Below, one piece after another: positions 1 through 64,000 of a stretch of 64,000 nucleotides of DNA. Source of the DNA: Oceanispirochaeta sp. (GTDB taxonomy: Bacteria; Spirochaetota; Spirochaetia; DSM-2461); assembly GCA_963663385.2 (NCBI GenBank), contig CAXXXD010000002.1:352001-416000 (forward strand), read 5' to 3'. Made by a program: the position numbers and the translations under genes. How positions within the stretch are numbered: the stretch's first letter is position 1; every line of letters starts with the position of its first letter. The notes below the pieces were generated by a model, which saw only the letters and a list, made by a program, of their open reading frames with translations, searched no databases and was not told where the DNA came from.

Positions 1-1
1 C

Positions 2-808
2 GATAATATCGCTTTTTCCCTGAAACTGAAGGGGGAGGCAAAAGAGAATATTAAAAAGACCGTTGAAGAGGTTGCCCGGATGGTCAAGATTGATCAGCTT
101 CTGGACCGGTTCCCCGGTCAGATGTCCGGCGGTCAGCAGCAGCGTGTAGCACTGGCCAGGGCCCTGGCCGTCAAGCCAAAGCTTTTTCTCATGGATGAAC
201 CATTATCCAATCTGGATGCCAAATTAAGAGTTGTTATGAGAACCGAATTGAAGGCTATACACCAGAGAACCGGTGCAACCAGTATTTTCGTTACCCACGA
301 CCAGTCTGAAGCCATGAGTATGGCAGACCGGATTGTAATAATGAAAGACGGGGAGATAATACAGGTAGGCACCCCCGAGGATGTTTATTTCAGAAGCGCG
401 GACATGTTTGTCGCCGGATTTATAGGGACTCCTCCAACGAACTTTTTCCCTGTATCCCTTAACAGAACAGAGGATAAGCCCGCCCTTGGTCATCCTCATT
501 TCATTCTCCCCATGGAAAAGGATGTTTTTGCATCTCTGACGGAGGGAGGCCGGGAGGAATTGATTCTCGGAGTGCGTCCGGAGGATTTTATCATGGTTTC
601 CCGGGACGAGAGCATTCTTGATGCGGAAGTCCTGGTGACAGAGCCCCAGGGTTCCCATCAGATACTTGCTGTGGAAATAGAGAATCAGATAGTCAAAATT
701 GTTCTTTCATCGGATATAAAACTGAAGCCGGGAGATCCCGTCCATTTCCGTTTTGATGAAAAGCGCCTTCACTTCTTCGATAAAGACACAGAGAAGCGGA
801 TTATATGA
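2..808 (+). CDS. Sugar ABC transporter ATP-binding protein (MalK/UgpC type), 5' part outside the window
   Basis: The frame is open from base 2 (DNIAFSLKLKG...). It has the ABC signature MSGGQQQRVALARAL, Walker B LFLMDEPLSNLDAKLR, H-loop FVTHDQ and a C-terminal TOBE-like region. Walker A is not in the window. Confidence 0.95.
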   Translation, partial: DNIAFSLKLKGEAKENIKKTVEEVARMVKIDQLLDRFPGQMSGGQQQRVALARALAVKPKLFLMDEPLSNLDAKLRVVMRTELKAIHQRTGATSIFVTHDQSEAMSMADRIVIMKDGEIIQVGTPEDVYFRSADMFVAGFIGTPPTNFFPVSLNRTEDKPALGHPHFILPMEKDVFASLTEGGREELILGVRPEDFIMVSRDESILDAEVLVTEPQGSHQILAVEIENQIVKIVLSSDIKLKPGDPVHFRFDEKRLHFFDKDTEKRII

Positions 809-2817
809 ATCTGAACTTAACAGAAGAGCTCTATTCTCTCTTTCCTGATCCGAAATGGGCAACCCTTGTAAAAAAGGCGGCTCTCTACCAGGATAAACGG
901 GATGATGCCGGTCATGCAGCCACAGTTGCTTACTGGGCTTCGGTTCTGCTGGACCTTCCCGGGTACAAGGCAGACAGGGAAACGGTCCTGGTTGCGGCTT
1001 TACTGCATGATGTGGGCTGGAGTTGTGTTAAACAGGAGGACCTGCTTACGCTCTTCCGGGGCTTAGCCGATCCGGAAGAACGGGAACTGCGGCTTCTGCA
1101 TGAAAAGGAAGGGGCCGAACTGGCTTCTTCCCTTATGGAAGAGGCCGGGTACGGGGCCTCCTTTATCCGGGCAGTCGCAGAACTGGTAGGAGGCCACGAT
1201 ACGCGAAAGGGTTATCTGTCTCCTGAAGACGGTCTGCTTCGCGATGCGGACAGCCTCTGGATGGTTACAGAGGAGGGCTTTCAGGCAGATCTGCGGCGGC
1301 GGGATCTCAGCCCTGAGAAATGGGCGTCCCGGCTGCGGAAAAGGTTTCTCCAGAGGGGGGCTTTCTATACGGAGGAAGCCCGGATATGGGGACTCCGCCG
1401 GTTGTCCCGGTTGGAAAAGGGGCGCCGGATAGGGCCTCCCGGAGTTATAGAAAAATCCCGGGTTCTCATCTGCCATTACCGGGTAGGCTGGACGGATGGG
1501 GTCTCGCTGGAAATAGAAAAACGTCAGAGTATTCTGGAGGAAATGGGGTTTCAGGTTTCCCTTCTGGCCGGTCCCGGAAGCCGGGGGGCGGATTACACAA
1601 TCCCCGATCTGGATTTTGATACCCCCGAGGCCCGTAAAATAAGCAGGAATGCTTTTGGCGGTTTAAAAGATTTTTCCAGCGAAGCAGAGCTTATCGAAGT
1701 TATTAATTGCCTGTCCGATAAAATCGAGGATGAACTGAGCAGGATTATGGATGATCTGGATCCGGATTTTATTCTGCTTCACAATATCTTCTCTCATGGA
1801 CGGCATATTGCCGCCGCCAGGGCTTTCTGTCGCTGTCTGGTTCGGTATAAGCGACCGTCTCTGGCAACTCATCATGACTTTTTCTGGGAGAGGGATGATT
1901 TCAGAAATCCTTCAGGACCGATGGTTGAGGGGTTTCTTGACCAGTATGTTCCACCCGTCATTCCGGGTATGAAGCATGCCGTAATAAACTCTCTGGCGGC
2001 CCGGAAGCTGTTAAACCGGTCGGGGATAGATGCTCTGATATTTCCGGATACCCTGGACTTTACTCTTACCCGCTGGAAAAAAGATGAATACAACAGCCAT
2101 CTGCTTGAGGATTTCGGTCTGAGAGCCGATGATATCTTTATCCTTCAGGCTACCCGAATCGTCCGGCGGAAAGGGATCGAACTGATTCCTCCTCTGATTG
2201 CCCTGCTGAACAGGGATAAGTATCTGAATCAGCTGCGGGGGAAAACCCTTTACAACGGGAAGCAGGTTACCGGGAAATCCCGTTTTGTCTTTCTGATTGC
2301 CGGTTATGCGGAAAAAGAGGCGGAGGACTATCGGGATGAACTGGAAGATCTGATGGTCCGGAAAGCAGTGCCCTACAGGTTCCTGCGATCTCAGATCGCT
2401 TCTGAAAGGAGCGAGAGGGAAGGGTGTAAAACCTACTCCCTTTTTGATACGTATCCTTATGCCGATCTTGTTTCCTATCCGAGTATATACGAAGGGTGGG
2501 GGAATCAATTTATTGAGGCCGTTTTTGCAGAAAAACCTGTTATTGTGCATGAATACCCGGTTTTTCTGTCGGATATTAAACCCAAGGGGTATCAGATAAT
2601 CTCTCTCGGCAGCGACGCGCAACCCGGTGCTGATAATCTGTATACCCTTGATGATGAGCTGATGGACAGGACCTGTCAGGCTATTGTGAACTGGCTCCTT
2701 TCTCCGGAAACAGCTGAAAAACTGGAACGGAACTTTCAGCTGGCGGAAAAGAATAACTCTTATGACTATTTGAGATCCCTCATGAAGCAGAGTATGGAAC
2801 ACTATGAAGATTATTGA
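805..2817 (+). CDS. Fusion of an N-terminal HD-domain phosphohydrolase and a GT4 glycosyltransferase (mannosylglucosylglycerate synthase MggS-like)
   Basis: Residues ~35-155 carry HD motifs (GHAATV, AALLHDVG, HEKEGAE, GHD, DADSL). From residue ~218 the MggS-type motifs appear: HYRVGWTDGVSLE, HHDFFWER, LQATRIVRRKGIEL, YPSIYEGWGNQFIEA. ATGA overlap with the upstream gene. Confidence 0.85.
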   Translation: MNLNLTEELYSLFPDPKWATLVKKAALYQDKRDDAGHAATVAYWASVLLDLPGYKADRETVLVAALLHDVGWSCVKQEDLLTLFRGLADPEERELRLLHEKEGAELASSLMEEAGYGASFIRAVAELVGGHDTRKGYLSPEDGLLRDADSLWMVTEEGFQADLRRRDLSPEKWASRLRKRFLQRGAFYTEEARIWGLRRLSRLEKGRRIGPPGVIEKSRVLICHYRVGWTDGVSLEIEKRQSILEEMGFQVSLLAGPGSRGADYTIPDLDFDTPEARKISRNAFGGLKDFSSEAELIEVINCLSDKIEDELSRIMDDLDPDFILLHNIFSHGRHIAAARAFCRCLVRYKRPSLATHHDFFWERDDFRNPSGPMVEGFLDQYVPPVIPGMKHAVINSLAARKLLNRSGIDALIFPDTLDFTLTRWKKDEYNSHLLEDFGLRADDIFILQATRIVRRKGIELIPPLIALLNRDKYLNQLRGKTLYNGKQVTGKSRFVFLIAGYAEKEAEDYRDELEDLMVRKAVPYRFLRSQIASERSEREGCKTYSLFDTYPYADLVSYPSIYEGWGNQFIEAVFAEKPVIVHEYPVFLSDIKPKGYQIISLGSDAQPGADNLYTLDDELMDRTCQAIVNWLLSPETAEKLERNFQLAEKNNSYDYLRSLMKQSMEHYEDY

Positions 2818-4153
2818 TTCCGGGGATTGCGTGGTTAGTCTGGAATCATCCGGTTCGATTTCTGAAGTCTCCACCAGGGAAGAAGAGAAATCGATTGCGG
2901 TCCGCCATACCGGAAGCGGCTGGATTGACCTGAATATTGAAGGACGGGGATATTGTGTCTGGCCGAACAGGGAGGGCGAGGGATTTCATTTTAACCGGGT
3001 GTATCCGGTTCTGGCGGAAAATCATTGTCTACAGACCGGATTAAGCCTCTCCTGGCCTGCGACGGCATCGTCCCAATCGGTTGCCCTCTTTCCCTCAAAA
3101 GGTCCCGGTATTCTCTTTCGTTTTACAGATGATACAGAGGGGGCTCACCGGAAAATCCGCATAAAAGCCTCTTCCCAGGATCAGGTCAGCATCCGGTTTT
3201 CGGGCCGATCGGGAAACTGTTCCGTCTCTTCCCTGGATGAGAGGTGGGGAAAAAGCCGGGGGAAAATCATTCCGGTCAGATACCAGTTTCAGGCGGGATT
3301 GATTGGGCCGTCCGGTGAGTGCGGAATCCCCGGTTCCGGAGGGTTCTCCTATCTCCCCGAACTGGGTGATCTGATCCTTGCCTGTCACGGTCCATTCAGT
3401 AAGGAACCGATCCTTCACCTTTTCGGTTATGCGAAGGGGCATGATACAGGGTACCCCGATTATACTCCCTCCGAATCCCTTGGCGGAGCGGTGGCTTTAA
3501 AACGGGCTATAGAGAAGCTTCATACCCTGGGATTTCTGGTGTCCTGTTATCTGAATGCCAGAATTGTCGAAACGGAAATGCTCCGTGTATTTCCACATCT
3601 GGAAGAGGGCCTCTGTTATGACCTGTCCGGAAAGCCGGTTATGGAATGTTATTTCGGAAGGGACTTTTATGTGATGAATCCGAATTTTTCTCCCTGGCTG
3701 GCGGAACTGGAAAAACAGGCCTTGGGACTTAAGATACTGGGAGCAGATATAATCCAGTTGGACCAGGTAGCCGGACGAGCAGCTACAGTGCCTCCGGGCG
3801 ATCCATGGGGAAAAGGATATGCGACCCTGATTGACTCTCTTCGAAAAAAGGGATTGAAGGTCTGGATTCAGGGGGTCTCCGACTATTATCATTCAGATTA
3901 TTTTGAGATGACATGGCGTGATTTAAATATACTGCCGGACGGGACAATCCGGGGGGGGAACCCCTTTGGCAAGACAGACCTGACACTGCTTAAAACGATG
4001 AAAGGGAATCATGATTATCTGGTGCCCCGCTCAAAAATCGAGTCAGTGAGAGATCCCGATCTTTCGGTTATTCTGGATGTTATGGGGGACAAGGGCGGTC
4101 TGCCTCTTGTGAACCGGGATTATCTTAATGATTTGGAAAGATTATCGCTATGA
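2804..4153 (+). CDS. Uncharacterised putative glycoside hydrolase (DUF6259-like TIM-barrel)
   Basis: 449-aa ORF overlapping the upstream stop. Motifs GHDTGYPDY..LGG, YLNAR, MNP..W and QLDQVAG resemble GH-like barrel domains. The family assignment is tentative. Confidence 0.55.
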   Translation: MKIIDSGDCVVSLESSGSISEVSTREEEKSIAVRHTGSGWIDLNIEGRGYCVWPNREGEGFHFNRVYPVLAENHCLQTGLSLSWPATASSQSVALFPSKGPGILFRFTDDTEGAHRKIRIKASSQDQVSIRFSGRSGNCSVSSLDERWGKSRGKIIPVRYQFQAGLIGPSGECGIPGSGGFSYLPELGDLILACHGPFSKEPILHLFGYAKGHDTGYPDYTPSESLGGAVALKRAIEKLHTLGFLVSCYLNARIVETEMLRVFPHLEEGLCYDLSGKPVMECYFGRDFYVMNPNFSPWLAELEKQALGLKILGADIIQLDQVAGRAATVPPGDPWGKGYATLIDSLRKKGLKVWIQGVSDYYHSDYFEMTWRDLNILPDGTIRGGNPFGKTDLTLLKTMKGNHDYLVPRSKIESVRDPDLSVILDVMGDKGGLPLVNRDYLNDLERLSL

Positions 4154-4239
4154 TACCAGGACTGGATAAAAAGTGCCCCGAAGCCGTCATATTTGTTGGG
4201 ATGGGATAGAGCGGCCCCGGGGCAGAGAATCACATACAA

Positions 4240-4770
4240 CTACTCCGTTAGGAGGTTTTTATTCATTCCTACAAAGGTATCCACGATAATTGTCGCCGCT
4301 TCATCCACCAGCTTTGTCTGGTCTTCCTCTGACAGGGAATCAGGGGTAACCACTATCTTGAAGAGGGGAGAAGTCTGTTTCAGGGGGCCTTCCTTGAAAG
4401 AGAGGCTCTTGTCCACTTCGGCGTATTCGGCCAGGTTGATATGCTCCAGCTTAAGGGATTCGGGAACATCCGTCCTGTATCCTATACTGGTGTATTCCAG
4501 CTCTCTTTCGCCGAACTTGAGGGGCCCGACTGAAAGCAGGGAGCCTGAATAGGTCAAAAACAAGGCGCCTCTTTCATCTGTAGGATCAAAGATTCCTACT
4601 TCATCCATTCCGAGTTCGATCATTTTGTTTTCGAACACCTCTTTTTTCAGCAGCCAGCTGTCCTGCAGTTTCCGGGCTTTATCTTCTCCCGGTTCCAGGC
4701 CGAACTTATCCGCTACTTCATTCAGGTGTTTTACTATTGATTCGGGTACGCTTTGAATAACTGTATTCAT
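4240..4770 (-). CDS. Hypothetical protein (176 aa)
   Basis: Start reassigned to the ATG at 4770 (MNTVIQ), which follows an AAGGAG RBS. Acidic, soluble-looking protein with no recognised family. Confidence 0.8.
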   Translation of the reverse strand: MNTVIQSVPESIVKHLNEVADKFGLEPGEDKARKLQDSWLLKKEVFENKMIELGMDEVGIFDPTDERGALFLTYSGSLLSVGPLKFGERELEYTSIGYRTDVPESLKLEHINLAEYAEVDKSLSFKEGPLKQTSPLFKIVVTPDSLSEEDQTKLVDEAATIIVDTFVGMNKNLLTE

Positions 4771-4840
4771 CCGTTTTCTCCTTGCTTTCAGTTTATGTAT
4801 CCAATATGCCCCGAAAAAGGGAGCCTGACGATGTGCCGTT

Positions 4841-4849
4841 TGGTATAAT
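4841..4849 (+). promoter_or_regulatory. Extended -10 sigma70 promoter element upstream of the FHA-LuxR gene
   Basis: TGgTATAAT, a perfect extended -10. Confidence 0.55.
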
Positions 4850-4870
4850 GGTGTATGATTTTTTTTTGAA

Positions 4871-5443
4871 ATGGGGTATTTTATTAGTATGCCCTGGTTT
4901 CTTGAAGGAAAATTAAAAGACAACTCGCCCTGGTATATCCCTGTAAACGGCAGCGGATTTACGATCGGGCGGAGCAGCAGCAGCCAGCTGATCCTGAACG
5001 CCGCATCTGTTTCCCGTCTGCACAGTATTATTGTATTTCACCATAATGAACCCTATATACAGGATGGAGGCAGCCGGAACGGGACTTTTGTTAACGGCTG
5101 CCGGATCTCAGGGGAGACTCACCTGAAGGAAGGGGATATCCTCAGCTTCGGTAAAGTGGACTTTATCCTGAAACACCCCGAGGATGAGGAGGATGAATCG
5201 GAAAAGACCATTATCGATGAAGGTTCTGACAGAAAGAGGAAATTTACGGAGATCTTCAATATTTCCGACAGGGAGGAGGAGGTCCTCTTCCTCCTGACAA
5301 AAGGACTCAGCATCAAAGGAATTGGAGAGAAACTGTTTATCTCCCCGGGTACTGTGAAGAACCATGTTTTAAAGATATATGCAAAAACAGGGGCCCATAC
5401 CCGGATTGAACTCTCCACCCTGTATCAGGAATACACCGGCTGA
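4871..5443 (+). CDS. FHA domain + LuxR-type HTH transcriptional regulator (alternative start 4889)
   Basis: FHA motifs IGR, VSRLHS and DGGSRNGTFVNG; C-terminal LuxR HTH SDREEEVL..GLSIKGIGEKLFISPGTVKNHVLKIYAK. Confidence 0.9.
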   Translation: MGYFISMPWFLEGKLKDNSPWYIPVNGSGFTIGRSSSSQLILNAASVSRLHSIIVFHHNEPYIQDGGSRNGTFVNGCRISGETHLKEGDILSFGKVDFILKHPEDEEDESEKTIIDEGSDRKRKFTEIFNISDREEEVLFLLTKGLSIKGIGEKLFISPGTVKNHVLKIYAKTGAHTRIELSTLYQEYTG

Positions 5444-5519
5444 TCCCTGTTTCCCCCTGAAACCGGGTGCGGGCCTTTACAGGATAAGCCCGGGGACCCG
5501 CAGTCTGAAGAATCCGCTT

Positions 5520-7808
5520 TCAGGAAACCGGGATGGCAATCCTCCGGGGAACAGAATCTACAGAATACTCCTTCCCGTAATGTTCAATGGTCAAACCTTC
5601 TCCTACCAGAACCGTGTATTCCGTTTCTCCGGGCACCACTTTAACAGACAGCAGAGATGACCCGCAGTGAATCCGGAAGGAGTAGGAGTGCCAGGCTTCC
5701 GGCAGAAGGGGGGAGAACCTTATCATGCCGTCCCAGTGCCGCATCCTGGCAAATCCGTAGGTTAAGCCAATCCAGGACCCTGCCATATTGGCGGCGTGAA
5801 CACCGTCTTTGACATTCCCGTGGAAATCATCCAGATCAGTCCGGGCGGTTTTAACATAGTAATCATAACTTTCTTTCAGTCTTCCGATTTCACTGGCCAT
5901 GCATCCGTATATACAGGGCGAGAGGGATGAATCGTGGGTTGTTATCTTTTCATAATACTCATAATCCCGTATCTTCTGCTCCATTGAGAAACTTCCGCTT
6001 AAAAGAAACTGGGCCAGCACGACATCCGGCTGTTTACAGACCTGATAGCGGTAGAGTACCAGCGGGTGGTAGTGCATCAGGAGGGGGAAACGGGAGCGGG
6101 GCGTGTTTTCAATGTCCCATACAGGTTTCTGCAGAAAACGGTCGTCCTGGGGAGTAATCCCCTTCCGCTCATCATAGGGGAGGTAGATCCGGGAGTAGAT
6201 ATCATCCCAGAGGGTCAACTCGTTTTCTTCTACTTCCAGCCTGTTCAGAGTGTTATTCAGAGTAATACGGGAGGGATCACTGTCAGCCAGTTTTCCAAAA
6301 TCATTCAGGATATCCGCGAAAAACCCCAGCTGGTCCTTAATCATCCGGTTTGTATAGAAGTTGTTGTCAACCAGGGCTGTGTATTCGTCTGGACCCGTTA
6401 CATTCTGAATAGCATAGTGCTCCTCATCCGTATCGAATACGGCCATATCGGCCCACAGGCGGTTGGTTTCTACAAGGAGTTCCAGTCCCTGATTCAGAAG
6501 AAACTCCCTGTCTCCTGTCCCTTCCCAGTATACTTTTACCGCATGGGCCACATCGCTGCTGATGTGGTACTGTGCCGTTCCGGCCGGAAAATAGGAGGAG
6601 CATTCGGGGCCGCTGATAGTTCTCCAGGGGAACAGGGCCCCCCTGGCGTGACCCATCTCCTTAGCCCTGTTTTTCGCCGTATCCAGAATCCCGTATCTGT
6701 ACTCAAGGAGTTTGCGGGCGACTGCCGGGTTGGTAAAGGTAAAAAAGGGGATCATATAGATTTCCGTGTCCCAGAAATAGTGACCTTCGTAACCCTCTCC
6801 GGTCATCCCTTTGGCAGCTATATTGGTCCTGCCGTCTTTTCCTACCGACTGGAGAAGATGGAACATATTGAATCGGATCCCCTGCTGCATCTTTTCATCG
6901 CCGTCGATACAGATATCCATGTTTTTCCAGGCATCGGACCACCAGTCACTGTGTTCCTGTTTCAGGGTTTCATAGGACTTCTTCAGCAGGGAATCCAGCT
7001 CTTCGGGACGTGCCGTGTCATCTCTGCGGTACCAGATGTATTTGTATAGAGTCAGGGATTCTCCTGCTTCCAGTTCAGTTTCCCAGGTCAACCCCGAAAA
7101 GTCCCCATCATCCAGAGCCGTCTCCTGCAGTTTTTCCGTACTCTCGAGTTTATGGCTTATAAGGCTGCTGAAGTCTAAACCGGAATGCCGTATTTTACCC
7201 TTCAGGCTGATTGTATTCCCTTTTCTGCTGGTAATCAGTTCTGTAAGAGGATTACCGGAAAACTCGACGCCTATCCTGGGATCATCTTCTTTGCTGAGGT
7301 TCCGGGATTTCAGGTCGTATCCCGAGGCGAGCTTGATCCGGCAGTTTTTATCTGCAGTTATTTTAAAGCGCATGCAGCAAAGATTTTCCCGTACTGATGA
7401 TACAAAACGTTCCGATTCAATCCGGATACTCTTTCCCCCAGACATCCGGCATTCTGCTTTCCGGTATAACAGGGCTGTTTTCATATCCAGAATCCTTTCG
7501 AATTCTGAAGGAGCGTTTTTCTGAAGAGAGAACGCCTGTCCGTCGATTTCAATCATCAGCTTCTTGGGATTGGGTAGATTCACCATGGCCTGACTTGCAG
7601 AGGGGTACCCGGGGAACGTTTCACCATAGCTGAGGGGGTAGGTTTCATAAAACCCGTTCAGGTAGAAACCGTCATGTCCGGAATCTACTCCGCCCTCTTC
7701 AAAACTGCCCCTTACTCCCATATAGCCGTTGCTTAAAGAGAAGAGTGTTTCATATTTCGGGTATTGTGTTATATCCCATCTGTTTTCCTGAATCTGCCAG
7801 GTATTCAT
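5520..7808 (-). CDS. Glycoside hydrolase family 65 alpha-glucoside phosphorylase (trehalose/maltose/kojibiose phosphorylase-like)
   Basis: Motifs ETLFSLSNGYMGVRG, YEGHYFWDTEIY, GPDEY (catalytic Glu), KQPD and HDSSLS. Probable start is the ATG at 7808 after GGAG; the ORF extends to 7838. Confidence 0.93.
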   Translation of the reverse strand: MNTWQIQENRWDITQYPKYETLFSLSNGYMGVRGSFEEGGVDSGHDGFYLNGFYETYPLSYGETFPGYPSASQAMVNLPNPKKLMIEIDGQAFSLQKNAPSEFERILDMKTALLYRKAECRMSGGKSIRIESERFVSSVRENLCCMRFKITADKNCRIKLASGYDLKSRNLSKEDDPRIGVEFSGNPLTELITSRKGNTISLKGKIRHSGLDFSSLISHKLESTEKLQETALDDGDFSGLTWETELEAGESLTLYKYIWYRRDDTARPEELDSLLKKSYETLKQEHSDWWSDAWKNMDICIDGDEKMQQGIRFNMFHLLQSVGKDGRTNIAAKGMTGEGYEGHYFWDTEIYMIPFFTFTNPAVARKLLEYRYGILDTAKNRAKEMGHARGALFPWRTISGPECSSYFPAGTAQYHISSDVAHAVKVYWEGTGDREFLLNQGLELLVETNRLWADMAVFDTDEEHYAIQNVTGPDEYTALVDNNFYTNRMIKDQLGFFADILNDFGKLADSDPSRITLNNTLNRLEVEENELTLWDDIYSRIYLPYDERKGITPQDDRFLQKPVWDIENTPRSRFPLLMHYHPLVLYRYQVCKQPDVVLAQFLLSGSFSMEQKIRDYEYYEKITTHDSSLSPCIYGCMASEIGRLKESYDYYVKTARTDLDDFHGNVKDGVHAANMAGSWIGLTYGFARMRHWDGMIRFSPLLPEAWHSYSFRIHCGSSLLSVKVVPGETEYTVLVGEGLTIEHYGKEYSVDSVPRRIAIPVS

Positions 7809-7930
7809 AATCGTCTCCATTATCTTATATAAAATCATTATCCGGATTATTTAAGGCAGGAGGATTATCAGGGGTATACCTATTTATAGCTACAGACCAG
7901 GTGAATAGTCAAGTTTGATTCCTTCCATTA

Positions 7931-7980
7931 TTGACTTTTCATATGTCTGGTGATATGTTTGCTTTGCACACGGTTGCAAA
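7931..7980 (+). promoter_or_regulatory. Sigma70 promoter followed by a LacI-type operator-like palindrome
   Basis: TTGACT (7931-7936), 17 bp, TATGTT preceded by TG. Imperfect palindrome TTTGCACACGGTTGCAAA at 7963-7980 with a central CG. Confidence 0.5.
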
Positions 7981-8089
7981 AAAATGGGTTTGTTTAAAAT
8001 GCAGAGGGTATCAGGGGTGATATTCTGTCTTTTTCAATAAGTCCGGAGACTCTTCCCGCAGAGGCGAATAAGGCCTATACTTGGTTCTC

Positions 8090-9478
8090 ATGAATAATCC
8101 GAAGCCCTTCTCGGTAATCCTGAAAAAAGTCTTTTTCCTCGGCTTTCCTCTATTGTTCGGGCAGTTGACACACTACTTTCACCAGATAGCCGACTCGGCC
8201 ATGATGGGGCATTTCGGCAGCGGCAGCAACGAACTGGCCGCCATCGGTATTGCCGGACTTTTCGCCTGGATTCTCAATACTTTCCTATGGCCCCTCTCTT
8301 CAGGTGTGCAGGCGATTACCGCCCGACGCTATGGAAAGCAGGATCATGGTATAGATACCCACCGCCATTTTACAGGGGAAGCTCTGGACAACGGGATTGT
8401 GATTACCCTGTATGCGGCTCTGCTCGCTACGATTCTGAGTTTTCTGGCCCGGCCGATACTGTCCTTTCTGATTGAAACGGAAGAGATCCTTGAGTTGGCT
8501 CTGCAGTATATCCGCATCATCCGTTTTTCCCTGATCCCCACGGGACTGTACTTTGTTATGCAGGGATTTTTCGGGGCTGTCAATCAGACAAAATATGTTA
8601 TGTATTCGGGTGTTCTCAGTAATCTGGTGAATATCCTGCTGAACTGGATTTTTATTTTTGGAAAGTTCGGGCTGCCGGCTCTGGGGATACGGGGGGCCGC
8701 CCTGGGAACAGCTTTCTCCTTTCTGATATCTTTTCTTTTTCTGCTGATTATTATGCTGAAGCGGCACTATATCCGGCAGTACAGGTTATTTCATTTTGAC
8801 CGGCTTCAGGCTGCCATACAAAAGGATCTTCTAAAGGTCGCTCTTCCTCCGGGAATACAGAATGTGATTGCCCTGACTATTTTTATGGTTTACCAGGCGA
8901 TTATCGAAAATTACTCTACCGTTTACCTGGCGGCCACTCACAGCATCTTTGCCTACTTCCGCCTGAACAAGACTCTCATAAGCGGATTTGCCCGTTCCGC
9001 CGGCATTCTGGCGGGGAATGCCCTGGGAAGGCAGGATAAGGAGGAGGCTCAGAGCCTGATAACAGCGGCCGGCTGCATATCCGCCCTGGTAGCCGTTTCG
9101 GTTTGTATCTTTTCCTTCTTCGGGCGGGATTTTGTAGCAGGGATGTTTACCAGTTCACCGGAGACAAGTATTGTTATTGCTCAGGCCCTCCTCTTCTTCA
9201 TGCCCTTCTATTTTATAGAAGCTCTGGGGTATGCCTTTGAAATGGTGTTTATTCCCAACGGATACGGAAAGTGGGTTCTTATAAGCGAGACCTCAACCAA
9301 TCTTCTTTTTATTCTGGGGATGACCCTGGTAATGAGTACTCTCTTTCCCGGGCAGATCCGTCTGGCCTGGCTCAGCTTCGGCTGCTATCAGGTAGGACAT
9401 GCAGGCTTGATGATAACGGGGTATTTCCGGAAAAAATGGCTTCTTGTGAAGGTGGATTCGGCCGACTCCATTGCATAG
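8090..9478 (+). CDS. MATE family efflux transporter
   Basis: About 12 hydrophobic segments; motifs IADSAMMGH, ELAAIG and NILLNWIFIFGKFGLPALGIRGAALGT. ATG at 8090 (the ORF extends to TTG 8081). Confidence 0.9.
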   Translation: MNNPKPFSVILKKVFFLGFPLLFGQLTHYFHQIADSAMMGHFGSGSNELAAIGIAGLFAWILNTFLWPLSSGVQAITARRYGKQDHGIDTHRHFTGEALDNGIVITLYAALLATILSFLARPILSFLIETEEILELALQYIRIIRFSLIPTGLYFVMQGFFGAVNQTKYVMYSGVLSNLVNILLNWIFIFGKFGLPALGIRGAALGTAFSFLISFLFLLIIMLKRHYIRQYRLFHFDRLQAAIQKDLLKVALPPGIQNVIALTIFMVYQAIIENYSTVYLAATHSIFAYFRLNKTLISGFARSAGILAGNALGRQDKEEAQSLITAAGCISALVAVSVCIFSFFGRDFVAGMFTSSPETSIVIAQALLFFMPFYFIEALGYAFEMVFIPNGYGKWVLISETSTNLLFILGMTLVMSTLFPGQIRLAWLSFGCYQVGHAGLMITGYFRKKWLLVKVDSADSIA

Positions 9479-9505
9479 GGGGCGAATTCCCGGTAGGGTA
9501 AAACC

Positions 9506-10249
9506 ATGTCAGAATTAGTATACGAAGTCAATCAGTTTAACGGGGCCATTATAGATGCGGGATCCCTGCCTGAGGAGGCAGCCGATTTTAAGGAGCTTTT
9601 GGGCAATACAATCAATAAGTTGAAAAAAGAGGAACGGAACACCCTCTGGATTAATATGCCTATTGAAAAAGCCGCCTATGTTCCCATTGCGGTTGATGCG
9701 GGATTTCAGTATCATCATGCGGATGCCGAAAACGTGGAGATGGTTTTAAAGCTCCATCCGGGCGCCTTTATCCCCGCCTATGCCACCCATTATATCGGAG
9801 CGGGCGGCGTTATTCTGGATGAACAGAACCGTATACTTGTTATTCAGGAACGTTTTCATACACGGAAGCATTACAAGCTCCCCGGCGGCGCTCTTGATCC
9901 GGGAGAACACATCTCCGACGCTGTTGTACGGGAAGTGTATGAGGAGACCGGGATCAGAACCGAGTTTCAGTACCTCAGCTGTTTCCGCCACTGGCACGGT
10001 TACCGTTACGGTAAATCGGATATCTACTTTGTCTGCCGGCTGAAGCCTCTCACATTTGAACTGAAACTGGATCCTCAGGAGATTTCCGCCGGTGTCTGGA
10101 TGCCCGTTGAGGAGTACCTGAATCATCCCGATACGCACCCCTTCAACCGGAAAATCGTCCGGACCGTACTGACAGGGAAGGGCTTGTCCCGGGAAGATAT
10201 CCCCGGTTACGGGTCCGATGAAACCCACGAAATGATGTTTGTGATGTAA
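9506..10249 (+). CDS. Nudix hydrolase (NUDT6/plant NUDT-like with pre-Nudix N-terminal domain)
   Basis: Nudix box GALDPGEHISDAVVREVYEETGI; N-terminal W..IP.....V..GF.YHHA and IP.YATH.IG, plus GKSDIYFVC. Confidence 0.9.
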   Translation: MSELVYEVNQFNGAIIDAGSLPEEAADFKELLGNTINKLKKEERNTLWINMPIEKAAYVPIAVDAGFQYHHADAENVEMVLKLHPGAFIPAYATHYIGAGGVILDEQNRILVIQERFHTRKHYKLPGGALDPGEHISDAVVREVYEETGIRTEFQYLSCFRHWHGYRYGKSDIYFVCRLKPLTFELKLDPQEISAGVWMPVEEYLNHPDTHPFNRKIVRTVLTGKGLSREDIPGYGSDETHEMMFVM

Positions 10250-10340
10250 GGAGTCCAGTCATTGCAGCTGAGCTGTATTATCTGGCGCTTTATTTCTAAT
10301 TGTTGACGGAAAGGAAGAATTGGTTCTATCCTTGTGAGGT

Positions 10341-11534
10341 ATGGCAAGGACAACGGCAACACTTATTAACCATCAGAATAAAATCACTATCCTTAACCTG
10401 ATTCGGCAGCAGGGAACCATCTCCCGGGCCAGACTGGCCAGGATCAGCGGGATGAGTGCTCCTACGGTAACCAGAATTGTAGACAGCCTGATACACTCTG
10501 AGCGGCTGGTCCGGGAGGCGGGGGAAGGAAACTCCAGCGGGGGACGCCGTCCCAACCTTGTGACATTTAATGGTGAAGAGCATTTCGTTATCGGTATAGA
10601 TCTTTCTCCGCGTTTTATTACAGCTGTCCTGACAGATTTGAACAGTCGGGTTCTTGTCTCAGAACGTCAGGCAACAAATCCCGATGATGGTTTTGAGACG
10701 ATTATAAAGAGAGTGGCTGAACTCATCCGCAAGCTTATAGGAGTATCCGGCCTGGACGAAGAGAAGATTATCGGTGTGGGAATGGGGATTGCCGGTTTTA
10801 TCAATGTCCATGAAAACATTGTTCTTACTTCTCCAAACTTCGGATGGGAGCGTGTTCATCCTGATGAAGAGCTGAAAAAATATTTGGGTTATCCAATTGT
10901 CTATGATAACCTGACCAGGGTTATGGCCCTGGGAGAACTCCATTACGGAGCAGGGGAACGGTTTGATAATTTTATCTGTCTCAAACTGGGAATGGGCCTG
11001 GGATCCGGTGTTATTCTGGACCGTAAACCGTTTTTCGGAGCCCATGGATACGGCAGTGAAGCGGGGCATACCATCATTCAGGCTGATAGTCTCTACCGCT
11101 GTAAATGCGGCAATAACGGTTGTTTTGAAGCCCTGGTTTCGGGGCAGTACATTCTGAAAAAAATCGAGACTCTGATCACATCTGATGAACTTGCAGAGCT
11201 GAATGACAGTATTGATCCGCTCGAAGCTGCCATTGACATGATTGCTTCAGACCCCGGGCGCTTCTCTCTCCTTCTGGGTGAGCTGACGGAAAACCTCTCC
11301 CTGGGTATAACCAACCTGATTCACTCCTATGATCCGGAAGCTATCGTGCTGGGTGGAGTAATCGCCGAACTGGGAGAACTGCTTATGGCTCCGGTAAGGG
11401 AGCGGGTTCGTAATCTGGTTGTACCTCACTTTCAAACGGAATGCGAAATTCTAAAAGTGTCGGCTGGTGAGCAATCTGTTGCCATGGGGGCTGTTGCGTT
11501 AATGCTGGAGCAGGTTCTCAATCTGAATATTTGA
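10341..11534 (+). CDS. ROK family transcriptional repressor (XylR/NagC type)
   Basis: N-terminal HTH ISRARLARISGMSAPTV, GGRRP, IGIDL, and a Zn motif EAGH...CKCGNNGCFE. Confidence 0.93.
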   Translation: MARTTATLINHQNKITILNLIRQQGTISRARLARISGMSAPTVTRIVDSLIHSERLVREAGEGNSSGGRRPNLVTFNGEEHFVIGIDLSPRFITAVLTDLNSRVLVSERQATNPDDGFETIIKRVAELIRKLIGVSGLDEEKIIGVGMGIAGFINVHENIVLTSPNFGWERVHPDEELKKYLGYPIVYDNLTRVMALGELHYGAGERFDNFICLKLGMGLGSGVILDRKPFFGAHGYGSEAGHTIIQADSLYRCKCGNNGCFEALVSGQYILKKIETLITSDELAELNDSIDPLEAAIDMIASDPGRFSLLLGELTENLSLGITNLIHSYDPEAIVLGGVIAELGELLMAPVRERVRNLVVPHFQTECEILKVSAGEQSVAMGAVALMLEQVLNLNI

Positions 11535-11602
11535 TGCAATAGTGATCTTAGTTTATCTTCCTATGTAAACAGGTAAAAGATATTTTACAAAACTATCTTT
11601 CA

Positions 11603-11648
11603 AACTGTTAAAAAGTATGTTGACAGTTCAAAAAAAGCGGCATACTAT
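11603..11648 (+). promoter_or_regulatory. Sigma70 promoter of the sulfatase operon with an overlapping inverted repeat
   Basis: TTGACA (11620-11625), 17 bp, TACTAT (11643-11648). Inverted repeat AACTGTTAA (11603-11611) / TTGACAGTT (11620-11628). Confidence 0.55.
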
Positions 11649-11671
11649 TACACATATCTAAAAGGATTATT

Positions 11672-13120
11672 ATGAAGATGAATCAGAACAGTATACTTTT
11701 TATATCCATGGATCAGCTGTCCCTTCATGCGCTGAGCTGCTACAGCTCCTACCTGTGCGAAACCCCGGCAATCGATTCATTGGCGGATGACGGCGTGCGC
11801 TTTACAAAGTGTTATACTCCCTGCGCTCTCTGCACCCCGGCCAGAGCCAGTATCCTTTCCGGACTTTACCCCCATAATCATGGGGCCCTTCATAATTCGG
11901 GGATCATGATTCCCCTGGATGAGAACGAGATCGGCGGAAGACTGGAGCTTTTTCCGGAAGTTCTCAGAGGGAAAGGCTATAATCTGGGGTACCAGGGGAA
12001 ATGGCATGCGGGTGTTGCTCCGACAGCAAATGATGCGGGATTTGAGGGGTTCGGTCCGGCAGATTACGGGCATTACAAGGAATCTGCCAACTATGCGCCC
12101 TACCTGAAAAAGAACGGTTTGGAGCCTGTTGAAGAGGTTATAGAGTTTTATGCCCAATCGGAAGATAACTGGATGGACTCCTCCGGTTTTACACGGGGGG
12201 ATATAAGGGCAACAGGCAGCTACTTTCTGACAGAAGAGACGATCCGGCAGTTGGAAGAGCTTACCGGTCAGGAAAGACCTTTTTTTCACTGGCTCAGCTT
12301 CTGGGGCCCTCATGCACCCTACTGGCCCCATGAGAAGTTTCTGGACTACTTCCCTCCGGAGAAGGTTCGGAAATGGGCCTCTTTTGAGGAGTCCTGGGAG
12401 AAAAAGCCCCTTGCTTACCGCCGCTTCCGGGAATCTGTGATGCCCCGGGCCACCAGGGCAGACTGGGAGGAGTGGAGCCGGATTATATCCCGCTACTACG
12501 CTCAGACCCGTATGATCGATGATCAGATTGGCCGGCTGTTTACAAGGTTGAAAGAGATGGGTATCTATGACGAATTGACCATTGTGTTTACGGCTGATCA
12601 TGGGGATTCTCTCGGTATTCACGGAGGTATTTTTGATAAGGGTCCCATGGCTTTTGAACAGATTTACAATATCCCCCTTATTATCAAACTTCCCGGTGGA
12701 AAAAGGGCTGGGGAAACAATCGACTCCTATGTTTCTCTACTGGACCTGGCCCCTACTTTCTGTTCAATTGCAGAAGGTTGTATGAAGGGAAGCGATGGGA
12801 AATCCCTCCTTTCATTACTGAATGGCTCAACAGACGAATTACGGGATGACTTCCTGGCAGAATTTCACGGGCACCGATTCCCTGTGGGGCAGAGAATCGT
12901 CTGGTGGAAGGACTATAAATACGTATTGAACTTTGCCGACAGGGATGAGATGTACCATGTGAAGGATGACCCTGAGGAAATGAATAATCTTATCGATGAT
13001 GAGAGTGTTCCCGAAATCCGGCAGGAGCTCCGAACAAGGATGCTGAGAAATCTCGAAGAGTCAGGGGATAATCTTCATCCCCAGGCTTACCGGCTTCTCA
13101 GTCACCCGGAGGTGGTGTAA
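11672..13120 (+). CDS. Sulfatase (formylglycine-dependent, Cys-type), cytoplasmic
   Basis: DQ metal motif, CTPARASILSG signature, GKWH, PHAP, TADHG; no signal peptide. Confidence 0.93.
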   Translation: MKMNQNSILFISMDQLSLHALSCYSSYLCETPAIDSLADDGVRFTKCYTPCALCTPARASILSGLYPHNHGALHNSGIMIPLDENEIGGRLELFPEVLRGKGYNLGYQGKWHAGVAPTANDAGFEGFGPADYGHYKESANYAPYLKKNGLEPVEEVIEFYAQSEDNWMDSSGFTRGDIRATGSYFLTEETIRQLEELTGQERPFFHWLSFWGPHAPYWPHEKFLDYFPPEKVRKWASFEESWEKKPLAYRRFRESVMPRATRADWEEWSRIISRYYAQTRMIDDQIGRLFTRLKEMGIYDELTIVFTADHGDSLGIHGGIFDKGPMAFEQIYNIPLIIKLPGGKRAGETIDSYVSLLDLAPTFCSIAEGCMKGSDGKSLLSLLNGSTDELRDDFLAEFHGHRFPVGQRIVWWKDYKYVLNFADRDEMYHVKDDPEEMNNLIDDESVPEIRQELRTRMLRNLEESGDNLHPQAYRLLSHPEVV

Positions 13121-13122
13121 GC

Positions 13123-13476
13123 ATGGCTATATACTGCCGGATGATCCGGGTTAAACCGGAGAATAGAGAAGAGTACGTCCGTTTGCATCAGAATCCCAGA
13201 CAGGAAGTACGGGATGTCATGATTGCCAGCGGCATAACCAGACATGCCATTTTTAACAAGGAAAATCTTCTGGTCTCCGTATTTGAGTATGAGGGATCGG
13301 ATTTCGAAGCTGATATGAAAGCTGTTGGTGATCATCCGGCTACAAAGGTATGGTGGGAGATAATAAACCCTATGCAGGAGCCCATGGAAAACAGGTCTCC
13401 CGGCGAATGGTGGACCATGTTTGAGCCGGTAACGGCATACGGTTGGGAAATATCAGAAACAGGCGGTAATAAATGA
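13123..13476 (+). CDS. rhaM: L-rhamnose mutarotase family protein
   Basis: EEYVRLH, GI....IF, FEYEGSDFEADM and WW...PMQ.P......EWW..FE match the RhaM pattern. Confidence 0.8.
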   Translation: MAIYCRMIRVKPENREEYVRLHQNPRQEVRDVMIASGITRHAIFNKENLLVSVFEYEGSDFEADMKAVGDHPATKVWWEIINPMQEPMENRSPGEWWTMFEPVTAYGWEISETGGNK

Positions 13477-14312
13477 TTAAAACAATCCACAGGAAAACAG
13501 CTAAACTGCAGGCATATATCATACTGATTATCAGTGCTGTTCTGGTCCTTTTTCCCGTGATATGGATGATCTCGGTCTCAATCAGGCCCAATAATCAGGT
13601 TTTCGAGTTCCCTGCCAGGTTTATTCCAGGAACATTTACGGGAGAAGCGTATATTAACGTTCTTACCAACAGCCGCTACCTGAACTACTTTCTGAACAGT
13701 TATATAATCGGCTGTGTTGTAACTGTTATTTCGACTGTCATCGGTATTATGGCCGGTTACGGACTCTCCCGTTATCAGTTCCATGGCCGTAAGGTATTCA
13801 GTATGTTTGTTGTGGCTACGCAAACCGTACCGAAGGTGGCTTTGCTGATCCCGTTTTTTATCATGATGACCAGGCTGCATCTCTACAATACACGATTCGG
13901 ACTGATTCTGACTTATACCTCATTTGCTCTGCCCTATGCGGTGGTGATGATGCAGGGGTATTTCAATTCAGTTTCTACAGAACTGGATGAAGCGGCTCTG
14001 ATAGACGGGCTTCACCGCTTCAGAATCCTCTGGCAGGTTATTGTGCCTGTTACAATTCCGGCCATCATTTCCACAATGATCTATACTTTTATCCTTTCCT
14101 GGAACGAGTTTATTTTTGTGATGACTCTGATTCAGGATGATGCCCTCAGAACCATCCCTGTCGGGATTGCCATGATGAAAGGAGAGACAACCTATCAGTG
14201 GAATATGATGATGGCCATGTCCCTTGTCGGTACACTGCCAGTTCTGATTTTCTATCTGATAGGGCAGAAGTATTTTATATCCGGACTTTCTGAAGGTTCT
14301 GTCAAAGGATAG
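13473..14312 (+). CDS. Carbohydrate ABC transporter permease (MalG type)
   Basis: EAA loop LDEAALIDG, SWNEF, C-terminal QKYFISGLSEGSVKG. Confidence 0.95.
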   Translation: MIKTIHRKTAKLQAYIILIISAVLVLFPVIWMISVSIRPNNQVFEFPARFIPGTFTGEAYINVLTNSRYLNYFLNSYIIGCVVTVISTVIGIMAGYGLSRYQFHGRKVFSMFVVATQTVPKVALLIPFFIMMTRLHLYNTRFGLILTYTSFALPYAVVMMQGYFNSVSTELDEAALIDGLHRFRILWQVIVPVTIPAIISTMIYTFILSWNEFIFVMTLIQDDALRTIPVGIAMMKGETTYQWNMMMAMSLVGTLPVLIFYLIGQKYFISGLSEGSVKG

Positions 14313-14424
14313 GACCAGGCATTTGCAGGATGGCGGCAGCAGCATTCATTGCTGTCCGGGCCGATCTTATCGGCATTTAACTGGAACCAGGCAAAGTGGA
14401 ATTTGCTAAAAAAGGAGAGGCAAT

Positions 14425-15699
14425 ATGAAAAAAATTATTTTTATTCTGTTCTCGATTATGCTGGCGGGAGCTCCCGTTGTGGCAGGGGGACAAAGTGAAA
14501 GCGGCGCGGAGAGTGGACCGGTAACCATTGAGTTTCTGCAGTGGTGGGGTACCGAAGGGGATGTAGGACCTTCTCTTGAAGGTCTGGTGGCTGATTTTGA
14601 AAAGGAAAATCCCGATATCAAAGTCAAACTGGTCTCCCTGCCTTTCGGGGACACCCAGAAGCTGATTGTGGCAAACCATGCCGCCGGTATCATTGCTGAT
14701 GTGGTGGGACTGAACCCTCCCTGGACAAGAGAGTTTGTCGATATGGGCATTCTGGAGCCATTGGATGATTATATGGCCAATGATCCGGTGTTCAACAGGG
14801 AGGATTACTTTCCCGCTTCCATGGCTCCAATAAAGGGCAAGACCTACCTTGCCCCCTATAACACCCTCAGTTTCTTCCTCTATTACAATAAGGATCTGTT
14901 TGCTGCAGCAGGACTTGATGCACCGGAGAATTGGGCTGAAATTGTCAGCGCTGCCAAAGCCGCAACCGATGTGAACGCCAATAAATACGGATTTACACTG
15001 TCCCTGAGTGAAGGCGGGGCGTCCAATGGTTCCATCTTGTCTCTCTATCCTCTCCTTTATGCCGCTAACGGCCGGACTCTGGTGGATGGAAAATACTCCT
15101 GCCAGACTGATGAAATGAAGGCAGCCATGGAGCTGATCAGTGAATTGAGTCAGGACGGGTCAATTGTTCCCGGCGAAACTGTTAAAAATGGCGCCATGAT
15201 GATAGAGGAATTTTCCCTGGGAAATATTGCCATGATGATTCAGAATGATGCTCATGTGGCGACTCTTGCTGTAAAAAATCCCGATCTGAACTATGGCATT
15301 ATTCCAATTCCGACTATCGACGGAAGCGGAAGCCCTGAACTCAGGCATCATGGCTGGGATCTGGGACTTACGTCAAAAGGCAAAAACAAGGATGCGGCCT
15401 GGAAGTTTATCTCCTTCCTGCTCAGAAAGGACAATATGGTCCGCGCAGGAATCGAAATGAAGAAAACACCCTCAATGTACGGTCTGACCCCACCTGCAAA
15501 TGCTTCGGAACCGGAAAAACTGGCTCTTCAGTATCTTTCTGAATACAATTTAGTGGAAGAACTGATGAAGATGCCTTCGGCCGGAGCCTGCTGGTCTGAG
15601 CTGACTAAGGCAGGTGTCAAGGTCCTTTCCGGTTTTTCCACTACAGAAGATGCTCTGGCCGAGTGTCAGAAAGAGTGGGACAGAATACTGGGACAGTAA
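14425..15699 (+). CDS. Carbohydrate ABC transporter substrate-binding protein
   Basis: Signal peptide; FEKENPDIKV, LYYNKDLF..AGL..P.NW and AAWKFI motifs; AAGGAG RBS. Confidence 0.93.
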   Translation: MKKIIFILFSIMLAGAPVVAGGQSESGAESGPVTIEFLQWWGTEGDVGPSLEGLVADFEKENPDIKVKLVSLPFGDTQKLIVANHAAGIIADVVGLNPPWTREFVDMGILEPLDDYMANDPVFNREDYFPASMAPIKGKTYLAPYNTLSFFLYYNKDLFAAAGLDAPENWAEIVSAAKAATDVNANKYGFTLSLSEGGASNGSILSLYPLLYAANGRTLVDGKYSCQTDEMKAAMELISELSQDGSIVPGETVKNGAMMIEEFSLGNIAMMIQNDAHVATLAVKNPDLNYGIIPIPTIDGSGSPELRHHGWDLGLTSKGKNKDAAWKFISFLLRKDNMVRAGIEMKKTPSMYGLTPPANASEPEKLALQYLSEYNLVEELMKMPSAGACWSELTKAGVKVLSGFSTTEDALAECQKEWDRILGQ

Positions 15700-15726
15700 A
15701 TATATATAAGTAAAAATAAAAAAAAC

Positions 15727-15759
15727 GAATGGCTGGTGAAATATTTTCATCAGCCATTC
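15727..15759 (+). other. Intercistronic stem-loop downstream of the SBP gene
   Basis: GAATGGCTGGTGAAA / TTTCATCAGCCATTC, a 15-bp stem with one G-U pair and no U tract. Confidence 0.65.
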
Positions 15760-15779
15760 TATCAGGGGAAAGGTACGGG

Positions 15780-16670
15780 ATGACAGATTTATATAAGCAG
15801 AAAAAAATATTGAAAAACAACCTGGAGGCTTTTACTTTTACAGGGCCCGCAGCAATTGTACTTTTTATGGTAATGGCTCTTCCAATCGTCATGGTTGTGT
15901 ATTACAGTTTTTTCCAGAATATGATAATGGACAACACACCGTTTTCCGGATTGCGGAACTACTCGTATTTTCTGTCGGATCCCGATATCCTTAAAATGGT
16001 CCGTTTTACCATACTTTTTACTGTGGGTAGTGTTTGCTCCCATCTTGTAATCGGTTTGTTTCTGGCTACCAAACTTAATGCGGACATCAACTCCATCGCT
16101 CTGGGAATTCTGCGGGCGATCTTTATTCTTCCCTGGATATTTACGGCAGCTGTTGTTGCGGTGGGCTGGCAGTTGGTACTTCTGCCTCAGGGAATACTGA
16201 ATTCTGTTCTCAGTTCCATTGCGGGAGAGCGGATTCTTGTGGATTACCTGGGAAAACCGCTGACTGCCATGCTTACCCTGATTGCCGTGAACGCCTGGAG
16301 GGGGTATCCCTTCTGTATGACCAGTTTTCTGGCCGGACTGCAGAGTATCCCCGGAGCGCTGTACGAAGCGGCTTCCATTGACGGTGCAAACAGAACTCAG
16401 CAGTTTTTCAGGATTACCCTGCCTCAGTTGATGCCTGTCATTCTGAGTGTTGTGTTACTGGATTCCATCTGGACCCTGAACCTCTTTCCCCTGATCTGGC
16501 TTTTGACAGGAGGCGGTCCCCTGAATTCAACGGATACCATTGCAACCTTTACCTACCGCTATGCCTTTGTGGATTACCAGTTCGGTTTTGCTTCAGCCGC
16601 TGTAACGGTAGGACTGGTCGTTACCATGATATTTACCTATTTCTATGTAAAAAGGCAGAAGGCTGTATAA
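15780..16670 (+). CDS. Carbohydrate ABC transporter permease (MalF type)
   Basis: LAGLQSIP..LYEAASIDGA...FFRITLP and LTGGGP motifs. Probable start is the ATG at 15780 (MTDLYK). Confidence 0.93.
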   Translation: MTDLYKQKKILKNNLEAFTFTGPAAIVLFMVMALPIVMVVYYSFFQNMIMDNTPFSGLRNYSYFLSDPDILKMVRFTILFTVGSVCSHLVIGLFLATKLNADINSIALGILRAIFILPWIFTAAVVAVGWQLVLLPQGILNSVLSSIAGERILVDYLGKPLTAMLTLIAVNAWRGYPFCMTSFLAGLQSIPGALYEAASIDGANRTQQFFRITLPQLMPVILSVVLLDSIWTLNLFPLIWLLTGGGPLNSTDTIATFTYRYAFVDYQFGFASAAVTVGLVVTMIFTYFYVKRQKAV

Positions 16671-16736
16671 AAGTTCTATTTAATGAAGAGCCCCGATTCT
16701 TATCAGGTAAAAGTCGGGTTCTTTTTTTCTATTCTT

Positions 16737-17363
16737 CTACCGAATCTGCTCCATGGTCATCATAAGGAATCCGGAAAAAGCCGCATTGCCTGGAGAAAGC
16801 GACGGATCCACATGGCCTTTCATTCCGTTGATAATATCCCTGTAACGCCTGTAAAAATCATAGCTGGGCTGCGGCCTGTAAACCAGATTTTCAATCTCAA
16901 ATACGGAAATAACGTTTTTTACCGTAGTCGGTTTAATAAAAACGTCCCTGTCCGGACGAAGGTAGGCGGGGATAACTGTCATAAGAGTCCATTTGGCCAG
17001 TTTCCCCATTCTGAGAATACCCAGAAACTGATTGAATCCTTTTTCTTCATCCATGTAGAGCATTTCATGAAGCCCGTTTATCATCTGTTCCAGTTCATTG
17101 CTGTTAAGGGAGCGCGTATAATCCCGGAATCTGGGCTTTTCGAAAACCGAAACCATGGAGGAGGCGCTGACGAATTTCGTCAGGTTTTCGCTGAGTTCCC
17201 CGGTGCGGGAAAAGCTGTCTTCAGAAAACTGTTCCGCCGCCCGGGGGATCAGTTTGTCCATCCTGTGCTTTTTTCCGATGGCAACCATTTCCGGATCGGC
17301 AAACCCGCCGGGGTATCGATGGAAAAATGCGGCCTCTGCCGCTTTAAGTTTTTCAATGTTCAT
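16737..17363 (-). CDS. Hypothetical protein (208 aa)
   Basis: AGGAG RBS; protein-like composition (YPGGFADP, KWTLMTVIPAY..P...VFIKPTT); function not recognised. Confidence 0.8.
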   Translation of the reverse strand: MNIEKLKAAEAAFFHRYPGGFADPEMVAIGKKHRMDKLIPRAAEQFSEDSFSRTGELSENLTKFVSASSMVSVFEKPRFRDYTRSLNSNELEQMINGLHEMLYMDEEKGFNQFLGILRMGKLAKWTLMTVIPAYLRPDRDVFIKPTTVKNVISVFEIENLVYRPQPSYDFYRRYRDIINGMKGHVDPSLSPGNAAFSGFLMMTMEQIR

Positions 17364-17452
17364 AGTCAGCGCCTCTCCTGCCGGCAGTATAGAGACCGGT
17401 AAGAGATCAGTATACTGCCCATTCAGGAAAAATGTCTATTTACGATTGCGTT

Positions 17453-18946
17453 TCACCACTCCAGCCTGATAAGTTCCTCCAGCTGCTGCCAGGGAGCGGA
17501 TTCTTCCGGAGTCAGATGAATCCCCGGTGTGCTCCTGCCCCGGTTGATCACGTCAAGGCAGAGATCTTTCAGCTCCCGGCATTTTACCGGGTTGGATGCG
17601 TAGAGGTTGGTCGTCTCATAGGGATCAAGTGAGAGATCGTAGAGCTGCACGGGACCGTCTTTTTCGCTCTCATCGATCCGGTTGCCCCCTGAACCGGCAT
17701 GGAGCAGCATCTTCCACTGCCCCTTTCTGACTGCCCACTTGCCTTCACAGGAGTGATGCACGGCGAAATCCCTGTAATCCGGAGCGTCCTGTTCATAAAG
17801 GAGAGGGGTCATATCATAGCTGTCCTCTCCCTGATCTTCCGGGTAGGTCAGGCCGGCGGCGGCAGCAGCGGTGGCGAAGAAATCGGCCAGTTCCACAAAT
17901 CGGTCGCACCGAACCCCCTCCGGTATGGTGCCGGGACGGCTGACAATGTAGGGAACCCGGTGTCCCCCCTCCCAGTTATCCCGTTTCATGCCCCGGAATT
18001 TCCAGGTGCTGTCATGACCGAATTTCTCCCGGTAGGCGGCGGTCAGTGTTTCAGGGCCGTTATCGCTGGAGAAGAAGATCAGCGTCTCCTCCCTGATGCC
18101 CAGCTCATCTACGGTCCTGACAATATCTCCCAGCACCTGGTCTATTTCCATCACGAAATCCCCGTAGATTCCGCAGCCGCTTTTTCCCAGAAACTCTTTA
18201 TTGGGCACAATGGGAGTATGGGGGCCGTTCACCGGAAGATAGAGGAAAAACGGATTTCCGGCGACGGTCTGTTCCTTAATAAAGTCAATGGATTTTTTCT
18301 TCAGGGCGGGCAGAACATCCTCATGCCTCCAGCCTTTGGCGCATATGCCTTCCCGGGCCCGGAGTTCCAGAGAGGGGCCGGCGGGGCTCACTGAATCGGG
18401 GATAACCGTAGCCTTGTCGTTTTCGATAAACACATAGGGGCTCATGTCCAGGCTGGCGGAGAGACCGAAAAAATAATCGAATCCCGCATCCACCGGACCG
18501 TTTTTAACGGGTTGGGAAAAATCCACCATTTCGTTCAGATCCCTTTCAACCGTTCCGTCCAGTTCCTGGACAAAGGCGGATCCCTTTGATTCCGGTTTTA
18601 AAGTCCAGTCCATACCTATATGCCACTTCCCGATACAGGCCGAACGATAGCCTCCCTCCTTCAGAAGAGAGGGAACCGTCGTCCGGTCCGGTTTAATCAG
18701 CGAGGGGCTGTATCCGCCGTTAACCCCCTGTTTCATGGGGGTCCGCCAGCAGTAACGGCCTGTCATAAGCGTGTACCGGCTGGGGGTGCAGACCGCCGAT
18801 CCGGCATGGGCATCGGTAAAGCTCATACCCCGTCCCGCCAGGGCGTCAATATGGGGCGTACTGATCCGCGAGTCGGGATTGAGACAGCTCACATCCCCCC
18901 AGCCCAGATCATCGCAGAACATAAAAATAATATTGGGTTTACTCAT
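17453..18946 (-). CDS. Arylsulfatase-like sulfatase (Cys-type), cytoplasmic
   Basis: KPNIIFMFCDDLGWGD, CTPSRYTLMTGRY, GKWHIG, PHTP and SDNG. Probable start is the ATG at 18946 after AGGAG. Confidence 0.95.
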   Translation of the reverse strand: MSKPNIIFMFCDDLGWGDVSCLNPDSRISTPHIDALAGRGMSFTDAHAGSAVCTPSRYTLMTGRYCWRTPMKQGVNGGYSPSLIKPDRTTVPSLLKEGGYRSACIGKWHIGMDWTLKPESKGSAFVQELDGTVERDLNEMVDFSQPVKNGPVDAGFDYFFGLSASLDMSPYVFIENDKATVIPDSVSPAGPSLELRAREGICAKGWRHEDVLPALKKKSIDFIKEQTVAGNPFFLYLPVNGPHTPIVPNKEFLGKSGCGIYGDFVMEIDQVLGDIVRTVDELGIREETLIFFSSDNGPETLTAAYREKFGHDSTWKFRGMKRDNWEGGHRVPYIVSRPGTIPEGVRCDRFVELADFFATAAAAAGLTYPEDQGEDSYDMTPLLYEQDAPDYRDFAVHHSCEGKWAVRKGQWKMLLHAGSGGNRIDESEKDGPVQLYDLSLDPYETTNLYASNPVKCRELKDLCLDVINRGRSTPGIHLTPEESAPWQQLEELIRLEW

Positions 18947-19067
18947 AACAATTATCTCCTGACATGGTTTCTGTTTACCTGAAACAGTGGTCATGTAGAT
19001 AAATTATAACATGACCTGGGGAAACCAGGTATTGTATCCTTTCACCATTGGTGGTATATTTTCACCA

Positions 19068-19814
19068 ATGAAATTTCAGGATTGTCCCGAAATCCTCTCT
19101 TTAAGCGGTTCTTTCAAGGAGGGAAAAGATGAGTATTATCATCGGCTGGACTTTTGTTCCCTGATTATGCTGGACGGTTTCTGCCGTTTTGAATCGGAGG
19201 ACTATGTACGGGATATCATTCCCGGCGATATCCTTATTGTCCCCGCCGGACAGTCCCGGATCTACCGTCATCCCCGCTCCCTGAAATGCCGTCACGGCCA
19301 TTTTACTACTGTCAGGCCGCCGGAAAGGATTCTTTTCCACAGAAGCGGGGCGGCTTTCCGGTCCTTTGCCGCCGAATTCGACCGGATAAATCTGATGGAG
19401 CGCAGAAACCGGGGGAGAGCCACCGCCCGTTTCTGGGAACTGCTTCATCGGATCGAAGATCGCACTCCGGGGGAGGGTGCTGAGAGAAACACTGTCCATC
19501 CCGCATTGGCGGAAGCTGTTCGCCATTTGGAGTTCAATTTTCACCGGCCCGTTGATATGGAGGAGTTGGCCAGCATCTGCGGAATCTCCCATAATCAGCT
19601 TATCCGGCTGTTCCGCCGGGAGATGGGCACAACCATCATCGGTTATCTATCCGAAAAACGCCTCTCCCATGCCTACGAGCTGCTGACACAGACCGGACTC
19701 CCGGTTAAGGAAATCCGTTTCAAATGCGGCTACCGGGACAGTCAGTATTTCAACAAGGCCGTACGCCGCCGCTTCGGTCTTTCTCCCACCGCACTGAGAG
19801 TCTCTGTTCTGTAA
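19068..19814 (+). CDS. AraC family transcriptional regulator
   Basis: C-terminal double HTH (ELASICGIS..LIRLF, CGYRDSQYFNKAVRRRFGLSPTALR); cupin-like N-terminus; divergent from the sulfatase. Confidence 0.92.
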   Translation: MKFQDCPEILSLSGSFKEGKDEYYHRLDFCSLIMLDGFCRFESEDYVRDIIPGDILIVPAGQSRIYRHPRSLKCRHGHFTTVRPPERILFHRSGAAFRSFAAEFDRINLMERRNRGRATARFWELLHRIEDRTPGEGAERNTVHPALAEAVRHLEFNFHRPVDMEELASICGISHNQLIRLFRREMGTTIIGYLSEKRLSHAYELLTQTGLPVKEIRFKCGYRDSQYFNKAVRRRFGLSPTALRVSVL

Positions 19815-19971
19815 TCCCGCAGCATGCTCATTGAGGGGAGGAATAGGTATATTCCCGAAATAAATGCGATCAGATGTTTAATAGGCCTTGAAATATGAAA
19901 GAACATGAACTAATTTTTATAATATCGTGGTGTTTATTATATGACCAATGGTATTTCTCAAGGAGAGATGT

Positions 19972-20229
19972 ATGGATTGTGAATGTCTACCGACCTGTCC
20001 TTTCTTTAATGACAAGATGGCAACAAAGCCTTCTTTGGCCAGTCTTATGAAAAAGCAGTACTGCAAAGGGGATTTTAACAGTTGTGCCAGGCATCAGGTT
20101 TTTCTTGCTCTTGGCAAAGAGTCTGTTCCCAAAGACCTCTTCCCCAATCAGGCTGAGAAAGCCCGGGAAATTATTCATACGAAGAATAGTGCTCAGGTTC
20201 CGAATTACCCTGCTTCTTTTCCGCATTAA
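19972..20229 (+). CDS. Small cysteine-rich hypothetical protein (85 aa)
   Basis: AAGGAG RBS before ATG 19972; pattern CECLPTCPFF...YC...CAR...VPKDLFPNQ. Confidence 0.75.
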   Translation: MDCECLPTCPFFNDKMATKPSLASLMKKQYCKGDFNSCARHQVFLALGKESVPKDLFPNQAEKAREIIHTKNSAQVPNYPASFPH

Positions 20230-22324
20230 CAAATATGGTATGAGTCCGGGCGGAGCGGCTGGGAAGGGTCGGTTCTGTAGAGCTTAGTATATTTACAGAG
20301 CCTCCTCTGTCTATCATGCGGCCTTTCCTGTTCTGTAAATGCGGCCAGAGTCCTTCGTTGAGGGACACACAGCCGGGTATTATGTCATCACAGATTTTAA
20401 CCGGCAGTTCCAGGACTCCTTCGGGGCTTTTCAGGCAGATTGTATCTTCCGGTCCTATCTGCCTTGCTTCCGCATCCTTCGGATTCATCCAGACTTTTAA
20501 GTCCTCCTCTTTTCTGAATCCCCCGATATTTCCGAACTGGGAGTGTATACCCTGAAGAGGGTGGGGCGTTATCAGGTAGAGAGGATAAAGGGGATCTTCC
20601 GGGTGGATGGACCGGTTATGGGGGTGGGCTTTATACCCCAGATCCTCCCAGGATTCGGGAGCAATCTCCACCTTCCCCGACGGCGTCTGCAGAGGGTGCT
20701 TCCGCGGGTCCCGGATAAAATCCGAAAAGGCGTTCCGTTCCCGGGCCTCTCCCATATAAATCCCGCTTTTTTTAAACTCCTGCTTATCCGGGATATCAGA
20801 TTGATCCAGTAGAAAATCCAGCCACTCTTTTTCCGATCTGTTCTGTGTGAATTCTGTCCCGTATCCCAATCGCCGGGAGAGCTCTGAAAATATTTGATAA
20901 TCCGTAAGAACCCCTCCGGGAGGCTCTACCGCTTTGGCCGAGTAGAGGAGGAAATTCCCCGCCGGTTTGACCACATCGTTACGCTCCAGGAAGGAGGCAA
21001 CCGGAAAAACAATATCGCAGAGGCCCATGGTGGGGGTTAGAAAGAAGTCATGGCCGATGATCAGTTCCAGTTTCTGAAAGGCCCGGATATTCTTCTGTAT
21101 ATCACTGCCCTGAACCAGAAAATTGCTGCCGGTAATATAGGCCCCTCTAATGGGAGGAATCCCCTTCTGTCCCGACAGGATCACATCAGGCCATTCATAA
21201 ACCGGAAACCCCGGATCAGAATGAGCCGGGACGGGCAGGGAGGGGCAGTAGGGCTGGGGCATTTTACCCCAGAACATCCCGCCCGAGGAGCCGCCTTTTA
21301 TCCCGATATTTCCTGTGGCAAGCTGAAGCGCTGCGGGCATCCTGGTCGCTTCTTCTCCGCCGACGGCCCGTTGGAGAGAGAGCCCGGGAAGAAGGGCCAG
21401 GGGTTTGATCCTGCCCGTCATGTCCGCCAGCTTTTCAATATCTTCCACAGGAACACCGCAGAGGGGAGACGCCCATTCCGGGTTTTTGGGAATCCCGTCC
21501 TCTTTTCCCATAATATACGATTTTAATGCGGGGAAGCCATGGCTGTATTTTTCTATAAACTCATGGTCCTGAAGATCATTTCGAATAAGGTAGTAGAGGA
21601 TGGCTTCCATCAGGGCCGTGTCCCCTCCCGGTTTGATGGGAATCCACCAGGTTCCGAGGGATTTTACAGTTCTTGTGCGGCGCGGATCGATCACAATAAT
21701 GGGAACTCCCCGCTTTTTTGCTTCCATAAGACGGGGGGGCATTTCACAGCCGAAGCGGGTATCAATGGCATTGTATCCCCAGAGGATAATCATTTTGGAG
21801 TGGGCCAGATTCCCCGCATCCATACCGGTCTGTTTTGTGCCGAATACATGGGGCAGGGCAAAGGAGGCTGCGCCGCTGCTGTAGCTGCTCAGATTTCTGG
21901 TTGCTCCGCCCCACTGGGTAAGGAAGCGGGCGGTCTGGGTGGCATTATTATGAAAAACACCACGGCAGGCACCGCCGCTGGAAAGGTCCAGCAGGGATGT
22001 ACATCCCTGTTTCTCTTTGAAATCGGCAAGGCGGGACGCCGCCAGATCCAGAGCTTCCTCCCAGGAGGTTTCTCTGAAATACTGCCGGGCTTCCTCTGCC
22101 GAAGTCAGGACCCGCGGGGCGCCTTCCCTGCGGATAAGCGGTTTTTTCAGACGGTCCGGATGATAGTCCATCAGGTGGGCATGAAAGCCTTTACTGCACC
22201 CCTTCATATAGGGGGTCCCCGCCGGGTTATTGCTGATCCGGATAATCCGGCCCTTATCTACATGCGCCAGGAGAGGGCACCCTCCGCCGCAGTCTTTATT
22301 ACAGGAAACAGGAATAGTCTGCAT
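20171..22324 (-). CDS. Molybdopterin (Mo/W-bisPGD) oxidoreductase, DMSO reductase family, no Tat signal
   Basis: N-terminal 4Fe-4S motif CNKDCGGGC...C.KG; DRLKKPLIR, IDPRRTRT, D.F.TPT...DIVFP...LE, TPSGKVEI and a C-terminal dinucleotide-binding domain. Confidence 0.93.
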   Translation of the reverse strand: MQTIPVSCNKDCGGGCPLLAHVDKGRIIRISNNPAGTPYMKGCSKGFHAHLMDYHPDRLKKPLIRREGAPRVLTSAEEARQYFRETSWEEALDLAASRLADFKEKQGCTSLLDLSSGGACRGVFHNNATQTARFLTQWGGATRNLSSYSSGAASFALPHVFGTKQTGMDAGNLAHSKMIILWGYNAIDTRFGCEMPPRLMEAKKRGVPIIVIDPRRTRTVKSLGTWWIPIKPGGDTALMEAILYYLIRNDLQDHEFIEKYSHGFPALKSYIMGKEDGIPKNPEWASPLCGVPVEDIEKLADMTGRIKPLALLPGLSLQRAVGGEEATRMPAALQLATGNIGIKGGSSGGMFWGKMPQPYCPSLPVPAHSDPGFPVYEWPDVILSGQKGIPPIRGAYITGSNFLVQGSDIQKNIRAFQKLELIIGHDFFLTPTMGLCDIVFPVASFLERNDVVKPAGNFLLYSAKAVEPPGGVLTDYQIFSELSRRLGYGTEFTQNRSEKEWLDFLLDQSDIPDKQEFKKSGIYMGEARERNAFSDFIRDPRKHPLQTPSGKVEIAPESWEDLGYKAHPHNRSIHPEDPLYPLYLITPHPLQGIHSQFGNIGGFRKEEDLKVWMNPKDAEARQIGPEDTICLKSPEGVLELPVKICDDIIPGCVSLNEGLWPHLQNRKGRMIDRGGSVNILSSTEPTLPSRSARTHTIFVNAEKKQGNSEPEHYSSYE

Positions 22325-22343
22325 GGAGGCAGTTTACCCCTAT

Positions 22344-23264
22344 TTAACTGATTTTGGCCAGTTCCACAGCTGTTTCGGCAGCCACTCTGGCGTTATTGAA
22401 TACAAGCTTGATATTGGATGCCAGGCTGTCGCCTCCCGTCAGTTCCGCTACTTTGGCCAGCAGAAACGGGGTGGACTCTTTGCCTTTTATCCCCTTTTCA
22501 GTCATTTCTGCAAGGGCTTTTTCTATGGCCCGGTTTATAACCGTATCGTCCATGGCATCTTTTTCGGGGATCGGATTGGCAATGACAACCCCGCCGCTGA
22601 GCTGCATATCCCATTTAGCCTTCAGGGCTTTTGCCAGATCTTCAGGACTGTCTATACGATAGTCCACATTGAAACCGCTCTTTCTGGTGTAGAAGGAGGG
22701 CATCTCCTCTGTACCGTATCCCACAACGGGAACACCGTTTGTTTCAAGGTATTCGAGGGTCAGTCCTATATCCAGGATGGATTTGGCTCCCGCGCAGAAT
22801 ACGGCTACATCTGTGCCGGCCAGTTCCTGCAGATCCGCGGAAATATCGAATGTTTCCTGGGCGCCTCTATGCACTCCCCCGATTCCCCCTGTGGCAAATA
22901 CTTTAATACCGGCCATAGCGGCTATAATCATGGTGGATGCAACGGTTGTCGCCCCGTCTGCTCCGGATGATACGATAAAAGGGATATCCCTCCGGCTGAC
23001 CTTTGCTACACCCTGTCCGGCTTTGCCGAGATAGTCCAGTTCTTCCGGTAGCAGGCCTGCTTTTAACCGGCCTTTCAGAATAGCAATAGTAGCCGGTACG
23101 GCCCCGTTTTTTCTTATGATGCTTTCTACTTCTTTGGCCGTTTCCACATTCTGGGGGTAGGGCATCCCATGGGATATTATGGTAGATTCAAGAGCCACAA
23201 CGGGCTTTCCTTCTTTAAGGGCTTTTTTTACTTCCGGTGCAATGTCCAGGTATGTGTTGTTCAT
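22344..23264 (-). CDS. psuG: Pseudouridine-5'-phosphate glycosidase
   Basis: [42 protein letters not shown] and GAKSILD. Confidence 0.97.
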
Positions 23265-24362
23265 TCAGTTATTCTCCTTGATATATTGGTCTATTTTCTG
23301 AGCCGAAATATTCGGATTGATGGTGTCTTCATGAATCATTGTCAGAGCTGAGCATCCCAGGGCAAAGCGGATGGCGTCTACCGTCGGATACTCTTCCATC
23401 CAGGTATAGGCCAGACCCGCCATAAACGCATCTCCAGCCCCTGTGGCATTGACAGGATTTCCCGGCAGAGGCAGGTTGGGCATCCGGATCTCCTCTGTTT
23501 CGCTCCTGTAAAATACTCCTTCCTCTCCCAGACTGATTATAACTCGTTTAATTCCTGCGGTTATCAGTTTTTCAGCTGCTCTTTTCAAATCAGTATTACT
23601 CTTTATCCGGATCCCCGAGAGTATTTCAGCTTCCAGTCTGTTAGGCTTTATGGTATGAATCCGGGAAAGGGAACTATTGAGGCGGGGCGCTTTGGCAGCA
23701 GAAACACAGTCTGCAAAGATAGGAATATCCCTATGATTATCTGTTATCCAGTACAGTAGCTCTTCCGGGAGGTTGGCATCCAGAATTATCAGTGCCGCAT
23801 TTTTTAAAAGCCTTTCCCTGGATTGTATATAGTCGGTATCGAAGCGGTTTATTATATCCATATGATTAATGGCAACCGCCATATCTCCATCCCCGTCCAA
23901 TATGGAAAGGTAGGTGGAACTGCTTGCTTCCGGGATCCGTTTGATATGGTTCATATCCACACCGGCCGCTTCGCTGGTTTCAAGAATCTCCCTGGCGTAA
24001 AGGTCTCCTCCCAGAAGGGTAAGGAGCTTGACGTCTCCTCCCAGGCGGGCCAGGTTTTCCGCAATATTTCTGCCGACTCCCCCGCAGGAGAGCTTTACTG
24101 TTCCGGGGTTGGAGTCTTTCAGAACCAGCGGAGCAGCGGGAAAGCCCTGTATATCCATATTGGCTCCGCCGATGGTTACGGCGTAATTCTTCTCTTTCAG
24201 AATATAGCCTTTCCCTTTTATATACCCCTTGTCCGTCAGGTTCATAATATGACCGGCAACAGACGAGCGGGTAATCCCCAGTCTGTGAGCCAGTTCCTTC
24301 TGGGAGATCAGAGGATTTGTGCTTAGAATCTTTAATATTTCCTGTTCTCTGTTTGTTGCCAT
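23265..24362 (-). CDS. psuK: Pseudouridine kinase with N-terminal HTH (PfkB family)
   Basis: HTH SQKELAHRLGITRSSVAGHIMNL; IGGANMD, DSNPG, GGVGRNIAENL and NATGAGDAF; abuts psuG. Confidence 0.92.
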   Translation of the reverse strand: MATNREQEILKILSTNPLISQKELAHRLGITRSSVAGHIMNLTDKGYIKGKGYILKEKNYAVTIGGANMDIQGFPAAPLVLKDSNPGTVKLSCGGVGRNIAENLARLGGDVKLLTLLGGDLYAREILETSEAAGVDMNHIKRIPEASSSTYLSILDGDGDMAVAINHMDIINRFDTDYIQSRERLLKNAALIILDANLPEELLYWITDNHRDIPIFADCVSAAKAPRLNSSLSRIHTIKPNRLEAEILSGIRIKSNTDLKRAAEKLITAGIKRVIISLGEEGVFYRSETEEIRMPNLPLPGNPVNATGAGDAFMAGLAYTWMEEYPTVDAIRFALGCSALTMIHEDTINPNISAQKIDQYIKENN

Positions 24363-24374
24363 TTTATCAGCTTT

Positions 24375-24390
24375 GCAAACATATGTTTGC
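24375..24390. promoter_or_regulatory. Perfect 16-bp palindromic operator candidate upstream of psuK
   Basis: GCAAACATATGTTTGC is its own reverse complement and lies 12 bp from the psuK start. Confidence 0.7.
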
Positions 24391-24498
24391 TGTGTGGAAT
24401 TATGTTTATCAGTTTAGCGAAGGATGTCTCGGGCATCAAGTGAGGAAATTGTTTTTTTTGAGAAAAATCCTGAACCTTAATCTAGTATAATATGAAGT

Positions 24499-25014
24499 AT
24501 GGAACAGAAAGATAAAATCTATGAACCCCTACTGGATATTGAGAATGTTCTGCCTATTCTGAGTCGAATTTCTTTATTTGGCGGGTTGGATGACAGGGAG
24601 CTGGGGCTTCTTTTCCGAAATCTTGAAAAAGTCCGTTACCGGAAGGGGGAAGTTATTTTTCAACAGGGGCAGCAGGCCCGTTACATTTATATCGTCCGGA
24701 GCGGTCGGGTTAAATTGTATGTTGAAGAAAAACAGACAGCTCTGGAACTGTATGAACTGGGTGTCGGGATGAGCTTTGGAGAAACCTCGCTTATAGGGAT
24801 TCAGCCTCAATCGGCCAATACCATTGCAATCGAAGATACGGAGCTGATTGTTATATCCGGCCATTCCCTTAATCAGATGTATAAAAGCGATGTGAGTCTT
24901 TTTTCAAAAATTGTGCTGAATATTGCCCGGGAAAGCTGCCGGCGTTTAATCAAAACCGATGATATCCTTCTCCATTATGTCTTGAAAGAGAAGGAGGAGG
25001 GAGTGGTAAACTGA
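24499..25014 (+). CDS. Standalone cyclic nucleotide-binding domain protein
   Basis: KGEVIFQQG, YIVRSGRV and FGETSL...QSAN; too short for a Crp HTH. Confidence 0.88.
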   Translation: MEQKDKIYEPLLDIENVLPILSRISLFGGLDDRELGLLFRNLEKVRYRKGEVIFQQGQQARYIYIVRSGRVKLYVEEKQTALELYELGVGMSFGETSLIGIQPQSANTIAIEDTELIVISGHSLNQMYKSDVSLFSKIVLNIARESCRRLIKTDDILLHYVLKEKEEGVVN

Positions 25015-25027
25015 TTGCTGATTTTTC

Positions 25028-25954
25028 TTACCACAACAGAAAGAGAACAGGAAGGCCTATCAGAAAAAACACGGTGGATACCGTAATGGCATGGGCAACA
25101 AACTCCGAATCAAGACCAAACATATCGCTTACAACTATAGGCATGATTCCCAGAGGGGCCAGGGAGTTGATAACCAGAACTTTTGAGGATATTTCATCGT
25201 AAACAGGCAGTTTTATCATGAACACGGTTACCCCCGTCCACAGTATTGCCCGGACTATCAGGTAAGGGAGCAGAGACAGGGTCGATTTGAAAGCATCTCT
25301 CAGGGAAATCGAGAGACCCAGGCAATAGAGTGTCAGAGGAATTCCCATACTTCCGAAGCTCTCTGTAAAATCTGCCAGCCAGTCGGGTATCACCGTCTCC
25401 GTAATACCGAGAATCAGACCGACAGCTATCATGCCGAGAACGGGTATAAGGTTACAGGCTATCTCTTTTTTATCAAGATCATGAGTTTTATGCAGGCCGA
25501 ATACAAATAATGTGGCAAAGGCATATGCCATCAGAAACGGCCAGTAGAATGCCGAATAGAAGATCCCTCTCTGCAGACCGGCCGGTCCGATCATGATGTC
25601 ATGAAGCTTCCAGCAGATATGTCCGATATTTCCGGCATAGATCATCAGGAGCAGCTCTGCCCTGTACCGGGCGAACCAGGGATGCCCTCCCGCCAGTTTC
25701 AGCAGCCCCCAGGATATAGACCAGATGATCCCCATAAAGAAAAAAAGGCTAAAGGAGAGAGGGATAAACTGTCCTGCCGTTGACAGGTCAATGAGTCTGA
25801 GTGAATTGAATACCATAAACGGGATGGCGACCCTGGTGGCAAAGCGCTGAATCACCGGTCTGTGTCCCGGATGCACAAAATTGCCGTTACGGCTGAGAAT
25901 CCCCAGAATGACGGGAAGGAATATTCCTGTAAAAGCATTTAAAAGCAGCTGCAC
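25028..25954 (-). CDS. AEC (auxin efflux carrier) family transporter
   Basis: About 10 TM segments; P...F.S, GN.G, IPL.L..LG and AITVST patterns; GTG start. Confidence 0.85.
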   Translation of the reverse strand: MQLLLNAFTGIFLPVILGILSRNGNFVHPGHRPVIQRFATRVAIPFMVFNSLRLIDLSTAGQFIPLSFSLFFFMGIIWSISWGLLKLAGGHPWFARYRAELLLMIYAGNIGHICWKLHDIMIGPAGLQRGIFYSAFYWPFLMAYAFATLFVFGLHKTHDLDKKEIACNLIPVLGMIAVGLILGITETVIPDWLADFTESFGSMGIPLTLYCLGLSISLRDAFKSTLSLLPYLIVRAILWTGVTVFMIKLPVYDEISSKVLVINSLAPLGIMPIVVSDMFGLDSEFVAHAITVSTVFFLIGLPVLFLLW

Positions 25955-26100
25955 TACCGCTCATTCAACAGGTATACGGCCTGACAGTCAAGAGAGGGCT
26001 GTTCATCTATTGAAAAAGTAAATTTGTAATTTATCCATACGTTTACTATTCTTTAGATAAATAATGAATAGTTATTATATTAATTGAAAGAGAAGGGCAG

Positions 26101-28950
26101 ATGAATAGTCATAATAATAGGATGTTTAATTCCTGGAAGATTATTACAATTTGTATTGTTACTGCTTTTATTCCTCTTTATACTCTGATTCTAAACTCAG
26201 CACTTGGAATAACCGACCAATATAATCGTTTCATGGAGAAGTATTATACAACTCTGACAGAGAAAGCCTGTTTTGAAGTTTCCCGTATTATATACAGGGG
26301 GAGCTACTCTCTTGAACTGTTTTCAGAAAATCCTGTAGTACGAAATCCTCATTCCTCCCTGTCCGGGTTGAAAGACGAAATCATCCGGTTTCAGAAAAGA
26401 TGCCCTGTTTTGCAGAATCTCTACTGTCTTGATTCCCGGGGGAATCTGCAGGCCGCTTTATCGGGTTCTCTACCGGAAATCTGGAGAGAGATGGAGTGGT
26501 TCCGGGAAGGTGTAAGCGGTATTGCCGGCGTTTTTAATACCGGGGATTCTGCCCGGAATACTCATCTTGTTGTGACCCAGCCTGTCCTGAATGACGATAA
26601 TGAGGTAAGCAGGGTTCTTATTGGAGTTCTGGGGAATAAGCCTATCAGTGCCATCTCGGAAAAATACCGGAATGATTCCGCTGTTTATCTTCTTTTGAGT
26701 CAGGAAGCCGGCTACCTTTTCCTGTCCGGTTCCGATGAAGAACTTCCTCTGCCTGATAGTCATAGAAGCCTCCTGATGGACCGTAATGAACAGGAACCGA
26801 AAATAACCGTTTTTCTAAAGGACAGTAAGAAATATCATGCTATCTCATCTGTCATCCTGTTCAGAAACAGGAATCAGGATCCTTTGACTCTCAGTTTGAT
26901 AATGCCGGAAAAAGCATATTATGGTGTTCTATACAGAAATCGTCTCCTTTTTATCATTTTTCTTCCTTTATCAGTTCTGCCTCTTATAGCTTTTCAGCTC
27001 CTTTCGGGCAGAAAACTGAAAAAGCGTCTGGATAATATCGGACTGGCTGTTGAATACCTGGCTTCGGGAGAGTGCTGCGAATGTATTACCGATGAAGGGG
27101 ATGATAAGATTACGGATCTCCTGGATAAGGTACATCAGGCCTACAAACTGCTGGCGCAGGCAAGAAATGAACGCCGGGAGGCACTGGATTCGCTGACCGA
27201 AGCCAATCAATACCTGTCAGAAAGCAATCAGAGATTCCAGTTAGCAGTCGAAGGGGCTAACGATGCCATATGGGATTGGGATATTGAAAAAGATGAACTG
27301 TATATTTCCCGGCGTTGGAGCAGTCTTCTCGGAATAGATGGTAATTTCGAAGCTACCGGGATAGAGGACTGGTATAACTGTATTATCCCGGAAGACAGGG
27401 CGCGTGTCCGGCAGGTTCTGCAGGATCACCTTAATGGGGAAACACCGCTTTTCAATGCAGAATACAGGATTATGAATAAGAAGACCGGCATGCGCTGGAT
27501 TCTCAGCCGGGGGCTGGCCTCGAAAAGTGAGGATAACAGGGATGTCCGCATGTCCGGTTCCCACTCGGATATTACAGTAGGGCGGCAGCTGCAGGAAAAG
27601 CTGCATTTCAATGCCTTTCACGATGATCTGACCCATTTGCCCAACCGGATGAAACTGAAAGACCGTATTGAGGAGTCCATACTGCGGAAGCAGCGGGACG
27701 ATAGTTATCAGTTCGCCCTGCTATACCTTGATTATGATGGTTTCAAACATATCAATGATTCTTTTGGACACGGTGTCGGAGATCACCTACTGATTTCCAT
27801 AGCCGAAAGGCTGACCCATTGTGTCCGTCCCCTGGATCTGATATCCCGCTTCGGAGGGGATGAATTTGTTATCCTGCTGGACGGTGTCGGCGGAAGAGTA
27901 AATGTTCAGACTATCCTCGAGAGGATGATGGCAGAAATGAGAAGGCCTTTCGAGATTGATGGGCATACCCTTTTTATTACCGTCAGTATTGGTGTGGCCG
28001 GACTGGAAGGGGAAGACCAGAACTCTCCCGATGAGATTATCCAGAAAGCAGATATAGCCATGTACAGAGCCAAGAATGAAGGGAAGGCACAGGTCATCTA
28101 TTATGAATCCTCCATGGGTTCCTTCGAAAAGCGCCGGTGGTTTCTTGAGAATGAGATGCACAAGGCGTTGGGGACCCACTGTATGCAGGTTCATTACCAG
28201 CCTGTTGTTTCTGCCAATGCAGGATTCATATACGGAATGGAAGCCCTTATCCGGTGGAATCATCTGGATCAGGGATATGTATCACCGGCAGAGTTCATAC
28301 CTATTGCAGAGGAATCCGGATTTATCAATCAGATTACCCGGTGGCTGCTTTTTCAGGTGTGTCAGCAGGCTGTTCTGCTGAATTATAAAAACGACTATCA
28401 GGATCCTATACGAATTGCCATGAATGTTTCGTCACGGGACTTTCTTACAGCTGAAGGTCTGGATACCATTATTCATGACGGTTTGCAGAATACGGGCTGC
28501 CAGCCCGAGTGGATCGCTGTGGAAGTAACCGAAGGAACCCTGATTAAGGATTTTGATATTGTGTCCCGGCAGCTGAAGCAGATTTCCGAAATGGGGATTC
28601 TGATCGAACTGGATGATTTCGGAACAGGTTATTCATCCCTTTCCTACCTTAACCGATTCCCTCTGGCCATTCTGAAGGTTGACCGGTCTTTCATTATAAC
28701 CATGGAAGAATCCGAGTCCAGCAGGAAGCTTGTCAGGACTATTATCCATATGGCAAAAGACCTTGGCATGCGGACAATCGCCGAAGGGGTTGAGATGGAA
28801 TCGCAGCGGAAGCTGCTGGAAGATATGGGCTGTGATTTTATTCAGGGGTATCTTATCGCTAAACCGCTTTCGGATCTGGAGGTGTCCGGTTTTCTGTCCA
28901 GCTGGTTCTGGGAACGGTCAAGTCAGTCCCGGAATATTCAGTTCGGATAA
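26101..28950 (+). CDS. Membrane sensor diguanylate cyclase/phosphodiesterase (Cache-like, HAMP, PAS, GGDEF, EAL)
   Basis: Two TM segments; PAS region AIWDWD; HDDLTHLPNR; RPLD I-site with GGDEF; EALIRW and DDFGTGYSSLSYL. Confidence 0.95.
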   Translation: MNSHNNRMFNSWKIITICIVTAFIPLYTLILNSALGITDQYNRFMEKYYTTLTEKACFEVSRIIYRGSYSLELFSENPVVRNPHSSLSGLKDEIIRFQKRCPVLQNLYCLDSRGNLQAALSGSLPEIWREMEWFREGVSGIAGVFNTGDSARNTHLVVTQPVLNDDNEVSRVLIGVLGNKPISAISEKYRNDSAVYLLLSQEAGYLFLSGSDEELPLPDSHRSLLMDRNEQEPKITVFLKDSKKYHAISSVILFRNRNQDPLTLSLIMPEKAYYGVLYRNRLLFIIFLPLSVLPLIAFQLLSGRKLKKRLDNIGLAVEYLASGECCECITDEGDDKITDLLDKVHQAYKLLAQARNERREALDSLTEANQYLSESNQRFQLAVEGANDAIWDWDIEKDELYISRRWSSLLGIDGNFEATGIEDWYNCIIPEDRARVRQVLQDHLNGETPLFNAEYRIMNKKTGMRWILSRGLASKSEDNRDVRMSGSHSDITVGRQLQEKLHFNAFHDDLTHLPNRMKLKDRIEESILRKQRDDSYQFALLYLDYDGFKHINDSFGHGVGDHLLISIAERLTHCVRPLDLISRFGGDEFVILLDGVGGRVNVQTILERMMAEMRRPFEIDGHTLFITVSIGVAGLEGEDQNSPDEIIQKADIAMYRAKNEGKAQVIYYESSMGSFEKRRWFLENEMHKALGTHCMQVHYQPVVSANAGFIYGMEALIRWNHLDQGYVSPAEFIPIAEESGFINQITRWLLFQVCQQAVLLNYKNDYQDPIRIAMNVSSRDFLTAEGLDTIIHDGLQNTGCQPEWIAVEVTEGTLIKDFDIVSRQLKQISEMGILIELDDFGTGYSSLSYLNRFPLAILKVDRSFIITMEESESSRKLVRTIIHMAKDLGMRTIAEGVEMESQRKLLEDMGCDFIQGYLIAKPLSDLEVSGFLSSWFWERSSQSRNIQFG

Positions 28951-28964
28951 ACTTTAGAATTAAT

Positions 28965-29010
28965 TTGACATATGCTCATATGGGAGGTAAGATTAACTTG
29001 TCTGATAAGT
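28965..29010 (+). promoter_or_regulatory. Sigma70 promoter and FadR-type operator
   Basis: TTGACA (28965-28970), 17 bp, TAAGAT (28988-28993). Imperfect palindrome ACTTGTCTGATAAGT (28996-29010). Confidence 0.7.
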
Positions 29011-29047
29011 AGACATCATAAGAGTAGATGATTAAAGGTGTGATTGA

Positions 29048-29740
29048 ATGAAGCCGTTGAAGACAGTTAGATTATCCGATCAGGTTATTGAAGCTTTGAA
29101 AGAGGTCATTGCCAGGGACGGGTTCGGCCCCGGAGATAAATTCTATTCGGAGAATGAACTGACCGGTAAACTGGGGGTCAGCCGTTCCTCAATCCGGGAA
29201 GCTGTTCGTATTCTGGAAGTCACAGGAATTGTCACTGTGAAACACGGTAAAGGTATCTTTATTGCCGATCCTGTCAGGAAAGAACTGGAAGCATTTAAAG
29301 AGTGGCTGAAAACAAATGAAACATCCATATTCGAACATTTTGAAGTCCGTCTGATGATTGACCCCAAGGCGGCGGGAGTTGCTGCGGCCAAAGCAGATGA
29401 TGATGACATAAGGGAAATGGAGAAAGCCTGCTGTGATTTTAATGCGCAGTTCAATGACCATAATACTCCTGCCATGATCAAGTGTGACGAGGAATTTCAT
29501 CTGGCTATGGCCAGGTCGACAAAGAACCGAACCCTCTACTATCTGATGAAAACCATGACAAGTTCCCTTCCCGAAGGATGGATTACCAGTTTGCACATCC
29601 CCGGGCGTTCAGAAAAAACAATAGAAGAACATAAGGCCATCCTTAAGGCCATTCAGGAAAGGGATTCAAGTGCTGCAGAGAAGGCTATGAAAAGCCATCT
29701 GAATAATGCACTGGCTGATATAAGAGCTTCACTGGAGTAA
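29048..29740 (+). CDS. GntR/FadR family transcriptional regulator
   Basis: SENEL...LGVSRSSIREA...G.GIF; FCD domain D.EFH...N and EH. Confidence 0.95.
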   Translation: MKPLKTVRLSDQVIEALKEVIARDGFGPGDKFYSENELTGKLGVSRSSIREAVRILEVTGIVTVKHGKGIFIADPVRKELEAFKEWLKTNETSIFEHFEVRLMIDPKAAGVAAAKADDDDIREMEKACCDFNAQFNDHNTPAMIKCDEEFHLAMARSTKNRTLYYLMKTMTSSLPEGWITSLHIPGRSEKTIEEHKAILKAIQERDSSAAEKAMKSHLNNALADIRASLE

Positions 29741-29812
29741 TCCGGTCTGGATAGAACAACATTGCTGTATTTCAAATTATAACGCATGCGGTTATGCGAA
29801 AATGGAGAAGTT

Positions 29813-30643
29813 ATGCCTTTACAAATAACAACATTAATCGAAAACACGATGGGAGAGCATCTGGCTCTGATAAACGAACATGGAATCTCTTTCTATATTG
29901 AAAAAGACGGTCATAAACTGCTGTTTGATACAGGGCAGTCTGAAAACTTTCTTCATAATGCCGGAGAAATGCGGATTGATCTTTCCGACCTGGAATATGT
30001 TGTATTAAGCCATGGACATTATGATCATTCGGGTGGATTGAAGTATCTGACAGAGGTAGCAAAGGGTTTCACCCTGTCTATGGGGAAGGGCTTTTTTGAT
30101 GAGAAGTACGCCTTCAGAAACAATTCCTATGAGTTTCTGGGGAATAATTTTGATGAAACCTTTCTGAAGGATAAAAACATTCCCTACCAGTTTGTAACAG
30201 AAGATATAAAAGAGATCCTGCCCGGAGTTTATGTGGTAACCCGTTTTCCCCGGGTTCACACAAAAGAGGTAATCAACCCCCGTTTCATGATAAGGAAGGA
30301 GGGGCGGTTTGAACAGGATTCCTTTGAAGATGAGGTTCTGATTGCGATCGACACCCCGAAGGGCGTTGTTGTCATCCTCGGCTGTTCCCATCCCGGGATG
30401 CGGAACATGATTGATGCCGTCCGGACCCGGCTGAACAAACCTGTATATGCCGTTCTGGGGGGAACCCATCTGGTAGAAGCTGATAATGAAAATCTGGACC
30501 TATCCATAGATTTCCTTGGAAATGATGAATTGAAAATCGTCGGTGTATCACACTGTACAGGTAAGGAGGCAATGTCAAGATTAAGCGCCTGTAATGACCG
30601 TTACTATCACAGTCGTACAGGCAGCTCTCTGTTTATTGATTAG
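29813..30643 (+). CDS. Metallo-beta-lactamase fold hydrolase
   Basis: EHG.S, LFDTG, SHGHYDHSGG, GCSHPG, GGTHL and HCTG. Probable start is the ATG at 29813 after GGAG. Confidence 0.92.
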   Translation: MPLQITTLIENTMGEHLALINEHGISFYIEKDGHKLLFDTGQSENFLHNAGEMRIDLSDLEYVVLSHGHYDHSGGLKYLTEVAKGFTLSMGKGFFDEKYAFRNNSYEFLGNNFDETFLKDKNIPYQFVTEDIKEILPGVYVVTRFPRVHTKEVINPRFMIRKEGRFEQDSFEDEVLIAIDTPKGVVVILGCSHPGMRNMIDAVRTRLNKPVYAVLGGTHLVEADNENLDLSIDFLGNDELKIVGVSHCTGKEAMSRLSACNDRYYHSRTGSSLFID

Positions 30644-30707
30644 GTATTTCGGGCTGTGAATCTTAAAACAGCTCAGAGGTTTTTAGAGTATTCCAGGAGG
30701 TTAGAAG

Positions 30708-31784
30708 ATGTTTACTCGTAAAAAAATGTTGGTTGCTATAGTCTTGATGGCTGCTGCGGCAGTTTTCATGTCTTGCCAGAAAAGTGAAGTTGCCACAGCA
30801 GGAGGGGAAAGTGTTATTACCGCTGATGATCCCATTATCTGGAAATCATCCGGTCATGGTCCTGCTACGGACTTTTCCCAGATCTATCATGATAAGTGCT
30901 GTGAAGCCATCACCAAGGCCAGCGGCGGACGGCTGGTTGTAAAACCCTTTGTGGGCGGATCCATTGTTCCCGCCTATAAAGAGCTGGATGCCATCAACGA
31001 AGGTGTTCTCCAGATGGGCTATTCCTGTCCCATGTACAATCTGGATAAATGGCCTGCTGCAGGCTTGATCAGTTCCCGGCCCGGCGGACTCCCCGGAGAG
31101 GCTCTTAGAACCTGGTTCAACTACGGCGGCGGTGCTGATCTGATGAATAAAATGATGGAAGGCTACGATGTTATGACCTTCCCCGGCGCTCTGTCTCCTC
31201 TGCCGGAAGAGGTTTTCTTCCATTCCAAAGTCAAGCTGGAATCCCTGGATGATCTGCAGGGTCTGAAAGCCCGCTGTATGGGTGACGGAGGTGAAATCCT
31301 GAAAAGAATGGGTGCTGCCACTGTTATTATCCCCGGAGGCGAATGCTACGAAGCCATGCAGAGAGGAACAATTGATGCATTTGAATACTCTACAGTTGCG
31401 ACCAACTGGAATATGCACTTTAACGAAGTTGCTCCCTATATGTACCTGTCTCCCACACGTGCGCCCAGTGATCCCCAGGTGTTCTTTGTTAATAAAACAG
31501 CCTTCAATGAACTGCCCGAGGATCTGCAGGAAATTGTTAAAGCCCAAATTGACCGATGGTCCCAGGCTCAGCATGAGTACCTTGTTTATGAGTCTGTTAA
31601 TGCCGTAGACAAATTCAAGACAGTCGGAACGGAAGTTTACAAAGTGCCCAAGGACATAGAGGATGCCCTGGTAGCTGAAGCGGCTGCTTTTTATGAAGAG
31701 AAATCGGCTAAGGAAAAACCCATCTTTGGCGAGATCTATCAGTCTATGAAAACTTACGGCGAAGCATATAACGCTCTTCATTAA
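30708..31784 (+). CDS. dctP: TRAP transporter substrate-binding lipoprotein (TakP/lactate-like subgroup)
   Basis: Lipobox-like VFMSC; SGGRL..K...GGSIV, DLQGLKAR, GGECYEAMQRGTIDAFE and F.ELPEDLQ. Confidence 0.92.
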   Translation: MFTRKKMLVAIVLMAAAAVFMSCQKSEVATAGGESVITADDPIIWKSSGHGPATDFSQIYHDKCCEAITKASGGRLVVKPFVGGSIVPAYKELDAINEGVLQMGYSCPMYNLDKWPAAGLISSRPGGLPGEALRTWFNYGGGADLMNKMMEGYDVMTFPGALSPLPEEVFFHSKVKLESLDDLQGLKARCMGDGGEILKRMGAATVIIPGGECYEAMQRGTIDAFEYSTVATNWNMHFNEVAPYMYLSPTRAPSDPQVFFVNKTAFNELPEDLQEIVKAQIDRWSQAQHEYLVYESVNAVDKFKTVGTEVYKVPKDIEDALVAEAAAFYEEKSAKEKPIFGEIYQSMKTYGEAYNALH

Positions 31785-31804
31785 TATCGGATAAGGAGTT
31801 GAGC

Positions 31805-32323
31805 ATGGCCATTTTACAAAAAGTGCTGAAGATAATTGATTGGCTCTGTGAAAAAGCTGGAGCTGTGGGGAAATGGTTTGCTTTTCTCCTTGTATTAGTA
31901 GGCTCCTATGATGCTATTTCCAGACATTTTTTTAATGCCCCCACCATCTGGGCATACGATACCCTTTGTATCTCGGGTGGTGTGGTCTATATGCTGGGAG
32001 CCGCTTATGACTATCTGTACGACGCCCATACCCGTGTGGATCTAATCTATGGGAGCCTGTCGAAAAAGGCCCAGGCGATCCTGGATATAGTATGTTCCCT
32101 GTTCCTGTTTTTTCCATTGATGATTTTTATGCTCAAGCTTGCCACCGAGTGGGCTTTGAAGGCATGGAAGATCAATGAGGTAATGTTTACAAGTTTCTGG
32201 TATCCCCCGGCAGCTCCCTACCGGACTGTCTTTGCAATCGGTCTGCTGCTGCTGATTCTTCAGGGAGTCGCCAGATTTGTCAGAGATTTCTATTATGTGA
32301 TAAAGGGTGAAACCATTGATTGA
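31805..32323 (+). CDS. dctQ: TRAP transporter small permease
   Basis: Four TM segments; SRHFFNAPTIWAYD and HTRVDLIY; AGGAG RBS before ATG 31805. Confidence 0.92.
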   Translation: MAILQKVLKIIDWLCEKAGAVGKWFAFLLVLVGSYDAISRHFFNAPTIWAYDTLCISGGVVYMLGAAYDYLYDAHTRVDLIYGSLSKKAQAILDIVCSLFLFFPLMIFMLKLATEWALKAWKINEVMFTSFWYPPAAPYRTVFAIGLLLLILQGVARFVRDFYYVIKGETID

Positions 32324-33662
32324 ATTAAGCGCGGAATTCGTTACATTTTTAATGCTTGGCGGAGTCTTTACTCTTGTTCTGACAGGGTTCCCCATCGCAT
32401 TTGTTATCGGCAGTGTCGCCCTTATTGTGGGGACGGTAATCTTTGGTCCTGATACGGCTTTTCATATTATGTACAGCCGCTTCTATGGGCTCTCTTTGAA
32501 TTATCCGTATCTGGCAGTTCCTCTTTTTACCTTTATGGGGGTTATACTGCAGCACTCGGGGATTACCAGGGATCTGTACGACAGTTTGTATGAGTCTCTG
32601 GGAGACCTGAAAGGGGGGCTGGCCGTTGTTACTGTCATTTTCGGTACCATTCTGGCTGCCTGTCTGGGTGTTATCGCCGCGTCGGTTACCATCCTGACGC
32701 TGATCGCTCTGGGGCCCATGATAACCCGAGGGTACAGCAAACCCCTGGCTGCCGGTACTATTGTGGCATCGGGAACACTGGGTATTCTCATACCCCCCAG
32801 TATTATGCTGGTAGTTTATGCTCCCCAGGCCGGGCTTTCTATCGGACAGATGTTTATGGGAGCCGTATTCCCCGGGCTGATCCTTTCTGCCCTGTATGTT
32901 GTATACATCATTGTTATCTGCAAAATTAAACCGGAAATGGGGCCTTCCATCCCCAAAGAGGAGAGAACTCCCTTTTCCATGCAGAAGCTGATACATCTTC
33001 TGAAATCCATGGTACCTCCCGTTCTTCTGATTCTGGCTGTACTGGGAACAATCTTCTCCGGTATCGCACCACCTACTGAGGCGGCCGCTGTGGGAAGTCT
33101 GGCGGCAATTGCACTGGCCATTGTCTACAGGAAGTTCAGCTGGAAGCTGATTAAACATGCTTCTCTTGAAACCCTGAAAGTCAGCGCTTTTGTTGTAATG
33201 ATCGCCGCCCTCTGTTATGCCTTTGTCGGTGTCTTTATGAGCGCTGGATCGGGAGATGTTGTTACTGATCTGATCATGTCTGTTCCGGGAGGACCCTGGG
33301 CTTCTTTTACGGTTATTATGCTGATTGTTTTCCTTCTGGGTATGTTTATCGAATGGATTGGTATTGTGTTTATCATTGTACCTATCTTCTCTCCCATACT
33401 TGTCCAGCTGGGATTCAATCCCCTCTGGGCGGGAATGATGATATGTATCAATCTGCAGATGGCCTTTCAGACACCGCCCATGGCTATGTCCATTTTTGTT
33501 CTGAAGGGAACAGCCGATCCGAAACTCGGTTTGACCATGGCAGATATTATAAGGGGTGTTATTCCCTTTATCCTTATTATCATGCTAACCCTTGTGCTCT
33601 GTATGATCTTCCCCGAGATTATCACATGGCTGCCTGAAAAGATGATCGGCCCAACCCACTGA
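32307..33662 (+). CDS. dctM: TRAP transporter large permease
   Basis: LAVPLF.FMG, GTLGILIPPSI, PTEAAAVG and TPP motifs. Confidence 0.95.
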   Translation: MKPLIELSAEFVTFLMLGGVFTLVLTGFPIAFVIGSVALIVGTVIFGPDTAFHIMYSRFYGLSLNYPYLAVPLFTFMGVILQHSGITRDLYDSLYESLGDLKGGLAVVTVIFGTILAACLGVIAASVTILTLIALGPMITRGYSKPLAAGTIVASGTLGILIPPSIMLVVYAPQAGLSIGQMFMGAVFPGLILSALYVVYIIVICKIKPEMGPSIPKEERTPFSMQKLIHLLKSMVPPVLLILAVLGTIFSGIAPPTEAAAVGSLAAIALAIVYRKFSWKLIKHASLETLKVSAFVVMIAALCYAFVGVFMSAGSGDVVTDLIMSVPGGPWASFTVIMLIVFLLGMFIEWIGIVFIIVPIFSPILVQLGFNPLWAGMMICINLQMAFQTPPMAMSIFVLKGTADPKLGLTMADIIRGVIPFILIIMLTLVLCMIFPEIITWLPEKMIGPTH

Positions 33663-33670
33663 TTTTAAAT

Positions 33671-33702
33671 AAGGGGATCCTTCCGGGGATCCCCTTTTCT
33701 TT
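33671..33702. terminator. Rho-independent terminator between convergent dctM and peroxiredoxin
   Basis: AAGGGGATCC-ttccgg-GGATCCCCTT, followed by a T-rich tract. Confidence 0.8.
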
Positions 33703-33722
33703 AGTTCTGGCAGGATAAAACC

Positions 33723-34367
33723 CTACAATTCCTTATGACAGAACCACCAGTCGTAGCCTTCGTACTTTTTCAGCCTTTCGGATGCTTCCTTCTGGCTGGA
33801 GGGGGGAGGTATAATAACCCGGTCGCCGATCAGTTCGTTGTTCGGCCAGTTGGCCGGTACGGCTACTCCATTCTTGTCGGAGACGATGAGGGCTTTTACA
33901 GCTCTGACAACTTCATCCATGTTCCTCCCGATCTCCTGGGGATAGTAGAGAACCAGGCGGTTTTTCCCTTCCGGATCTATAACAAAAACCGCCCTGACCG
34001 TATTGGTTCCTTTTCCCGGATGGAGCATTCCCAGTTTCAGGGCAATTGAATCGTTGGCTGCAATAATGGGGAAGGTGATTTCCACATCCAGTTTCTCTTT
34101 AATCCACTCAACCCACTTAATATGGCTGAAAACCTGGTCGATAGACATCCCTATCAGTTTTACACCCATATCCTCCAGCTCTTTGGCTTTCTTCTGGAAA
34201 CCCACAAATTCAGTTGTGCAAACAGGTGTAAAATCTGCGGGGTGGCTGAAAAGGACAAACCATTTGCCTTTCATATCAACGGGAAGTTTCATGGGGCCGT
34301 GTGTTGTGTTCACAGTCATTTCGGGGAATGCATCTCCCAGAAGGGGCATGTTCAGTTTTTCTTCCAT
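33723..34367 (-). CDS. Peroxiredoxin (Prx6 subfamily, archaeal/Thermotoga-like)
   Basis: [14 protein letters not shown] peroxidatic motif; [10 protein letters not shown]-terminal YDWWFC. Confidence 0.95.
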
Positions 34368-34418
34368 TTTTCTTATCTCCTAAAAAATTATTTGTTTAGT
34401 CATTTCAGTACTCTTAAC

Positions 34419-34434
34419 TGCAGCATTCGTGCCA
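34419..34434 (-). promoter_or_regulatory. Sigma54 -24/-12 promoter of the peroxiredoxin gene
   Basis: Minus strand TGGCAC-GAATG-CTGCA gives exact GG-N10-GC spacing, about 50 bp upstream of the start. Confidence 0.85.
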
Positions 34435-34589
34435 AAAATAATAGACTGAGGCGCATATAGGTATGAAACAGTGCGGGAACTTGATGTAATTGCCTGATTT
34501 GTAAACAAATAAAAAAATAAGTATTTTCTTTGATGTATTGATAAAAGATATTTTATTTATAGGAAGAACCGGATTAAATCTTGTAGCAT

Positions 34590-34642
34590 ACCGATATATC
34601 GGTTATTGTATAGCGAAATATCGGTGATACTGAAATATCGGT
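34590..34642. promoter_or_regulatory. Three tandem palindromic boxes, putative bEBP enhancer sites
   Basis: ACCGATATATCGGT (34590-34603, perfect palindrome), AGCGAAATATCGGT (34612-34625) and ACTGAAATATCGGT (34629-34642). Confidence 0.75.
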
Positions 34643-34664
34643 GGATGACGGGAGGTGGTGAATA

Positions 34665-36137
34665 ATGGATATTCCCCTGCTTAAGGGTGACTCGGTGGAA
34701 GAACTGCTGGATATTATCCTTAAGGCTTTAAATGATCTGGTTGAGTATGAGCTGGCGGTTATATTGAAGCTTCAGGATAGGCAGACGCTGGCCGTTCAAA
34801 AAGCAAGCGGGCCCCTTTCGAATAAAGAGATCGAGCATTTTAAGATAGACCTTTCCTCCCGCCGGGATATTGCTGATATGATCGCCCGGAGGGAGCCCTA
34901 TCTTTTTCCTGAAGAGGAAGATCATGTAGATACCTATCAGGAGGTATTGGATATGCCCGACGGGCACTCCTGTCTGGTGGCTCCCCTTTATTTCAAAGAG
35001 ACTCCCGTGGGAATGCTGACTCTGGACCATCGGGTCTGCCGGAAATATTCTCCGGGGATTGTCCGTTTTATAGCCTCAATCTCCAAGCTGATTTCCATTA
35101 TTCTGACCCAGGGGGACACCTCCCGGTATCTGCTGGAGCAGCAGCGGCTGTTAACCGAAGAGCGTAACAGGCTTCTCCGGTTTGAAGAAGGACCGTTCCG
35201 GGATGTGATCGGAAGATCTCCCCGCTGGCAGGCGGCCATGGAATCAGTCAAGACCGTAGCGGGATCGAATCTGGCTGTTCTGATTCAGGGAGAAACCGGG
35301 ACCGGAAAGGAGGAGGCTGCCAGGTTGATTCACAGGCTCAGTTCCCGGAAGGATGGCCCTTTTATCGCTCTCAACTGTTCCGCTCTCTCTTCGGGTCTTA
35401 CGGAAAGTGAGCTTTTCGGGCATGAGAAAGGGGCTTTTACCGGGGCAACCGGTCGAAGGAAAGGGCGGTTTGAGCTGGCCCACGGGGGAACCCTTTTTCT
35501 TGATGAAATAGGCGACCTGCCGGCGGATCTGCAGCCTAAACTGCTCCGGGCCCTGCAGGAAGGGGTGTTCGAGAGGGTCGGAGGGGAAGATCCGGTCCAC
35601 TCGGATGTCCGTATTATTGCGGCTACCCATGTGGATCTGCGTAAGGCGGTGGAAAAGAGGTTATTCCGTGAGGATCTGTACTACAGGCTGAATGTATTCC
35701 CCATATTCCTCCCGCCTCTGCGGGAGCGGGGAGAGGATGTTCTGCTATTATCGGAGCATTTCATCAATAAGCTGAAAAAAGGGGAGGACTACCCGCAGCT
35801 GAAGCTGGACACGGGAGTTGCCGATGATCTTGTCTCCTACGACTGGCCGGGAAACGTTCGTCAGCTCTATAACTTTATCCGTCGGGCCGCTCTTGTTTCG
35901 GGTGGATCGGTTATTAAGCGGGAACACCTTTTTCCTGGGGATATTGTTTTTTCCGTCCCCCGGCTGGATGCAGAACCTATTGTGACTCTGGACAGGGCTG
36001 TGTACCGGCATATCAGGATGGCTCTGGAGCGCTGCCAGGGGAAAATTTACGGTACCGGGGGAGCTGCCGAGTTACTGGGACTTAAACCTTCGACCCTGCA
36101 GAGTAAAATGAAGAAGCTGGGGATTGTACGAAAATAA
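34665..36137 (+). CDS. Sigma54-dependent activator with N-terminal GAF domain (NorR/FhlA-like)
   Basis: GAF region (HSCLVAPL...GMLTLD); Walker A GETGTGKE; ESELFGHEKGAFTGA; LFLDEIG; FREDLYYRL; HTH GAAELLGLKPSTL. Confidence 0.93.
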   Translation: MDIPLLKGDSVEELLDIILKALNDLVEYELAVILKLQDRQTLAVQKASGPLSNKEIEHFKIDLSSRRDIADMIARREPYLFPEEEDHVDTYQEVLDMPDGHSCLVAPLYFKETPVGMLTLDHRVCRKYSPGIVRFIASISKLISIILTQGDTSRYLLEQQRLLTEERNRLLRFEEGPFRDVIGRSPRWQAAMESVKTVAGSNLAVLIQGETGTGKEEAARLIHRLSSRKDGPFIALNCSALSSGLTESELFGHEKGAFTGATGRRKGRFELAHGGTLFLDEIGDLPADLQPKLLRALQEGVFERVGGEDPVHSDVRIIAATHVDLRKAVEKRLFREDLYYRLNVFPIFLPPLRERGEDVLLLSEHFINKLKKGEDYPQLKLDTGVADDLVSYDWPGNVRQLYNFIRRAALVSGGSVIKREHLFPGDIVFSVPRLDAEPIVTLDRAVYRHIRMALERCQGKIYGTGGAAELLGLKPSTLQSKMKKLGIVRK

Positions 36138-36142
36138 GCAAT

Positions 36143-36193
36143 TTGACTGATTTCGATTTATTAATTAAAATTAAACTAGTCTGACTAGTCAGA
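36143..36193 (+). promoter_or_regulatory. Toxin-antitoxin promoter and palindromic operator
   Basis: TTGACT (36143-36148), 17 bp, TAAAAT (36166-36171). Perfect palindrome TCTGACTAGTCAGA (36180-36193). Confidence 0.75.
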
Positions 36194-36208
36194 TTTGAGA
36201 GGTGGGTA

Positions 36209-36448
36209 ATGAGAACATGGCAGGTGCAGGAAGCAAAAAGCAAATTCAGTGAGGTTATTAAACTGGCTAACTCTGAATCTCCCCAGAAAATTACAAGGAG
36301 CGGTAAGCCCGTTGCCTATATTATCTCTGCAGAACTATATGAAAAAGAAAATTCTTCCATAAGGAAAGTACTGTTGTCACGGCCGCATAAAGATCTGGAT
36401 CTCGATATCAAACGATCCGATGAATTACCGAGAGATATTGATCTATGA
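36209..36448 (+). CDS. Type II antitoxin, Phd/YefM family
   Basis: WQVQEAKSKFSEVI..A..PQ.ITR.GKPVA pattern; ATGA overlap with the toxin gene. Confidence 0.92.
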   Translation: MRTWQVQEAKSKFSEVIKLANSESPQKITRSGKPVAYIISAELYEKENSSIRKVLLSRPHKDLDLDIKRSDELPRDIDL

Positions 36449-36864
36449 TGTTTCTGCTGGATACGAATGTTGTCTCCGAACTGATTAAATCCTCTCCTGA
36501 TAATAATGTTCTGGAATGGTTTGAAGCTGTCCCGGAAGAGCATTTACGGCTTTCTGTATTGAGCCTTGGAGAAATCCAGTCCGGTATTGAATACCTTCCG
36601 GAGGGGAAAAAAAGGAACAATCTTATCCTATGGTTTGATCAATTACTGGAGTCATTCAAGTATCAATTACTCCCCGTTGATTCAAAAACAGCCTTAAAGT
36701 GGGGTGAATTGTCAGGTTATTCCAGAAAAAATGGAAAAAAGCTGTCTATTATTGACGGATTAATAGCCTCAACCGCTTACCTTTCCGGTGCCATACTCGT
36801 TACAAGGAATACCAGAGATTTTGAAGGGATTCCCATTCAGGTTCTCAATCCCTGGCTGGCATAA
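36445..36864 (+). CDS. vapC: Type II toxin, VapC PIN-domain ribonuclease
   Basis: LLDTNVVSE, SLGEI, DGLIASTA and LVTRNTRDF...NPW. Confidence 0.95.
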   Translation: MMFLLDTNVVSELIKSSPDNNVLEWFEAVPEEHLRLSVLSLGEIQSGIEYLPEGKKRNNLILWFDQLLESFKYQLLPVDSKTALKWGELSGYSRKNGKKLSIIDGLIASTAYLSGAILVTRNTRDFEGIPIQVLNPWLA

Positions 36865-36903
36865 GAACGTTCTTTAGGCAGCATATATAATTCGGTCTAT
36901 TGG

Positions 36904-37065
36904 TCAATCCCGGTTCTCTGTTTTCCGGTCGCAGATCATTTTATGGGTTATTGATTCTGATACTTGCTTTTCCAGCTTTGCAGCAGCAAATACAGGCTGC
37001 CCTGCGGCAAATACCAGAATATTTAATAAAACCAAAACCATAAGAACTGCTATGGACTGTTTCAT
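36904..37065 (-). CDS. Small putative secreted peptide (53 aa), below the ORF-track cutoff
   Basis: My translation is MKQSIAVLMVLVLLNILVFAAGQPVFAAAKLEKQVSESITHKMICDRKTENRD. AGGGAGG RBS and a TATACT -10 lie upstream. Confidence 0.55.
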   Translation of the reverse strand: MKQSIAVLMVLVLLNILVFAAGQPVFAAAKLEKQVSESITHKMICDRKTENRD

Positions 37066-37158
37066 GGGATAATCCTCCCTGTCTGATAGTATATAGTCAT
37101 TAAGCCAGAGAATTATTCTATTCTGTTTCAGGTTCTGTTTTGTTTCTGTTAATTCTGT

Positions 37159-38070
37159 CTATTCCGCGGACAGAATATCCCCCGGCACAAAACTCATGGC
37201 ATTCCGCCTGGCAAATTCTTCCGCTTTCTGTACGGCCTCTTCAATTCCTTTTCCCTTAGACAGTTCTGCCGCCAGTCCCGCTGTATAGGCATCACCGCAT
37301 CCTATGGGATTCACCCGGTTTTTCAGCGGTTCAGGCTGACTGCGGAAAATCTTCCCCCTGTAGCAGATAAGGGTGGGCCCTGTTCCGTTTGTCAGGATGA
37401 CGGATGTTTTCCAGTGACCGTAAAGACCCAGCATGGCCCCTTCCAGCCGGGCTTCGGGTACTTCGTGATAGTTCTCTCCGGGAAGAAAGGTCTGGCAGAA
37501 TTCCTCTCTGTTGGGTTTGATCAGATCCGGTCCGAATTTCAGGCACTCCTTCAGTTCTTCCCCTCTTATATCGAGGATCAGAAATTTACCGGCATTTTTG
37601 GCCCGGCGGCTCATTTCCGGGTAAACCGATGAGGAGAACCCTTCCGCATGGGAACCGGATATAACTACCATGGAGGCTGCCGGCAGCAGCCTGGCATAGG
37701 CTTCCATTACCTCATTTTCCGCTTCGGGAGGGACCGTCTGTCCCTGTTCCACAATCTCTGTTGCTGTACCGCTTTTCCGGTCCAGCAGGGTATAGCAGCC
37801 ACGGACCGGAGTCGAACTGGCAATAAACTCGATAGGAAGGTTCTTTTCCTTTGCTGTTTTATAGAAAGCCCCCTCCGGTGCATCGGCAAAGCTCAGGTGT
37901 TTAACCGGTAAACCGGCCTGATGCAGTACCTGGGTTACATTGAACCCTTTACCTGCACAGCTTGAAGTATATTCTCTGCTCCGATTCACCTCTCCCGTCT
38001 TCAGTTCCGGAAAGGATAGTGTCGTCTGCCAGACAGGGTTTAATCCGATAGTCAGAATATAGGGGCTCAC
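37159..38070 (-). CDS. 1-phosphofructokinase/tagatose-6-phosphate kinase family (PfkB)
   Basis: ILTIGLNP, GEVNR, AGKGFNV, IKPNREE and NPIGCGDA; GTG start after AGGAG. Confidence 0.9.
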   Translation of the reverse strand: MSPYILTIGLNPVWQTTLSFPELKTGEVNRSREYTSSCAGKGFNVTQVLHQAGLPVKHLSFADAPEGAFYKTAKEKNLPIEFIASSTPVRGCYTLLDRKSGTATEIVEQGQTVPPEAENEVMEAYARLLPAASMVVISGSHAEGFSSSVYPEMSRRAKNAGKFLILDIRGEELKECLKFGPDLIKPNREEFCQTFLPGENYHEVPEARLEGAMLGLYGHWKTSVILTNGTGPTLICYRGKIFRSQPEPLKNRVNPIGCGDAYTAGLAAELSKGKGIEEAVQKAEEFARRNAMSFVPGDILSAE

Positions 38071-38304
38071 TCATTATCTCCTTGAATTAACATTAATAAC
38101 CTGGTTAATTATCTGCAGTTTAATATTATAGCGAGAGTTCGCCTTTCATGCCACAAATACCGTCATTCAGGTCTTTCTTATGTAAGGATACCCTCTTTAT
38201 CAGTATGATAGCCAGAATCCGGTATTCCCGGCTATCAAATTATTAAAAAGGCTCTATAATGGCATATGCTCCGCAATAATTTTCAGGAGTAAAAGGAACA
38301 AAAT

Positions 38305-38550
38305 ATGGCATCTAAAGCAGAGACTCTGAAGAATACAATTACCGAGGCAATCAAGGCGGAAGATCCTTCCGTTATTATGAATTTTGTACTGATCAGTGTA
38401 GTGAAAAAAGGCGGTTTCTTTTCTTCCGCTCTGGAAGTTCAGATCAGCGGACGGGTTGAACGCGAAAGCGACCTTGAAAAAATCAATGATATTGCCAGAA
38501 AAACGGCCGGTGATATCCCTGTAAAAAGTACCCTCAGGTTCAAAGCCTGA
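38305..38550 (+). CDS. Small BON-domain-like protein
   Basis: VQISGRV....LEKI.DIA....G..PV.S.L resembles the BON pattern; AGGA RBS; no signal peptide. Confidence 0.6.
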   Translation: MASKAETLKNTITEAIKAEDPSVIMNFVLISVVKKGGFFSSALEVQISGRVERESDLEKINDIARKTAGDIPVKSTLRFKA

Positions 38551-38691
38551 TTCAGTCCTTTATTTGAATTGATGGAGTATCCCTTTTATGGGATACCTGT
38601 CAATTTACTCTCCCTGTTAACTGATCCTTTTTTTGAAATCGAACGGATTCTCACTGATACTTTATTGTTAGAATAACATCAGGAGATACGC

Positions 38692-40656
38692 ATGTCTGCT
38701 AAACAGCATAAAATCCAGTTCAAATTAATATCTGCCATTTCTGCCTTAACAGGAGCGGCGATGGTTTTTCTAACGGTTTTTATTCTGAGTCAGTCCATAT
38801 CTGTTTATAAAGACCAGACAATCGAGCGGGTACGGCAGGAAGCCCTTGCCTGTGCCGTTACTTTTCAGGATACGATTAATACTGTAGCCGCCAAAACAAA
38901 TGCTCTTGCCAATATGATTGTTCCCGCCCTGGAAACCCCGTCGCGGAATAACCGGGAAACCCTGAACAGTTATCTGATCGCCTACTTTGAGGACAATGAA
39001 GAACTCATCGCTTTTAATCAGTGGCTTATGATTCCTCCGGGGTATATAGATGAGTATGACAGCCTCGGGAGAACAGAACGGTTTGATGAGTGGTTCCGCC
39101 ATGGCTATCAGTCGCTGAACGGTGCTGTAAATATTCTGGATACCCACAGCCTGGATTACTCCCCCTTTGAGTATGACAGCTGGTTTAATATCCCCTATAA
39201 CGAACAGAAAATGGTTGTGACCGAGCCCTATCACTGGGATTACGGGGGGGACATCGGTAATCAGTTTGTCTCCAGTATCTGTGTTCCTCTTGTATATAAC
39301 GGGCAGAGTATCGGAGTGGGAGGCTATGAGGTAAATATGGGATTGTATCAGGAGGAAGTAGAAGCCATATCACCTTATCCCGGCAGTTATGCCTACCTGA
39401 ATACTGCCGGCGGTACTATTGTGGGTTACAAAAGGGAATTCGCAGGCTTGCCGTTAACAGAAGCCTTCCCTTTTTATGAAGAACTGGATCAGTCATTCAG
39501 TGATATTCCGGAAATAGACGGTTACTGGCATATTTCAACCCCTATGCACATCAATTTTATTGAAGAGCCCTGGGTCTTTACTATTGCTGTACCGGAAAAA
39601 GCAATCATGGCGCCTTTCAACCGTATGGTGATGATCGTTGTTTTTATAATGGCTGCCGTTCTTGTTCTGATCGGTGTTTTTATTTTCTTCTTTACCAGAT
39701 CCATTGCCAGGCCAATCGAAGAGATTGCCGGGCAGGCGGATCAGCTGTCCAGAGGGAATCTCAATCTGACTTTTTCCTTCTCCCGCAGAAACGATGAAAT
39801 TGGATTAACCGGGAAATCCCTGGAACATATGATTCAGAACCTGGAGGGAATAATAAATTCCATACAGGAGACCACTTTTTCAGTAAACAGTAACAGCAGA
39901 CAAATGGCAGACCTTTCCAGTCAGCTCAGTTCCGGTGCATCCGAACAGGCCGCCTCTTCCGAGGAAGTCTCGGCTGCGATGGAGCAGATGGCTGCCAGTA
40001 TTCAGAACAATTCGGATAATGCCTCTCAAACCCTGTCCATGGCAGAAAAGAACTATCAGGATGTGGAAGAGGGGGGAGATGCTGTCCGGCAGACAGTTGA
40101 GGCTATGGATCAGATAGCCGGCAGGATCTCCGTTATCGAAGAAATCAGCCGTCAGACCAATCTGCTTGCTCTTAATGCGGCGATAGAAGCCGCCAGGGCG
40201 GGAGAAGCCGGCAAGGGCTTTGCTGTTGTTGCCAATGAGGTGAGGAAGCTGGCAGAAAGGAGTCAGAAAGCGGCAGCGGAAATTACAGAGTTAAGCAGAA
40301 GCAGTACGGCCGTGGCTTCAAAAGCCGGGGAAATGCTGAAACAGGTAGTGCCCGATATCAAACAGACGACAGAGCTGATACAGGAAATCGCCTCCAGCAG
40401 CCGGGAGCAGAATTCCGGAACCCGGCAGATTAATCAGGCCCTGATGCAGCTGGATCAGACCATACAGCTGAATACCGCTTCGGCAGAAGAGATGAACGGT
40501 TTTTCTCTGGAACTGCAGGAGCAGGCTGCTTCTCTTCTGGAACAGGTCAGTTTTTTTCAGACCGGGGAACAGAAGAGGTTTGAGCAGGTCAGAAAGCGTT
40601 CTCTCCCACAACCGCCAGGGAAGCATTCTGCCCGCCGAAACCAAAGCTGTTTGTGA
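38692..40656 (+). CDS. Methyl-accepting chemotaxis protein (dCache sensor, HAMP)
   Basis: Two TM segments; W.....VVTEPY Cache motif; [47 protein letters not shown]. Confidence 0.96.
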
Positions 40657-41848
40657 GAGCCGCACGGACTTTTTCCTCTCTGGCCCTGTTCGGAATGGTG
40701 TCCAGAGGGCATTCCGGATCCGGTAAAAACTGGTTAATCGTGGGAGGAAGCACTCCCTTGTACAAACTGAGGATTGTTGCAGCTGTTTCTATGGCTCCTG
40801 CAGCTCCAAGGGTATGCCCGATCATGGATTTGCTGGAACTGACGGGAATTTTTTTACCCTGTTCTCCAAAAAGGGAAAGGATGGCCCGTGTTTCGGTTCT
40901 GTCATTGGCTGCTGTTGATGTTCCGTGTGCATTGATATAGCCGATTTCACCGGTGGTCAGACCGGAATTCCTTATGGCGATTTCCATGGCTTTAGAGGCC
41001 CATTTCCCTTCTTCATCCGGAGCGGCGATACTGGAGGCATCGGCGGTCATTCCGATCCCGCCGATGACGGCATAAATACGGGCTCCGCGTTTTTCCGCGT
41101 GTGACCTTTTTTCAAGGATCAGAGCACCCGAACCTTCTCCTATGACGAAACCATCCCTGTCTCTGTCAAAGGGTCTGCTGGCTGTGGCGGGGTCATCATT
41201 TCTCTGACTGAGGACTTTCATACAGCTGTAGGCATCCACCACAAGGGGGGTAATGGTGGATTCGGTCCCCCCCGCTACCATCACATCCGCCTGGTCCAGC
41301 TGCAGGATCTGCATGGCTGAGGCAATGGAGTGGATCCCTGTGGCACAGGCCGAAAGGGCGGCGAAATTGGGACCGTGTATTCCCAGTTCAATGGCAACAT
41401 TCCCCGCTGCCATATTGGGAATAATCCGGGGAACCGCCAGAGGGTTCCCCCGTCCGGGACCTTTTTCCGAAAGGATGGCAAACTGTTTTTCCAGTACTTC
41501 GTAGTCTCCCGCGGCAGAACCGACCACACAGCCTACACGCAGCGGATCAATGGTTGATAGATCCAGGGAGGCGTCTTTTACCGCCTCCACGGCAGCGCAA
41601 ACGGCCAGCTGGGAAAATCGGCTCATTTTACGGGCGTTTTTTCTGTCAATATAATTCCCTGCCTGGAAGTCTTTCAGTTCGCAGGCAATTGTGGTTTTAA
41701 AATTCTCCGTGTCAAAAGCCTGTATCCGGGCTGCTCCGGAGGTTCCGGAAATTAATCCTTCCCAGAAAGAGTCCTTATCCAGGCCGATGGGGGTTATGGT
41801 TCCGATTCCTGTTACAACTATATCATTCGGGTTTTTTATTATTTTCAT
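40589..41848 (-). CDS. fabF: 3-oxoacyl-ACP synthase II
   Basis: VVTGIG; Cys-His-His triad ([26 protein letters not shown]); [23 protein letters not shown]. Confidence 0.93.
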
Positions 41849-41875
41849 GGAAAGCTCCCTCTTTTCTGTTTATTT

Positions 41876-41900
41876 TTGACATATATGTGATAAATGTCAA
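41876..41900. promoter_or_regulatory. Inverted-repeat operator candidate upstream of fabF
   Basis: TTGACATATAT-gtg-ATAAATGTCAA, with 10 of 11 positions matching between arms. Confidence 0.6.
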
Positions 41901-42065
41901 CATTAAATGCCTATATTAGAATTATATGAGTCCGGAGAGTATTTCGGACTTGAAAAAACAGTCTCTCTTTCTTAAAATTTAACGTGAGTGGTTTGATTGT
42001 AAAACCTCTCTTTAATTTAAACAGTGAAATAAACGGGATCCGGATTCCTTCAAGACTCCAATCCG

Positions 42066-43496
42066 GTGGGGATATGCGATTTGCCAAGAAAACCTTTCTA
42101 CTTTTTTATTGTGTTCCTGATAATTCTATTCTTCCTTCCGGAGAGAAGTTACGGAATAGAATTCTCTCCGGAAGAACAGAACTGGCTGAACCGCACAGAA
42201 TCCCTGCGGTTCAGCGAGGTGGATTGGGAGCCTCTTTCCTATGCGTCCGATTATCCTGAGTACAAGGGGCTTATTGCGGATTATATGGAAATCCTCAGTG
42301 CCGTTTCCGGTATAGAATTCCAGTTTGTTCAAAGCCGGACCTGGGCTGACGTACTGAATAAGTACAGCCGGGGGGATATCGATTTAATCCCTGCCATAAG
42401 TTTAGACGATATGGTCGAAGCTGAAATCCTCCTGACCGAACCGTATATCTCGTTTCCCCTTGTGATCGTAACGAGACGCGACATTGATTTCATAAACAGT
42501 ACAGAGGAGCTGGAAGGACTGCTGGTAGGCGTCGGCGAAGGCTATACAAGTCACAATTTTCTCAAAAACGAACATCCTGAAATAGAACTAGTTCCCACAG
42601 ATGATGTGAGAGAAGGCCTCAAACTCCTTCAGAAAGGGCGAATCGATGCTTTTGTGGGTCATCTGGCTGTTGTCACAGCCGCCCTTAAAGAGTTCCGCAA
42701 CACTATGCATATAGCCGGGAAAACCGAATATACCTTTGAACACCGCATGGGAGTTTCTTCCGGAAACAAAGCGGCTGTTTCCGTTTTCAACAAGATCTTC
42801 CAAAGTATCACTCCGGAGGAACATAACCGGATCTACAACAAATGGATCAGGATAAACAGGACATCCGTGGATTACTCCCTTGTCTGGAAAATCCTGATTG
42901 GCTCCCTGTTTATCATTACTTTTTCTATTTTATGGAATATCCGTATCAACCGTCTGGTAGGTGAACTGAGACGTCTTAAAAATGAACTGGAAGAGAAAAA
43001 CCAGAAGCTGAATACCCAGGCTGTAACAGATCAGCTGACCGGTTTATATAATCGCATCAGACTGGATGAAGCCCTGAATTCCGAAATGGCCCGGCAAGTC
43101 CGATACAACCATGTTTTCGGACTTGTTCTGATGGATGTCGATCATTTTAAAAAAGTTAACGATATATACGGGCATACCACCGGAGACCGGGTCCTTGTCT
43201 GCCTGTCCCGGCTGCTGCAGGCCAATGTACGCAAAACAGATACTCTGGGAAGATGGGGCGGGGAGGAATTCCTTCTGATCTGTCCGGATGTAGACGAACA
43301 GAGTCTCCGGCTTCTGGCGGAAAAGCTGCGGAAAAGGATAGAAGAATACAACTTCCCCGGGGTCAGGCATTGTACCGTCAGTTTTGGAGCATCTCTCTTC
43401 CGAAAAGATGAAAGTCTGACCCAATTGCTGGAACGGACCGATAAAGCTCTTTATAAAGCAAAAGAGAACGGTCGAAACCAGGTGATCCTCTATTAA
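42066..43496 (+). CDS. Diguanylate cyclase with periplasmic solute-binding (family 3, BvgS-like) sensor domain
   Basis: EEQNWL...DWEP...GLIADY periplasmic domain; one TM segment; TDQLTGLYNR; RKTD I-site; GRWGGEEF. Confidence 0.93.
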   Translation: MGICDLPRKPFYFFIVFLIILFFLPERSYGIEFSPEEQNWLNRTESLRFSEVDWEPLSYASDYPEYKGLIADYMEILSAVSGIEFQFVQSRTWADVLNKYSRGDIDLIPAISLDDMVEAEILLTEPYISFPLVIVTRRDIDFINSTEELEGLLVGVGEGYTSHNFLKNEHPEIELVPTDDVREGLKLLQKGRIDAFVGHLAVVTAALKEFRNTMHIAGKTEYTFEHRMGVSSGNKAAVSVFNKIFQSITPEEHNRIYNKWIRINRTSVDYSLVWKILIGSLFIITFSILWNIRINRLVGELRRLKNELEEKNQKLNTQAVTDQLTGLYNRIRLDEALNSEMARQVRYNHVFGLVLMDVDHFKKVNDIYGHTTGDRVLVCLSRLLQANVRKTDTLGRWGGEEFLLICPDVDEQSLRLLAEKLRKRIEEYNFPGVRHCTVSFGASLFRKDESLTQLLERTDKALYKAKENGRNQVILY

Positions 43497-43776
43497 TGGC
43501 AGAAGGTGTTTTAAGAACCTTTTGAGACTATAATTCATACTCCTTTTTATTTATGAATGGTTCCGGGTTAATTCCAATACATACCTCCAGGTATTCGGAA
43601 TCATGGATATAGCAAAATAATGCTCTTATAGCAAATTATTGTCATAATAAGATAGTCATATATCGCAAAATTGAGCTCTGGCAGGATCAGTAAAGCTCCA
43701 CAGATAATAAAACCAATATCAGAGCGGGACTGTATGAGGCATTTCATCTTCCCGTCTCAAAAAGAAGGAGTATCCT

Positions 43777-45315
43777 ATGAAGCGTTTTTTATTGTTGTTT
43801 TTATTGATTCCCGTTATCTGCTTTGCCAAGGGAGGCCAGGAGACTGCAGATGATGACAAAGGCGTTGAAATTGTCGTTTACAATAACAGCGGCGCCATGA
43901 GCGCGGCACAGGGCGGTGCGTCCAGCGATCCTGAGTATGTGGAATATGTCAGGAATTATATCAAAGAGAAAACTGGTGTTAATGTTCTGGTTATTCCTCC
44001 CGTTATTGGACAGGAGGAGCAGAAATTGAATCTTCTGCTGGCCAGCGGCATACAGCTGGATGCCTTCTGGGGAAACTGGGACCAGTATTACAGCAAGAAT
44101 GTCATTCAGCCTCTTAATGATCTGGTAGATGAGTACGGTTCCCATATCCTGCCTCATTGGCCCGAAGAGTCTGTTGTGGCCATGAGCGACTCTGAGGGAA
44201 CACTCTGGGGAATCCCCCGGGTTACTCCTACCCTGGGCTGCAATCCCTGGGTCAGACAGGACTGGGTTGAAAAACTGGGTGTGAAATTCCCCGAAACCAT
44301 TGAGGAGCTGGAAACCTATATGGAAGCAGTCAGTCAGAACAAAGACAAGCTGGCCGGAGATTCCACCATTATCATGCTGGCTGAAATTGATGGAAAACAC
44401 GGTTCACAGGGGATCTATCAGACCTTTGTCGGCGGATTCACCGAGTATGGATTCTCCAACTGGATGGACAGGGATGGAAAACTCAAGCCCTACTATCTGC
44501 AGGATGGGTATACGGATTTTCTGAAAACCATGAACCGCTGGTTCAGCAAAGGGTATATGTATCCCGAGTTTGCCTCTCTTAACAGGCAGAAGGTACGGGA
44601 GCTGGTTAAAACAGGACATGTCGCCTCTACCGCGACATGGTACTCCAATGTCGCCAATGTACACTACGATATGAATCAGATTAATCCGGATGCCGAGTTT
44701 ATCCTGATTCAGGAAGGAATTGACGGCCCGATGGGGAAAGCCGAAACAGTCAAACCTGCCACCAGCCAGGGGCTTCTCGTCTCTTCCAGGAGCAAATACC
44801 CTGAGGCTGTCATCAAGGTAATGGATCTCTTCTATGCTTCGCCGGAGGCTTTCGCTGTCAGTCAGAAAGGGCCCAGAGGGACTAACTGGGAGTGGAGCGA
44901 CGAGGCCAGCGGTATATACGATCTGTTGACGGACCGGCTCAATTATATCCGGGATTTTGACTTTGCCGTCGGGCTTCCCGCTGCAGCTACTGCAGGAACA
45001 GCCAATCCCATGTTTGTTAAGGAAAACGAAGTCTGGGGGCTGGCCGGTCAGGGGAATAATCCTCCCACCGGTCTTGATCCTTCACGGGGTAAAATGCCTT
45101 TTGATGCAGGCGTTAAATACGACCCCAATATCCTGTCCGACCAGATCGCCGGTTACAGCGACATACAGAGAATGGTTGAGGAACAGCAGATCCGCTTCAT
45201 TATCGGCGAGCGTCCTCTTTCCGAATGGGACTCTTTCATCGAAGAGCTGTATGAAGCCGGACTACAGGAGTGGATTGATGTCCATACGGATATCTATAAG
45301 GAAGCCACCCGTTAA
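43777..45315 (+). CDS. Extracellular solute-binding protein (LplA-like)
   Basis: Signal peptide; EKTGV, KLNLLLASG, DLVDEYG and RQDW.EKLG..PETIEEL; AAGGAG RBS. Confidence 0.9.
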   Translation: MKRFLLLFLLIPVICFAKGGQETADDDKGVEIVVYNNSGAMSAAQGGASSDPEYVEYVRNYIKEKTGVNVLVIPPVIGQEEQKLNLLLASGIQLDAFWGNWDQYYSKNVIQPLNDLVDEYGSHILPHWPEESVVAMSDSEGTLWGIPRVTPTLGCNPWVRQDWVEKLGVKFPETIEELETYMEAVSQNKDKLAGDSTIIMLAEIDGKHGSQGIYQTFVGGFTEYGFSNWMDRDGKLKPYYLQDGYTDFLKTMNRWFSKGYMYPEFASLNRQKVRELVKTGHVASTATWYSNVANVHYDMNQINPDAEFILIQEGIDGPMGKAETVKPATSQGLLVSSRSKYPEAVIKVMDLFYASPEAFAVSQKGPRGTNWEWSDEASGIYDLLTDRLNYIRDFDFAVGLPAAATAGTANPMFVKENEVWGLAGQGNNPPTGLDPSRGKMPFDAGVKYDPNILSDQIAGYSDIQRMVEEQQIRFIIGERPLSEWDSFIEELYEAGLQEWIDVHTDIYKEATR

Positions 45316-45331
45316 TTCTTTTGGATAAATT

Positions 45332-45353
45332 GCAGGGTGCCTGAGCACCCTGC
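45332..45353 (+). other. Intercistronic stem-loop after the SBP gene
   Basis: GCAGGGTGC-ctga-GCACCCTGC, a perfect 9-bp stem. Confidence 0.65.
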
Positions 45354-45355
45354 CT

Positions 45356-46309
45356 TTGGAGAATAAGATTAAAGTGAAATCTATTAAAAAGAAAGGCGGC
45401 TTCCATCAGGGACGGAAAGAGATCCTGCCGCTGTATGTGATTATGCTGCCCGGACTGCTCTATTTTTGTGTATTCAGATATCTCCCTCTGCTGGGGACCC
45501 TCGTTGCATTCAAGGATGTGGCACCCTTCGAGGGGATCGAAGCTATCTTTACGGCTCCCTGGGCAGGATTGAAGCATTTCAGGAAATTCATCTCTTCCCA
45601 TTTTTTCTGGAATATCCTGGGGAATACCTTTGTGCTGGCCGGACTCCGTATGGTTTTTGAATTCATCCTGCCTATCGGTCTGGCTCTGATGATTAACGAG
45701 ATACGGCATATTAAATTCAAGAAAGCCATCCAGACCATATCCTATCTTCCCTATTTTATATCCAATGTGGTACTGGCGGGTATGGTCTTTAATCTTCTCT
45801 CCCTGAATGGGGGGCTTCTGCCTGAAATTATCCGTTTTTTCGGGGGACAGCCGGAATATTATGTAGGGAACTCAGGCAGTTTCCGAACTGTGCTGATTAC
45901 AGCTATTGTCTGGAAAAACGTGGGGTGGGGGACTATTATCTACCTGGCCGCCCTGACAGGAATCGATCCGCAGCTTTATGAGGCTGCAGAGATCGACGGC
46001 GCAGGCGTCTGGCAGAAAACCTGGAAAATTACCCTGCCCAGTATCAGTTACGCCATCGTTATCATGTTTCTTCTCCGCATTTCGGTGGTATTGAATCAGG
46101 GCTATGAAGAGACCCTGCTGCTGTACAGTCCTCCGGTCTATCAGGTAGCGGATATTATCGACACCTATGTTTTCAGGATCGGCCTGGAGCAGATGAATTT
46201 CTCCTTTGCTACTGCTGTTGGTTTGTTCAAATCCCTGCTGGCCCTGCTGCTGGTGGGATTGTCCAACTGGTCTACCCGGAAAATGGGGCAGGACAGCCTC
46301 TATACCTAA
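45356..46309 (+). CDS. ABC transporter permease (LplB-like); start may be GTG 45374
   Basis: PWAGLKHF, QTISYLPYFIS, GWGTIIYLAALTGIDPQLYEAAEIDGA and DIIDTYV. Confidence 0.93.
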   Translation: MENKIKVKSIKKKGGFHQGRKEILPLYVIMLPGLLYFCVFRYLPLLGTLVAFKDVAPFEGIEAIFTAPWAGLKHFRKFISSHFFWNILGNTFVLAGLRMVFEFILPIGLALMINEIRHIKFKKAIQTISYLPYFISNVVLAGMVFNLLSLNGGLLPEIIRFFGGQPEYYVGNSGSFRTVLITAIVWKNVGWGTIIYLAALTGIDPQLYEAAEIDGAGVWQKTWKITLPSISYAIVIMFLLRISVVLNQGYEETLLLYSPPVYQVADIIDTYVFRIGLEQMNFSFATAVGLFKSLLALLLVGLSNWSTRKMGQDSLYT

Positions 46310-46322
46310 AGGAGAATATTGA

Positions 46323-47201
46323 ATGAGTTTAAGATTTCCCAGCAAGGGAGAAAAGATATTCAGAATAGTCAATGCGGGGGTGCTGATACTGATCTCTCTC
46401 CTTTTTCTGATTCCCTTTCTGACAGTTTTTATGACCAGCTTTGTTTCGGAACAGGAGTATATCCAGCGCGGCCCCTTTATCCTGATTCCCCATACCATAG
46501 ACTGGGGCGCCTATAAGATGCTTCTGTTTCAGGGGAAGGCTGTGTTTAATGCCTATAAAATCACAGTTTTCAGGACTTTCCTTGGAACAGTGGTTCAGGT
46601 CCTGGCGACGAGCCTCCTGGCCTATGGACTGAGCAAGAGCCATCTGCCGGGGCGGAAGATTCTAATTTCGGCACTGGTTCTCTGTATTGTCTTTCCGGTT
46701 CAGATAATCCCACTGTTTCTGCTCAACAAGAGCCTGGGACTGATTGATTCGGTCTGGTCTCTTATCTGGCCCCGTCTGATCAATACGCAGTATGTGTTTA
46801 TCATGATGGCCTTTTTCAGACAGATCCCGGACAGCCTGGAAGAGTCCGCCCGTCTGGACGGCTGCAGTCTTTACCAGACTTTTCTGCGGATTATCCTTCC
46901 TCTGAGTCTTCCGTCTCTGGTTACAATCGGTCTTTTCTATGCGGTCTGGCAGTGGAATGACTGGTTCGATGCGGCCATGTTTCTGATCAGCCAGGATAAG
47001 CTGCCTGTTCAGAATCTGCTCAGAACGATACTACTGTCTTCCACCATGAGTGAAGTCATTACAACAGGCCAGTCTCCCCCTCCCGGGGAAGCGATTAAGG
47101 GCGCCGTAATCGTCATATCCACCCTGCCGATTCTGCTGGCCTATCCCTTTATTCAGAAATATTTTGTAAAAGGGATGATGATCGGATCGGTAAAAGGTTA
47201 A
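46323..47201 (+). CDS. ABC transporter permease (LplC-like)
   Basis: IPDSLEESARLDG, LFYAVWQWNDWF and YPFIQKYFVKGMMIGSVKG. Confidence 0.95.
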   Translation: MSLRFPSKGEKIFRIVNAGVLILISLLFLIPFLTVFMTSFVSEQEYIQRGPFILIPHTIDWGAYKMLLFQGKAVFNAYKITVFRTFLGTVVQVLATSLLAYGLSKSHLPGRKILISALVLCIVFPVQIIPLFLLNKSLGLIDSVWSLIWPRLINTQYVFIMMAFFRQIPDSLEESARLDGCSLYQTFLRIILPLSLPSLVTIGLFYAVWQWNDWFDAAMFLISQDKLPVQNLLRTILLSSTMSEVITTGQSPPPGEAIKGAVIVISTLPILLAYPFIQKYFVKGMMIGSVKG

Positions 47202-47313
47202 AAAATAGTATAGTATTTTTATACGGGACTGACAGGAAGATTTCCCACAGTTCTCTTATGCAGCCGTGTTTCCCGGGGCAGTCCCGTCTTTCTTTTGTAA
47301 ACAGGAGAAAACC

Positions 47314-49596
47314 TTGCCTTTTCATTTTATACGACGTTACTATGTCCGTATTCTGTTCTTCCTTGCTCTTTCAGCCCTTGTACCGACTCTATGGCTGGCT
47401 GCCGTATTGAACAGCCGGACATCAACCCTGCTTCGGGAAGCTGAGAATGAAACTTCGATACATTATCTGAAGCAGTTCTCCCATACAACGACTCTGCTGC
47501 TGAAGCAGCTGGAGGATACGGTCCGCCTGCTGCAGATGGGGCGCGATTTCGTTTCATACGAGAGTTTCCCGGATAAGGATTATTTCAGGAATTTTCAGGA
47601 GCATTATAATCTGGACAGAATCGCAGAATACTCCCGCTACCTGAGTCTGCGGGCCGGCATCAATCGTAATCTGGAACAGTTTGCCACCACTTCGGAATTT
47701 ATCCGCTCTGTATATGCCTATGATCCTCAAACCCGGGAAGTCTTCTCCCTTGAACTGATACCTACGCCTCTGCAGATCTTTCCGGACAAGGAGTGGTATA
47801 GCAGCCTTTCCGGTATAACCCTGCCCACCCTGATAGGCCCTTTTCTGAACAGAAACAAAGAGCTTTCCATCTATCAGGTTTTTCCTTCCGCCAATAAGGA
47901 CGGAATGGTTTTTGTAGTGGATTTGAATCTTTCCTCTCTCTACCGCTTCCTCTGGGAACAGATAGCCCCTCCCATCTGTCATCAGTTTTTTGTTCTGGAT
48001 AAGTCGGGCACCCCTCTGATCTATAATCCCGAGGAGGAGAAAGCAATCCACTCTCTGGCCTGGAATCTGAATCTGAAGGAACAGGGGCTCCGGGACATCA
48101 CTCTGGACCGCAGCAGTCTGCTGGTCGCTTCGTACAGCAACAGGCTCCTGGGATGGACTTTCCATACGATCAATGACAGAACCCAGTTTTACCGAATCTT
48201 CCGGAAAAACAGGACTTCCATGTTTTTTGTCCTGATACCCCTGATCTTTATTCTTTTAACCATGCTGCTCCTGCTGCAGCGAAGGCTCTACTCTCCTATC
48301 GGCCGGATGGTGAACAGGATCAGTCCGGAAAGAACCGATGGGGCGGTGGATGAGATGGTCTTTCTGCAGGAGTGGATGGATCAGAACGAAACGGAACGGG
48401 TGTACCAGGAGGAGATGCTGACACGCACACTTCCTGCCTATAAACTGAATTTTCTGCACAGACTGCTGGATGGCCGGCAGAATCCGGGTGGTTCCGCCCT
48501 GATCAGGGAAGAGGTCGCACAGCTTGGGATCCCTTTTTCCCCTGACGGCCTGAGGATCGCATCCTTTTTCCCGGATGATGTCAGCCAGTTTCCCCTGCTG
48601 ATGGAGAAGTTGAGTCTCTGGTGCGAACAATACCCCTATGGGGCGGTTCCTATGGTAAAGAACCGATTGGCTATTGCCATTCTGGATGGGGGCGGGATGG
48701 AATATACGGAAATCTGTGCCTCTCTGGATGATTTTACCCGTCAGATTTCCCGGGAATGTTTCTGGAAAGTATACGGTGCCCTTACTCCGGATACTTTTCC
48801 CCTGATACATCTGCCCTATGCCATGAAGCAGGTGGAGTCCTGCCTGCGGAACTATCTGAAATACCCTCATGGAACTCCCATTGAAAAACTGGGAGTTCCC
48901 CCGAAAGGGGAGAGCGCCGGACTGTATTTTCCGGAAGATCTGCTGCTGGAGATGGCAGAGGCTCTGCGTCAGGGGGAAGAGGATAAGGCCGCCCGTTTTG
49001 TTGACAGGATATTTGAGAATCCGGGATCAGAGCCTGCTGCTGTTTCAGCGGGTGAGGTCCAGCATTTTTATATACGGGTTGTCAGTACCCTGCTGGCGCG
49101 CTTGCATGATCAGGGACTGGATACGGATTACACCGATAATGAAGGAAGGGATCTTTTTGTCTCTCTGATAGCTCAACGTTCCCTGGAGGATATAAAGCGC
49201 TGGTTTCATGCTTTCTGCCGGCAGATATCCGGTCTTTCGCAAAACCGCGGAAACGATACAAATGCGGCTTTCTATATTGAAAGGGCTGAGCAGCTGATGG
49301 AACAGCAGCTGGGCGAAAGCATAGCCCTGTCTTCTGTGGCAGAGCAGATCGGGATCTCCTCCTTCTATTTAAGCCGGATCTTCAAGGAAGAGAAAAAAGA
49401 GAGTTTTACTGACTATCTGACCGGTCTGCGCATGAAAAAGGCCCGGATTTTGCTGGAGGATCCCGCATTGAAAATCAACACTATCGCAGAACAGGTCGGA
49501 TATTGGAGCGGGAACTATTTTATTAAAGTTTTTAAAAAATACTATGGGGTTACCCCCGGAGAGTTCAGGAGAACTCTCCGGCAGAGAAAGGCATAA
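47314..49596 (+). CDS. Membrane-anchored AraC-family regulator with extracytoplasmic sensor region (YesS-like)
   Basis: Two TM segments flanking a ~270-aa domain; C-terminal AraC HTHs (YLSRIFK...FIKVFKKYYGVTPGEFR). Probable start is TTG 47314 after AGGAG. Confidence 0.88.
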   Translation: MPFHFIRRYYVRILFFLALSALVPTLWLAAVLNSRTSTLLREAENETSIHYLKQFSHTTTLLLKQLEDTVRLLQMGRDFVSYESFPDKDYFRNFQEHYNLDRIAEYSRYLSLRAGINRNLEQFATTSEFIRSVYAYDPQTREVFSLELIPTPLQIFPDKEWYSSLSGITLPTLIGPFLNRNKELSIYQVFPSANKDGMVFVVDLNLSSLYRFLWEQIAPPICHQFFVLDKSGTPLIYNPEEEKAIHSLAWNLNLKEQGLRDITLDRSSLLVASYSNRLLGWTFHTINDRTQFYRIFRKNRTSMFFVLIPLIFILLTMLLLLQRRLYSPIGRMVNRISPERTDGAVDEMVFLQEWMDQNETERVYQEEMLTRTLPAYKLNFLHRLLDGRQNPGGSALIREEVAQLGIPFSPDGLRIASFFPDDVSQFPLLMEKLSLWCEQYPYGAVPMVKNRLAIAILDGGGMEYTEICASLDDFTRQISRECFWKVYGALTPDTFPLIHLPYAMKQVESCLRNYLKYPHGTPIEKLGVPPKGESAGLYFPEDLLLEMAEALRQGEEDKAARFVDRIFENPGSEPAAVSAGEVQHFYIRVVSTLLARLHDQGLDTDYTDNEGRDLFVSLIAQRSLEDIKRWFHAFCRQISGLSQNRGNDTNAAFYIERAEQLMEQQLGESIALSSVAEQIGISSFYLSRIFKEEKKESFTDYLTGLRMKKARILLEDPALKINTIAEQVGYWSGNYFIKVFKKYYGVTPGEFRRTLRQRKA

Positions 49597-49679
49597 GAGG
49601 GAAACGGCCTTTCCCCGCCTCCCGGATTAAGGGCATGTTTGAATTCAGAAGCCGGATGGCACCGGACAAACCCGAGGTT

Positions 49680-51326
49680 CTACACTGTACGGTAGAACCG
49701 CTTGGCAATATAGGCGATATGCCCATTAATCCGTGAAAAGTAGGATATCAGATCCAGGTGAACCGAAGAGGTGGCAATGGACTCCGCCTGCCCCCTGGAG
49801 AGGCGTTCAATATGCATCTTTTTGTACTTTTCCTCCTCTTTCTTCTTGTGGGAATCCAGAACGGCCTTGGCTTTATCCCCGTCGCAGTCTTTAATGGCAG
49901 CCATAAGGTTTTCAAAGTTCCGGTTTACTTTAAAGATCAGGTGTTCCAGTTCATGGAACCCCTCTTCGGAGAACACGAGATTCTGATCGATCTTCTTGGT
50001 GGCCAGGCTCATGATATTTTTGTCAATAATATCCCCGATGGACTCCAGCTCGTTCTGAATATACATATAGTTCATGCAGAGTTCCGACTCCTTCAGAGTC
50101 ATCTCCTCCTGGGAGAGACGGGCCAGGAAAGGGATGATAATCTTATGAAGCGTATCAACCTTCGAGTCCAGCTCGCTGACCCGTTCAAATACGGAAGGAT
50201 CCTTGCTTCTGAAGGCGGACTTCATTTCCAGAATCATTTCATGAACAAGATCAGCCACACGGAGGATCTCTTTTTTTGTCATCAGAAGAGAGAGCTCCAC
50301 GCCATTATTAATTATCTGCTTCTTGATATATTTGGCGCCGAAAGGTTTGGGAGCCTCCCGCTCGGGGAACATTCTGTTAAAGAGACGTAGAATCAGCTTC
50401 AGGTTGGGGAAAACGATCAGGTGGTTGATTACGGGCATAAAGGTAAAACCCATGGCTATTTGGCGGGCCAGGCTGTCCGTTCCCAGAACATGGAGGGTAA
50501 ACCACTTGATTCCCCAGATATAGAGCCGTTCTCCCTGATAGGGGATGCAGAGAAGGATAAATACCCATATGGCTCCTATCATCTGAAACATTATATGGAT
50601 ATAGGCGGACCGCTTGGCCTCCCAGTTCAGGGTGATACTGCCCAGAACCGCTGTAATACAGGTTCCCACAGCGGCTCCCAGGTTGATGGGAATAGCCTGT
50701 TCCAGGGAGATGGAACCAGCTATGGCCATGGCGATGGTAATACTGGTTGTGGCTCCCGAAGACTGAATAATCATGGTAAAAACAAGACCCAGCAGTATAC
50801 CCAGGATAGGAGTTTCAATATTCTTCATCAGTTGAATAAAGGGCTCATAGGTTCTGAGGGGTTTGAGGGAGGAGGACATCATATCCATCCCCAGAAACAA
50901 CAGGCCGAAGGTAAAAATCGTCATGGCTATATGCTGGGTCTTCTTTGTTTTTACCGAGATTTTCATCATGAAACCGATGAAAACAATAAATGTGGAAAAC
51001 TTTGTTATGGAGGGGAAAGCGATAAGCTGAGGCAGAAAAGTAGACCCCAGTTCCGCTCCGAGGGTAACCGCCAGACTCTGTTGAAACGTCATCAGTCCGG
51101 CTCCGACAAGAGCCGCTTCCAGAACCGTCGTAGCCGATGAGGACTGGTTGACAATCGTAATACCCAAACCTGTCAGGTAGCCCCGGGCCGGTCCTTTTGT
51201 AAGGGTCATCATTATGGCCTTCATTTTTCCGCCTGCAATGGAAGTCAGGTGTTTGTTCATTTCCATCATTCCGTATAGAAAGATCGCCAGTCCGCCCACC
51301 AGGGAAAACAAATTCCAAATGCTCAT
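49680..51326 (-). CDS. Na+/phosphate cotransporter family protein with PhoU-like C-terminus
   Basis: GGLAIFLYGM, QSSSATT and QSSGATT repeats, GAELGST; C-terminal ELESIGD. Probable start is ATG 51326. Confidence 0.93.
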   Translation of the reverse strand: MSIWNLFSLVGGLAIFLYGMMEMNKHLTSIAGGKMKAIMMTLTKGPARGYLTGLGITIVNQSSSATTVLEAALVGAGLMTFQQSLAVTLGAELGSTFLPQLIAFPSITKFSTFIVFIGFMMKISVKTKKTQHIAMTIFTFGLLFLGMDMMSSSLKPLRTYEPFIQLMKNIETPILGILLGLVFTMIIQSSGATTSITIAMAIAGSISLEQAIPINLGAAVGTCITAVLGSITLNWEAKRSAYIHIMFQMIGAIWVFILLCIPYQGERLYIWGIKWFTLHVLGTDSLARQIAMGFTFMPVINHLIVFPNLKLILRLFNRMFPEREAPKPFGAKYIKKQIINNGVELSLLMTKKEILRVADLVHEMILEMKSAFRSKDPSVFERVSELDSKVDTLHKIIIPFLARLSQEEMTLKESELCMNYMYIQNELESIGDIIDKNIMSLATKKIDQNLVFSEEGFHELEHLIFKVNRNFENLMAAIKDCDGDKAKAVLDSHKKKEEEKYKKMHIERLSRGQAESIATSSVHLDLISYFSRINGHIAYIAKRFYRTV

Positions 51327-51381
51327 ACAATACCTCTTTTTATAAATCAAGAGCAGGGATCAGGATTTCTCTTTCAGCCCG

Positions 51382-51483
51382 CCCCCCTTAATCCCCCTGA
51401 CCATTCCGCTACGCTTCATTGCTCGGGGATGCAACCGCCCTCTCCTTCGGATCCCCCGAGCACAGTCGAGGGGGGAGAAGGGC
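51382..51483. repeat. REP-like GC-rich hairpin cluster, copy 1
   Basis: Contains CCCTTAATCCC (51385-51395) and CCCGAGCACAGTCGAGGG (51455-51472); both motifs recur in inverted orientation within 54971-55149. Confidence 0.6.
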
Positions 51484-51491
51484 TCTTTTTT

Positions 51492-52370
51492 TTATTTTTT
51501 AAATCCGATCTCTTCCATTCTTTTGTAAACATCCTCGGAGGTTCCTTTAAAAGGACCGGGTGCTTCCATCTTCATGGAGCAGAGAGCCGCCGCATAATAA
51601 ACCGCTTCTCCGGGACCGGCTTCCAGTCTTTTGGCCAGATAGGCTGCAAAGGTTGTATCTCCCCGGCCTGTTCTTCCTGAAAGGTTGGAGGGATTGTAGG
51701 GCGCTCTGTAGAACTGTCCATCCACCAGAACGAGGACTTCATTGTTATGAGTTACCATAACTTCCTTCGCGCCCAGAGCGGCCAGTTTCTTTGCGGCTTC
51801 TTCCCGGTCAGAAAGGCCTGTCATGATTTCGGCTTCCGCTGCATCGGTTTTCAGATAGGTTACTTTGGGCATCAGCTCTTCTGCGGCATCCCAGTTCCGG
51901 AAAAGGAGGTTCCCCTCTTCGTTGCACCGCAAAAGGCCCTGTGCATCAACGGCGACCTCTCCTTTCCCTGCGAAGTAGGAGATAAAATCATCGGGAATTT
52001 CGTTTCTGAAAAGACCGGCCAGATGAAAGATTCTGCTTTCGCATTCCGGAAAATCCTTTACATCAAAGTAATCCGCCTGGGAGAGGAGGGTTACCTGGCG
52101 TCTCTCTTTATCTGCTGTAAAGTAGATGTTCTCTATGCTGGTCGTTTTTTCCGAATCCAGTCTGGTAACTTCAACATTCTGCTCTCGCATGATATCCAGA
52201 GCGCTGTCATCTTCCTCCGCTGCTTTTGTAATAACACGGACCGATTTTCCAGTGCGGGCTGCGGCAATGGATGAGTAGATTACAGGACCACCTGTGAACC
52301 TGTTTTCATCCTCTTTGTAAATCATGATATCCTTGGATATATGACCAACCATTGTAATATCGAATTTCAT
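51492..52370 (-). CDS. Ribokinase/PfkB-family kinase of the RxGRGD type (TM0415-like, putative PPi-dependent inositol(-phosphate) kinase)
   Basis: GHISKD, TTSIENIY, VDAQGLLR, YLKTD..EAE, GRTGRGDT in place of DTTGAGD, and KMEAPGP. Confidence 0.85.
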   Translation of the reverse strand: MKFDITMVGHISKDIMIYKEDENRFTGGPVIYSSIAAARTGKSVRVITKAAEEDDSALDIMREQNVEVTRLDSEKTTSIENIYFTADKERRQVTLLSQADYFDVKDFPECESRIFHLAGLFRNEIPDDFISYFAGKGEVAVDAQGLLRCNEEGNLLFRNWDAAEELMPKVTYLKTDAAEAEIMTGLSDREEAAKKLAALGAKEVMVTHNNEVLVLVDGQFYRAPYNPSNLSGRTGRGDTTFAAYLAKRLEAGPGEAVYYAAALCSMKMEAPGPFKGTSEDVYKRMEEIGFKK

Positions 52371-52392
52371 TTTTCTGATCTCCTAAATAAAA

Positions 52393-52470
52393 GCACACGT
52401 GTGAGAGAGAAATACTATTTCTGACTCACACGTGTGCGTAGATTGTAGATTGAATCTCCCTGTTTGTAAA
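52393..52470 (-). promoter_or_regulatory. Sigma70 promoter of the kinase gene with two LacI-type operators
   Basis: Minus strand TTTACA (52470-52465), 17 bp, TACAAT (52447-52442). CACACGTGTG palindromes at 52394-52403 and 52427-52436. Confidence 0.85.
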
Positions 52471-52491
52471 GAGAGAATTTTACACAAGTTC

Positions 52492-53235
52492 TCAGATTTC
52501 TTTTGTCTCAACTCCCCCAGTCGTCATTTCCTTCTGAATCCTGTGGAAAAAATCAATGCGGTTTGTTGTAATGGAGTAAACTCCCAGTTTTAGAAATCGT
52601 CTCATTTCCTGCTCATTGTCAATGGTCCAGACCATAAGGGGGAGGCTTCGCGTCCGGGCGTAGCTCACCATCTCTTCCCGGCAGTAAAGGTAGTTGACAT
52701 TCAGACCGCAGCAACCCAGTTCGGATGCATTGTACACATTTCGTTCAACCGCAGCCGTATACTGATCTCCCTCACAGTCGAGCTCTTCATCATCCACATT
52801 CAGCAGAACCCGGGCATGGGGCAGATGTTCCCTGATATAAAGGATTTCTTTTCTGCCGCAACCGGAAAAGAGGATCTCTTTTGCCATATCCAGTTTCCTG
52901 ATATCGGAGATTGCCGGATCGGCGGCTTCTGTCTCTTTCAGATCCAGATTCATAAACAGTTTATGTTTATGGCAGAATTCCATGGCCTGGGAGAGGGTCA
53001 GCAATCCCGGCTTAACTGCCAGAAGACGTTCCAGCGGTGCATCTTTGATAAGCAGGGAATTGTCTCCGATCCTAACATCCGGATTATGATGCAGAACCGC
53101 TATTCCATCCGAAGTCCGGCGGACATCCACTTCAACCACATCAGGTTTTTTTTCTGCCGCCAGATCCAGATAGGACTGGCTGTTGGGGACTCTGTCCTGG
53201 GCGCCGCTGTGCAAAGTTACGATTGTATGCATCAT
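52492..53235 (-). CDS. Glycerophosphodiester phosphodiesterase family protein
   Basis: HSGA...PNS, VEVDVRRTSDG.AVLHH, NLDLK, VWTIDNE and GVYSITTN. Confidence 0.88.
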   Translation of the reverse strand: MMHTIVTLHSGAQDRVPNSQSYLDLAAEKKPDVVEVDVRRTSDGIAVLHHNPDVRIGDNSLLIKDAPLERLLAVKPGLLTLSQAMEFCHKHKLFMNLDLKETEAADPAISDIRKLDMAKEILFSGCGRKEILYIREHLPHARVLLNVDDEELDCEGDQYTAAVERNVYNASELGCCGLNVNYLYCREEMVSYARTRSLPLMVWTIDNEQEMRRFLKLGVYSITTNRIDFFHRIQKEMTTGGVETKEI

Positions 53236-54062
53236 TTTAAACTCACTGAAAAGCCCTGGGTGTAGTACTTGTAGACATAGCTGGAAAAGAACAGTACGGG
53301 CAGTGTCGTCAGGAGGCCGATTCCCATCAGTTCACCCCAGAGGGTCTCATACTCCCCGATGTAATTGACAATGACCAGCGGTAGTGTCTGCAGGGATGGT
53401 GTTCTGATAAACAGAAGGGCAAACAGGAATTCATCCCAGGCCGCAATGACGCTGAAGATGGATGTGGCAATGATTCCTGTTCTTGCCAGAGGCAGAACAA
53501 TCCTCATCAGAATAAACAGACGGTTTGCCCCGTCGATCATGGCCGCTTCCTCGAATGTTTCGGGAAGGGCCTTCAGAAATCCGAAAATCATCCAGATACA
53601 GTAGGGGAGTGTATAAACCTGATACACAAGGATCAATCCCAGTCTGCTGTTTATCAGTCCCATCCTGATAAAAACGGAGTAGAGAGGAATGGCCAGAACA
53701 ACAGGAGGCAGGATCTTGACCACAAGAACCCAAACCAGAAACAGGGAATTGCCCATATACGGGAATCTGTGTCTCACGAGAGAGTAGGATGCCAGAGTGG
53801 AAAGGGTGAGTGACAGCAGGGTTGCTGTAACAGCAACCAGCAGGCTGTTAAACATATTCCTGAAAAATCCGGACTTTACAACACTTATATAGTTTTCCAG
53901 TGTAAAAACCTGGGGGATGATAGTCGGCCGGGGAGAAATCACCTCAACCGGGGTTTTCAGGGAAGTAACTGTTATCCAGTATATGGGGAAAAGGGTTACC
54001 AGGGTTATGATAATAAGGAGAACCCAGAAAAGAGGGTGTCTCTTTCTATTTGCAATACTCAT
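53232..54062 (-). CDS. Carbohydrate ABC transporter permease (MalG type)
   Basis: FEEAAMIDGA and AWDEFLFAL. Confidence 0.94.
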   Translation of the reverse strand: MSIANRKRHPLFWVLLIIITLVTLFPIYWITVTSLKTPVEVISPRPTIIPQVFTLENYISVVKSGFFRNMFNSLLVAVTATLLSLTLSTLASYSLVRHRFPYMGNSLFLVWVLVVKILPPVVLAIPLYSVFIRMGLINSRLGLILVYQVYTLPYCIWMIFGFLKALPETFEEAAMIDGANRLFILMRIVLPLARTGIIATSIFSVIAAWDEFLFALLFIRTPSLQTLPLVIVNYIGEYETLWGELMGIGLLTTLPVLFFSSYVYKYYTQGFSVSLK

Positions 54063-54066
54063 TCAA

Positions 54067-54939
54067 TTAGTCCTTCTTTAGGATTTTACGGATGTAGATA
54101 AAGGAAATACCAGCTACAACAAGCAGTACGTAAATTGAGGCGGTAGATGCTTTGCCAAGGTTGAAGTAGGAGAATCCTTCTCTGTATATGTAATAGGACA
54201 GGGTTTCTGTTGAGTTTCCCGGTCCTCCCTGAGTCAGGGCATATACCTTTCCGAAAAGTTTGAAAGTATCAATTGTCCGCAGCATGATAAGCAGCATAAT
54301 CTGGTCGGACAGGATGGGCATGGTAATGGAAAAAACGGTTTTAAGATAACTGGCCCCGTCTATCTGGGCTGCTTCGAAAATCTCTTCGGGTATGGAACCC
54401 ATGGCAGCCTGCATCATAATAAAGGCAAAGGGAGTCCACTGCCAGATATCGACGATAACAATGGAAAAAAGCGCCTTGCTCTGATCGATCAGCCACCCTA
54501 TGGGTTGCGCTCCCGTTTCCCGCAGAAGGAAGTTAATCAGACCTATATCGTAATGGTAGAGGGTTTTCCATACTGCGCAGATAACCATGGACGAGATCAT
54601 CATGGGGAAGATAACAATGATCATAAAGGTCTTTTTTCCCCGGAAGTGCCCGTAAAACAACAGGGCCAGCACTATACCGAGGACTACCTCGCCTGCCGTA
54701 GCCAGAACAGAGAATACAAGGGTATTTCTGAAGGCTTCCCTGAAAAGGTTCTCTCCCAGGAGGCTGAAGTAGTTGCCCAGGCCTATAAAGGTTTTTTCAT
54801 CGCTCAGGTAGTTGTACTTGAAGAATGAGAGGGACAATACATTCAATACCGGATAGATTGTCAGCCAGAGCATAACGAGAAAAGCCGGCAGAATTATCAG
54901 ATAAAAGAATCCGGACTTTTGATATTTATTTTGAGTCAT
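54067..54939 (-). CDS. Carbohydrate ABC transporter permease (MalF type)
   Basis: DIWQWTPF, FEAAQIDGA and LTQGGPGNSTETLS. Confidence 0.94.
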   Translation of the reverse strand: MTQNKYQKSGFFYLIILPAFLVMLWLTIYPVLNVLSLSFFKYNYLSDEKTFIGLGNYFSLLGENLFREAFRNTLVFSVLATAGEVVLGIVLALLFYGHFRGKKTFMIIVIFPMMISSMVICAVWKTLYHYDIGLINFLLRETGAQPIGWLIDQSKALFSIVIVDIWQWTPFAFIMMQAAMGSIPEEIFEAAQIDGASYLKTVFSITMPILSDQIMLLIMLRTIDTFKLFGKVYALTQGGPGNSTETLSYYIYREGFSYFNLGKASTASIYVLLVVAGISFIYIRKILKKD

Positions 54940-54970
54940 TTTTTATTACTCCAGATATAGGGGGGCTTTC

Positions 54971-55149
54971 CCCTCTCCCTCGACTCCGCTCGGGAGTCGA
55001 GGGGCATCAATACTTTATTCTATTGTCTTCTCCCCTTCGGGGGAGATGGTCTGAATCTCACCTCTCTCCCGCCCCTCTCAATCTCCCCGAAGGGGAGACG
55101 TCAATTCGGTTTCCCTCCCTTGGAGGGATTAAGGGAGGCAGGGAGAGGG
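54971..55149. repeat. REP/REPIN-like hairpin cluster, copy 2, bounded by a 10-bp inverted repeat
   Basis: CCCTCTCCCT (54971-54980) pairs with AGGGAGAGGG (55140-55149). Internal hairpins at 54977-55003, 55029-55046, 55082-55098 and 55112-55128. Confidence 0.7.
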
Positions 55150-55155
55150 ATTTTA

Positions 55156-56436
55156 TTATTTAAGGACCTCGGTTATGCCTTTTTCGGCGGAGGCGAGGGC
55201 TTCTTCTGCGGTCATTTCACCAATCAGGGCAAACTGAAGGGCTGTTCCCATCTGGTCTTCAATCTCTTTCCATTTGGTTGTTCTGGTACGGGCAACACCG
55301 TTGTTCAGAGCATCCAGCTGGGCGGGATACCAGGGGTACTTTTTCGTCAGGGCGGAGCTTTCGTACACCGATGCTATTGTGGGAGGATTACCAAACTGCA
55401 TGGCCATCTCGTCCTGTACGTCCTTGCTGGTGGCAAAGTTTATGAAATCAAAGGCGGCATCCTTGTTTTTTGACGCTTCAGGAATGGCGATCATCCAGAC
55501 ACCGATCATGGGAGAGGATTTTTCAACCTGTCCGGGGTGTTTGATAACCTTTACTTTTCCTACAACCGCAGATTCGTTGGGGTCTTCCAGTTTATCGATC
55601 CAGCCGGGCCATACTTCTGTTACAACAGCAGCTTTACCGGAGTAGATAGCATCTTTAACCTGGGCGGACTGATACATGGATACACCCTCTGGGGCATATT
55701 GGGCCAGTTCCAGGAAGTAGTTGAGGGCATTAAGCGCTTCGGGAGAGTTTACGGTAACATTCCCGTCGGCATCCAGAATCTTGGCGCCGAAAGACCAGAA
55801 AATGGGCAGGAACCCGGTTACAATAGGATTCCCTTTGCTTCCGCGGAATACAACGCCGTTTACATCGGCTTCGTTGTCATTGATGGTTTTAACAGCTGTC
55901 ATTACCTGGTCCCATGTCTCGGGGGCTTCCAGATTATATTTGGCAAAAAGATCTGTTCTGTAGGCAAAAAGTTCAACATTTCCTGCAAAAGGAAGAGCAA
56001 AGAGAGGGCTGTTGTCTGTGTAGGGGAATCTTCCCAGTTTAAGAGCGGAGCCGATAAAACCGGAATCGACGGAAGATCCGGTTTTTTTGTATAAATCGCT
56101 CAGATTGGCAAGCCAGCCGACTTTCTGAAACTGTGTGATGTTGGGGTCGTCAATCAGGATCACATCGTATGTTCCCAGACCGCTTTTCATATCGATTACG
56201 GATTTTTCAAAAAGGCTGCTGCCGGATAGTTTAAGGAGTTCGAAATCCACATTGGGATTCTGTGCCGCATAACTGTCTACTGCCAACTGCATGGAATCAC
56301 CGTAGGATCCATCGCGTCCTGCCACCGTAAGGGTAACCTTTTTTGCACCAGCTCCCGCTTCCGCTTCCTGCTGCCCGTTTGAAAAGGCAGAGAAAACAAG
56401 CAGAGCCATTAAACTAATAGTAAAAATCTTTTTCAT
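55156..56436 (-). CDS. Carbohydrate ABC transporter substrate-binding protein
   Basis: Signal peptide; YDVI..D.P, ALPF.GN..LFAYRTDLF, PETWD and AFDFINF. Confidence 0.93.
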   Translation of the reverse strand: MKKIFTISLMALLVFSAFSNGQQEAEAGAGAKKVTLTVAGRDGSYGDSMQLAVDSYAAQNPNVDFELLKLSGSSLFEKSVIDMKSGLGTYDVILIDDPNITQFQKVGWLANLSDLYKKTGSSVDSGFIGSALKLGRFPYTDNSPLFALPFAGNVELFAYRTDLFAKYNLEAPETWDQVMTAVKTINDNEADVNGVVFRGSKGNPIVTGFLPIFWSFGAKILDADGNVTVNSPEALNALNYFLELAQYAPEGVSMYQSAQVKDAIYSGKAAVVTEVWPGWIDKLEDPNESAVVGKVKVIKHPGQVEKSSPMIGVWMIAIPEASKNKDAAFDFINFATSKDVQDEMAMQFGNPPTIASVYESSALTKKYPWYPAQLDALNNGVARTRTTKWKEIEDQMGTALQFALIGEMTAEEALASAEKGITEVLK

Positions 56437-56573
56437 AAGTTCCTCCGGGAAAAATCTTAAGCCTATTCAAGGATTCCAGGCAATATATTTTTTTGCTTCA
56501 CTTATCTAGTATGGATGACTTAATATGTTAAAATTGCTTATTAAGCAGTAAAAAACATCAGAAAGGCGGAATA

Positions 56574-57533
56574 ATGGGCGGAAAGCACAGGTTAAAGAGG
56601 CATGATCTTGTAAAGTCCCTCTTCTTTTTGTTCTCTCAGGAGTACGATTCCCGAAAGGACGAATCCATTCTGGATATTCAGATCCCCATCAATCAGGTAA
56701 TCGAATACCTTCAGGAGCGTTTTTCCGTTTCCTATTCGGGGGATAACTGGATTTTTACCCAGATCCGCAATTATGAGGAAGAGATCGGATACCGTCTTTT
56801 TCAGAAGGAAAAGAACAGTGACGGCGGTTTTTCATTAAGGCTCTATACAAAGATGGAGGCTTTTGAACAGAAACGGCACCTCTATGTTTCCCAGAAGCTC
56901 AAGGTCTGTAATGCCCTTTATGATATGATCAGCAATACTGTCGAGTTCCCGGGTCAGAAAAAGACGGTGAAACTCTTTCTGGGCGCTGGAAGCACGCTTT
57001 TCCATCTGGCTCAGATCCTGGCGGAGAAGGATGCGTCTCTACCCTTCTCTCTGGAGATATACTCCCACAATATCAGTGTCATAAACTGTTTTCTTTCATC
57101 CCGGGTGGATCCCGAGCATATAAAGGTACGTATTCCCGGAGGAGATCTTGATCCTGTTACGAACTCCATCATCAGCCCGTCCATGAATCTTTACGGCGAC
57201 ATCGACTTCGATTACATTGTTCAGGGTGCTTCCTATCTGACAGATGGAGCTGTTTATGTGGAGAGCCTTGTTGAAACGGAGTTGAAAAAGAGTATCCTCC
57301 ATAAGAGCAGAGGGAAGAAGGTCCTGATCCTGACAGGCCATGAAGTCCGGCCCCAGCTCCCTATTGAAACGCCGCCCTTTGGTCGTTTGCAGGATTATGA
57401 TTACCTTGTTATTCCTCATAACCGGAACAGGGCCCTGAAAAACCTGGATCAGATGCTTCTGGATTTTGAAAGGATACTGAAACCGGAGATCCTGAACTGG
57501 AACTACCGGATTTATCAGATTGATGCGGAATAA
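56574..57533 (+). CDS. Atypical DeoR-like regulator (DeoR C-terminal sensor-like domain, unrecognised N-terminus)
   Basis: F..K....V.QK..., LFLGAGSTL, IYSHNI, IPGG and E.ELKK match the DeoR sensor domain; divergent from the ABC operon. Confidence 0.65.
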   Translation: MGGKHRLKRHDLVKSLFFLFSQEYDSRKDESILDIQIPINQVIEYLQERFSVSYSGDNWIFTQIRNYEEEIGYRLFQKEKNSDGGFSLRLYTKMEAFEQKRHLYVSQKLKVCNALYDMISNTVEFPGQKKTVKLFLGAGSTLFHLAQILAEKDASLPFSLEIYSHNISVINCFLSSRVDPEHIKVRIPGGDLDPVTNSIISPSMNLYGDIDFDYIVQGASYLTDGAVYVESLVETELKKSILHKSRGKKVLILTGHEVRPQLPIETPPFGRLQDYDYLVIPHNRNRALKNLDQMLLDFERILKPEILNWNYRIYQIDAE

Positions 57534-57652
57534 TCGTCAGGAAACACCAATCTCTTTCCATTGACAAAATTCCCTTAAACCTTATTCTTTAGATATACTC
57601 AAAATTTTATCCCCTCCGGGACAGAAAATATCTAAGGTAAAGGAACGCAGTT

Positions 57653-58663
57653 GTGGCGGTAACCATAAAAGATATAGCTAAAATTGCAGGCGTAACGCAT
57701 TCTACCGTTTCCCGCTGTTTAAACGACAAACCCGGTGTGTCAGATAGTGTACGGGCGGAAATCAAGAAAATAGCCGCCGATCTGGGATTTGAATTCAATG
57801 CCAATGCCAGAGGGCTTAATACCAGCCGGACCGGTACAATCGGAATTATTATGAACGAAGACCTGGGAGACGGCAATCTTCACTTTTTTTCCAACTCCTT
57901 TCTGAGTCAGATTCGAAACATTCTGGAAAAAGCAGATCTGGATATGCTGACTTCCTTTTCAAGAAACAGCATTAATCAAAAGGATAATATAAAAAAACTG
58001 GTAAACAGAAGAAAGGTTGACGGGCTGATTCTGCTCTGCTCCTCTATTACAAAAGACTCTGTGGATTTTCTGAGAGCCTCCAAAACCCCCTTCATTTTTT
58101 CCCACCAGATACCCTCCCGTCATTTTGGAGAGGTTAATGCTGTGTATTGTGATCATATGAAAGGGGGATATCAGGCGGTAAAGCATCTGATAGACCGGGG
58201 CCGGAGGAATATCATCTGTGTAAAACGGAAGGATAACCGGACAGAATTTCAGATGAGAACAGACGGGTATATTAAAGCGCTGAATGATCACGGACTGCCA
58301 TATCGTCCGGAATACATTCTTTCCGGCGGTTCCACCCTGGACTGCGGGCGGGAAATAATGGCCGGTATTGAGCCTTTCCTGGGGGAGATTGACGGGATTT
58401 TCGCCCATACAGATCTTCTGGCTCTGGCTCTTTTGAAAGAGTTCAGGCATAGGGGAATACGTATCCCCGAGGATATCTCCCTTATAGGTTACGATAATAT
58501 TGAGCTTTGCACCTATGTTGAACCGAACTTGAGCTCAATAAATCAACCGTCCCGGGATATTTCCGTACAAACCTGCGAAATCCTTATCCGCCAGTTAAAT
58601 GGGACTGTTGCGCCGGATATAAGGGTAATCCCTCCCGAACTGATTGTCCGCTCTTCTTCCTGA
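57653..58663 (+). CDS. LacI family transcriptional regulator
   Basis: VTIKDIAKIAGVTHSTVSRCLN, N.NARGL hinge, VDGLI, IPEDISLIGYDN and LIVRSS. Confidence 0.96.
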   Translation: MAVTIKDIAKIAGVTHSTVSRCLNDKPGVSDSVRAEIKKIAADLGFEFNANARGLNTSRTGTIGIIMNEDLGDGNLHFFSNSFLSQIRNILEKADLDMLTSFSRNSINQKDNIKKLVNRRKVDGLILLCSSITKDSVDFLRASKTPFIFSHQIPSRHFGEVNAVYCDHMKGGYQAVKHLIDRGRRNIICVKRKDNRTEFQMRTDGYIKALNDHGLPYRPEYILSGGSTLDCGREIMAGIEPFLGEIDGIFAHTDLLALALLKEFRHRGIRIPEDISLIGYDNIELCTYVEPNLSSINQPSRDISVQTCEILIRQLNGTVAPDIRVIPPELIVRSSS

Positions 58664-58679
58664 TAAATAAAACTTTTTC

Positions 58680-58762
58680 TTTACAAATAGGAAAACCGGC
58701 TCTATTATAGAATACGCACACGTGTGAGAGAATGAATTGCTATTAACTCACACGTGTGCGTA
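58680..58762 (+). promoter_or_regulatory. Sigma70 promoter of the afu-like operon with two LacI-type operators
   Basis: TTTACA (58680-58685), 17 bp, TATTAT (58703-58708). CACACGTGTG at 58717-58726 and 58749-58758. Confidence 0.85.
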
Positions 58763-58777
58763 TATTTAGGAGGATTT

Positions 58778-59839
58778 ATGAGAACTAAAATTATTGCTGC
58801 AGTGTCTGTTGCACTGGTCACTGTCTGTCTGCTGGCAGGCTGTGAGAAGAAATCGGAGAGTAGCGCTGATGGATCAGCAGTGAAACAATCTAAAGAATTG
58901 ACCATGTATTGTGCTCTGCCTGAGACGGAGATCCCTTCATTTATAGATGCATTTAAAGAAGATACCGGTATAACAGTCAATTTTGTACGTCTTTCCGCCG
59001 GGGAGATCCTTTCCAAAATCCAGGTTGAAAAGAATAATCCTCAGGCCAGTATCTGGTATGGTGGAAACTGTGACTCCTTTATTGCCGCAGCCAACAATGA
59101 TCTTCTGGAAGCCTACCGGTCACCCGAACTGGCGAATATTCCCGAAGCTTATCAGGATCCCATTGGATACTGGTCTCCCGTTTATGTGGGCGCCCTTGCT
59201 TTTGCTGTTGATAAAGACTGGTTTGCCTCAAAAGGTCTGGAATACCCCAAATCCTGGAAGGATCTGCTGAAACCGGAATTTGAAGGACAGATATCCATGG
59301 CTCACCCCGGATCTTCCGGTACGGCATACACTATTCTGGCTACCATGGTTCAGATGCTGGGAGAAGAAGAAGCCATGGCTTATATGAAAGAACTGAATAA
59401 AAATATCCGTCAGTATACCAAATCAGGTTCCGCTCCTCCCAAGAATGTTGGTTTGGGTGAAGCCGCTATCGGTCTGGCATTCTCTCATGACTGTCTGAAA
59501 CCGGCTGTTCAGGGTTATCCTGTAGAAGTGTCTTTCGCCAATGACGGAACAGGTTATGAAATCGGCGCCATTGCCATGATTAAAAACGGTCCGGAAGATG
59601 AAGTGGAAAATGCCAAAGCATTTATTGACTGGGTACTGAGCAAGAAGGGGCAGGATATTTACTCTACCAACAACTCCTTCAGACTTCCTGTCAACTCCAC
59701 TGCCGTAGTTCCGGATGGAGCCATCAATATCAGTGATCTTCCCGTAATTGAATATGATTTCCTTTGGGCCGGAGAAAACAGAACCCGTCTGATTGATAAA
59801 TTCTCGGAAGTTGTAGCTGCAAAAGAAAATTTAAAATAA
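58778..59839 (+). CDS. afuA: ABC substrate-binding lipoprotein, AfuA/FbpA cluster (sugar-phosphate type)
   Basis: Lipobox LLAGC; EKNNPQA.IWYGG, PGSSGTAY, FSHD and GTGYEIG. ATG 58778 after AGGAGG. Confidence 0.8.
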   Translation: MRTKIIAAVSVALVTVCLLAGCEKKSESSADGSAVKQSKELTMYCALPETEIPSFIDAFKEDTGITVNFVRLSAGEILSKIQVEKNNPQASIWYGGNCDSFIAAANNDLLEAYRSPELANIPEAYQDPIGYWSPVYVGALAFAVDKDWFASKGLEYPKSWKDLLKPEFEGQISMAHPGSSGTAYTILATMVQMLGEEEAMAYMKELNKNIRQYTKSGSAPPKNVGLGEAAIGLAFSHDCLKPAVQGYPVEVSFANDGTGYEIGAIAMIKNGPEDEVENAKAFIDWVLSKKGQDIYSTNNSFRLPVNSTAVVPDGAINISDLPVIEYDFLWAGENRTRLIDKFSEVVAAKENLK

Positions 59840-59847
59840 ATACTAAT

Positions 59848-59881
59848 GGAACGGTCCTTTTACTGCATTCAGGGCCGTTCC
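59848..59881 (+). other. Intercistronic stem-loop after the SBP gene
   Basis: GGAACGGTCCT ... AGGGCCGTTCC, an 11-bp stem with one G-U pair. Confidence 0.6.
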
Positions 59882-59902
59882 TGTCTCATTCAGGAATAAA
59901 TC

Positions 59903-61591
59903 ATGAATAATCGCACCAAAGATTTTATATGGAAGCTGAATATGCTGCGGAAAGAGCCTTTGCTTGTTCTGCTGATCTTTATTATCTTGTCAGCTCTAAC
60001 CATTTTTGTAATTTTCCCGCTGATCATGATCGTCCGTTACAGCATTACGACTGATGACGGCGGTTACAGTATTCGTACTATTGTAGATGTAATAAAAAAC
60101 AGTTCTTACAGACTGACTTTTATGAACAGTATCAAATTGGGAGTAATCGCTGCGCTTATAGCCACAGTGATCGGATATATATTTGCTTTTACCATTACTA
60201 GAACAGAGGTCCCCTGCAAAGGTTTTCTTAAAACCATGGCGACCCTGCCTATCATATCGCCGCCTTTCGTTCTGTCCCTGTCCATAATCTTTCTTTTTGG
60301 TCGAAAGGGGCTGATCACTAACGGGCTGTTCGGATTGACAGACTTTAACGTATACGGAATGCACAGTCTGATACTGGTTCAGTCACTCTCCTTTTTTCCT
60401 GTTGCCTATCTGACCCTGACGGGGATTCTGGAAGCAATCGATTCTTCAGTGGAAGATGCCGCGCTGAATCTGGGGGCTTCCAGGTGGAAAATTTTCTGGA
60501 CTGTAACATTTCCCCTGTCCCTTCCCGGGATTTTCAGTGCCCTGCTGCTTGTTTTTATCCAGTCTCTTCAGGATTTCAGCAATCCTGCTGTAATCGGGGG
60601 GGGATTCCCCACTCTGGGTGTGGAAGCCTATCGGGTTATTACGGGAATGTACGATCTCAGAACCGGTGCCATCCTTTCGGTAATGCTCCTTCTTCCGAGT
60701 CTGGCAGCTTTCCTGCTGCAGAAGTACTGGGTAAGTGGAAAGGGATTTGTCACTGTAACGGGTAAACCATCCCAAAACCGTACGAAGATTGACCAGAAAC
60801 ATATTGTGATTCCGCTTTTTGGTGCCTGTCTGCTGCTCTGTGCCGTTATTGTCCTGTTCTACGGGACTGTAATTGTAGGTGCTTTTGTTAAAGTCTGGGG
60901 AATTAATTACAGCGTTACTCTGGATCATTTCCGCTATGTATTCTCAATCGGATTCAAGCCTCTGAAAAATGCTGTGATCCTGGCTCTGGCAGCAACTCCC
61001 ATTGCGGGACTGACAGGTATGGCCATCGCTTTCCTGACGGTCCGGAAAAAGTTTATCGGCAAGGGGTATATGAGCCTGGCTTCCCTTCTGACCTTTGCTC
61101 TGCCCGGTACGGTTGTCGGTATCAGTTACATCCTGGCATTCAATGACCGGCCCTTCCTTTTAACGGGGACTGCTTTTATCCTGATCTGTGTCTTTGTATT
61201 CAGGAATCTTCCGGTAGGGATTGAGGGGGCGACATCGGCTCTGATGCAGATTGATCCATCCATTGAGGAAGCGTCTGTGAATATGGGAGCAAACAGTTTT
61301 CAGACCTTCTTCTATGTTACTCTTCCCTTGATAAAGGGAGCCTTTTTCTCCGGCCTGGTTTACTCCTTTGTAAAAGCCATGACGGCGGTAAGCGCCATTA
61401 TCTTTCTTGTCTCGGCAAAATGGAACGTGGTTACCACCAGGATTTTCTCTCTGTTTGAAGTGAGTCAGTATAGTGATGCCGCTGCCTACATTGTCATTAT
61501 GATCTTTGTCATTATGGCAGCCATCTATGTTCTGAACTTCCTGGTTAATAGAATAAATTCTCCCCAAAAAGTTGTAAAAGCTAAGAGCTAA
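59903..61591 (+). CDS. afuB: ABC permease, AfuB/FbpB type (two fused TM domains)
   Basis: LPIISPPFV; two EAA loops (VEDAALNLGA, IEEASVNMGA); FVTVTGK. Confidence 0.85.
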   Translation: MNNRTKDFIWKLNMLRKEPLLVLLIFIILSALTIFVIFPLIMIVRYSITTDDGGYSIRTIVDVIKNSSYRLTFMNSIKLGVIAALIATVIGYIFAFTITRTEVPCKGFLKTMATLPIISPPFVLSLSIIFLFGRKGLITNGLFGLTDFNVYGMHSLILVQSLSFFPVAYLTLTGILEAIDSSVEDAALNLGASRWKIFWTVTFPLSLPGIFSALLLVFIQSLQDFSNPAVIGGGFPTLGVEAYRVITGMYDLRTGAILSVMLLLPSLAAFLLQKYWVSGKGFVTVTGKPSQNRTKIDQKHIVIPLFGACLLLCAVIVLFYGTVIVGAFVKVWGINYSVTLDHFRYVFSIGFKPLKNAVILALAATPIAGLTGMAIAFLTVRKKFIGKGYMSLASLLTFALPGTVVGISYILAFNDRPFLLTGTAFILICVFVFRNLPVGIEGATSALMQIDPSIEEASVNMGANSFQTFFYVTLPLIKGAFFSGLVYSFVKAMTAVSAIIFLVSAKWNVVTTRIFSLFEVSQYSDAAAYIVIMIFVIMAAIYVLNFLVNRINSPQKVVKAKS

Positions 61592-61603
61592 GAGGAATAA
61601 GCA

Positions 61604-62746
61604 ATGAGTAAAAATATGAGTATCGAAGAACAGATAAAAGCTCACAGCAGTAGTCTGAGGCTGAAAAATATTACAAAAACCTTCCCCAGTCTGGATGGCT
61701 CGGGAGATTTCACCGCAGTGGATTCCATCAATCTGGATATTAAGTCCGGAGAGCTGACAACCCTCCTGGGACCTTCCGGATGCGGTAAGACGACAACCCT
61801 CCGGATGGTGGCCGGATTTGAAAGCATTACATCGGGTTCTCTCCTTCTGGGAGAAGATTCTATTGAGAGTGTCCCCCCCAATAAGAGAGATATGGCCATG
61901 ATGTTCCAGAGTTATGCCCTGTTTCCCCATATGACTGTTTACAACAATATCCGTTATGGTCTTAAAATCCAGAAACTCCCCGAGAAGGAAATCCGGGAGC
62001 GAACGGAACAGATTATTGATCTGATGCAGATCCGCGGGCTGGAACACCGTCTGCCCTCCAATATCTCCGGCGGTCAGCAGCAGCGTGTAGCCCTGGCCCG
62101 TGCCGTTGTTATTGAACCGAAGGTACTTCTTTTTGATGAACCCCTCTCCAACCTGGATGCAAAACTGCGGGAGTATATGCGGGATGAGCTGAGGGCTCTC
62201 CAGAAACGCCTGGGAATTACCAGTCTCTATGTAACCCATGACCAGTCGGAAGCCATGGCTATTTCCGATAAGGTTGTTCTTATGAATAAGGGTAAAATCA
62301 TACAGGTCGGATCACCCAAGGAATTGTATAATGAGCCTGTTTCCCTGTTTGTCGCCGACTTTATCGGCAAATCCAACTTCCTGGACTGTCAGTCCGAGGG
62401 AATGTCTCAGGAATCGGCCATTGTGGAAATCCTGGGAAAGAAACTCTATCTGCCTGCTCCCGGAAAAGCCTATAAAGGCACAAAAGGCCGGATGACCGCT
62501 GTTGTCCGTCCCGAATCGGTTAAGGTCGGTCCTTCGGGTAAAGGTCTTTATGAAGGACGCATATGCAAAGCCGTATTCTTCGGAAATTATGTTGAGTATG
62601 ATGTCCAGGTGGGAGAAAAAAAACTTCGTGTAGAGGCTCCCCGTCCTCAGGAACAGGAACCTTTCCGGGTTGATGAGAGTGTGGGGATCTCCTTTGATCT
62701 GAACAGTGTCCGGCTTATAGACGAACTGCCGGAGAATATGGATTGA
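61604..62746 (+). CDS. afuC: ABC ATP-binding protein, AfuC/FbpC/PotA type
   Basis: GPSGCGKTT, FQSYALFPH, SGGQQQRVALAR and DEPLSNLDAKLR. Confidence 0.88.
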   Translation: MSKNMSIEEQIKAHSSSLRLKNITKTFPSLDGSGDFTAVDSINLDIKSGELTTLLGPSGCGKTTTLRMVAGFESITSGSLLLGEDSIESVPPNKRDMAMMFQSYALFPHMTVYNNIRYGLKIQKLPEKEIRERTEQIIDLMQIRGLEHRLPSNISGGQQQRVALARAVVIEPKVLLFDEPLSNLDAKLREYMRDELRALQKRLGITSLYVTHDQSEAMAISDKVVLMNKGKIIQVGSPKELYNEPVSLFVADFIGKSNFLDCQSEGMSQESAIVEILGKKLYLPAPGKAYKGTKGRMTAVVRPESVKVGPSGKGLYEGRICKAVFFGNYVEYDVQVGEKKLRVEAPRPQEQEPFRVDESVGISFDLNSVRLIDELPENMD

Positions 62747-63561
62747 CTTCTATGGTAAAACTGGCAGTCAGCGATATAGACGGGACCCTTGTTGATACGC
62801 AGAAACGGATCTCCCCTTTGAACAGAAAAGTCATTAAGGCATTTCAGGAGAAGGGCGGTGCGTTCACGCTTGCCACAGGGCGGATCGAAAGGTCCGCCAT
62901 TCCCTACTGCCGAGAACTGGATATTCAGGTTCCCCTTATCCTTTATAATGGAGCCAGAATTGTACACCCCGTCACCGGTCGTGTTTTATATGAAAAGGCC
63001 CTCAGTGAGGCGGATGTCACCAGGGCGCTGGTTTTAAGGGAAATGTATCCTCTGGACTACATTATCTACTCTGACGGGGAGCCATATGTATTCGGCCGAA
63101 GCGAAAATATTCTGACCTTTGAAAAAGGTGATGGATATGAATGCAACGTTATTGGTTCTTATGAAGAATTAAAGGGCAGATCCGTTACAAAAATCCTGAT
63201 GATCGGAGATAACGCCTTTTTCGACGGATACCGGAATGATTTCAGCCGGGATAAGGAAGCAAGTGCCGTGCTGGTTCAGTCCGAACCCACATACCTGGAA
63301 ATCCTTCCGGCTGGAGTGAATAAAGGAACCGCGCTGGAACAGCTGGAGATGATCCTGGGTATAGACAAGGATGAAGTCATCTGTTTCGGCGACAACATGA
63401 ATGATGTTGAGATGATTCGCCGGGCCGGTATCGGTGTGGCCATGGGGAATGCCGGGGCGGAGGTAAAAGCTGCCGCGGATTGTATTGCCCCCGATCATAA
63501 TGACGATGGCGTTGCCCGGGTTCTGGCCCGGGAAGCGGATCTATCAGATATCAGTATTTAA
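62743..63561 (+). CDS. Cof-type HAD IIB phosphatase
   Basis: DIDGTL, ATGR, YNGA, NKG.AL, FGDNMND.EMI..AG.GVAMGNA and DGVA. Confidence 0.95.
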   Translation: MTSMVKLAVSDIDGTLVDTQKRISPLNRKVIKAFQEKGGAFTLATGRIERSAIPYCRELDIQVPLILYNGARIVHPVTGRVLYEKALSEADVTRALVLREMYPLDYIIYSDGEPYVFGRSENILTFEKGDGYECNVIGSYEELKGRSVTKILMIGDNAFFDGYRNDFSRDKEASAVLVQSEPTYLEILPAGVNKGTALEQLEMILGIDKDEVICFGDNMNDVEMIRRAGIGVAMGNAGAEVKAAADCIAPDHNDDGVARVLAREADLSDISI

Positions 63562-63587
63562 AAAAGTATAGAACAGTCCTCTGTCCC

Positions 63588-63635
63588 TCTCCCGGTTGTG
63601 CTATTCCCATTTCTGCAGCCGGGGGAGATTTTTTT
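63588..63635 (+). terminator. Probable rho-independent terminator after the HAD gene
   Basis: Bulged GC-rich stem (TCTCCCGGTTG / CAGCCGGGGGAGA) followed by T7. Confidence 0.5.
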
Positions 63636-64000
63636 ATAAACTGTTATTATGCAAATGATACCCATTCCGGTTCGCCCGGGGAGTTCGTATAGTTATGGGG
63701 ATAATCGTGTTACTTTTTTACGACTTGCTCGGTTTCGCTTGTACCGTTGGGTTATACGGAAGGCAGTCTGAACTGGTCAGCCATAACCGTTGCAGATGAA
63801 AAATTCTTAAGCAGATACCAGGATTTCCCAAATATGGCGGCAATGACAGAATTAGTGATTTAGGAAGAAAAAGTTCCGGACAGAATCGAGTTATTCTAAA
63901 AGCAACCATTGGGAATCTGTCATTAGGCAGTACAGATTCCCATGATGATGTGCCCGGCAGTTTTTATATAATCGATTTATGCCGGAACCGGCTCAGGCTT

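What the first reader, a model, noticed from the sequence alone, without database searches (positions are those of the whole stretch)
33723..36137. Complete sigma54 circuit: a NorR-like GAF activator apparently drives a peroxiredoxin
Seen: a -24/-12 promoter in front of prx; an AT-rich spacer with a near-IHF-type site (34531-34543); three ACCGAWATATCGGT-like boxes about 155-210 bp further upstream; and a divergent bEBP with intact GAFTGA. Knowledge: NorR uses three enhancer sites and a non-haem Fe GAF (Asp/Cys/Asp/Arg ligands) to activate NO reductases. This GAF keeps similar D, HxC and LTLD positions, with the second Asp replaced by Gln (DTYQ), and the boxes differ from NorR GT-N7-AC. Inference: a peroxide/peroxynitrite-sensing NorR variant, giving an oxidative-stress switch independent of OxyR or PerR. 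The boxes also sit just before its own gene, suggesting autorepression.
Basis: partly seen in the sequence, partly recalled or inferred. Interest (0 to 1): 0.75.

Follow-up and report, generated by a model that had tools for sequence, protein, structure and literature searches.

The report
Spirochaete branch of PexR peroxide switch
This is a real sigma-54 switch in which a metal-site activator likely turns on a peroxide-destroying enzyme; it belongs to an undescribed spirochaete branch of the recently published PexR peroxide sensor, and the same switch is predicted to control peroxide-defence genes in treponemes, including the TpF1 antigen gene.

Summary
The layout is real: peroxiredoxin gene, sigma-54 promoter, three boxes, divergent GAF-AAA+-HTH activator with intact GAFTGA, and rpoN in the genome. 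The IHF site is not above chance. The activator is not a NorR variant. It belongs to a sister clade of PexR, the H2O2-sensing activator of Myxococcus xanthus (PMC12754779). The box consensus from relatives equals PexR's CACCG-n6-CGGTG, and these three boxes are the only cluster in the genome. A tree groups the clade with PexR-type proteins (100/98) and rejects grouping with NorR (AU p=0.0007). Three of PexR's four tested ligands are kept. The fourth His sits in a shorter loop, four residues away. In 43 of 45 further loci the divergent neighbours include prx or dps. The clade spans Spirochaetota, a few Desulfuromonadales and Ignavibacteria, none named in that paper's text. In four treponeme genomes the boxes stay with prx/dps while the regulator gene is unlinked. 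In a 1.14-Mb treponeme with no Fur or LysR hit, the best sigma-54-plus-box site lies before TpF1/Dps. Peroxide sensing is inferred by homology, not tested. Earlier scan notes cover PexR relatives described with other sensors, not this clade.

The parts
33723..34367 (-). Peroxiredoxin gene, archaeal/Prx6-like type (PVCTTE; Cys50 peroxidatic by motif, Cys210 near the C-terminus); predicted target
   Evidence: NCBIfam PRK13189 over cut-off; closest solved structures are peroxiredoxins 6Q5V and 3W6G, E 2e-81 and 2.5e-79; cysteines listed
33671..33696 (.). 11-bp GC-rich hairpin between the convergent TRAP dctM gene and prx; likely terminator
   Evidence: terminator-like hit on +; use by prx is inferred
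34419..34435 (-). sigma-54 -24/-12 promoter TTGGCACGAATGCTGCA; predicted start of transcription near 34408
   Evidence: a matching site lies downstream of the boxes in 43 of 49 loci with a box, against 4.3% of random 280-mers; top box-plus-promoter composite in the genome
34531..34543 (-). IHF-like sequence (1 mismatch) in the AT-rich spacer; not shown to be functional
   Evidence: present; chance level 39%, found in 12 of 43 related spacers
34589..34604 (.). Enhancer box 1 (prx-proximal) TACCGATATATCGGTT, PexR-type CACCG-n6-CGGTG
   Evidence: 23.3 bits, best site in the genome; 2 mismatches to the PexR repeat
34611..34626 (.). Enhancer box 2 TAGCGAAATATCGGTG
   Evidence: 19.4 bits; 22-bp spacing from box 1, and 22-23 bp in all 11 relatives
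34628..34643 (.). Enhancer box 3 TACTGAAATATCGGTG
   Evidence: 19.3 bits; 17-bp spacing from box 2, and 16-18 bp in all 11 relatives
34581..34609 (+). Predicted sigma-70-type promoter of the activator gene (TTGTAG-17-TATTGT) straddling box 1; basis for likely autorepression
   Evidence: weak in this genome (below the scan threshold). Across 49 loci the mean best match is 7.98/12 on the regulator strand, against 6.27 on the other strand and 6.05 (max 6.51 of 500) with shuffled flanks
34665..36137 (+). PexR-family enhancer-binding protein: GAF (about aa 10-147; H87, D89, H101, C103, D121, C125), signalling helix, AAA+ with GAFTGA, Fis-type HTH

Best explanation
The activator is a member of a spirochaete-centred sister clade of PexR and likely binds the three CACCG-n6-CGGTG boxes and, when peroxide strips a metal from its GAF domain, would switch on the peroxiredoxin from the sigma-54 promoter. 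Shown by sequence: the genes, the promoter, the three boxes with conserved spacing, rpoN, and the grouping with PexR-type proteins. Inferred from M. xanthus PexR: the resting protein sits on the boxes, held off by its Fe2+/Zn2+-loaded GAF (predicted ligands H101, C103, D121, with H87 likely standing in for PexR H102). H2O2 or organic peroxide would release the metal, the AAA+ domain would oligomerise, and DNA looping over the AT-rich spacer would open the sigma-54 promoter. Because a predicted sigma-70 promoter of the activator gene straddles box 1 and boxes 2-3 lie in its leader, bound protein likely also damps its own gene. In this genome the regulon appears to be this one gene.
For: Box consensus from 11 relatives is CACCGATATATCGGTG, which fits PexR's repeat CACCG-n6-CGGTG (PMC12754779). 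Ligand spacing H-x-C-x17-D-x3-C and the Asp 12 residues upstream match PexR H120/C122/D140/C144/D108 in 117 of 118 clade proteins (the exception is a partial protein). Tree: clade + PexR-type proteins 100/98; holding the clade with NorR is rejected, p-AU 0.00072; same topology with 65 rows. Targets: 10 of 11 close relatives have a divergent prx (2 behind dps) and 1 has dps only. In 45 further loci with enough upstream DNA, 37 have prx, 8 dps and 6 also catalase, and 2 have none of these. PexR's reported or likely targets are of the same kind: ahpC, katB, ccp, with dps near ahpCD. In four treponeme genomes the regulator gene is unlinked and has no boxes, while prx or dps-prx keeps three boxes (3 of 4; two in the fourth) and a TTAGCA-N5-TTGCT promoter. 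So the boxes follow the target gene. The genome's flavodiiron protein (34% to NorV) is not at a box cluster.
Against: No binding, induction or metal data exist for any member of this clade. M. xanthus PexR itself was not retrieved; the stand-ins are proteins with its exact ligand spacing, some named Myxococcota/Nannocystales/Polyangiales by their sources. PexR H102, whose loss activates PexR, has no positional match: only 1 of 117 clade members has His there. The loop is 3 residues shorter and carries His at another position (115 of 117). Identity to the stand-ins (41-43%) is below the 47-98% range the paper accepted. In M. xanthus deleting pexR did not change pexR promoter activity, which weakens the autorepression step. 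The IHF site is not supported. Related genomes are not independent samples.
Confidence: 0.8

Rival explanations
1. Same wiring, but the altered metal pocket (shorter loop, His87, invariant Arg66/Asp68) tunes this clade to another oxidant, such as O2 exposure, organic peroxides, peroxynitrite or reactive sulfur, as might suit anaerobes.
For: His moved and loop shortened; an R-x-D motif in 113 of 117 members, near NorR's ligand R75 in the alignment. The PexR paper notes cross-talk between NO and H2O2 sensors and reports a response to tert-butyl hydroperoxide.
Against: Targets are the same peroxide and iron-sequestering classes as PexR's; three of four tested ligands are kept.
Confidence: 0.14
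2. A true NorR-like NO sensor that was rewired to a peroxiredoxin used as peroxynitrite reductase.
For: NorR and nifA are the two best NCBIfam models by score. D89, Y91, H101, C103 and D121 align with NorR D96, Y98, H111, C113 and D131. Three enhancer sites, as in NorR.
Against: Below the NorR cut-off. Tree test rejects the grouping. No GT-N7-AC site lies among the boxes; the one match in the spacer is at 34408, downstream of the promoter. C-terminal identity to NorR is 20%. NorR D99 is not conserved. In 43 of 45 loci the divergent neighbours include prx or dps.
Confidence: 0.04
3. The boxes are only operators for the activator's own gene, and prx is driven by another of the genome's roughly 20 sigma-54 activators.
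For: The boxes abut the activator's start and overlap its predicted promoter; the genome has 21 strong Sigma54_activat matches.
Against: In four treponemes the boxes stay with prx/dps-prx and are missing from the unlinked regulator gene.
Confidence: 0.02

Closest known systems
PexR of Myxococcus xanthus (MXAN_1565; Bastida-Martinez et al., NAR 2025, PMC12754779)
   Same: GAF-AAA+-HTH activator divergent from a peroxiredoxin; sigma-54 promoter; three CACCG-n6-CGGTG repeats; H-x-C-x17-D ligand core with D108- and C144-equivalents; similar target classes; sister clades in the tree.
   Different: H102-bearing loop is 3 residues shorter with His at D-2 instead of D-6; D111 position free; 41-43% identity to PexR-type stand-ins. 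Target is an archaeal/Prx6-like peroxiredoxin (or Dps), not AhpC/AhpD or KatB. No overlapping sigma-A promoter for the target was found here. Hosts (Spirochaetota, Desulfuromonadales, Ignavibacteria) are not among the phyla named in the paper's main text.
NorR of Escherichia coli (NO-sensing bEBP for norVW)
   Same: Same architecture, three enhancer sites, divergent gene layout, shared D96/Y98/H111/C113/D131-equivalents; 33% overall identity.
   Different: Below the NCBIfam cut-off, different box (GT-N7-AC), different HTH, D99 not kept, target is not an NO reductase, outside the PexR clade.
OxyR and PerR peroxide regulators
   Same: Control peroxiredoxin/Dps/catalase genes in response to H2O2 (introduction of PMC12754779).
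   Different: Unrelated protein families acting without an enhancer-binding ATPase. This genome has a Fur/PerR-like gene before rbr-dfx (below PerR cut-offs), and none of 4 LysR-type domains examined has a C-x8-C pair.

Membership tests
PexR | GAF-AAA+-HTH bEBP with intact Walker A/B and GAFTGA | tested here: met
PexR | Three upstream repeats CACCG-n6-CGGTG before a sigma-54 promoter of a peroxide-defence gene | tested here: met
   consensus from relatives CACCGATATATCGGTG; window boxes 2 mismatches each; repeat defined
PexR | Metal ligands H120, C122, D140 (plus pocket D108) | tested here: met
   H101, C103, D121, D89; same spacing in 117 of 118 clade proteins
PexR | Metal ligand H102 (six residues before D108) | tested here: not met
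   His at that offset in 1 of 117; a His two residues before the Asp in 115 of 117, in a loop 3 residues shorter. Functional substitution is inferred only.
PexR | Groups with PexR-type proteins to the exclusion of NorR | tested here: met
   100/98 support, AU p 0.00072; stand-ins used, M. xanthus sequence itself not retrieved
PexR | At least 47% identity to M. xanthus PexR (range in the paper's survey) | tested here: inconclusive
   41-43% to eight stand-ins; direct comparison not possible
PexR | Repression of a sigma-A promoter of the peroxiredoxin gene that overlaps the repeats | tested here: inconclusive
   no conserved sigma-70 signal on the target strand around box 1 (6.27/12, near the shuffled 6.05); the conserved signal is on the regulator strand
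PexR | Zn2+/Fe2+ binding by the GAF and H2O2-triggered release and activation | not testable with these tools
   needs protein and cultures
NorR | NCBIfam NF003451 above its cut-off | tested here: not met
   356.8 < 476 bits
NorR | Three GT-N7-AC enhancer sites | tested here: not met
   none among the boxes
NorR | Iron-centre residues R75, Y98, D99, H111, C113 (from PMC2941729 passage) and D96/D131 (recalled) | tested here: not met
   Y, H, C and two Asp kept; D99 is Q92 and variable; R75 aligns with D68, with an Arg two residues earlier
NorR | Target is an NO-detoxifying enzyme (NorV, Hmp, NorA) | tested here: not met
   prx or dps among divergent neighbours in 43 of 45 loci; own flavodiiron gene is not at a box cluster

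The most novel reading that the evidence does not exclude
This PexR sister clade, with a rebuilt His ligand loop, is the main peroxide sensor of many anaerobic spirochaetes. In oral-type treponemes it controls a dps-prx operon in trans. In the 1.14-Mb treponeme G147 (T. pallidum group by its TpF1 match), which has no Fur or LysR hit and only two sigma-54 activators, it controls the TpF1/Dps miniferritin gene from the genome's best sigma-54 promoter. That would give a target and a signal to a regulator now labelled FhlA-like, and a first peroxide-sensing circuit for that organism.
Probability: 0.55. Interest if true: 0.7.

Novelty: new variant of a known kind. Interest (0 to 1): 0.5.

Why it matters
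The mechanism class is published (PexR, December 2025), so the locus alone is not a discovery. What is added: (1) PexR-type control extends to a clade in mostly anaerobic lineages that the paper's main text does not name, with a rearranged ligand loop that tests how the pocket selects metal and oxidant; (2) a sharp box matrix that predicts regulons; (3) a directly testable answer to how treponemes lacking Fur/PerR may sense peroxide, including a predicted sigma-54/PexR promoter in front of the TpF1 (Dps) gene. These proteins are labelled only as generic sigma-54 regulators in the sources seen, or FhlA in one paper's table.

Tried and rejected
IHF site: rejected as unsupported. Q92 as a specificity change: rejected, the position varies. 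A simple His/Glu swap between the two clades (my note): dropped after alignment showed a 3-residue deletion in the loop. Retrieving M. xanthus PexR itself failed: it was not among the 120 listed of 283 hits, not in plasmids, and the paper's alignment figures are images. Supplementary Tables S5/S6 (lists of homologues) were beyond the cut of the file, so I could not check them for spirochaetes; 'spiroch' gave 0 hits in the main text and in the part of the supplement held. The first genome-contig scan with the single GAF found nothing. The metagenome scan with a PexR-type query gave one full-length match of 80 kept (L107: divergent Prx5-type peroxiredoxin with a sigma-54 site). The AlphaFold model (pLDDT 86.8) confirms a GAF fold with a long C-terminal helix; Foldseek found only generic GAF domains and gave no ligand geometry. 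The protein atlas gave no answer. My first sigma-54 pattern had the wrong spacing (searches report 0-1 hits) and was corrected. In one search the anchor box was not the target-proximal one in a few loci (L025, L028, L031, L034), which dilutes the sigma-70 signal; they were kept in the count. G147's AhpC gene has no boxes, so it is not a predicted target. No catalase or Dps was found in the window's genome with the three queries used.

Full report
OBSERVATION. The window holds a peroxiredoxin gene (33723-34367, minus) and a divergent 490-aa activator gene (34665-36137, plus) separated by 297 bp. The peroxiredoxin passes NCBIfam PRK13189 (348 bits, cut-off 211), is closest to solved peroxiredoxins 6Q5V and 3W6G and has Cys50 in PVCTTE and Cys210. 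The activator has GAF, Sigma54_activat and HTH_8 domains and an intact GAFTGA at residue 256. A -24/-12 site, TTGGCACGAATGCTGCA, lies at 34435-34419 on the prx strand, and three boxes lie 156-210 bp upstream of its GG. The genome encodes RpoN and four HU/IHF-family matches.

IS IT MORE THAN CHANCE? A search of 60 related genomes with the GAF found 11 strong orthologues. Ten have a divergent prx (two with dps in front) and one has dps only. All 11 intergenic regions carry at least three boxes with 16-18 and 22-23 bp spacing; these were found with a seeded pattern, not de novo. A matrix from their 37 boxes, built without the window, has the consensus CACCGATATATCGGTG. It ranks the window's three boxes first, second and third in 5.3 Mb, and they form the only pairs and the only triplet. 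A scan of named genomes gave 47 loci. Of the 45 with at least 500 bp upstream, 37 have prx, 8 dps and 6 also catalase within 1.5 kb on the divergent strand, and 2 have none of these. At least three boxes occur in 31 of 45 (24 of 38 after removing 7 loci that were also in the training set), against 0 of 2000 random 420-mers. A sigma-54 site follows the boxes in 43 of 49 loci with a box, against 4.3% of random stretches. The IHF-like site is not supported: 39% of spacer shuffles give one, and 12 of 43 related spacers have one. Related genomes are not independent, so these counts show conservation, not a formal probability.

WHAT IT IS. A literature search surfaced PexR of Myxococcus xanthus (PMC12754779). 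I read its abstract, parts of the methods and results, sections 29-32, the first part of the discussion and part 1 of the supplement. PexR is a GAF-AAA+-DBD activator divergent from ahpC. It binds three CACCG-n6-CGGTG repeats and activates sigma-54 promoters of ahpC and katB on H2O2. Its GAF holds Zn2+/Fe2+ through H102, H120, C122 and D140, while D108, D111 and C144 mutants had negligible effect. The window's boxes each differ from that repeat at 2 of 10 positions. The spacing H120-C122-D140-C144 and D108 maps exactly on H101-C103-D121-C125 and D89.

TWO CLADES. Homologue searches gave two groups. In the window's group, 117 of 118 proteins have H-x-C-x17-D, all 117 have the upstream Asp and the downstream Cys, 115 have His two residues before that Asp, and the D111/D99 position is free (Asp in 22, Gln in 5). 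In a second group reached through P0119, all 120 listed proteins have the motif, 117 have His six residues before the Asp (the H102 offset) and 117 keep the second Asp. Some are named Myxococcota, Nannocystales, Polyangiales or Planctomycetota by their sources, and four retrieved proteins (two of this group, two) have M. xanthus numbering exactly. I take the second group as PexR-type; M. xanthus PexR itself was not retrieved. The window protein is 41-43% identical to eight such stand-ins (GAF 26-35%, C-terminal region 43-59%) and 33%, 17% and 20% to E. coli NorR. The alignment shows the window's clade lacks three residues of the H102 loop. An IQ-TREE tree of 25 proteins joins the two groups with 100/98 support, places NorR outside, and rejects joining the window's clade with NorR (p-AU 0.00072). 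A 65-row FastTree agrees. The protein is below the NorR cut-off, and the boxes are not NorR's GT-N7-AC (passages of PMC2831303). The AlphaFold model is a GAF fold with a long C-terminal helix, as described for PexR.

HOW IT LIKELY WORKS. Shown: the parts and their conservation. Inferred from PexR: metal-loaded GAF autoinhibition, release by peroxide, AAA+ oligomerisation on three boxes and sigma-54 activation of prx, with a predicted start near 34408. H87 likely replaces H102; this is untested. On the regulator strand a sigma-70-like -35/-10 pair flanks the target-proximal box (window: TTGTAG-17-TATTGT, 34581-34609). Across 49 loci it scores 7.98/12, against 6.27 on the other strand and 6.05 with shuffled flanks, so autorepression is plausible. 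Against this, the window's own site is below the scan threshold, deleting pexR did not change its promoter in M. xanthus, and unlinked treponemal regulators have no boxes. The genome also has a Fur/PerR-like gene before rubrerythrin and desulfoferrodoxin, no C-x8-C pair in the 4 LysR domains examined, and no catalase or Dps by the queries used. The switch therefore likely runs beside a PerR-type system, with prx as its only predicted target.

DISTRIBUTION AND THE TREPONEME LEAD. The clade occurs in Spirochaetota, a few Geopsychrobacteraceae, a SAR324 bin and Ignavibacteria. It was found in 13 of 300 other Spirochaetota genomes sampled and 18 of 151 in one treponemal family. The PexR paper names Acidobacteriota, Nitrospirota, Planctomycetota and Pseudomonadota beyond Myxococcota; its Tables S5/S6 could not be seen. 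In G075, G117, G238 and G274 (genus g31; a near-identical protein is named Treponema sp.) the regulator is unlinked. There prx or dps-prx carries three boxes (two in G274) and a TTAGCA-N5-TTGCT promoter, and none of these genomes has a Fur-family hit.

G147, a 1.14-Mb treponeme, keeps the ligands, has rpoN and two activator AAA hits, and has no Fur or LysR hit. Its Dps is TpF1 by structure-database match (2FJC, E 3.8e-98). Scanning all of G147, the best sigma-54 site (24.8 bits, of 131 sites over 10 bits) lies just before that gene. One of only five boxes of 12.5 bits or more lies 90 bp upstream, flanked by two right half-sites. Its AhpC has no boxes. A peptide listed for TP0082 'FhlA' in PMC5015957 (passages) is encoded just upstream of this regulator in another frame, so this is probably that locus. 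Only one full box is present, so this prediction is weaker than the others. Searches for PexR and for this treponemal link (listings only) and passages of PMC12316311 showed no description of it. The library misses most subscription papers.

VERDICT. This is a new variant of PexR: a sister clade with a rearranged ligand loop, other targets and other hosts. Interest 0.5, carried mostly by the treponeme prediction.

Noticed in passing
L215 / G147:C1:1137005 (-): The TpF1/Dps gene of the 1.14-Mb treponeme G147 has the genome's best sigma-54 site and a PexR-type box 90 bp upstream with two half-sites; genome has no Fur or LysR hit.
   Followed up: yes
L198-L201 (G274, G238, G075, G117): Treponemal prx and dps-prx promoters use a variant -24 element, TTAGCA instead of TTGGCA, in 4 of 4 genomes examined, with PexR-type boxes; the regulator gene is elsewhere.
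   Followed up: partly
L066:1495-2991 (G000:C2:1054201-1055697): The only Fur-family hit of the genome, PerR-like but below cut-offs, precedes rubrerythrin and desulfoferrodoxin: a likely second oxidative-stress regulon.
   Followed up: partly
window:36210-36864: Directly downstream of the activator gene are a short ORF and a PIN-domain gene (PF01850): a likely VapBC-type toxin-antitoxin pair; not seen at this place in the 11 relatives' loci.
   Followed up: no
window:29048-33662: GntR/FCD regulator, metallo-beta-lactamase-fold protein and a TRAP transporter (DctP, small subunit, DctM) converge on prx; different neighbours in relatives, so probably unrelated to the switch.
   Followed up: no
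G000:C4:986124 and C2:111561: Two identical strong sigma-54 sites with identical flanks on different contigs, suggesting a duplicated element.
   Followed up: no
L052:416-1030: In one Treponema bin a ferritin-like gene of another type than Dps sits between the boxes and prx, a further likely target class.
   Followed up: no
A1 alignment, GAFTGA loop: Many clade members carry GAFTSA or GAFSGA instead of GAFTGA (45 and 13 of 117); a change at this Gly alters GAF control in NorR (PMC2941729).
   Followed up: no

Follow-up and report, generated by a model that had tools for sequence, protein, structure and literature searches.

The window, a stretch of 64,000 nucleotides from an Oceanispirochaeta genome (G000), encodes on its reverse strand a PPi-type kinase (KinA) followed by a Na/Pi transporter, and on its forward strand a LacI-type regulator (LacI_A), an AfuABC-like importer and a Cof-type phosphatase (Table 1). 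These gene identities agree with the original prediction, which nevertheless passed over a glycerophosphodiester phosphodiesterase (GDPD), a CUT1-type ABC unit and a DeoR-type regulator in the 6 kb that separate the kinase and afu promoters. The Na/Pi gene is given from the ATG at 51326, which stands behind a Shine-Dalgarno sequence; the longest open reading frame begins at 51350. The GDPD gene lies beside the kinase gene in 14 of 19 other spirochaete loci. The CUT1 unit contains no ATPase gene and has no operator of the CACACGTGTG type upstream, and the DeoR-type regulator likely controls the GDPD branch. Of 28 kinase-centred loci, 11 include a DeoR gene, and the operator is absent from all of these. 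UgpBAECQ likewise combines a CUT1 importer with a cytoplasmic GDPD, but the matches stay below the NCBIfam equivalog cut-offs for UgpA, UgpE and UgpQ (133/335, 86/297 and 43/264 bits), so that the architecture is similar without membership.

Table 1. Features of the locus, with positions in the window
Feature	Position	Strand	Basis
Na+/Pi cotransporter with PhoU domain	49680..51326	-	PF02690 + PF01895, NF037997
KinA, predicted TM0415-type PPi-dependent ribokinase-family enzyme (RTGRGD)	51492..52370	-	PDB matches 1VK4/5YSP/7E4L
Predicted operator, kinase promoter, downstream site	52394..52403		21.2 bits (relatives-only matrix)
Predicted operator, kinase promoter, promoter-proximal site	52427..52436		24.4 bits (relatives-only matrix)
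Predicted sigma-70-type kinase promoter, TTTACA-17-TACAAT	52442..52470	-	consensus match alone, 10/12
Glycerophosphodiester phosphodiesterase (GDPD)	52492..53235	-	PF03009, PDB 1O1Z
CUT1-type ABC unit, three genes	53232..56436	-	binding protein 55156-56436, permeases 54067-54939 and 53232-54062
DeoR-type regulator, divergent from CUT1 unit	56574..57533	+	PF00455
LacI_A, predicted cognate repressor (helix VTHSTVSRCL)	57653..58663	+	PF00356 + PF13377
Predicted afu promoter, TTTACA-17-TATTAT	58680..58708	+	consensus score 10/12
Predicted operator, afu promoter, promoter-proximal site	58717..58726		23.1 bits; precedes AfuA in 7/7 genomes
Predicted operator, afu promoter, second site	58749..58758		28.1 bits (relatives-only matrix)
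Predicted AfuA-like phosphate-ester binding lipoprotein, distinct RLSAGE subfamily	58778..59839	+	best matches 8X1A, 4R72, 6WCE
AfuB-like fused permease (59903-61591) and AfuC-like ATPase (61604-62746)	59903..62746	+	domain and family profiles
Predicted Cof-type HAD-IIB phosphatase, overlaps afuC stop	62743..63561	+	TIGR00099 above cut-off, PF08282

The tabulated PDB matches of KinA reach E values of about 4e-49, and the next match 1.5e-6. KinA keeps the equivalents of TM0415 residues D11, I76, N78, L116, Q141, R145, K171, R229, R232, D234, K265 and M266, and is changed at F221 (to Y) and S89 (to V). The RxGRGD motif and the basic residues are in place (K174, R233, R236 and D238), as they are in the paralog KinB and in 55 of 55 homologs. 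Regarding the two residues that block the ATP pocket, M266 is kept as M268, while F221 is conservatively replaced by Y225; many close homologs have F. All four inositol-binding residues (D11, N78, Q141 and R145) are kept in KinA; KinB has L in place of N78. Residue conservation supports the predicted PPi-type identity. With 4065 proteins at E <= 1e-30 the TM0415 family is a large one, but it lacks an established physiological role; for TM0415 itself the Km for inositol is poor, at 12 mM (PMC5931981).

The AfuA-like protein has the fold of known phosphate-ester binders (Actinobacillus AfuA, 4R72-4R75; Vibrio VcA0625, 8X1A; P5PA, 6WCE), with 38–42% identity, and superposes on G6P-binding proteins at 1.3 Å. 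As in AfuABC, it is accompanied by a fused permease and an ATPase. AfuA residues T150, H205, D206 and E229 are kept as T182, H237, D238 and E261, so that the pocket retains the hexose-phosphate H/D/E set, and these sugar-ring residues are invariant in 35 of 35 subfamily members. Among the phosphate residues, T182 is kept whereas S37 of AfuA aligns to A74, with S73 adjacent; the AfuA mutant S37A binds G6P more weakly, without losing it. The N-terminal pocket loop differs from that of AfuA (ALPETE, RLSAGE), and RLSAGE is likewise invariant in 35 of 35 members. Ferric binding proteins are 18–24% identical, at rmsd values of 2.9–5.2 Å, which places the protein outside the iron binders. Tandem tyrosines are the iron ligands of FbpA-type proteins, and an FbpA-type assignment was rejected on finding FSHD where SfuA has YHY. 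Fold and residues thus argue for the predicted importer of phosphate esters rather than iron, although databases label the subfamily iron-binding. The word 'inositol' does not occur in the AfuA paper (PMC4546632).

Predicted operators at three promoters

Four exact copies of the ten-base palindrome CACACGTGTG lie in the window, beginning at 52394 and 52427 (33 bp apart) and at 58717 and 58749 (32 bp apart), and the longer sequence ACTCACACGTGTGCGTA is identical at 52424-52440 and 58746-58762. Each pair stands directly 3' of a TTTACA-17-TAyrAT-like promoter, as originally described. A promoter scan of the region on its own proves nothing, because it gave 18 such sites against 19.8 by chance; nevertheless, the TTTACA promoter precedes the operator in all seven AfuA-type promoters compared (G000 and six relatives). 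Allowing one mismatch, the window holds five matches to CACACGTGTG against 0.47 expected, a count reached in none of 100 shuffles. The genome-wide scan that had been proposed as a check returned five exact copies in 5.31 Mb, against 0.14–0.22 expected from Markov models, all five intergenic and at three promoters. The fifth copy, 200 kb away, stands before the gene of a phytase lipoprotein of the MINPP type, and a second LacI has its predicted operator 33 bp from this copy. A matrix trained on 21 sites from relatives, with no G000 site among them, recovered exactly these five sites at 21–28 bits, the next best scoring 14.4.

Among relatives, rearrangement of afuA, the kinase gene or the Na/Pi gene leaves the site in front of them. 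It precedes the AfuA gene in seven of seven genomes and the KinA gene in all four cases where kinA heads its own unit. The second site of the afu promoter is exact in G009 and G010, reduced to a half-site in G003 and G007, and absent in G019. The Na/Pi gene follows the kinase gene in G000, G009 and G025; in G003, G007 and G008 it is separate and has an operator of its own, in support of the co-regulation predicted for it.

An even palindrome with a central CG, conserved upstream of orthologous operons, is typical of LacI regulons, for which a tandem spacing of 32 bp is a known peak (PMC4052901). LacI_A combines a LacI helix-turn-helix with a periplasmic-binding-protein-like sensor domain and adjoins its predicted targets. 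Its orthologs occur in 8 of 38 family genomes, all with the kinase and all with the operator at these regulon genes; in G007, LacI_A, phytase, afuABC, Cof, KinA, LacI_B, PHP, HAD and a second ABC form one run. A relative of LacI_A (51%) in metagenome locus L149 is accompanied by two sites. LacI proteins with the same H-S helix, collected by protein similarity and not by site (C2:1419179 of G000, L057 and L058), have GCACACGTTTGC-type sites, while those with other helix types in that comparison have no site within 2 mismatches. In a quick tree, LacI_A is not specifically sister to the LacI of the iol cluster, four groups falling in one unresolved clade. The five palindromes are likely operators of the adjacent LacI_A, and the split LacI regulon originally proposed appears highly probable.

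Substrate class and links to inositol catabolism

The gene at the fifth site (C2:610777-612231), outside the window, encodes a lipoprotein that, among solved structures, comes closest to BtMinpp and further MINPP phytases (E 3e-33). It has the His_Phos_2 fold (PF00328), with RHGSRN and HAET aligned to BtMinpp, consistent with a MINPP-type enzyme. All six family genomes with the phytase have both LacI_A and the kinase; it had no match in 5 of the 11 kinase genomes of the family, and only three of seven copies follow an exact operator (one upstream region being incomplete). The original prediction overlooked both this gene and the regulon of the second LacI. Besides KinB, the second RTGRGD kinase, the operon of this LacI encodes phosphatases and a further ABC importer. 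With its own motif TACTTAAACGTTTTAGTA, the second LacI would control a parallel branch (PHP, HAD, ABC and KinB) and share the phytase promoter with LacI_A; KinB, with N78L, likely acts on another ring position.

The observation that no iol genes lie nearby held within the window but not genome-wide, since two iolG genes, an iolB-like gene, iolD and iolE are found on contig C3. Among 38 family genomes, iolD is present in 11 of 11 with the kinase versus 10 of 27 others. In a Clostridia sample, with the centre genome left out, the figures are 3 of 5, the other two kinase genomes having no iolD match, versus 17 of 393; five of five further kinase-bearing Firmicutes genomes have iolD. The corresponding Fisher values, 3e-4 and 1e-3, overstate the co-occurrence because related genomes are not independent. 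The kinase gene adjoins iol genes in L137, L110 and L250, and an inositol-type ABC in L244. The phytase site, together with this co-occurrence check, much strengthens the earlier suggestion of inositol phosphates, which, judging from these genomic associations, are the probable substrates.

In three clostridial-type operon lineages and one genome, a divergent PPi-PFK-fold enzyme takes the place of the kinase, with PiT in 3/4. Across 12 informative AfuA-subfamily lineages, the RxGRGD kinase occurs in six and a PPi-signature PFK-fold paralog in three, two with PiT; in the remaining three, neither was seen within the flanks examined. A PPi-type phosphotransferase is thereby tied to the AfuA importer through two unrelated folds.

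Direction of the kinase and alternative readings

We propose that LacI_A co-controls the phytase-like lipoprotein, the AfuABC-like importer, the Cof phosphatase, the PPi-type kinase and the Na/Pi transporter. The exported MINPP-type enzyme would trim phytate, AfuABC would take in an inositol monophosphate, and Cof would strip phosphates unsuited to the kinase, such as the axial 2-phosphate. KinA, of the N78 type, would run in reverse (InsP + Pi -> inositol + PPi), moving the ester phosphate onto Pi supplied by the co-regulated Na/Pi symporter. The PPi would serve PPi-PFK and two membrane PPases, all present in G000, and free inositol would pass to the iol cluster on C3. The DeoR-controlled CUT1 importer and GDPD may feed glycerophosphoinositol-type diesters to the same kinase. 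G000 also has a CBS-type family II PPase; no family I PPase was found in the genome. As a whole, this scheme has about an even chance of being correct.

The original prediction had PPi drive re-phosphorylation at another position, which is not the likeliest reading. Neither MIPS nor an inositol-lipid transferase was found in G000, where the only CDP-alcohol transferase is PgsA, so re-phosphorylated inositol would lack an evident sink; since the iol cluster consumes free inositol, the PPi-forming direction fits better. Given an inositol-phosphate substrate, we modestly favour that direction. It costs a few kJ/mol and depends on a high Pi/PPi ratio; moreover, Cof in the same operon could hydrolyse the imported ester alone, leaving the reverse kinase unnecessary. 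The weak Km of TM0415 for inositol speaks in its favour, and a PPi kinase running in the PPi-forming direction is known, the Entamoeba PPi-ACK (both PMC5931981).

The same regulon and substrate class with the kinase running forward is a less likely alternative, in which Cof frees inositol, PPi re-phosphorylates another position and the Na/Pi protein balances surplus Pi; the product would be stored or trapped, act as an inducer, or serve as a precursor. The forward, PPi-consuming direction is downhill. The Km for PPi is below 15 µM, and the Cof and KinA genes are operon neighbours in G003, G007, G019 and G008. Measurements on TM0415 and two homologs also cover this direction alone (PMC5931981). 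However, besides the missing sink, every kinase genome of the family has iolD, and a phosphatase with a forward kinase would make a futile cycle because the iol cluster needs free inositol.

Scavenging of general sugar phosphates or other polyol phosphates, for phosphorus or carbon, is less probable still. The conserved AfuA pocket and its close superposition on G6P-bound proteins, as well as the PFK family of the clostridial partner, would suit such a regulon, and branch-2 histidine phosphatases can be broad. In addition, the authors of the TM0415 study themselves question whether inositol is its true acceptor (PMC5931981). On the other hand, imported G6P or F6P would need neither phosphatase nor kinase, the RLSAGE loop is unlike AfuA across the subfamily, and the PFK-fold partner has diverged (VGR and AQQA for MGR and xQR) and in G691 is a second copy beside a canonical one. 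The phytase site and the iolD co-occurrence would also be left unexplained.

It is very improbable that the sites are not LacI_A operators. As 5' RNA hairpins, the pairs fold strongly (-31.9 and -29.9 kcal/mol; z -8.6 and -5.7) and the kinase-promoter spacer is itself an inverted repeat, but any palindrome in two copies pairs as RNA, single sites occur at the same promoters in G009, G010 and G025 (kinase) and G019 (afu), the spacer pairing is not conserved among relatives, and no Rfam match was found. The other H-S LacI (C2:1419179) shares its recognition residues with LacI_A, has a near-identical site and could cross-bind, and G010 has three perfect sites, yet no LacI_A was found in its locus or genome (93% complete, 90 contigs); against another binder stands the site at these genes in 8/8 LacI_A genomes. 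The DeoR protein is a poor candidate, since the site is missing from all 11 DeoR-bearing kinase loci outside G000 but present in the one with LacI_A.

Relation to known systems

KinA belongs to the same PPi-type family as the kinase in the inositol regulon of Thermotoga maritima (IolR, InoEFGK, TM0411-TM0416) and conserves its donor and acceptor residues, and both regulons are linked to inositol catabolism. T. maritima InoE reportedly binds inositol phosphate. The regulator is a LacI in G000 and a ROK protein in T. maritima, the importers of G000 are of the AfuA and CUT1 types, unlike those of T. maritima, and the lower pathway is of the iolG/E/D/B type rather than IolM/N/O; phytase, Cof, GDPD, Na/Pi and the second kinase paralog are additions in G000. 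Free inositol does not support growth of T. maritima (PMC3750489). For Mitsuokella, an excerpt of the published account (PMC7618129) describes a phytase that yields Ins(2)P and inositol, and joint induction of the transporters for inositol and Pi; it models dephosphorylation in the periplasm, and this excerpt mentions no PPi kinase.

A conserved operator, beyond mere neighbourhood, ties the TM0415 family to a phytase, a phosphate-ester importer and a Pi transporter. For the AfuA subfamily, which unlike known AfuABC is partnered by phosphatases, PPi-type kinases and predicted LacI control, a new ligand class is proposed. More tentatively, the genes may outline an undescribed energy-conserving route, in which anaerobes import inositol monophosphates from phytate and phosphatidylinositol head groups and, rather than hydrolyse them, transfer the ester phosphate to imported Pi, the resulting PPi being used by PPi-PFK and membrane PPases. 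The two paralogs of the kinase would serve different ring positions, two LacI proteins would gate the shared phytase, and some clostridia would run the same module with the PFK-fold enzyme and PiT. Such a route would give the orphan TM0415 family a physiological role and provide a catabolic source of PPi. If the reverse direction is true, it would be a substrate-level PPi source in anaerobes with PPi-dependent glycolysis and would bear on phytate mineralisation by spirochaetes and gut clostridia; for at least one model organism with such glycolysis, the abstract of PMC8863071 still asks how PPi is supplied.

If the regulon alone holds, it would be a solid, ordinary new LacI regulon. The CACACGTGTG motif and this gene set did not turn up in the searches made. 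Like the local LacI regulons of Ravcheev et al. 2014 (PMC4052901), it has the even palindrome with central CG, sites just 3' of the promoter and the 32-bp tandem spacing; it differs in having no operator ahead of lacI_A itself in G000 and one gene common to the second LacI regulon. Compared with the MINPP phytases (4FDT, 6RXD and 7ZGF), whose RHG and HAE proton-donor motifs align, that shared gene has RHGSRN instead of RHGARF and encodes a spirochaete lipoprotein behind two predicted LacI operators 33 bp apart.

Operator copies and the predicted LacI regulon

The four ten-base palindromes of the window lie where the original prediction had placed them, one pair at the promoter of KinA, the TM0415-type kinase, and one at the afu promoter, against an expectation of 0.47 for the window even at one mismatch. 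The claimed 17-mer identity between the two pairs was read directly in the sequence, and a TTTACA-17-TAyrAT match stands just upstream of each pair. Shuffled sequence holds at least as many such promoter matches as the region itself; TTTACA precedes the operator in all seven AfuA-type promoters compared. The even palindrome, the central CG and the 32-bp tandem spacing correspond to a LacI-like form described in passages of PMC4052901. The proposed genome-wide scan (G000, this genome; 5.31 Mb, 98% complete) returned five exact copies, all intergenic, as compared to 0.14-0.22 expected under Markov models, while 13 of the 14 one-mismatch matches fall inside long ORFs. A matrix from 21 operator sites of relatives finds exactly these five sites, and none in the iol cluster.

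Close relatives belong to Spirochaetaceae by their source labels. The operator precedes AfuA in seven of seven genomes, KinA in all four cases where KinA heads its own unit, and three of seven phytase copies. Where the Na/Pi gene stands apart, three genomes have the operator ahead of it, and three other separate copies lack it. Nearly all of the regulon genes are gathered in a single locus in G007. Orthologs of LacI_A, the predicted cognate repressor, occur in 8 of the 38 family genomes, and all eight bear the kinase. Among LacI proteins, those sharing the H-S helix residues have like sites even when retrieved by protein similarity, and those with other helices do not; several rows of this comparison were retrieved through the site itself and are circular. 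Taken from sequence, the predicted LacI regulon is well supported as real, and as wider than originally proposed.

The middle block of the window (GDPD/CUT1/DeoR), which the original prediction skipped, is part of the system: 14 of 19 other spirochaete loci, and 15 of 28 loci overall, have a GDPD gene next to the kinase gene. The DeoR-type regulator was ruled out by its distribution as the operator-binding protein. An otherwise intact locus with three perfect operators (L029, G010:C10) is missing lacI_A; LacI_A was not found in the G010 genome, reflecting either recent loss or an unassembled copy. G000 holds another H-S-helix LacI, encoded next to a sugar ABC unit and preceded by a near-identical site, GCACACGTTTGC. 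Relatives in other genera have a perfect GCACACGTGTGC site, and cross-talk is possible. A sister relationship of LacI_A and the iol-cluster LacI was not retained: BLAST hints at it (38% versus 34%), and a quick tree places both in the same clade without resolving it.

Both operator pairs fold as strong RNA hairpins, yet single sites suffice at the same promoters in relatives, so that a hairpin as the selected feature was largely, though not fully, rejected. An Rfam search gave no match. The spacer of the kinase pair forms a perfect inverted repeat of its own, two 7-bp arms around a single central base, which is absent from the other operator pairs compared. The two G+C-rich, palindromic, REP-like intergenic repeats of the window give 8 (51351-51491) and 37 (54941-55155) BLAST pieces in G000, self-hits counted. 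No T-run follows the former on the minus strand, and read-through from the kinase into the Na/Pi gene is therefore plausible. A second Na/Pi gene of G000, 82% identical to the window copy, lacks the operator.

Two conserved unknown proteins (~1000 and ~500 aa) are linked to the regulon in relatives, the larger with its own operator in two genomes and the smaller after KinA in two genomes. They have no Pfam or NCBIfam match, and a single-sequence structure model reached a pLDDT of 36 and was unusable.

Location and content of the features (contigs C2-C4 belong to G000; L, individual loci compared)
Feature	Location	Content
Operators, kinase promoter	window 52394, 52427	pair
Inverted repeat	window 52408-52422	kinase pair spacer
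Operators, afu promoter	window 58717, 58749	pair
Minus-strand genes	window	CUT1 binding protein, two permeases, GDPD, promoter + operator pair, KinA, Na/Pi symporter
Plus-strand genes	window	DeoR-type regulator, LacI_A, promoter + operator pair, AfuA/B/C-like genes, Cof phosphatase
REP-like repeat	window 51351-51491	kinase / Na/Pi gap
REP-like repeat	window 54941-55155	CUT1 binding protein / permease gap
Unrelated upstream cluster	window 43777-49596	CUT1 ABC unit, 776-aa membrane AraC regulator; convergent with Na/Pi gene
Fifth operator	C2:610461	ahead of phytase gene
Downstream of phytase gene		LacI_B, PHP and HAD phosphatases, another ABC importer, KinB (second RTGRGD kinase)
Second Na/Pi gene	C4:141612-143258	
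Further H-S-helix LacI	C2:1419179-1420219	site at C2:1419145
Genes similar to unknown proteins	C2:136788-141357	
Unknown-protein genes	L040:8522-11551 (G019); L253:9171-12185 (G027); L038:15970-17475 (G003); L031:5874-7361 (G008)	
Further importers	C2:141589-159584	three AfuA/FbpA-class ABC importers, phosphomutase-like gene
iol cluster	C3:433160-449360 (L106)	also transaldolase-like, acylating aldehyde dehydrogenase, carboxyltransferase genes
Divergent PFK-family gene	C3:1109098-1110318	between ROK-like regulator and deacetylase-/SIS-like genes
Clostridial-type operon	L191:10853-14637; L168; L150; L240 (G691)	LacI, HAD, afuABC, Cof, PiT, divergent PPi-PFK paralog, DUF47

Predicted phytase, binding protein and likely substrate

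The fifth operator is a perfect 16-mer, GAGCACACGTGTGCTC, downstream of a TTGACG-17-TATTAT match. The gene that follows encodes a 484-aa lipoprotein of the His_Phos_2 family; among proteins of solved structure, MINPP phytases are its best matches. A second palindrome, TACTTAAACGTTTTAGTA, lies ahead of lacI_B in five genomes and ahead of the phytase gene in four, and the phytase promoter carries two predicted operators, at a distance of 33 bp in G000 and of 35 bp in G008. When G000 is scored with a TACTTAAACGTTTTAGTA-type matrix built on relatives, the promoters of the phytase, lacI_B and PHP genes come out on top; a column-shuffled control of the matrix yields similar counts, and the motif therefore rests on conservation. 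The tie of this cluster to the window, via the operator, is added here.

Inositol phosphates are the likely substrate, and inositol-phosphate scavenging the favoured function, because the phytase gene stands under the operator and because of the following co-occurrences. All six phytase-bearing family genomes carry LacI_A and the kinase. The suggested co-occurrence survey, in counts that ignore kinship among genomes, found iolD in 11 of 11 kinase genomes versus 10 of 27 others, and in Clostridia in 3 of 5 versus 17 of 393 (centre genome excluded, two genomes unscored); five of five further Firmicutes genomes, chosen for having the kinase, also have iolD. Contig C3 of G000 carries two iolG genes, iolE, iolD and an iolB-like gene, and iolC is absent from the stretch of the cluster examined. 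In T. maritima, TM0415 lies within an inositol regulon, yet the organism does not grow on inositol, according to portions of PMC3750489 and PMC3553997.

AfuA keeps T150, H205, D206 and E229 of the sugar-phosphate binder, with S37A as a change (residue roles from sections of PMC4546632). Its predicted model (pLDDT 90.7) lies 1.3 Å from G6P-binding structures and 2.9-5.2 Å from ferric binders; iron uptake was ruled out on both residues and fold. Three further importers of this class in G000 have binding proteins 32-45% identical to those of the regulon, and no LacI_A-type operator was found at their cluster.

The kinases and the direction of the reaction

In KinA, which matches TM0415, the PPi and inositol residues of that enzyme are conserved except for F221Y and S89V. 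KinB carries N78L, a change also present in the variant structure 7E4L, which was presumably made as a position switch. In homolog 49, N78L goes with a different product position (excerpts of PMC5931981). A plasmid search for the kinase gave only three distant matches.

As judged from gene content, the most likely mechanism is the PPi-forming direction, in which inositol phosphate and Pi would yield inositol and PPi. Phosphorylation of inositol by PPi has no evident outlet in G000, where a search for MIPS found none and no CDP-alcohol transferase other than PgsA turned up. The reverse reaction would supply free inositol to IolG, and would account both for the poor inositol Km and for the co-regulated Pi importer. 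Thermodynamically, this direction is uphill by a few kJ/mol. The genome contains a PPi-PFK and two membrane PPases; a family I PPase was not found, and a lack of any soluble PPase was ruled out by a CBS-type family II enzyme. Against the reverse direction, the Cof phosphatase could bypass KinA. A precedent for a PPi-forming kinase is the Entamoeba PPi-ACK (parts of PMC5931981).

All of the regulon parts belong to known families; what is new is how the genes are assembled, the pair of operators at the phytase and the direction proposed for the kinase. No account of the operator motif, the gene set or a reverse TM0415 role was found in the literature searched, which lay mostly outside subscription journals and included passages of the phytate papers PMC12482443 and PMC7618129 and the abstract of PMC8863071.

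AfuA operons beyond spirochaetes

At 90% identity, 80 metagenome loci with an AfuA of this subfamily collapsed into 16 lineages, of which four (<3 kb) were dropped and 12 were long enough to judge. Six have an RxGRGD kinase, three a Cof phosphatase with a PFK-family protein, and three neither. In the PFK-family protein, VGR and AQQA replace the MGR and xQR of canonical copies, at positions that we take to be F6P-binding. It also carries GGND and PKTIDND, PPi signatures according to extracts of PMC12203962. In two of these three lineages, PiT and a DUF47 protein are present as well; the gene order differs in L150, where both are absent within the available stretch. G691 combines the PFK-partner operon with a separate canonical PPi-PFK and an iol cluster, and showed no RxGRGD kinase match. 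The divergent paralog is a candidate for a PPi-dependent phosphotransferase that would be new among PFK-fold enzymes, and it looks as if kinase and Pi transporter were both replaced by unrelated folds, in few and related lineages. Another divergent PFK-family gene in G000 (GGND, IGR) is probably amino-sugar related, as judged by N-termini only.
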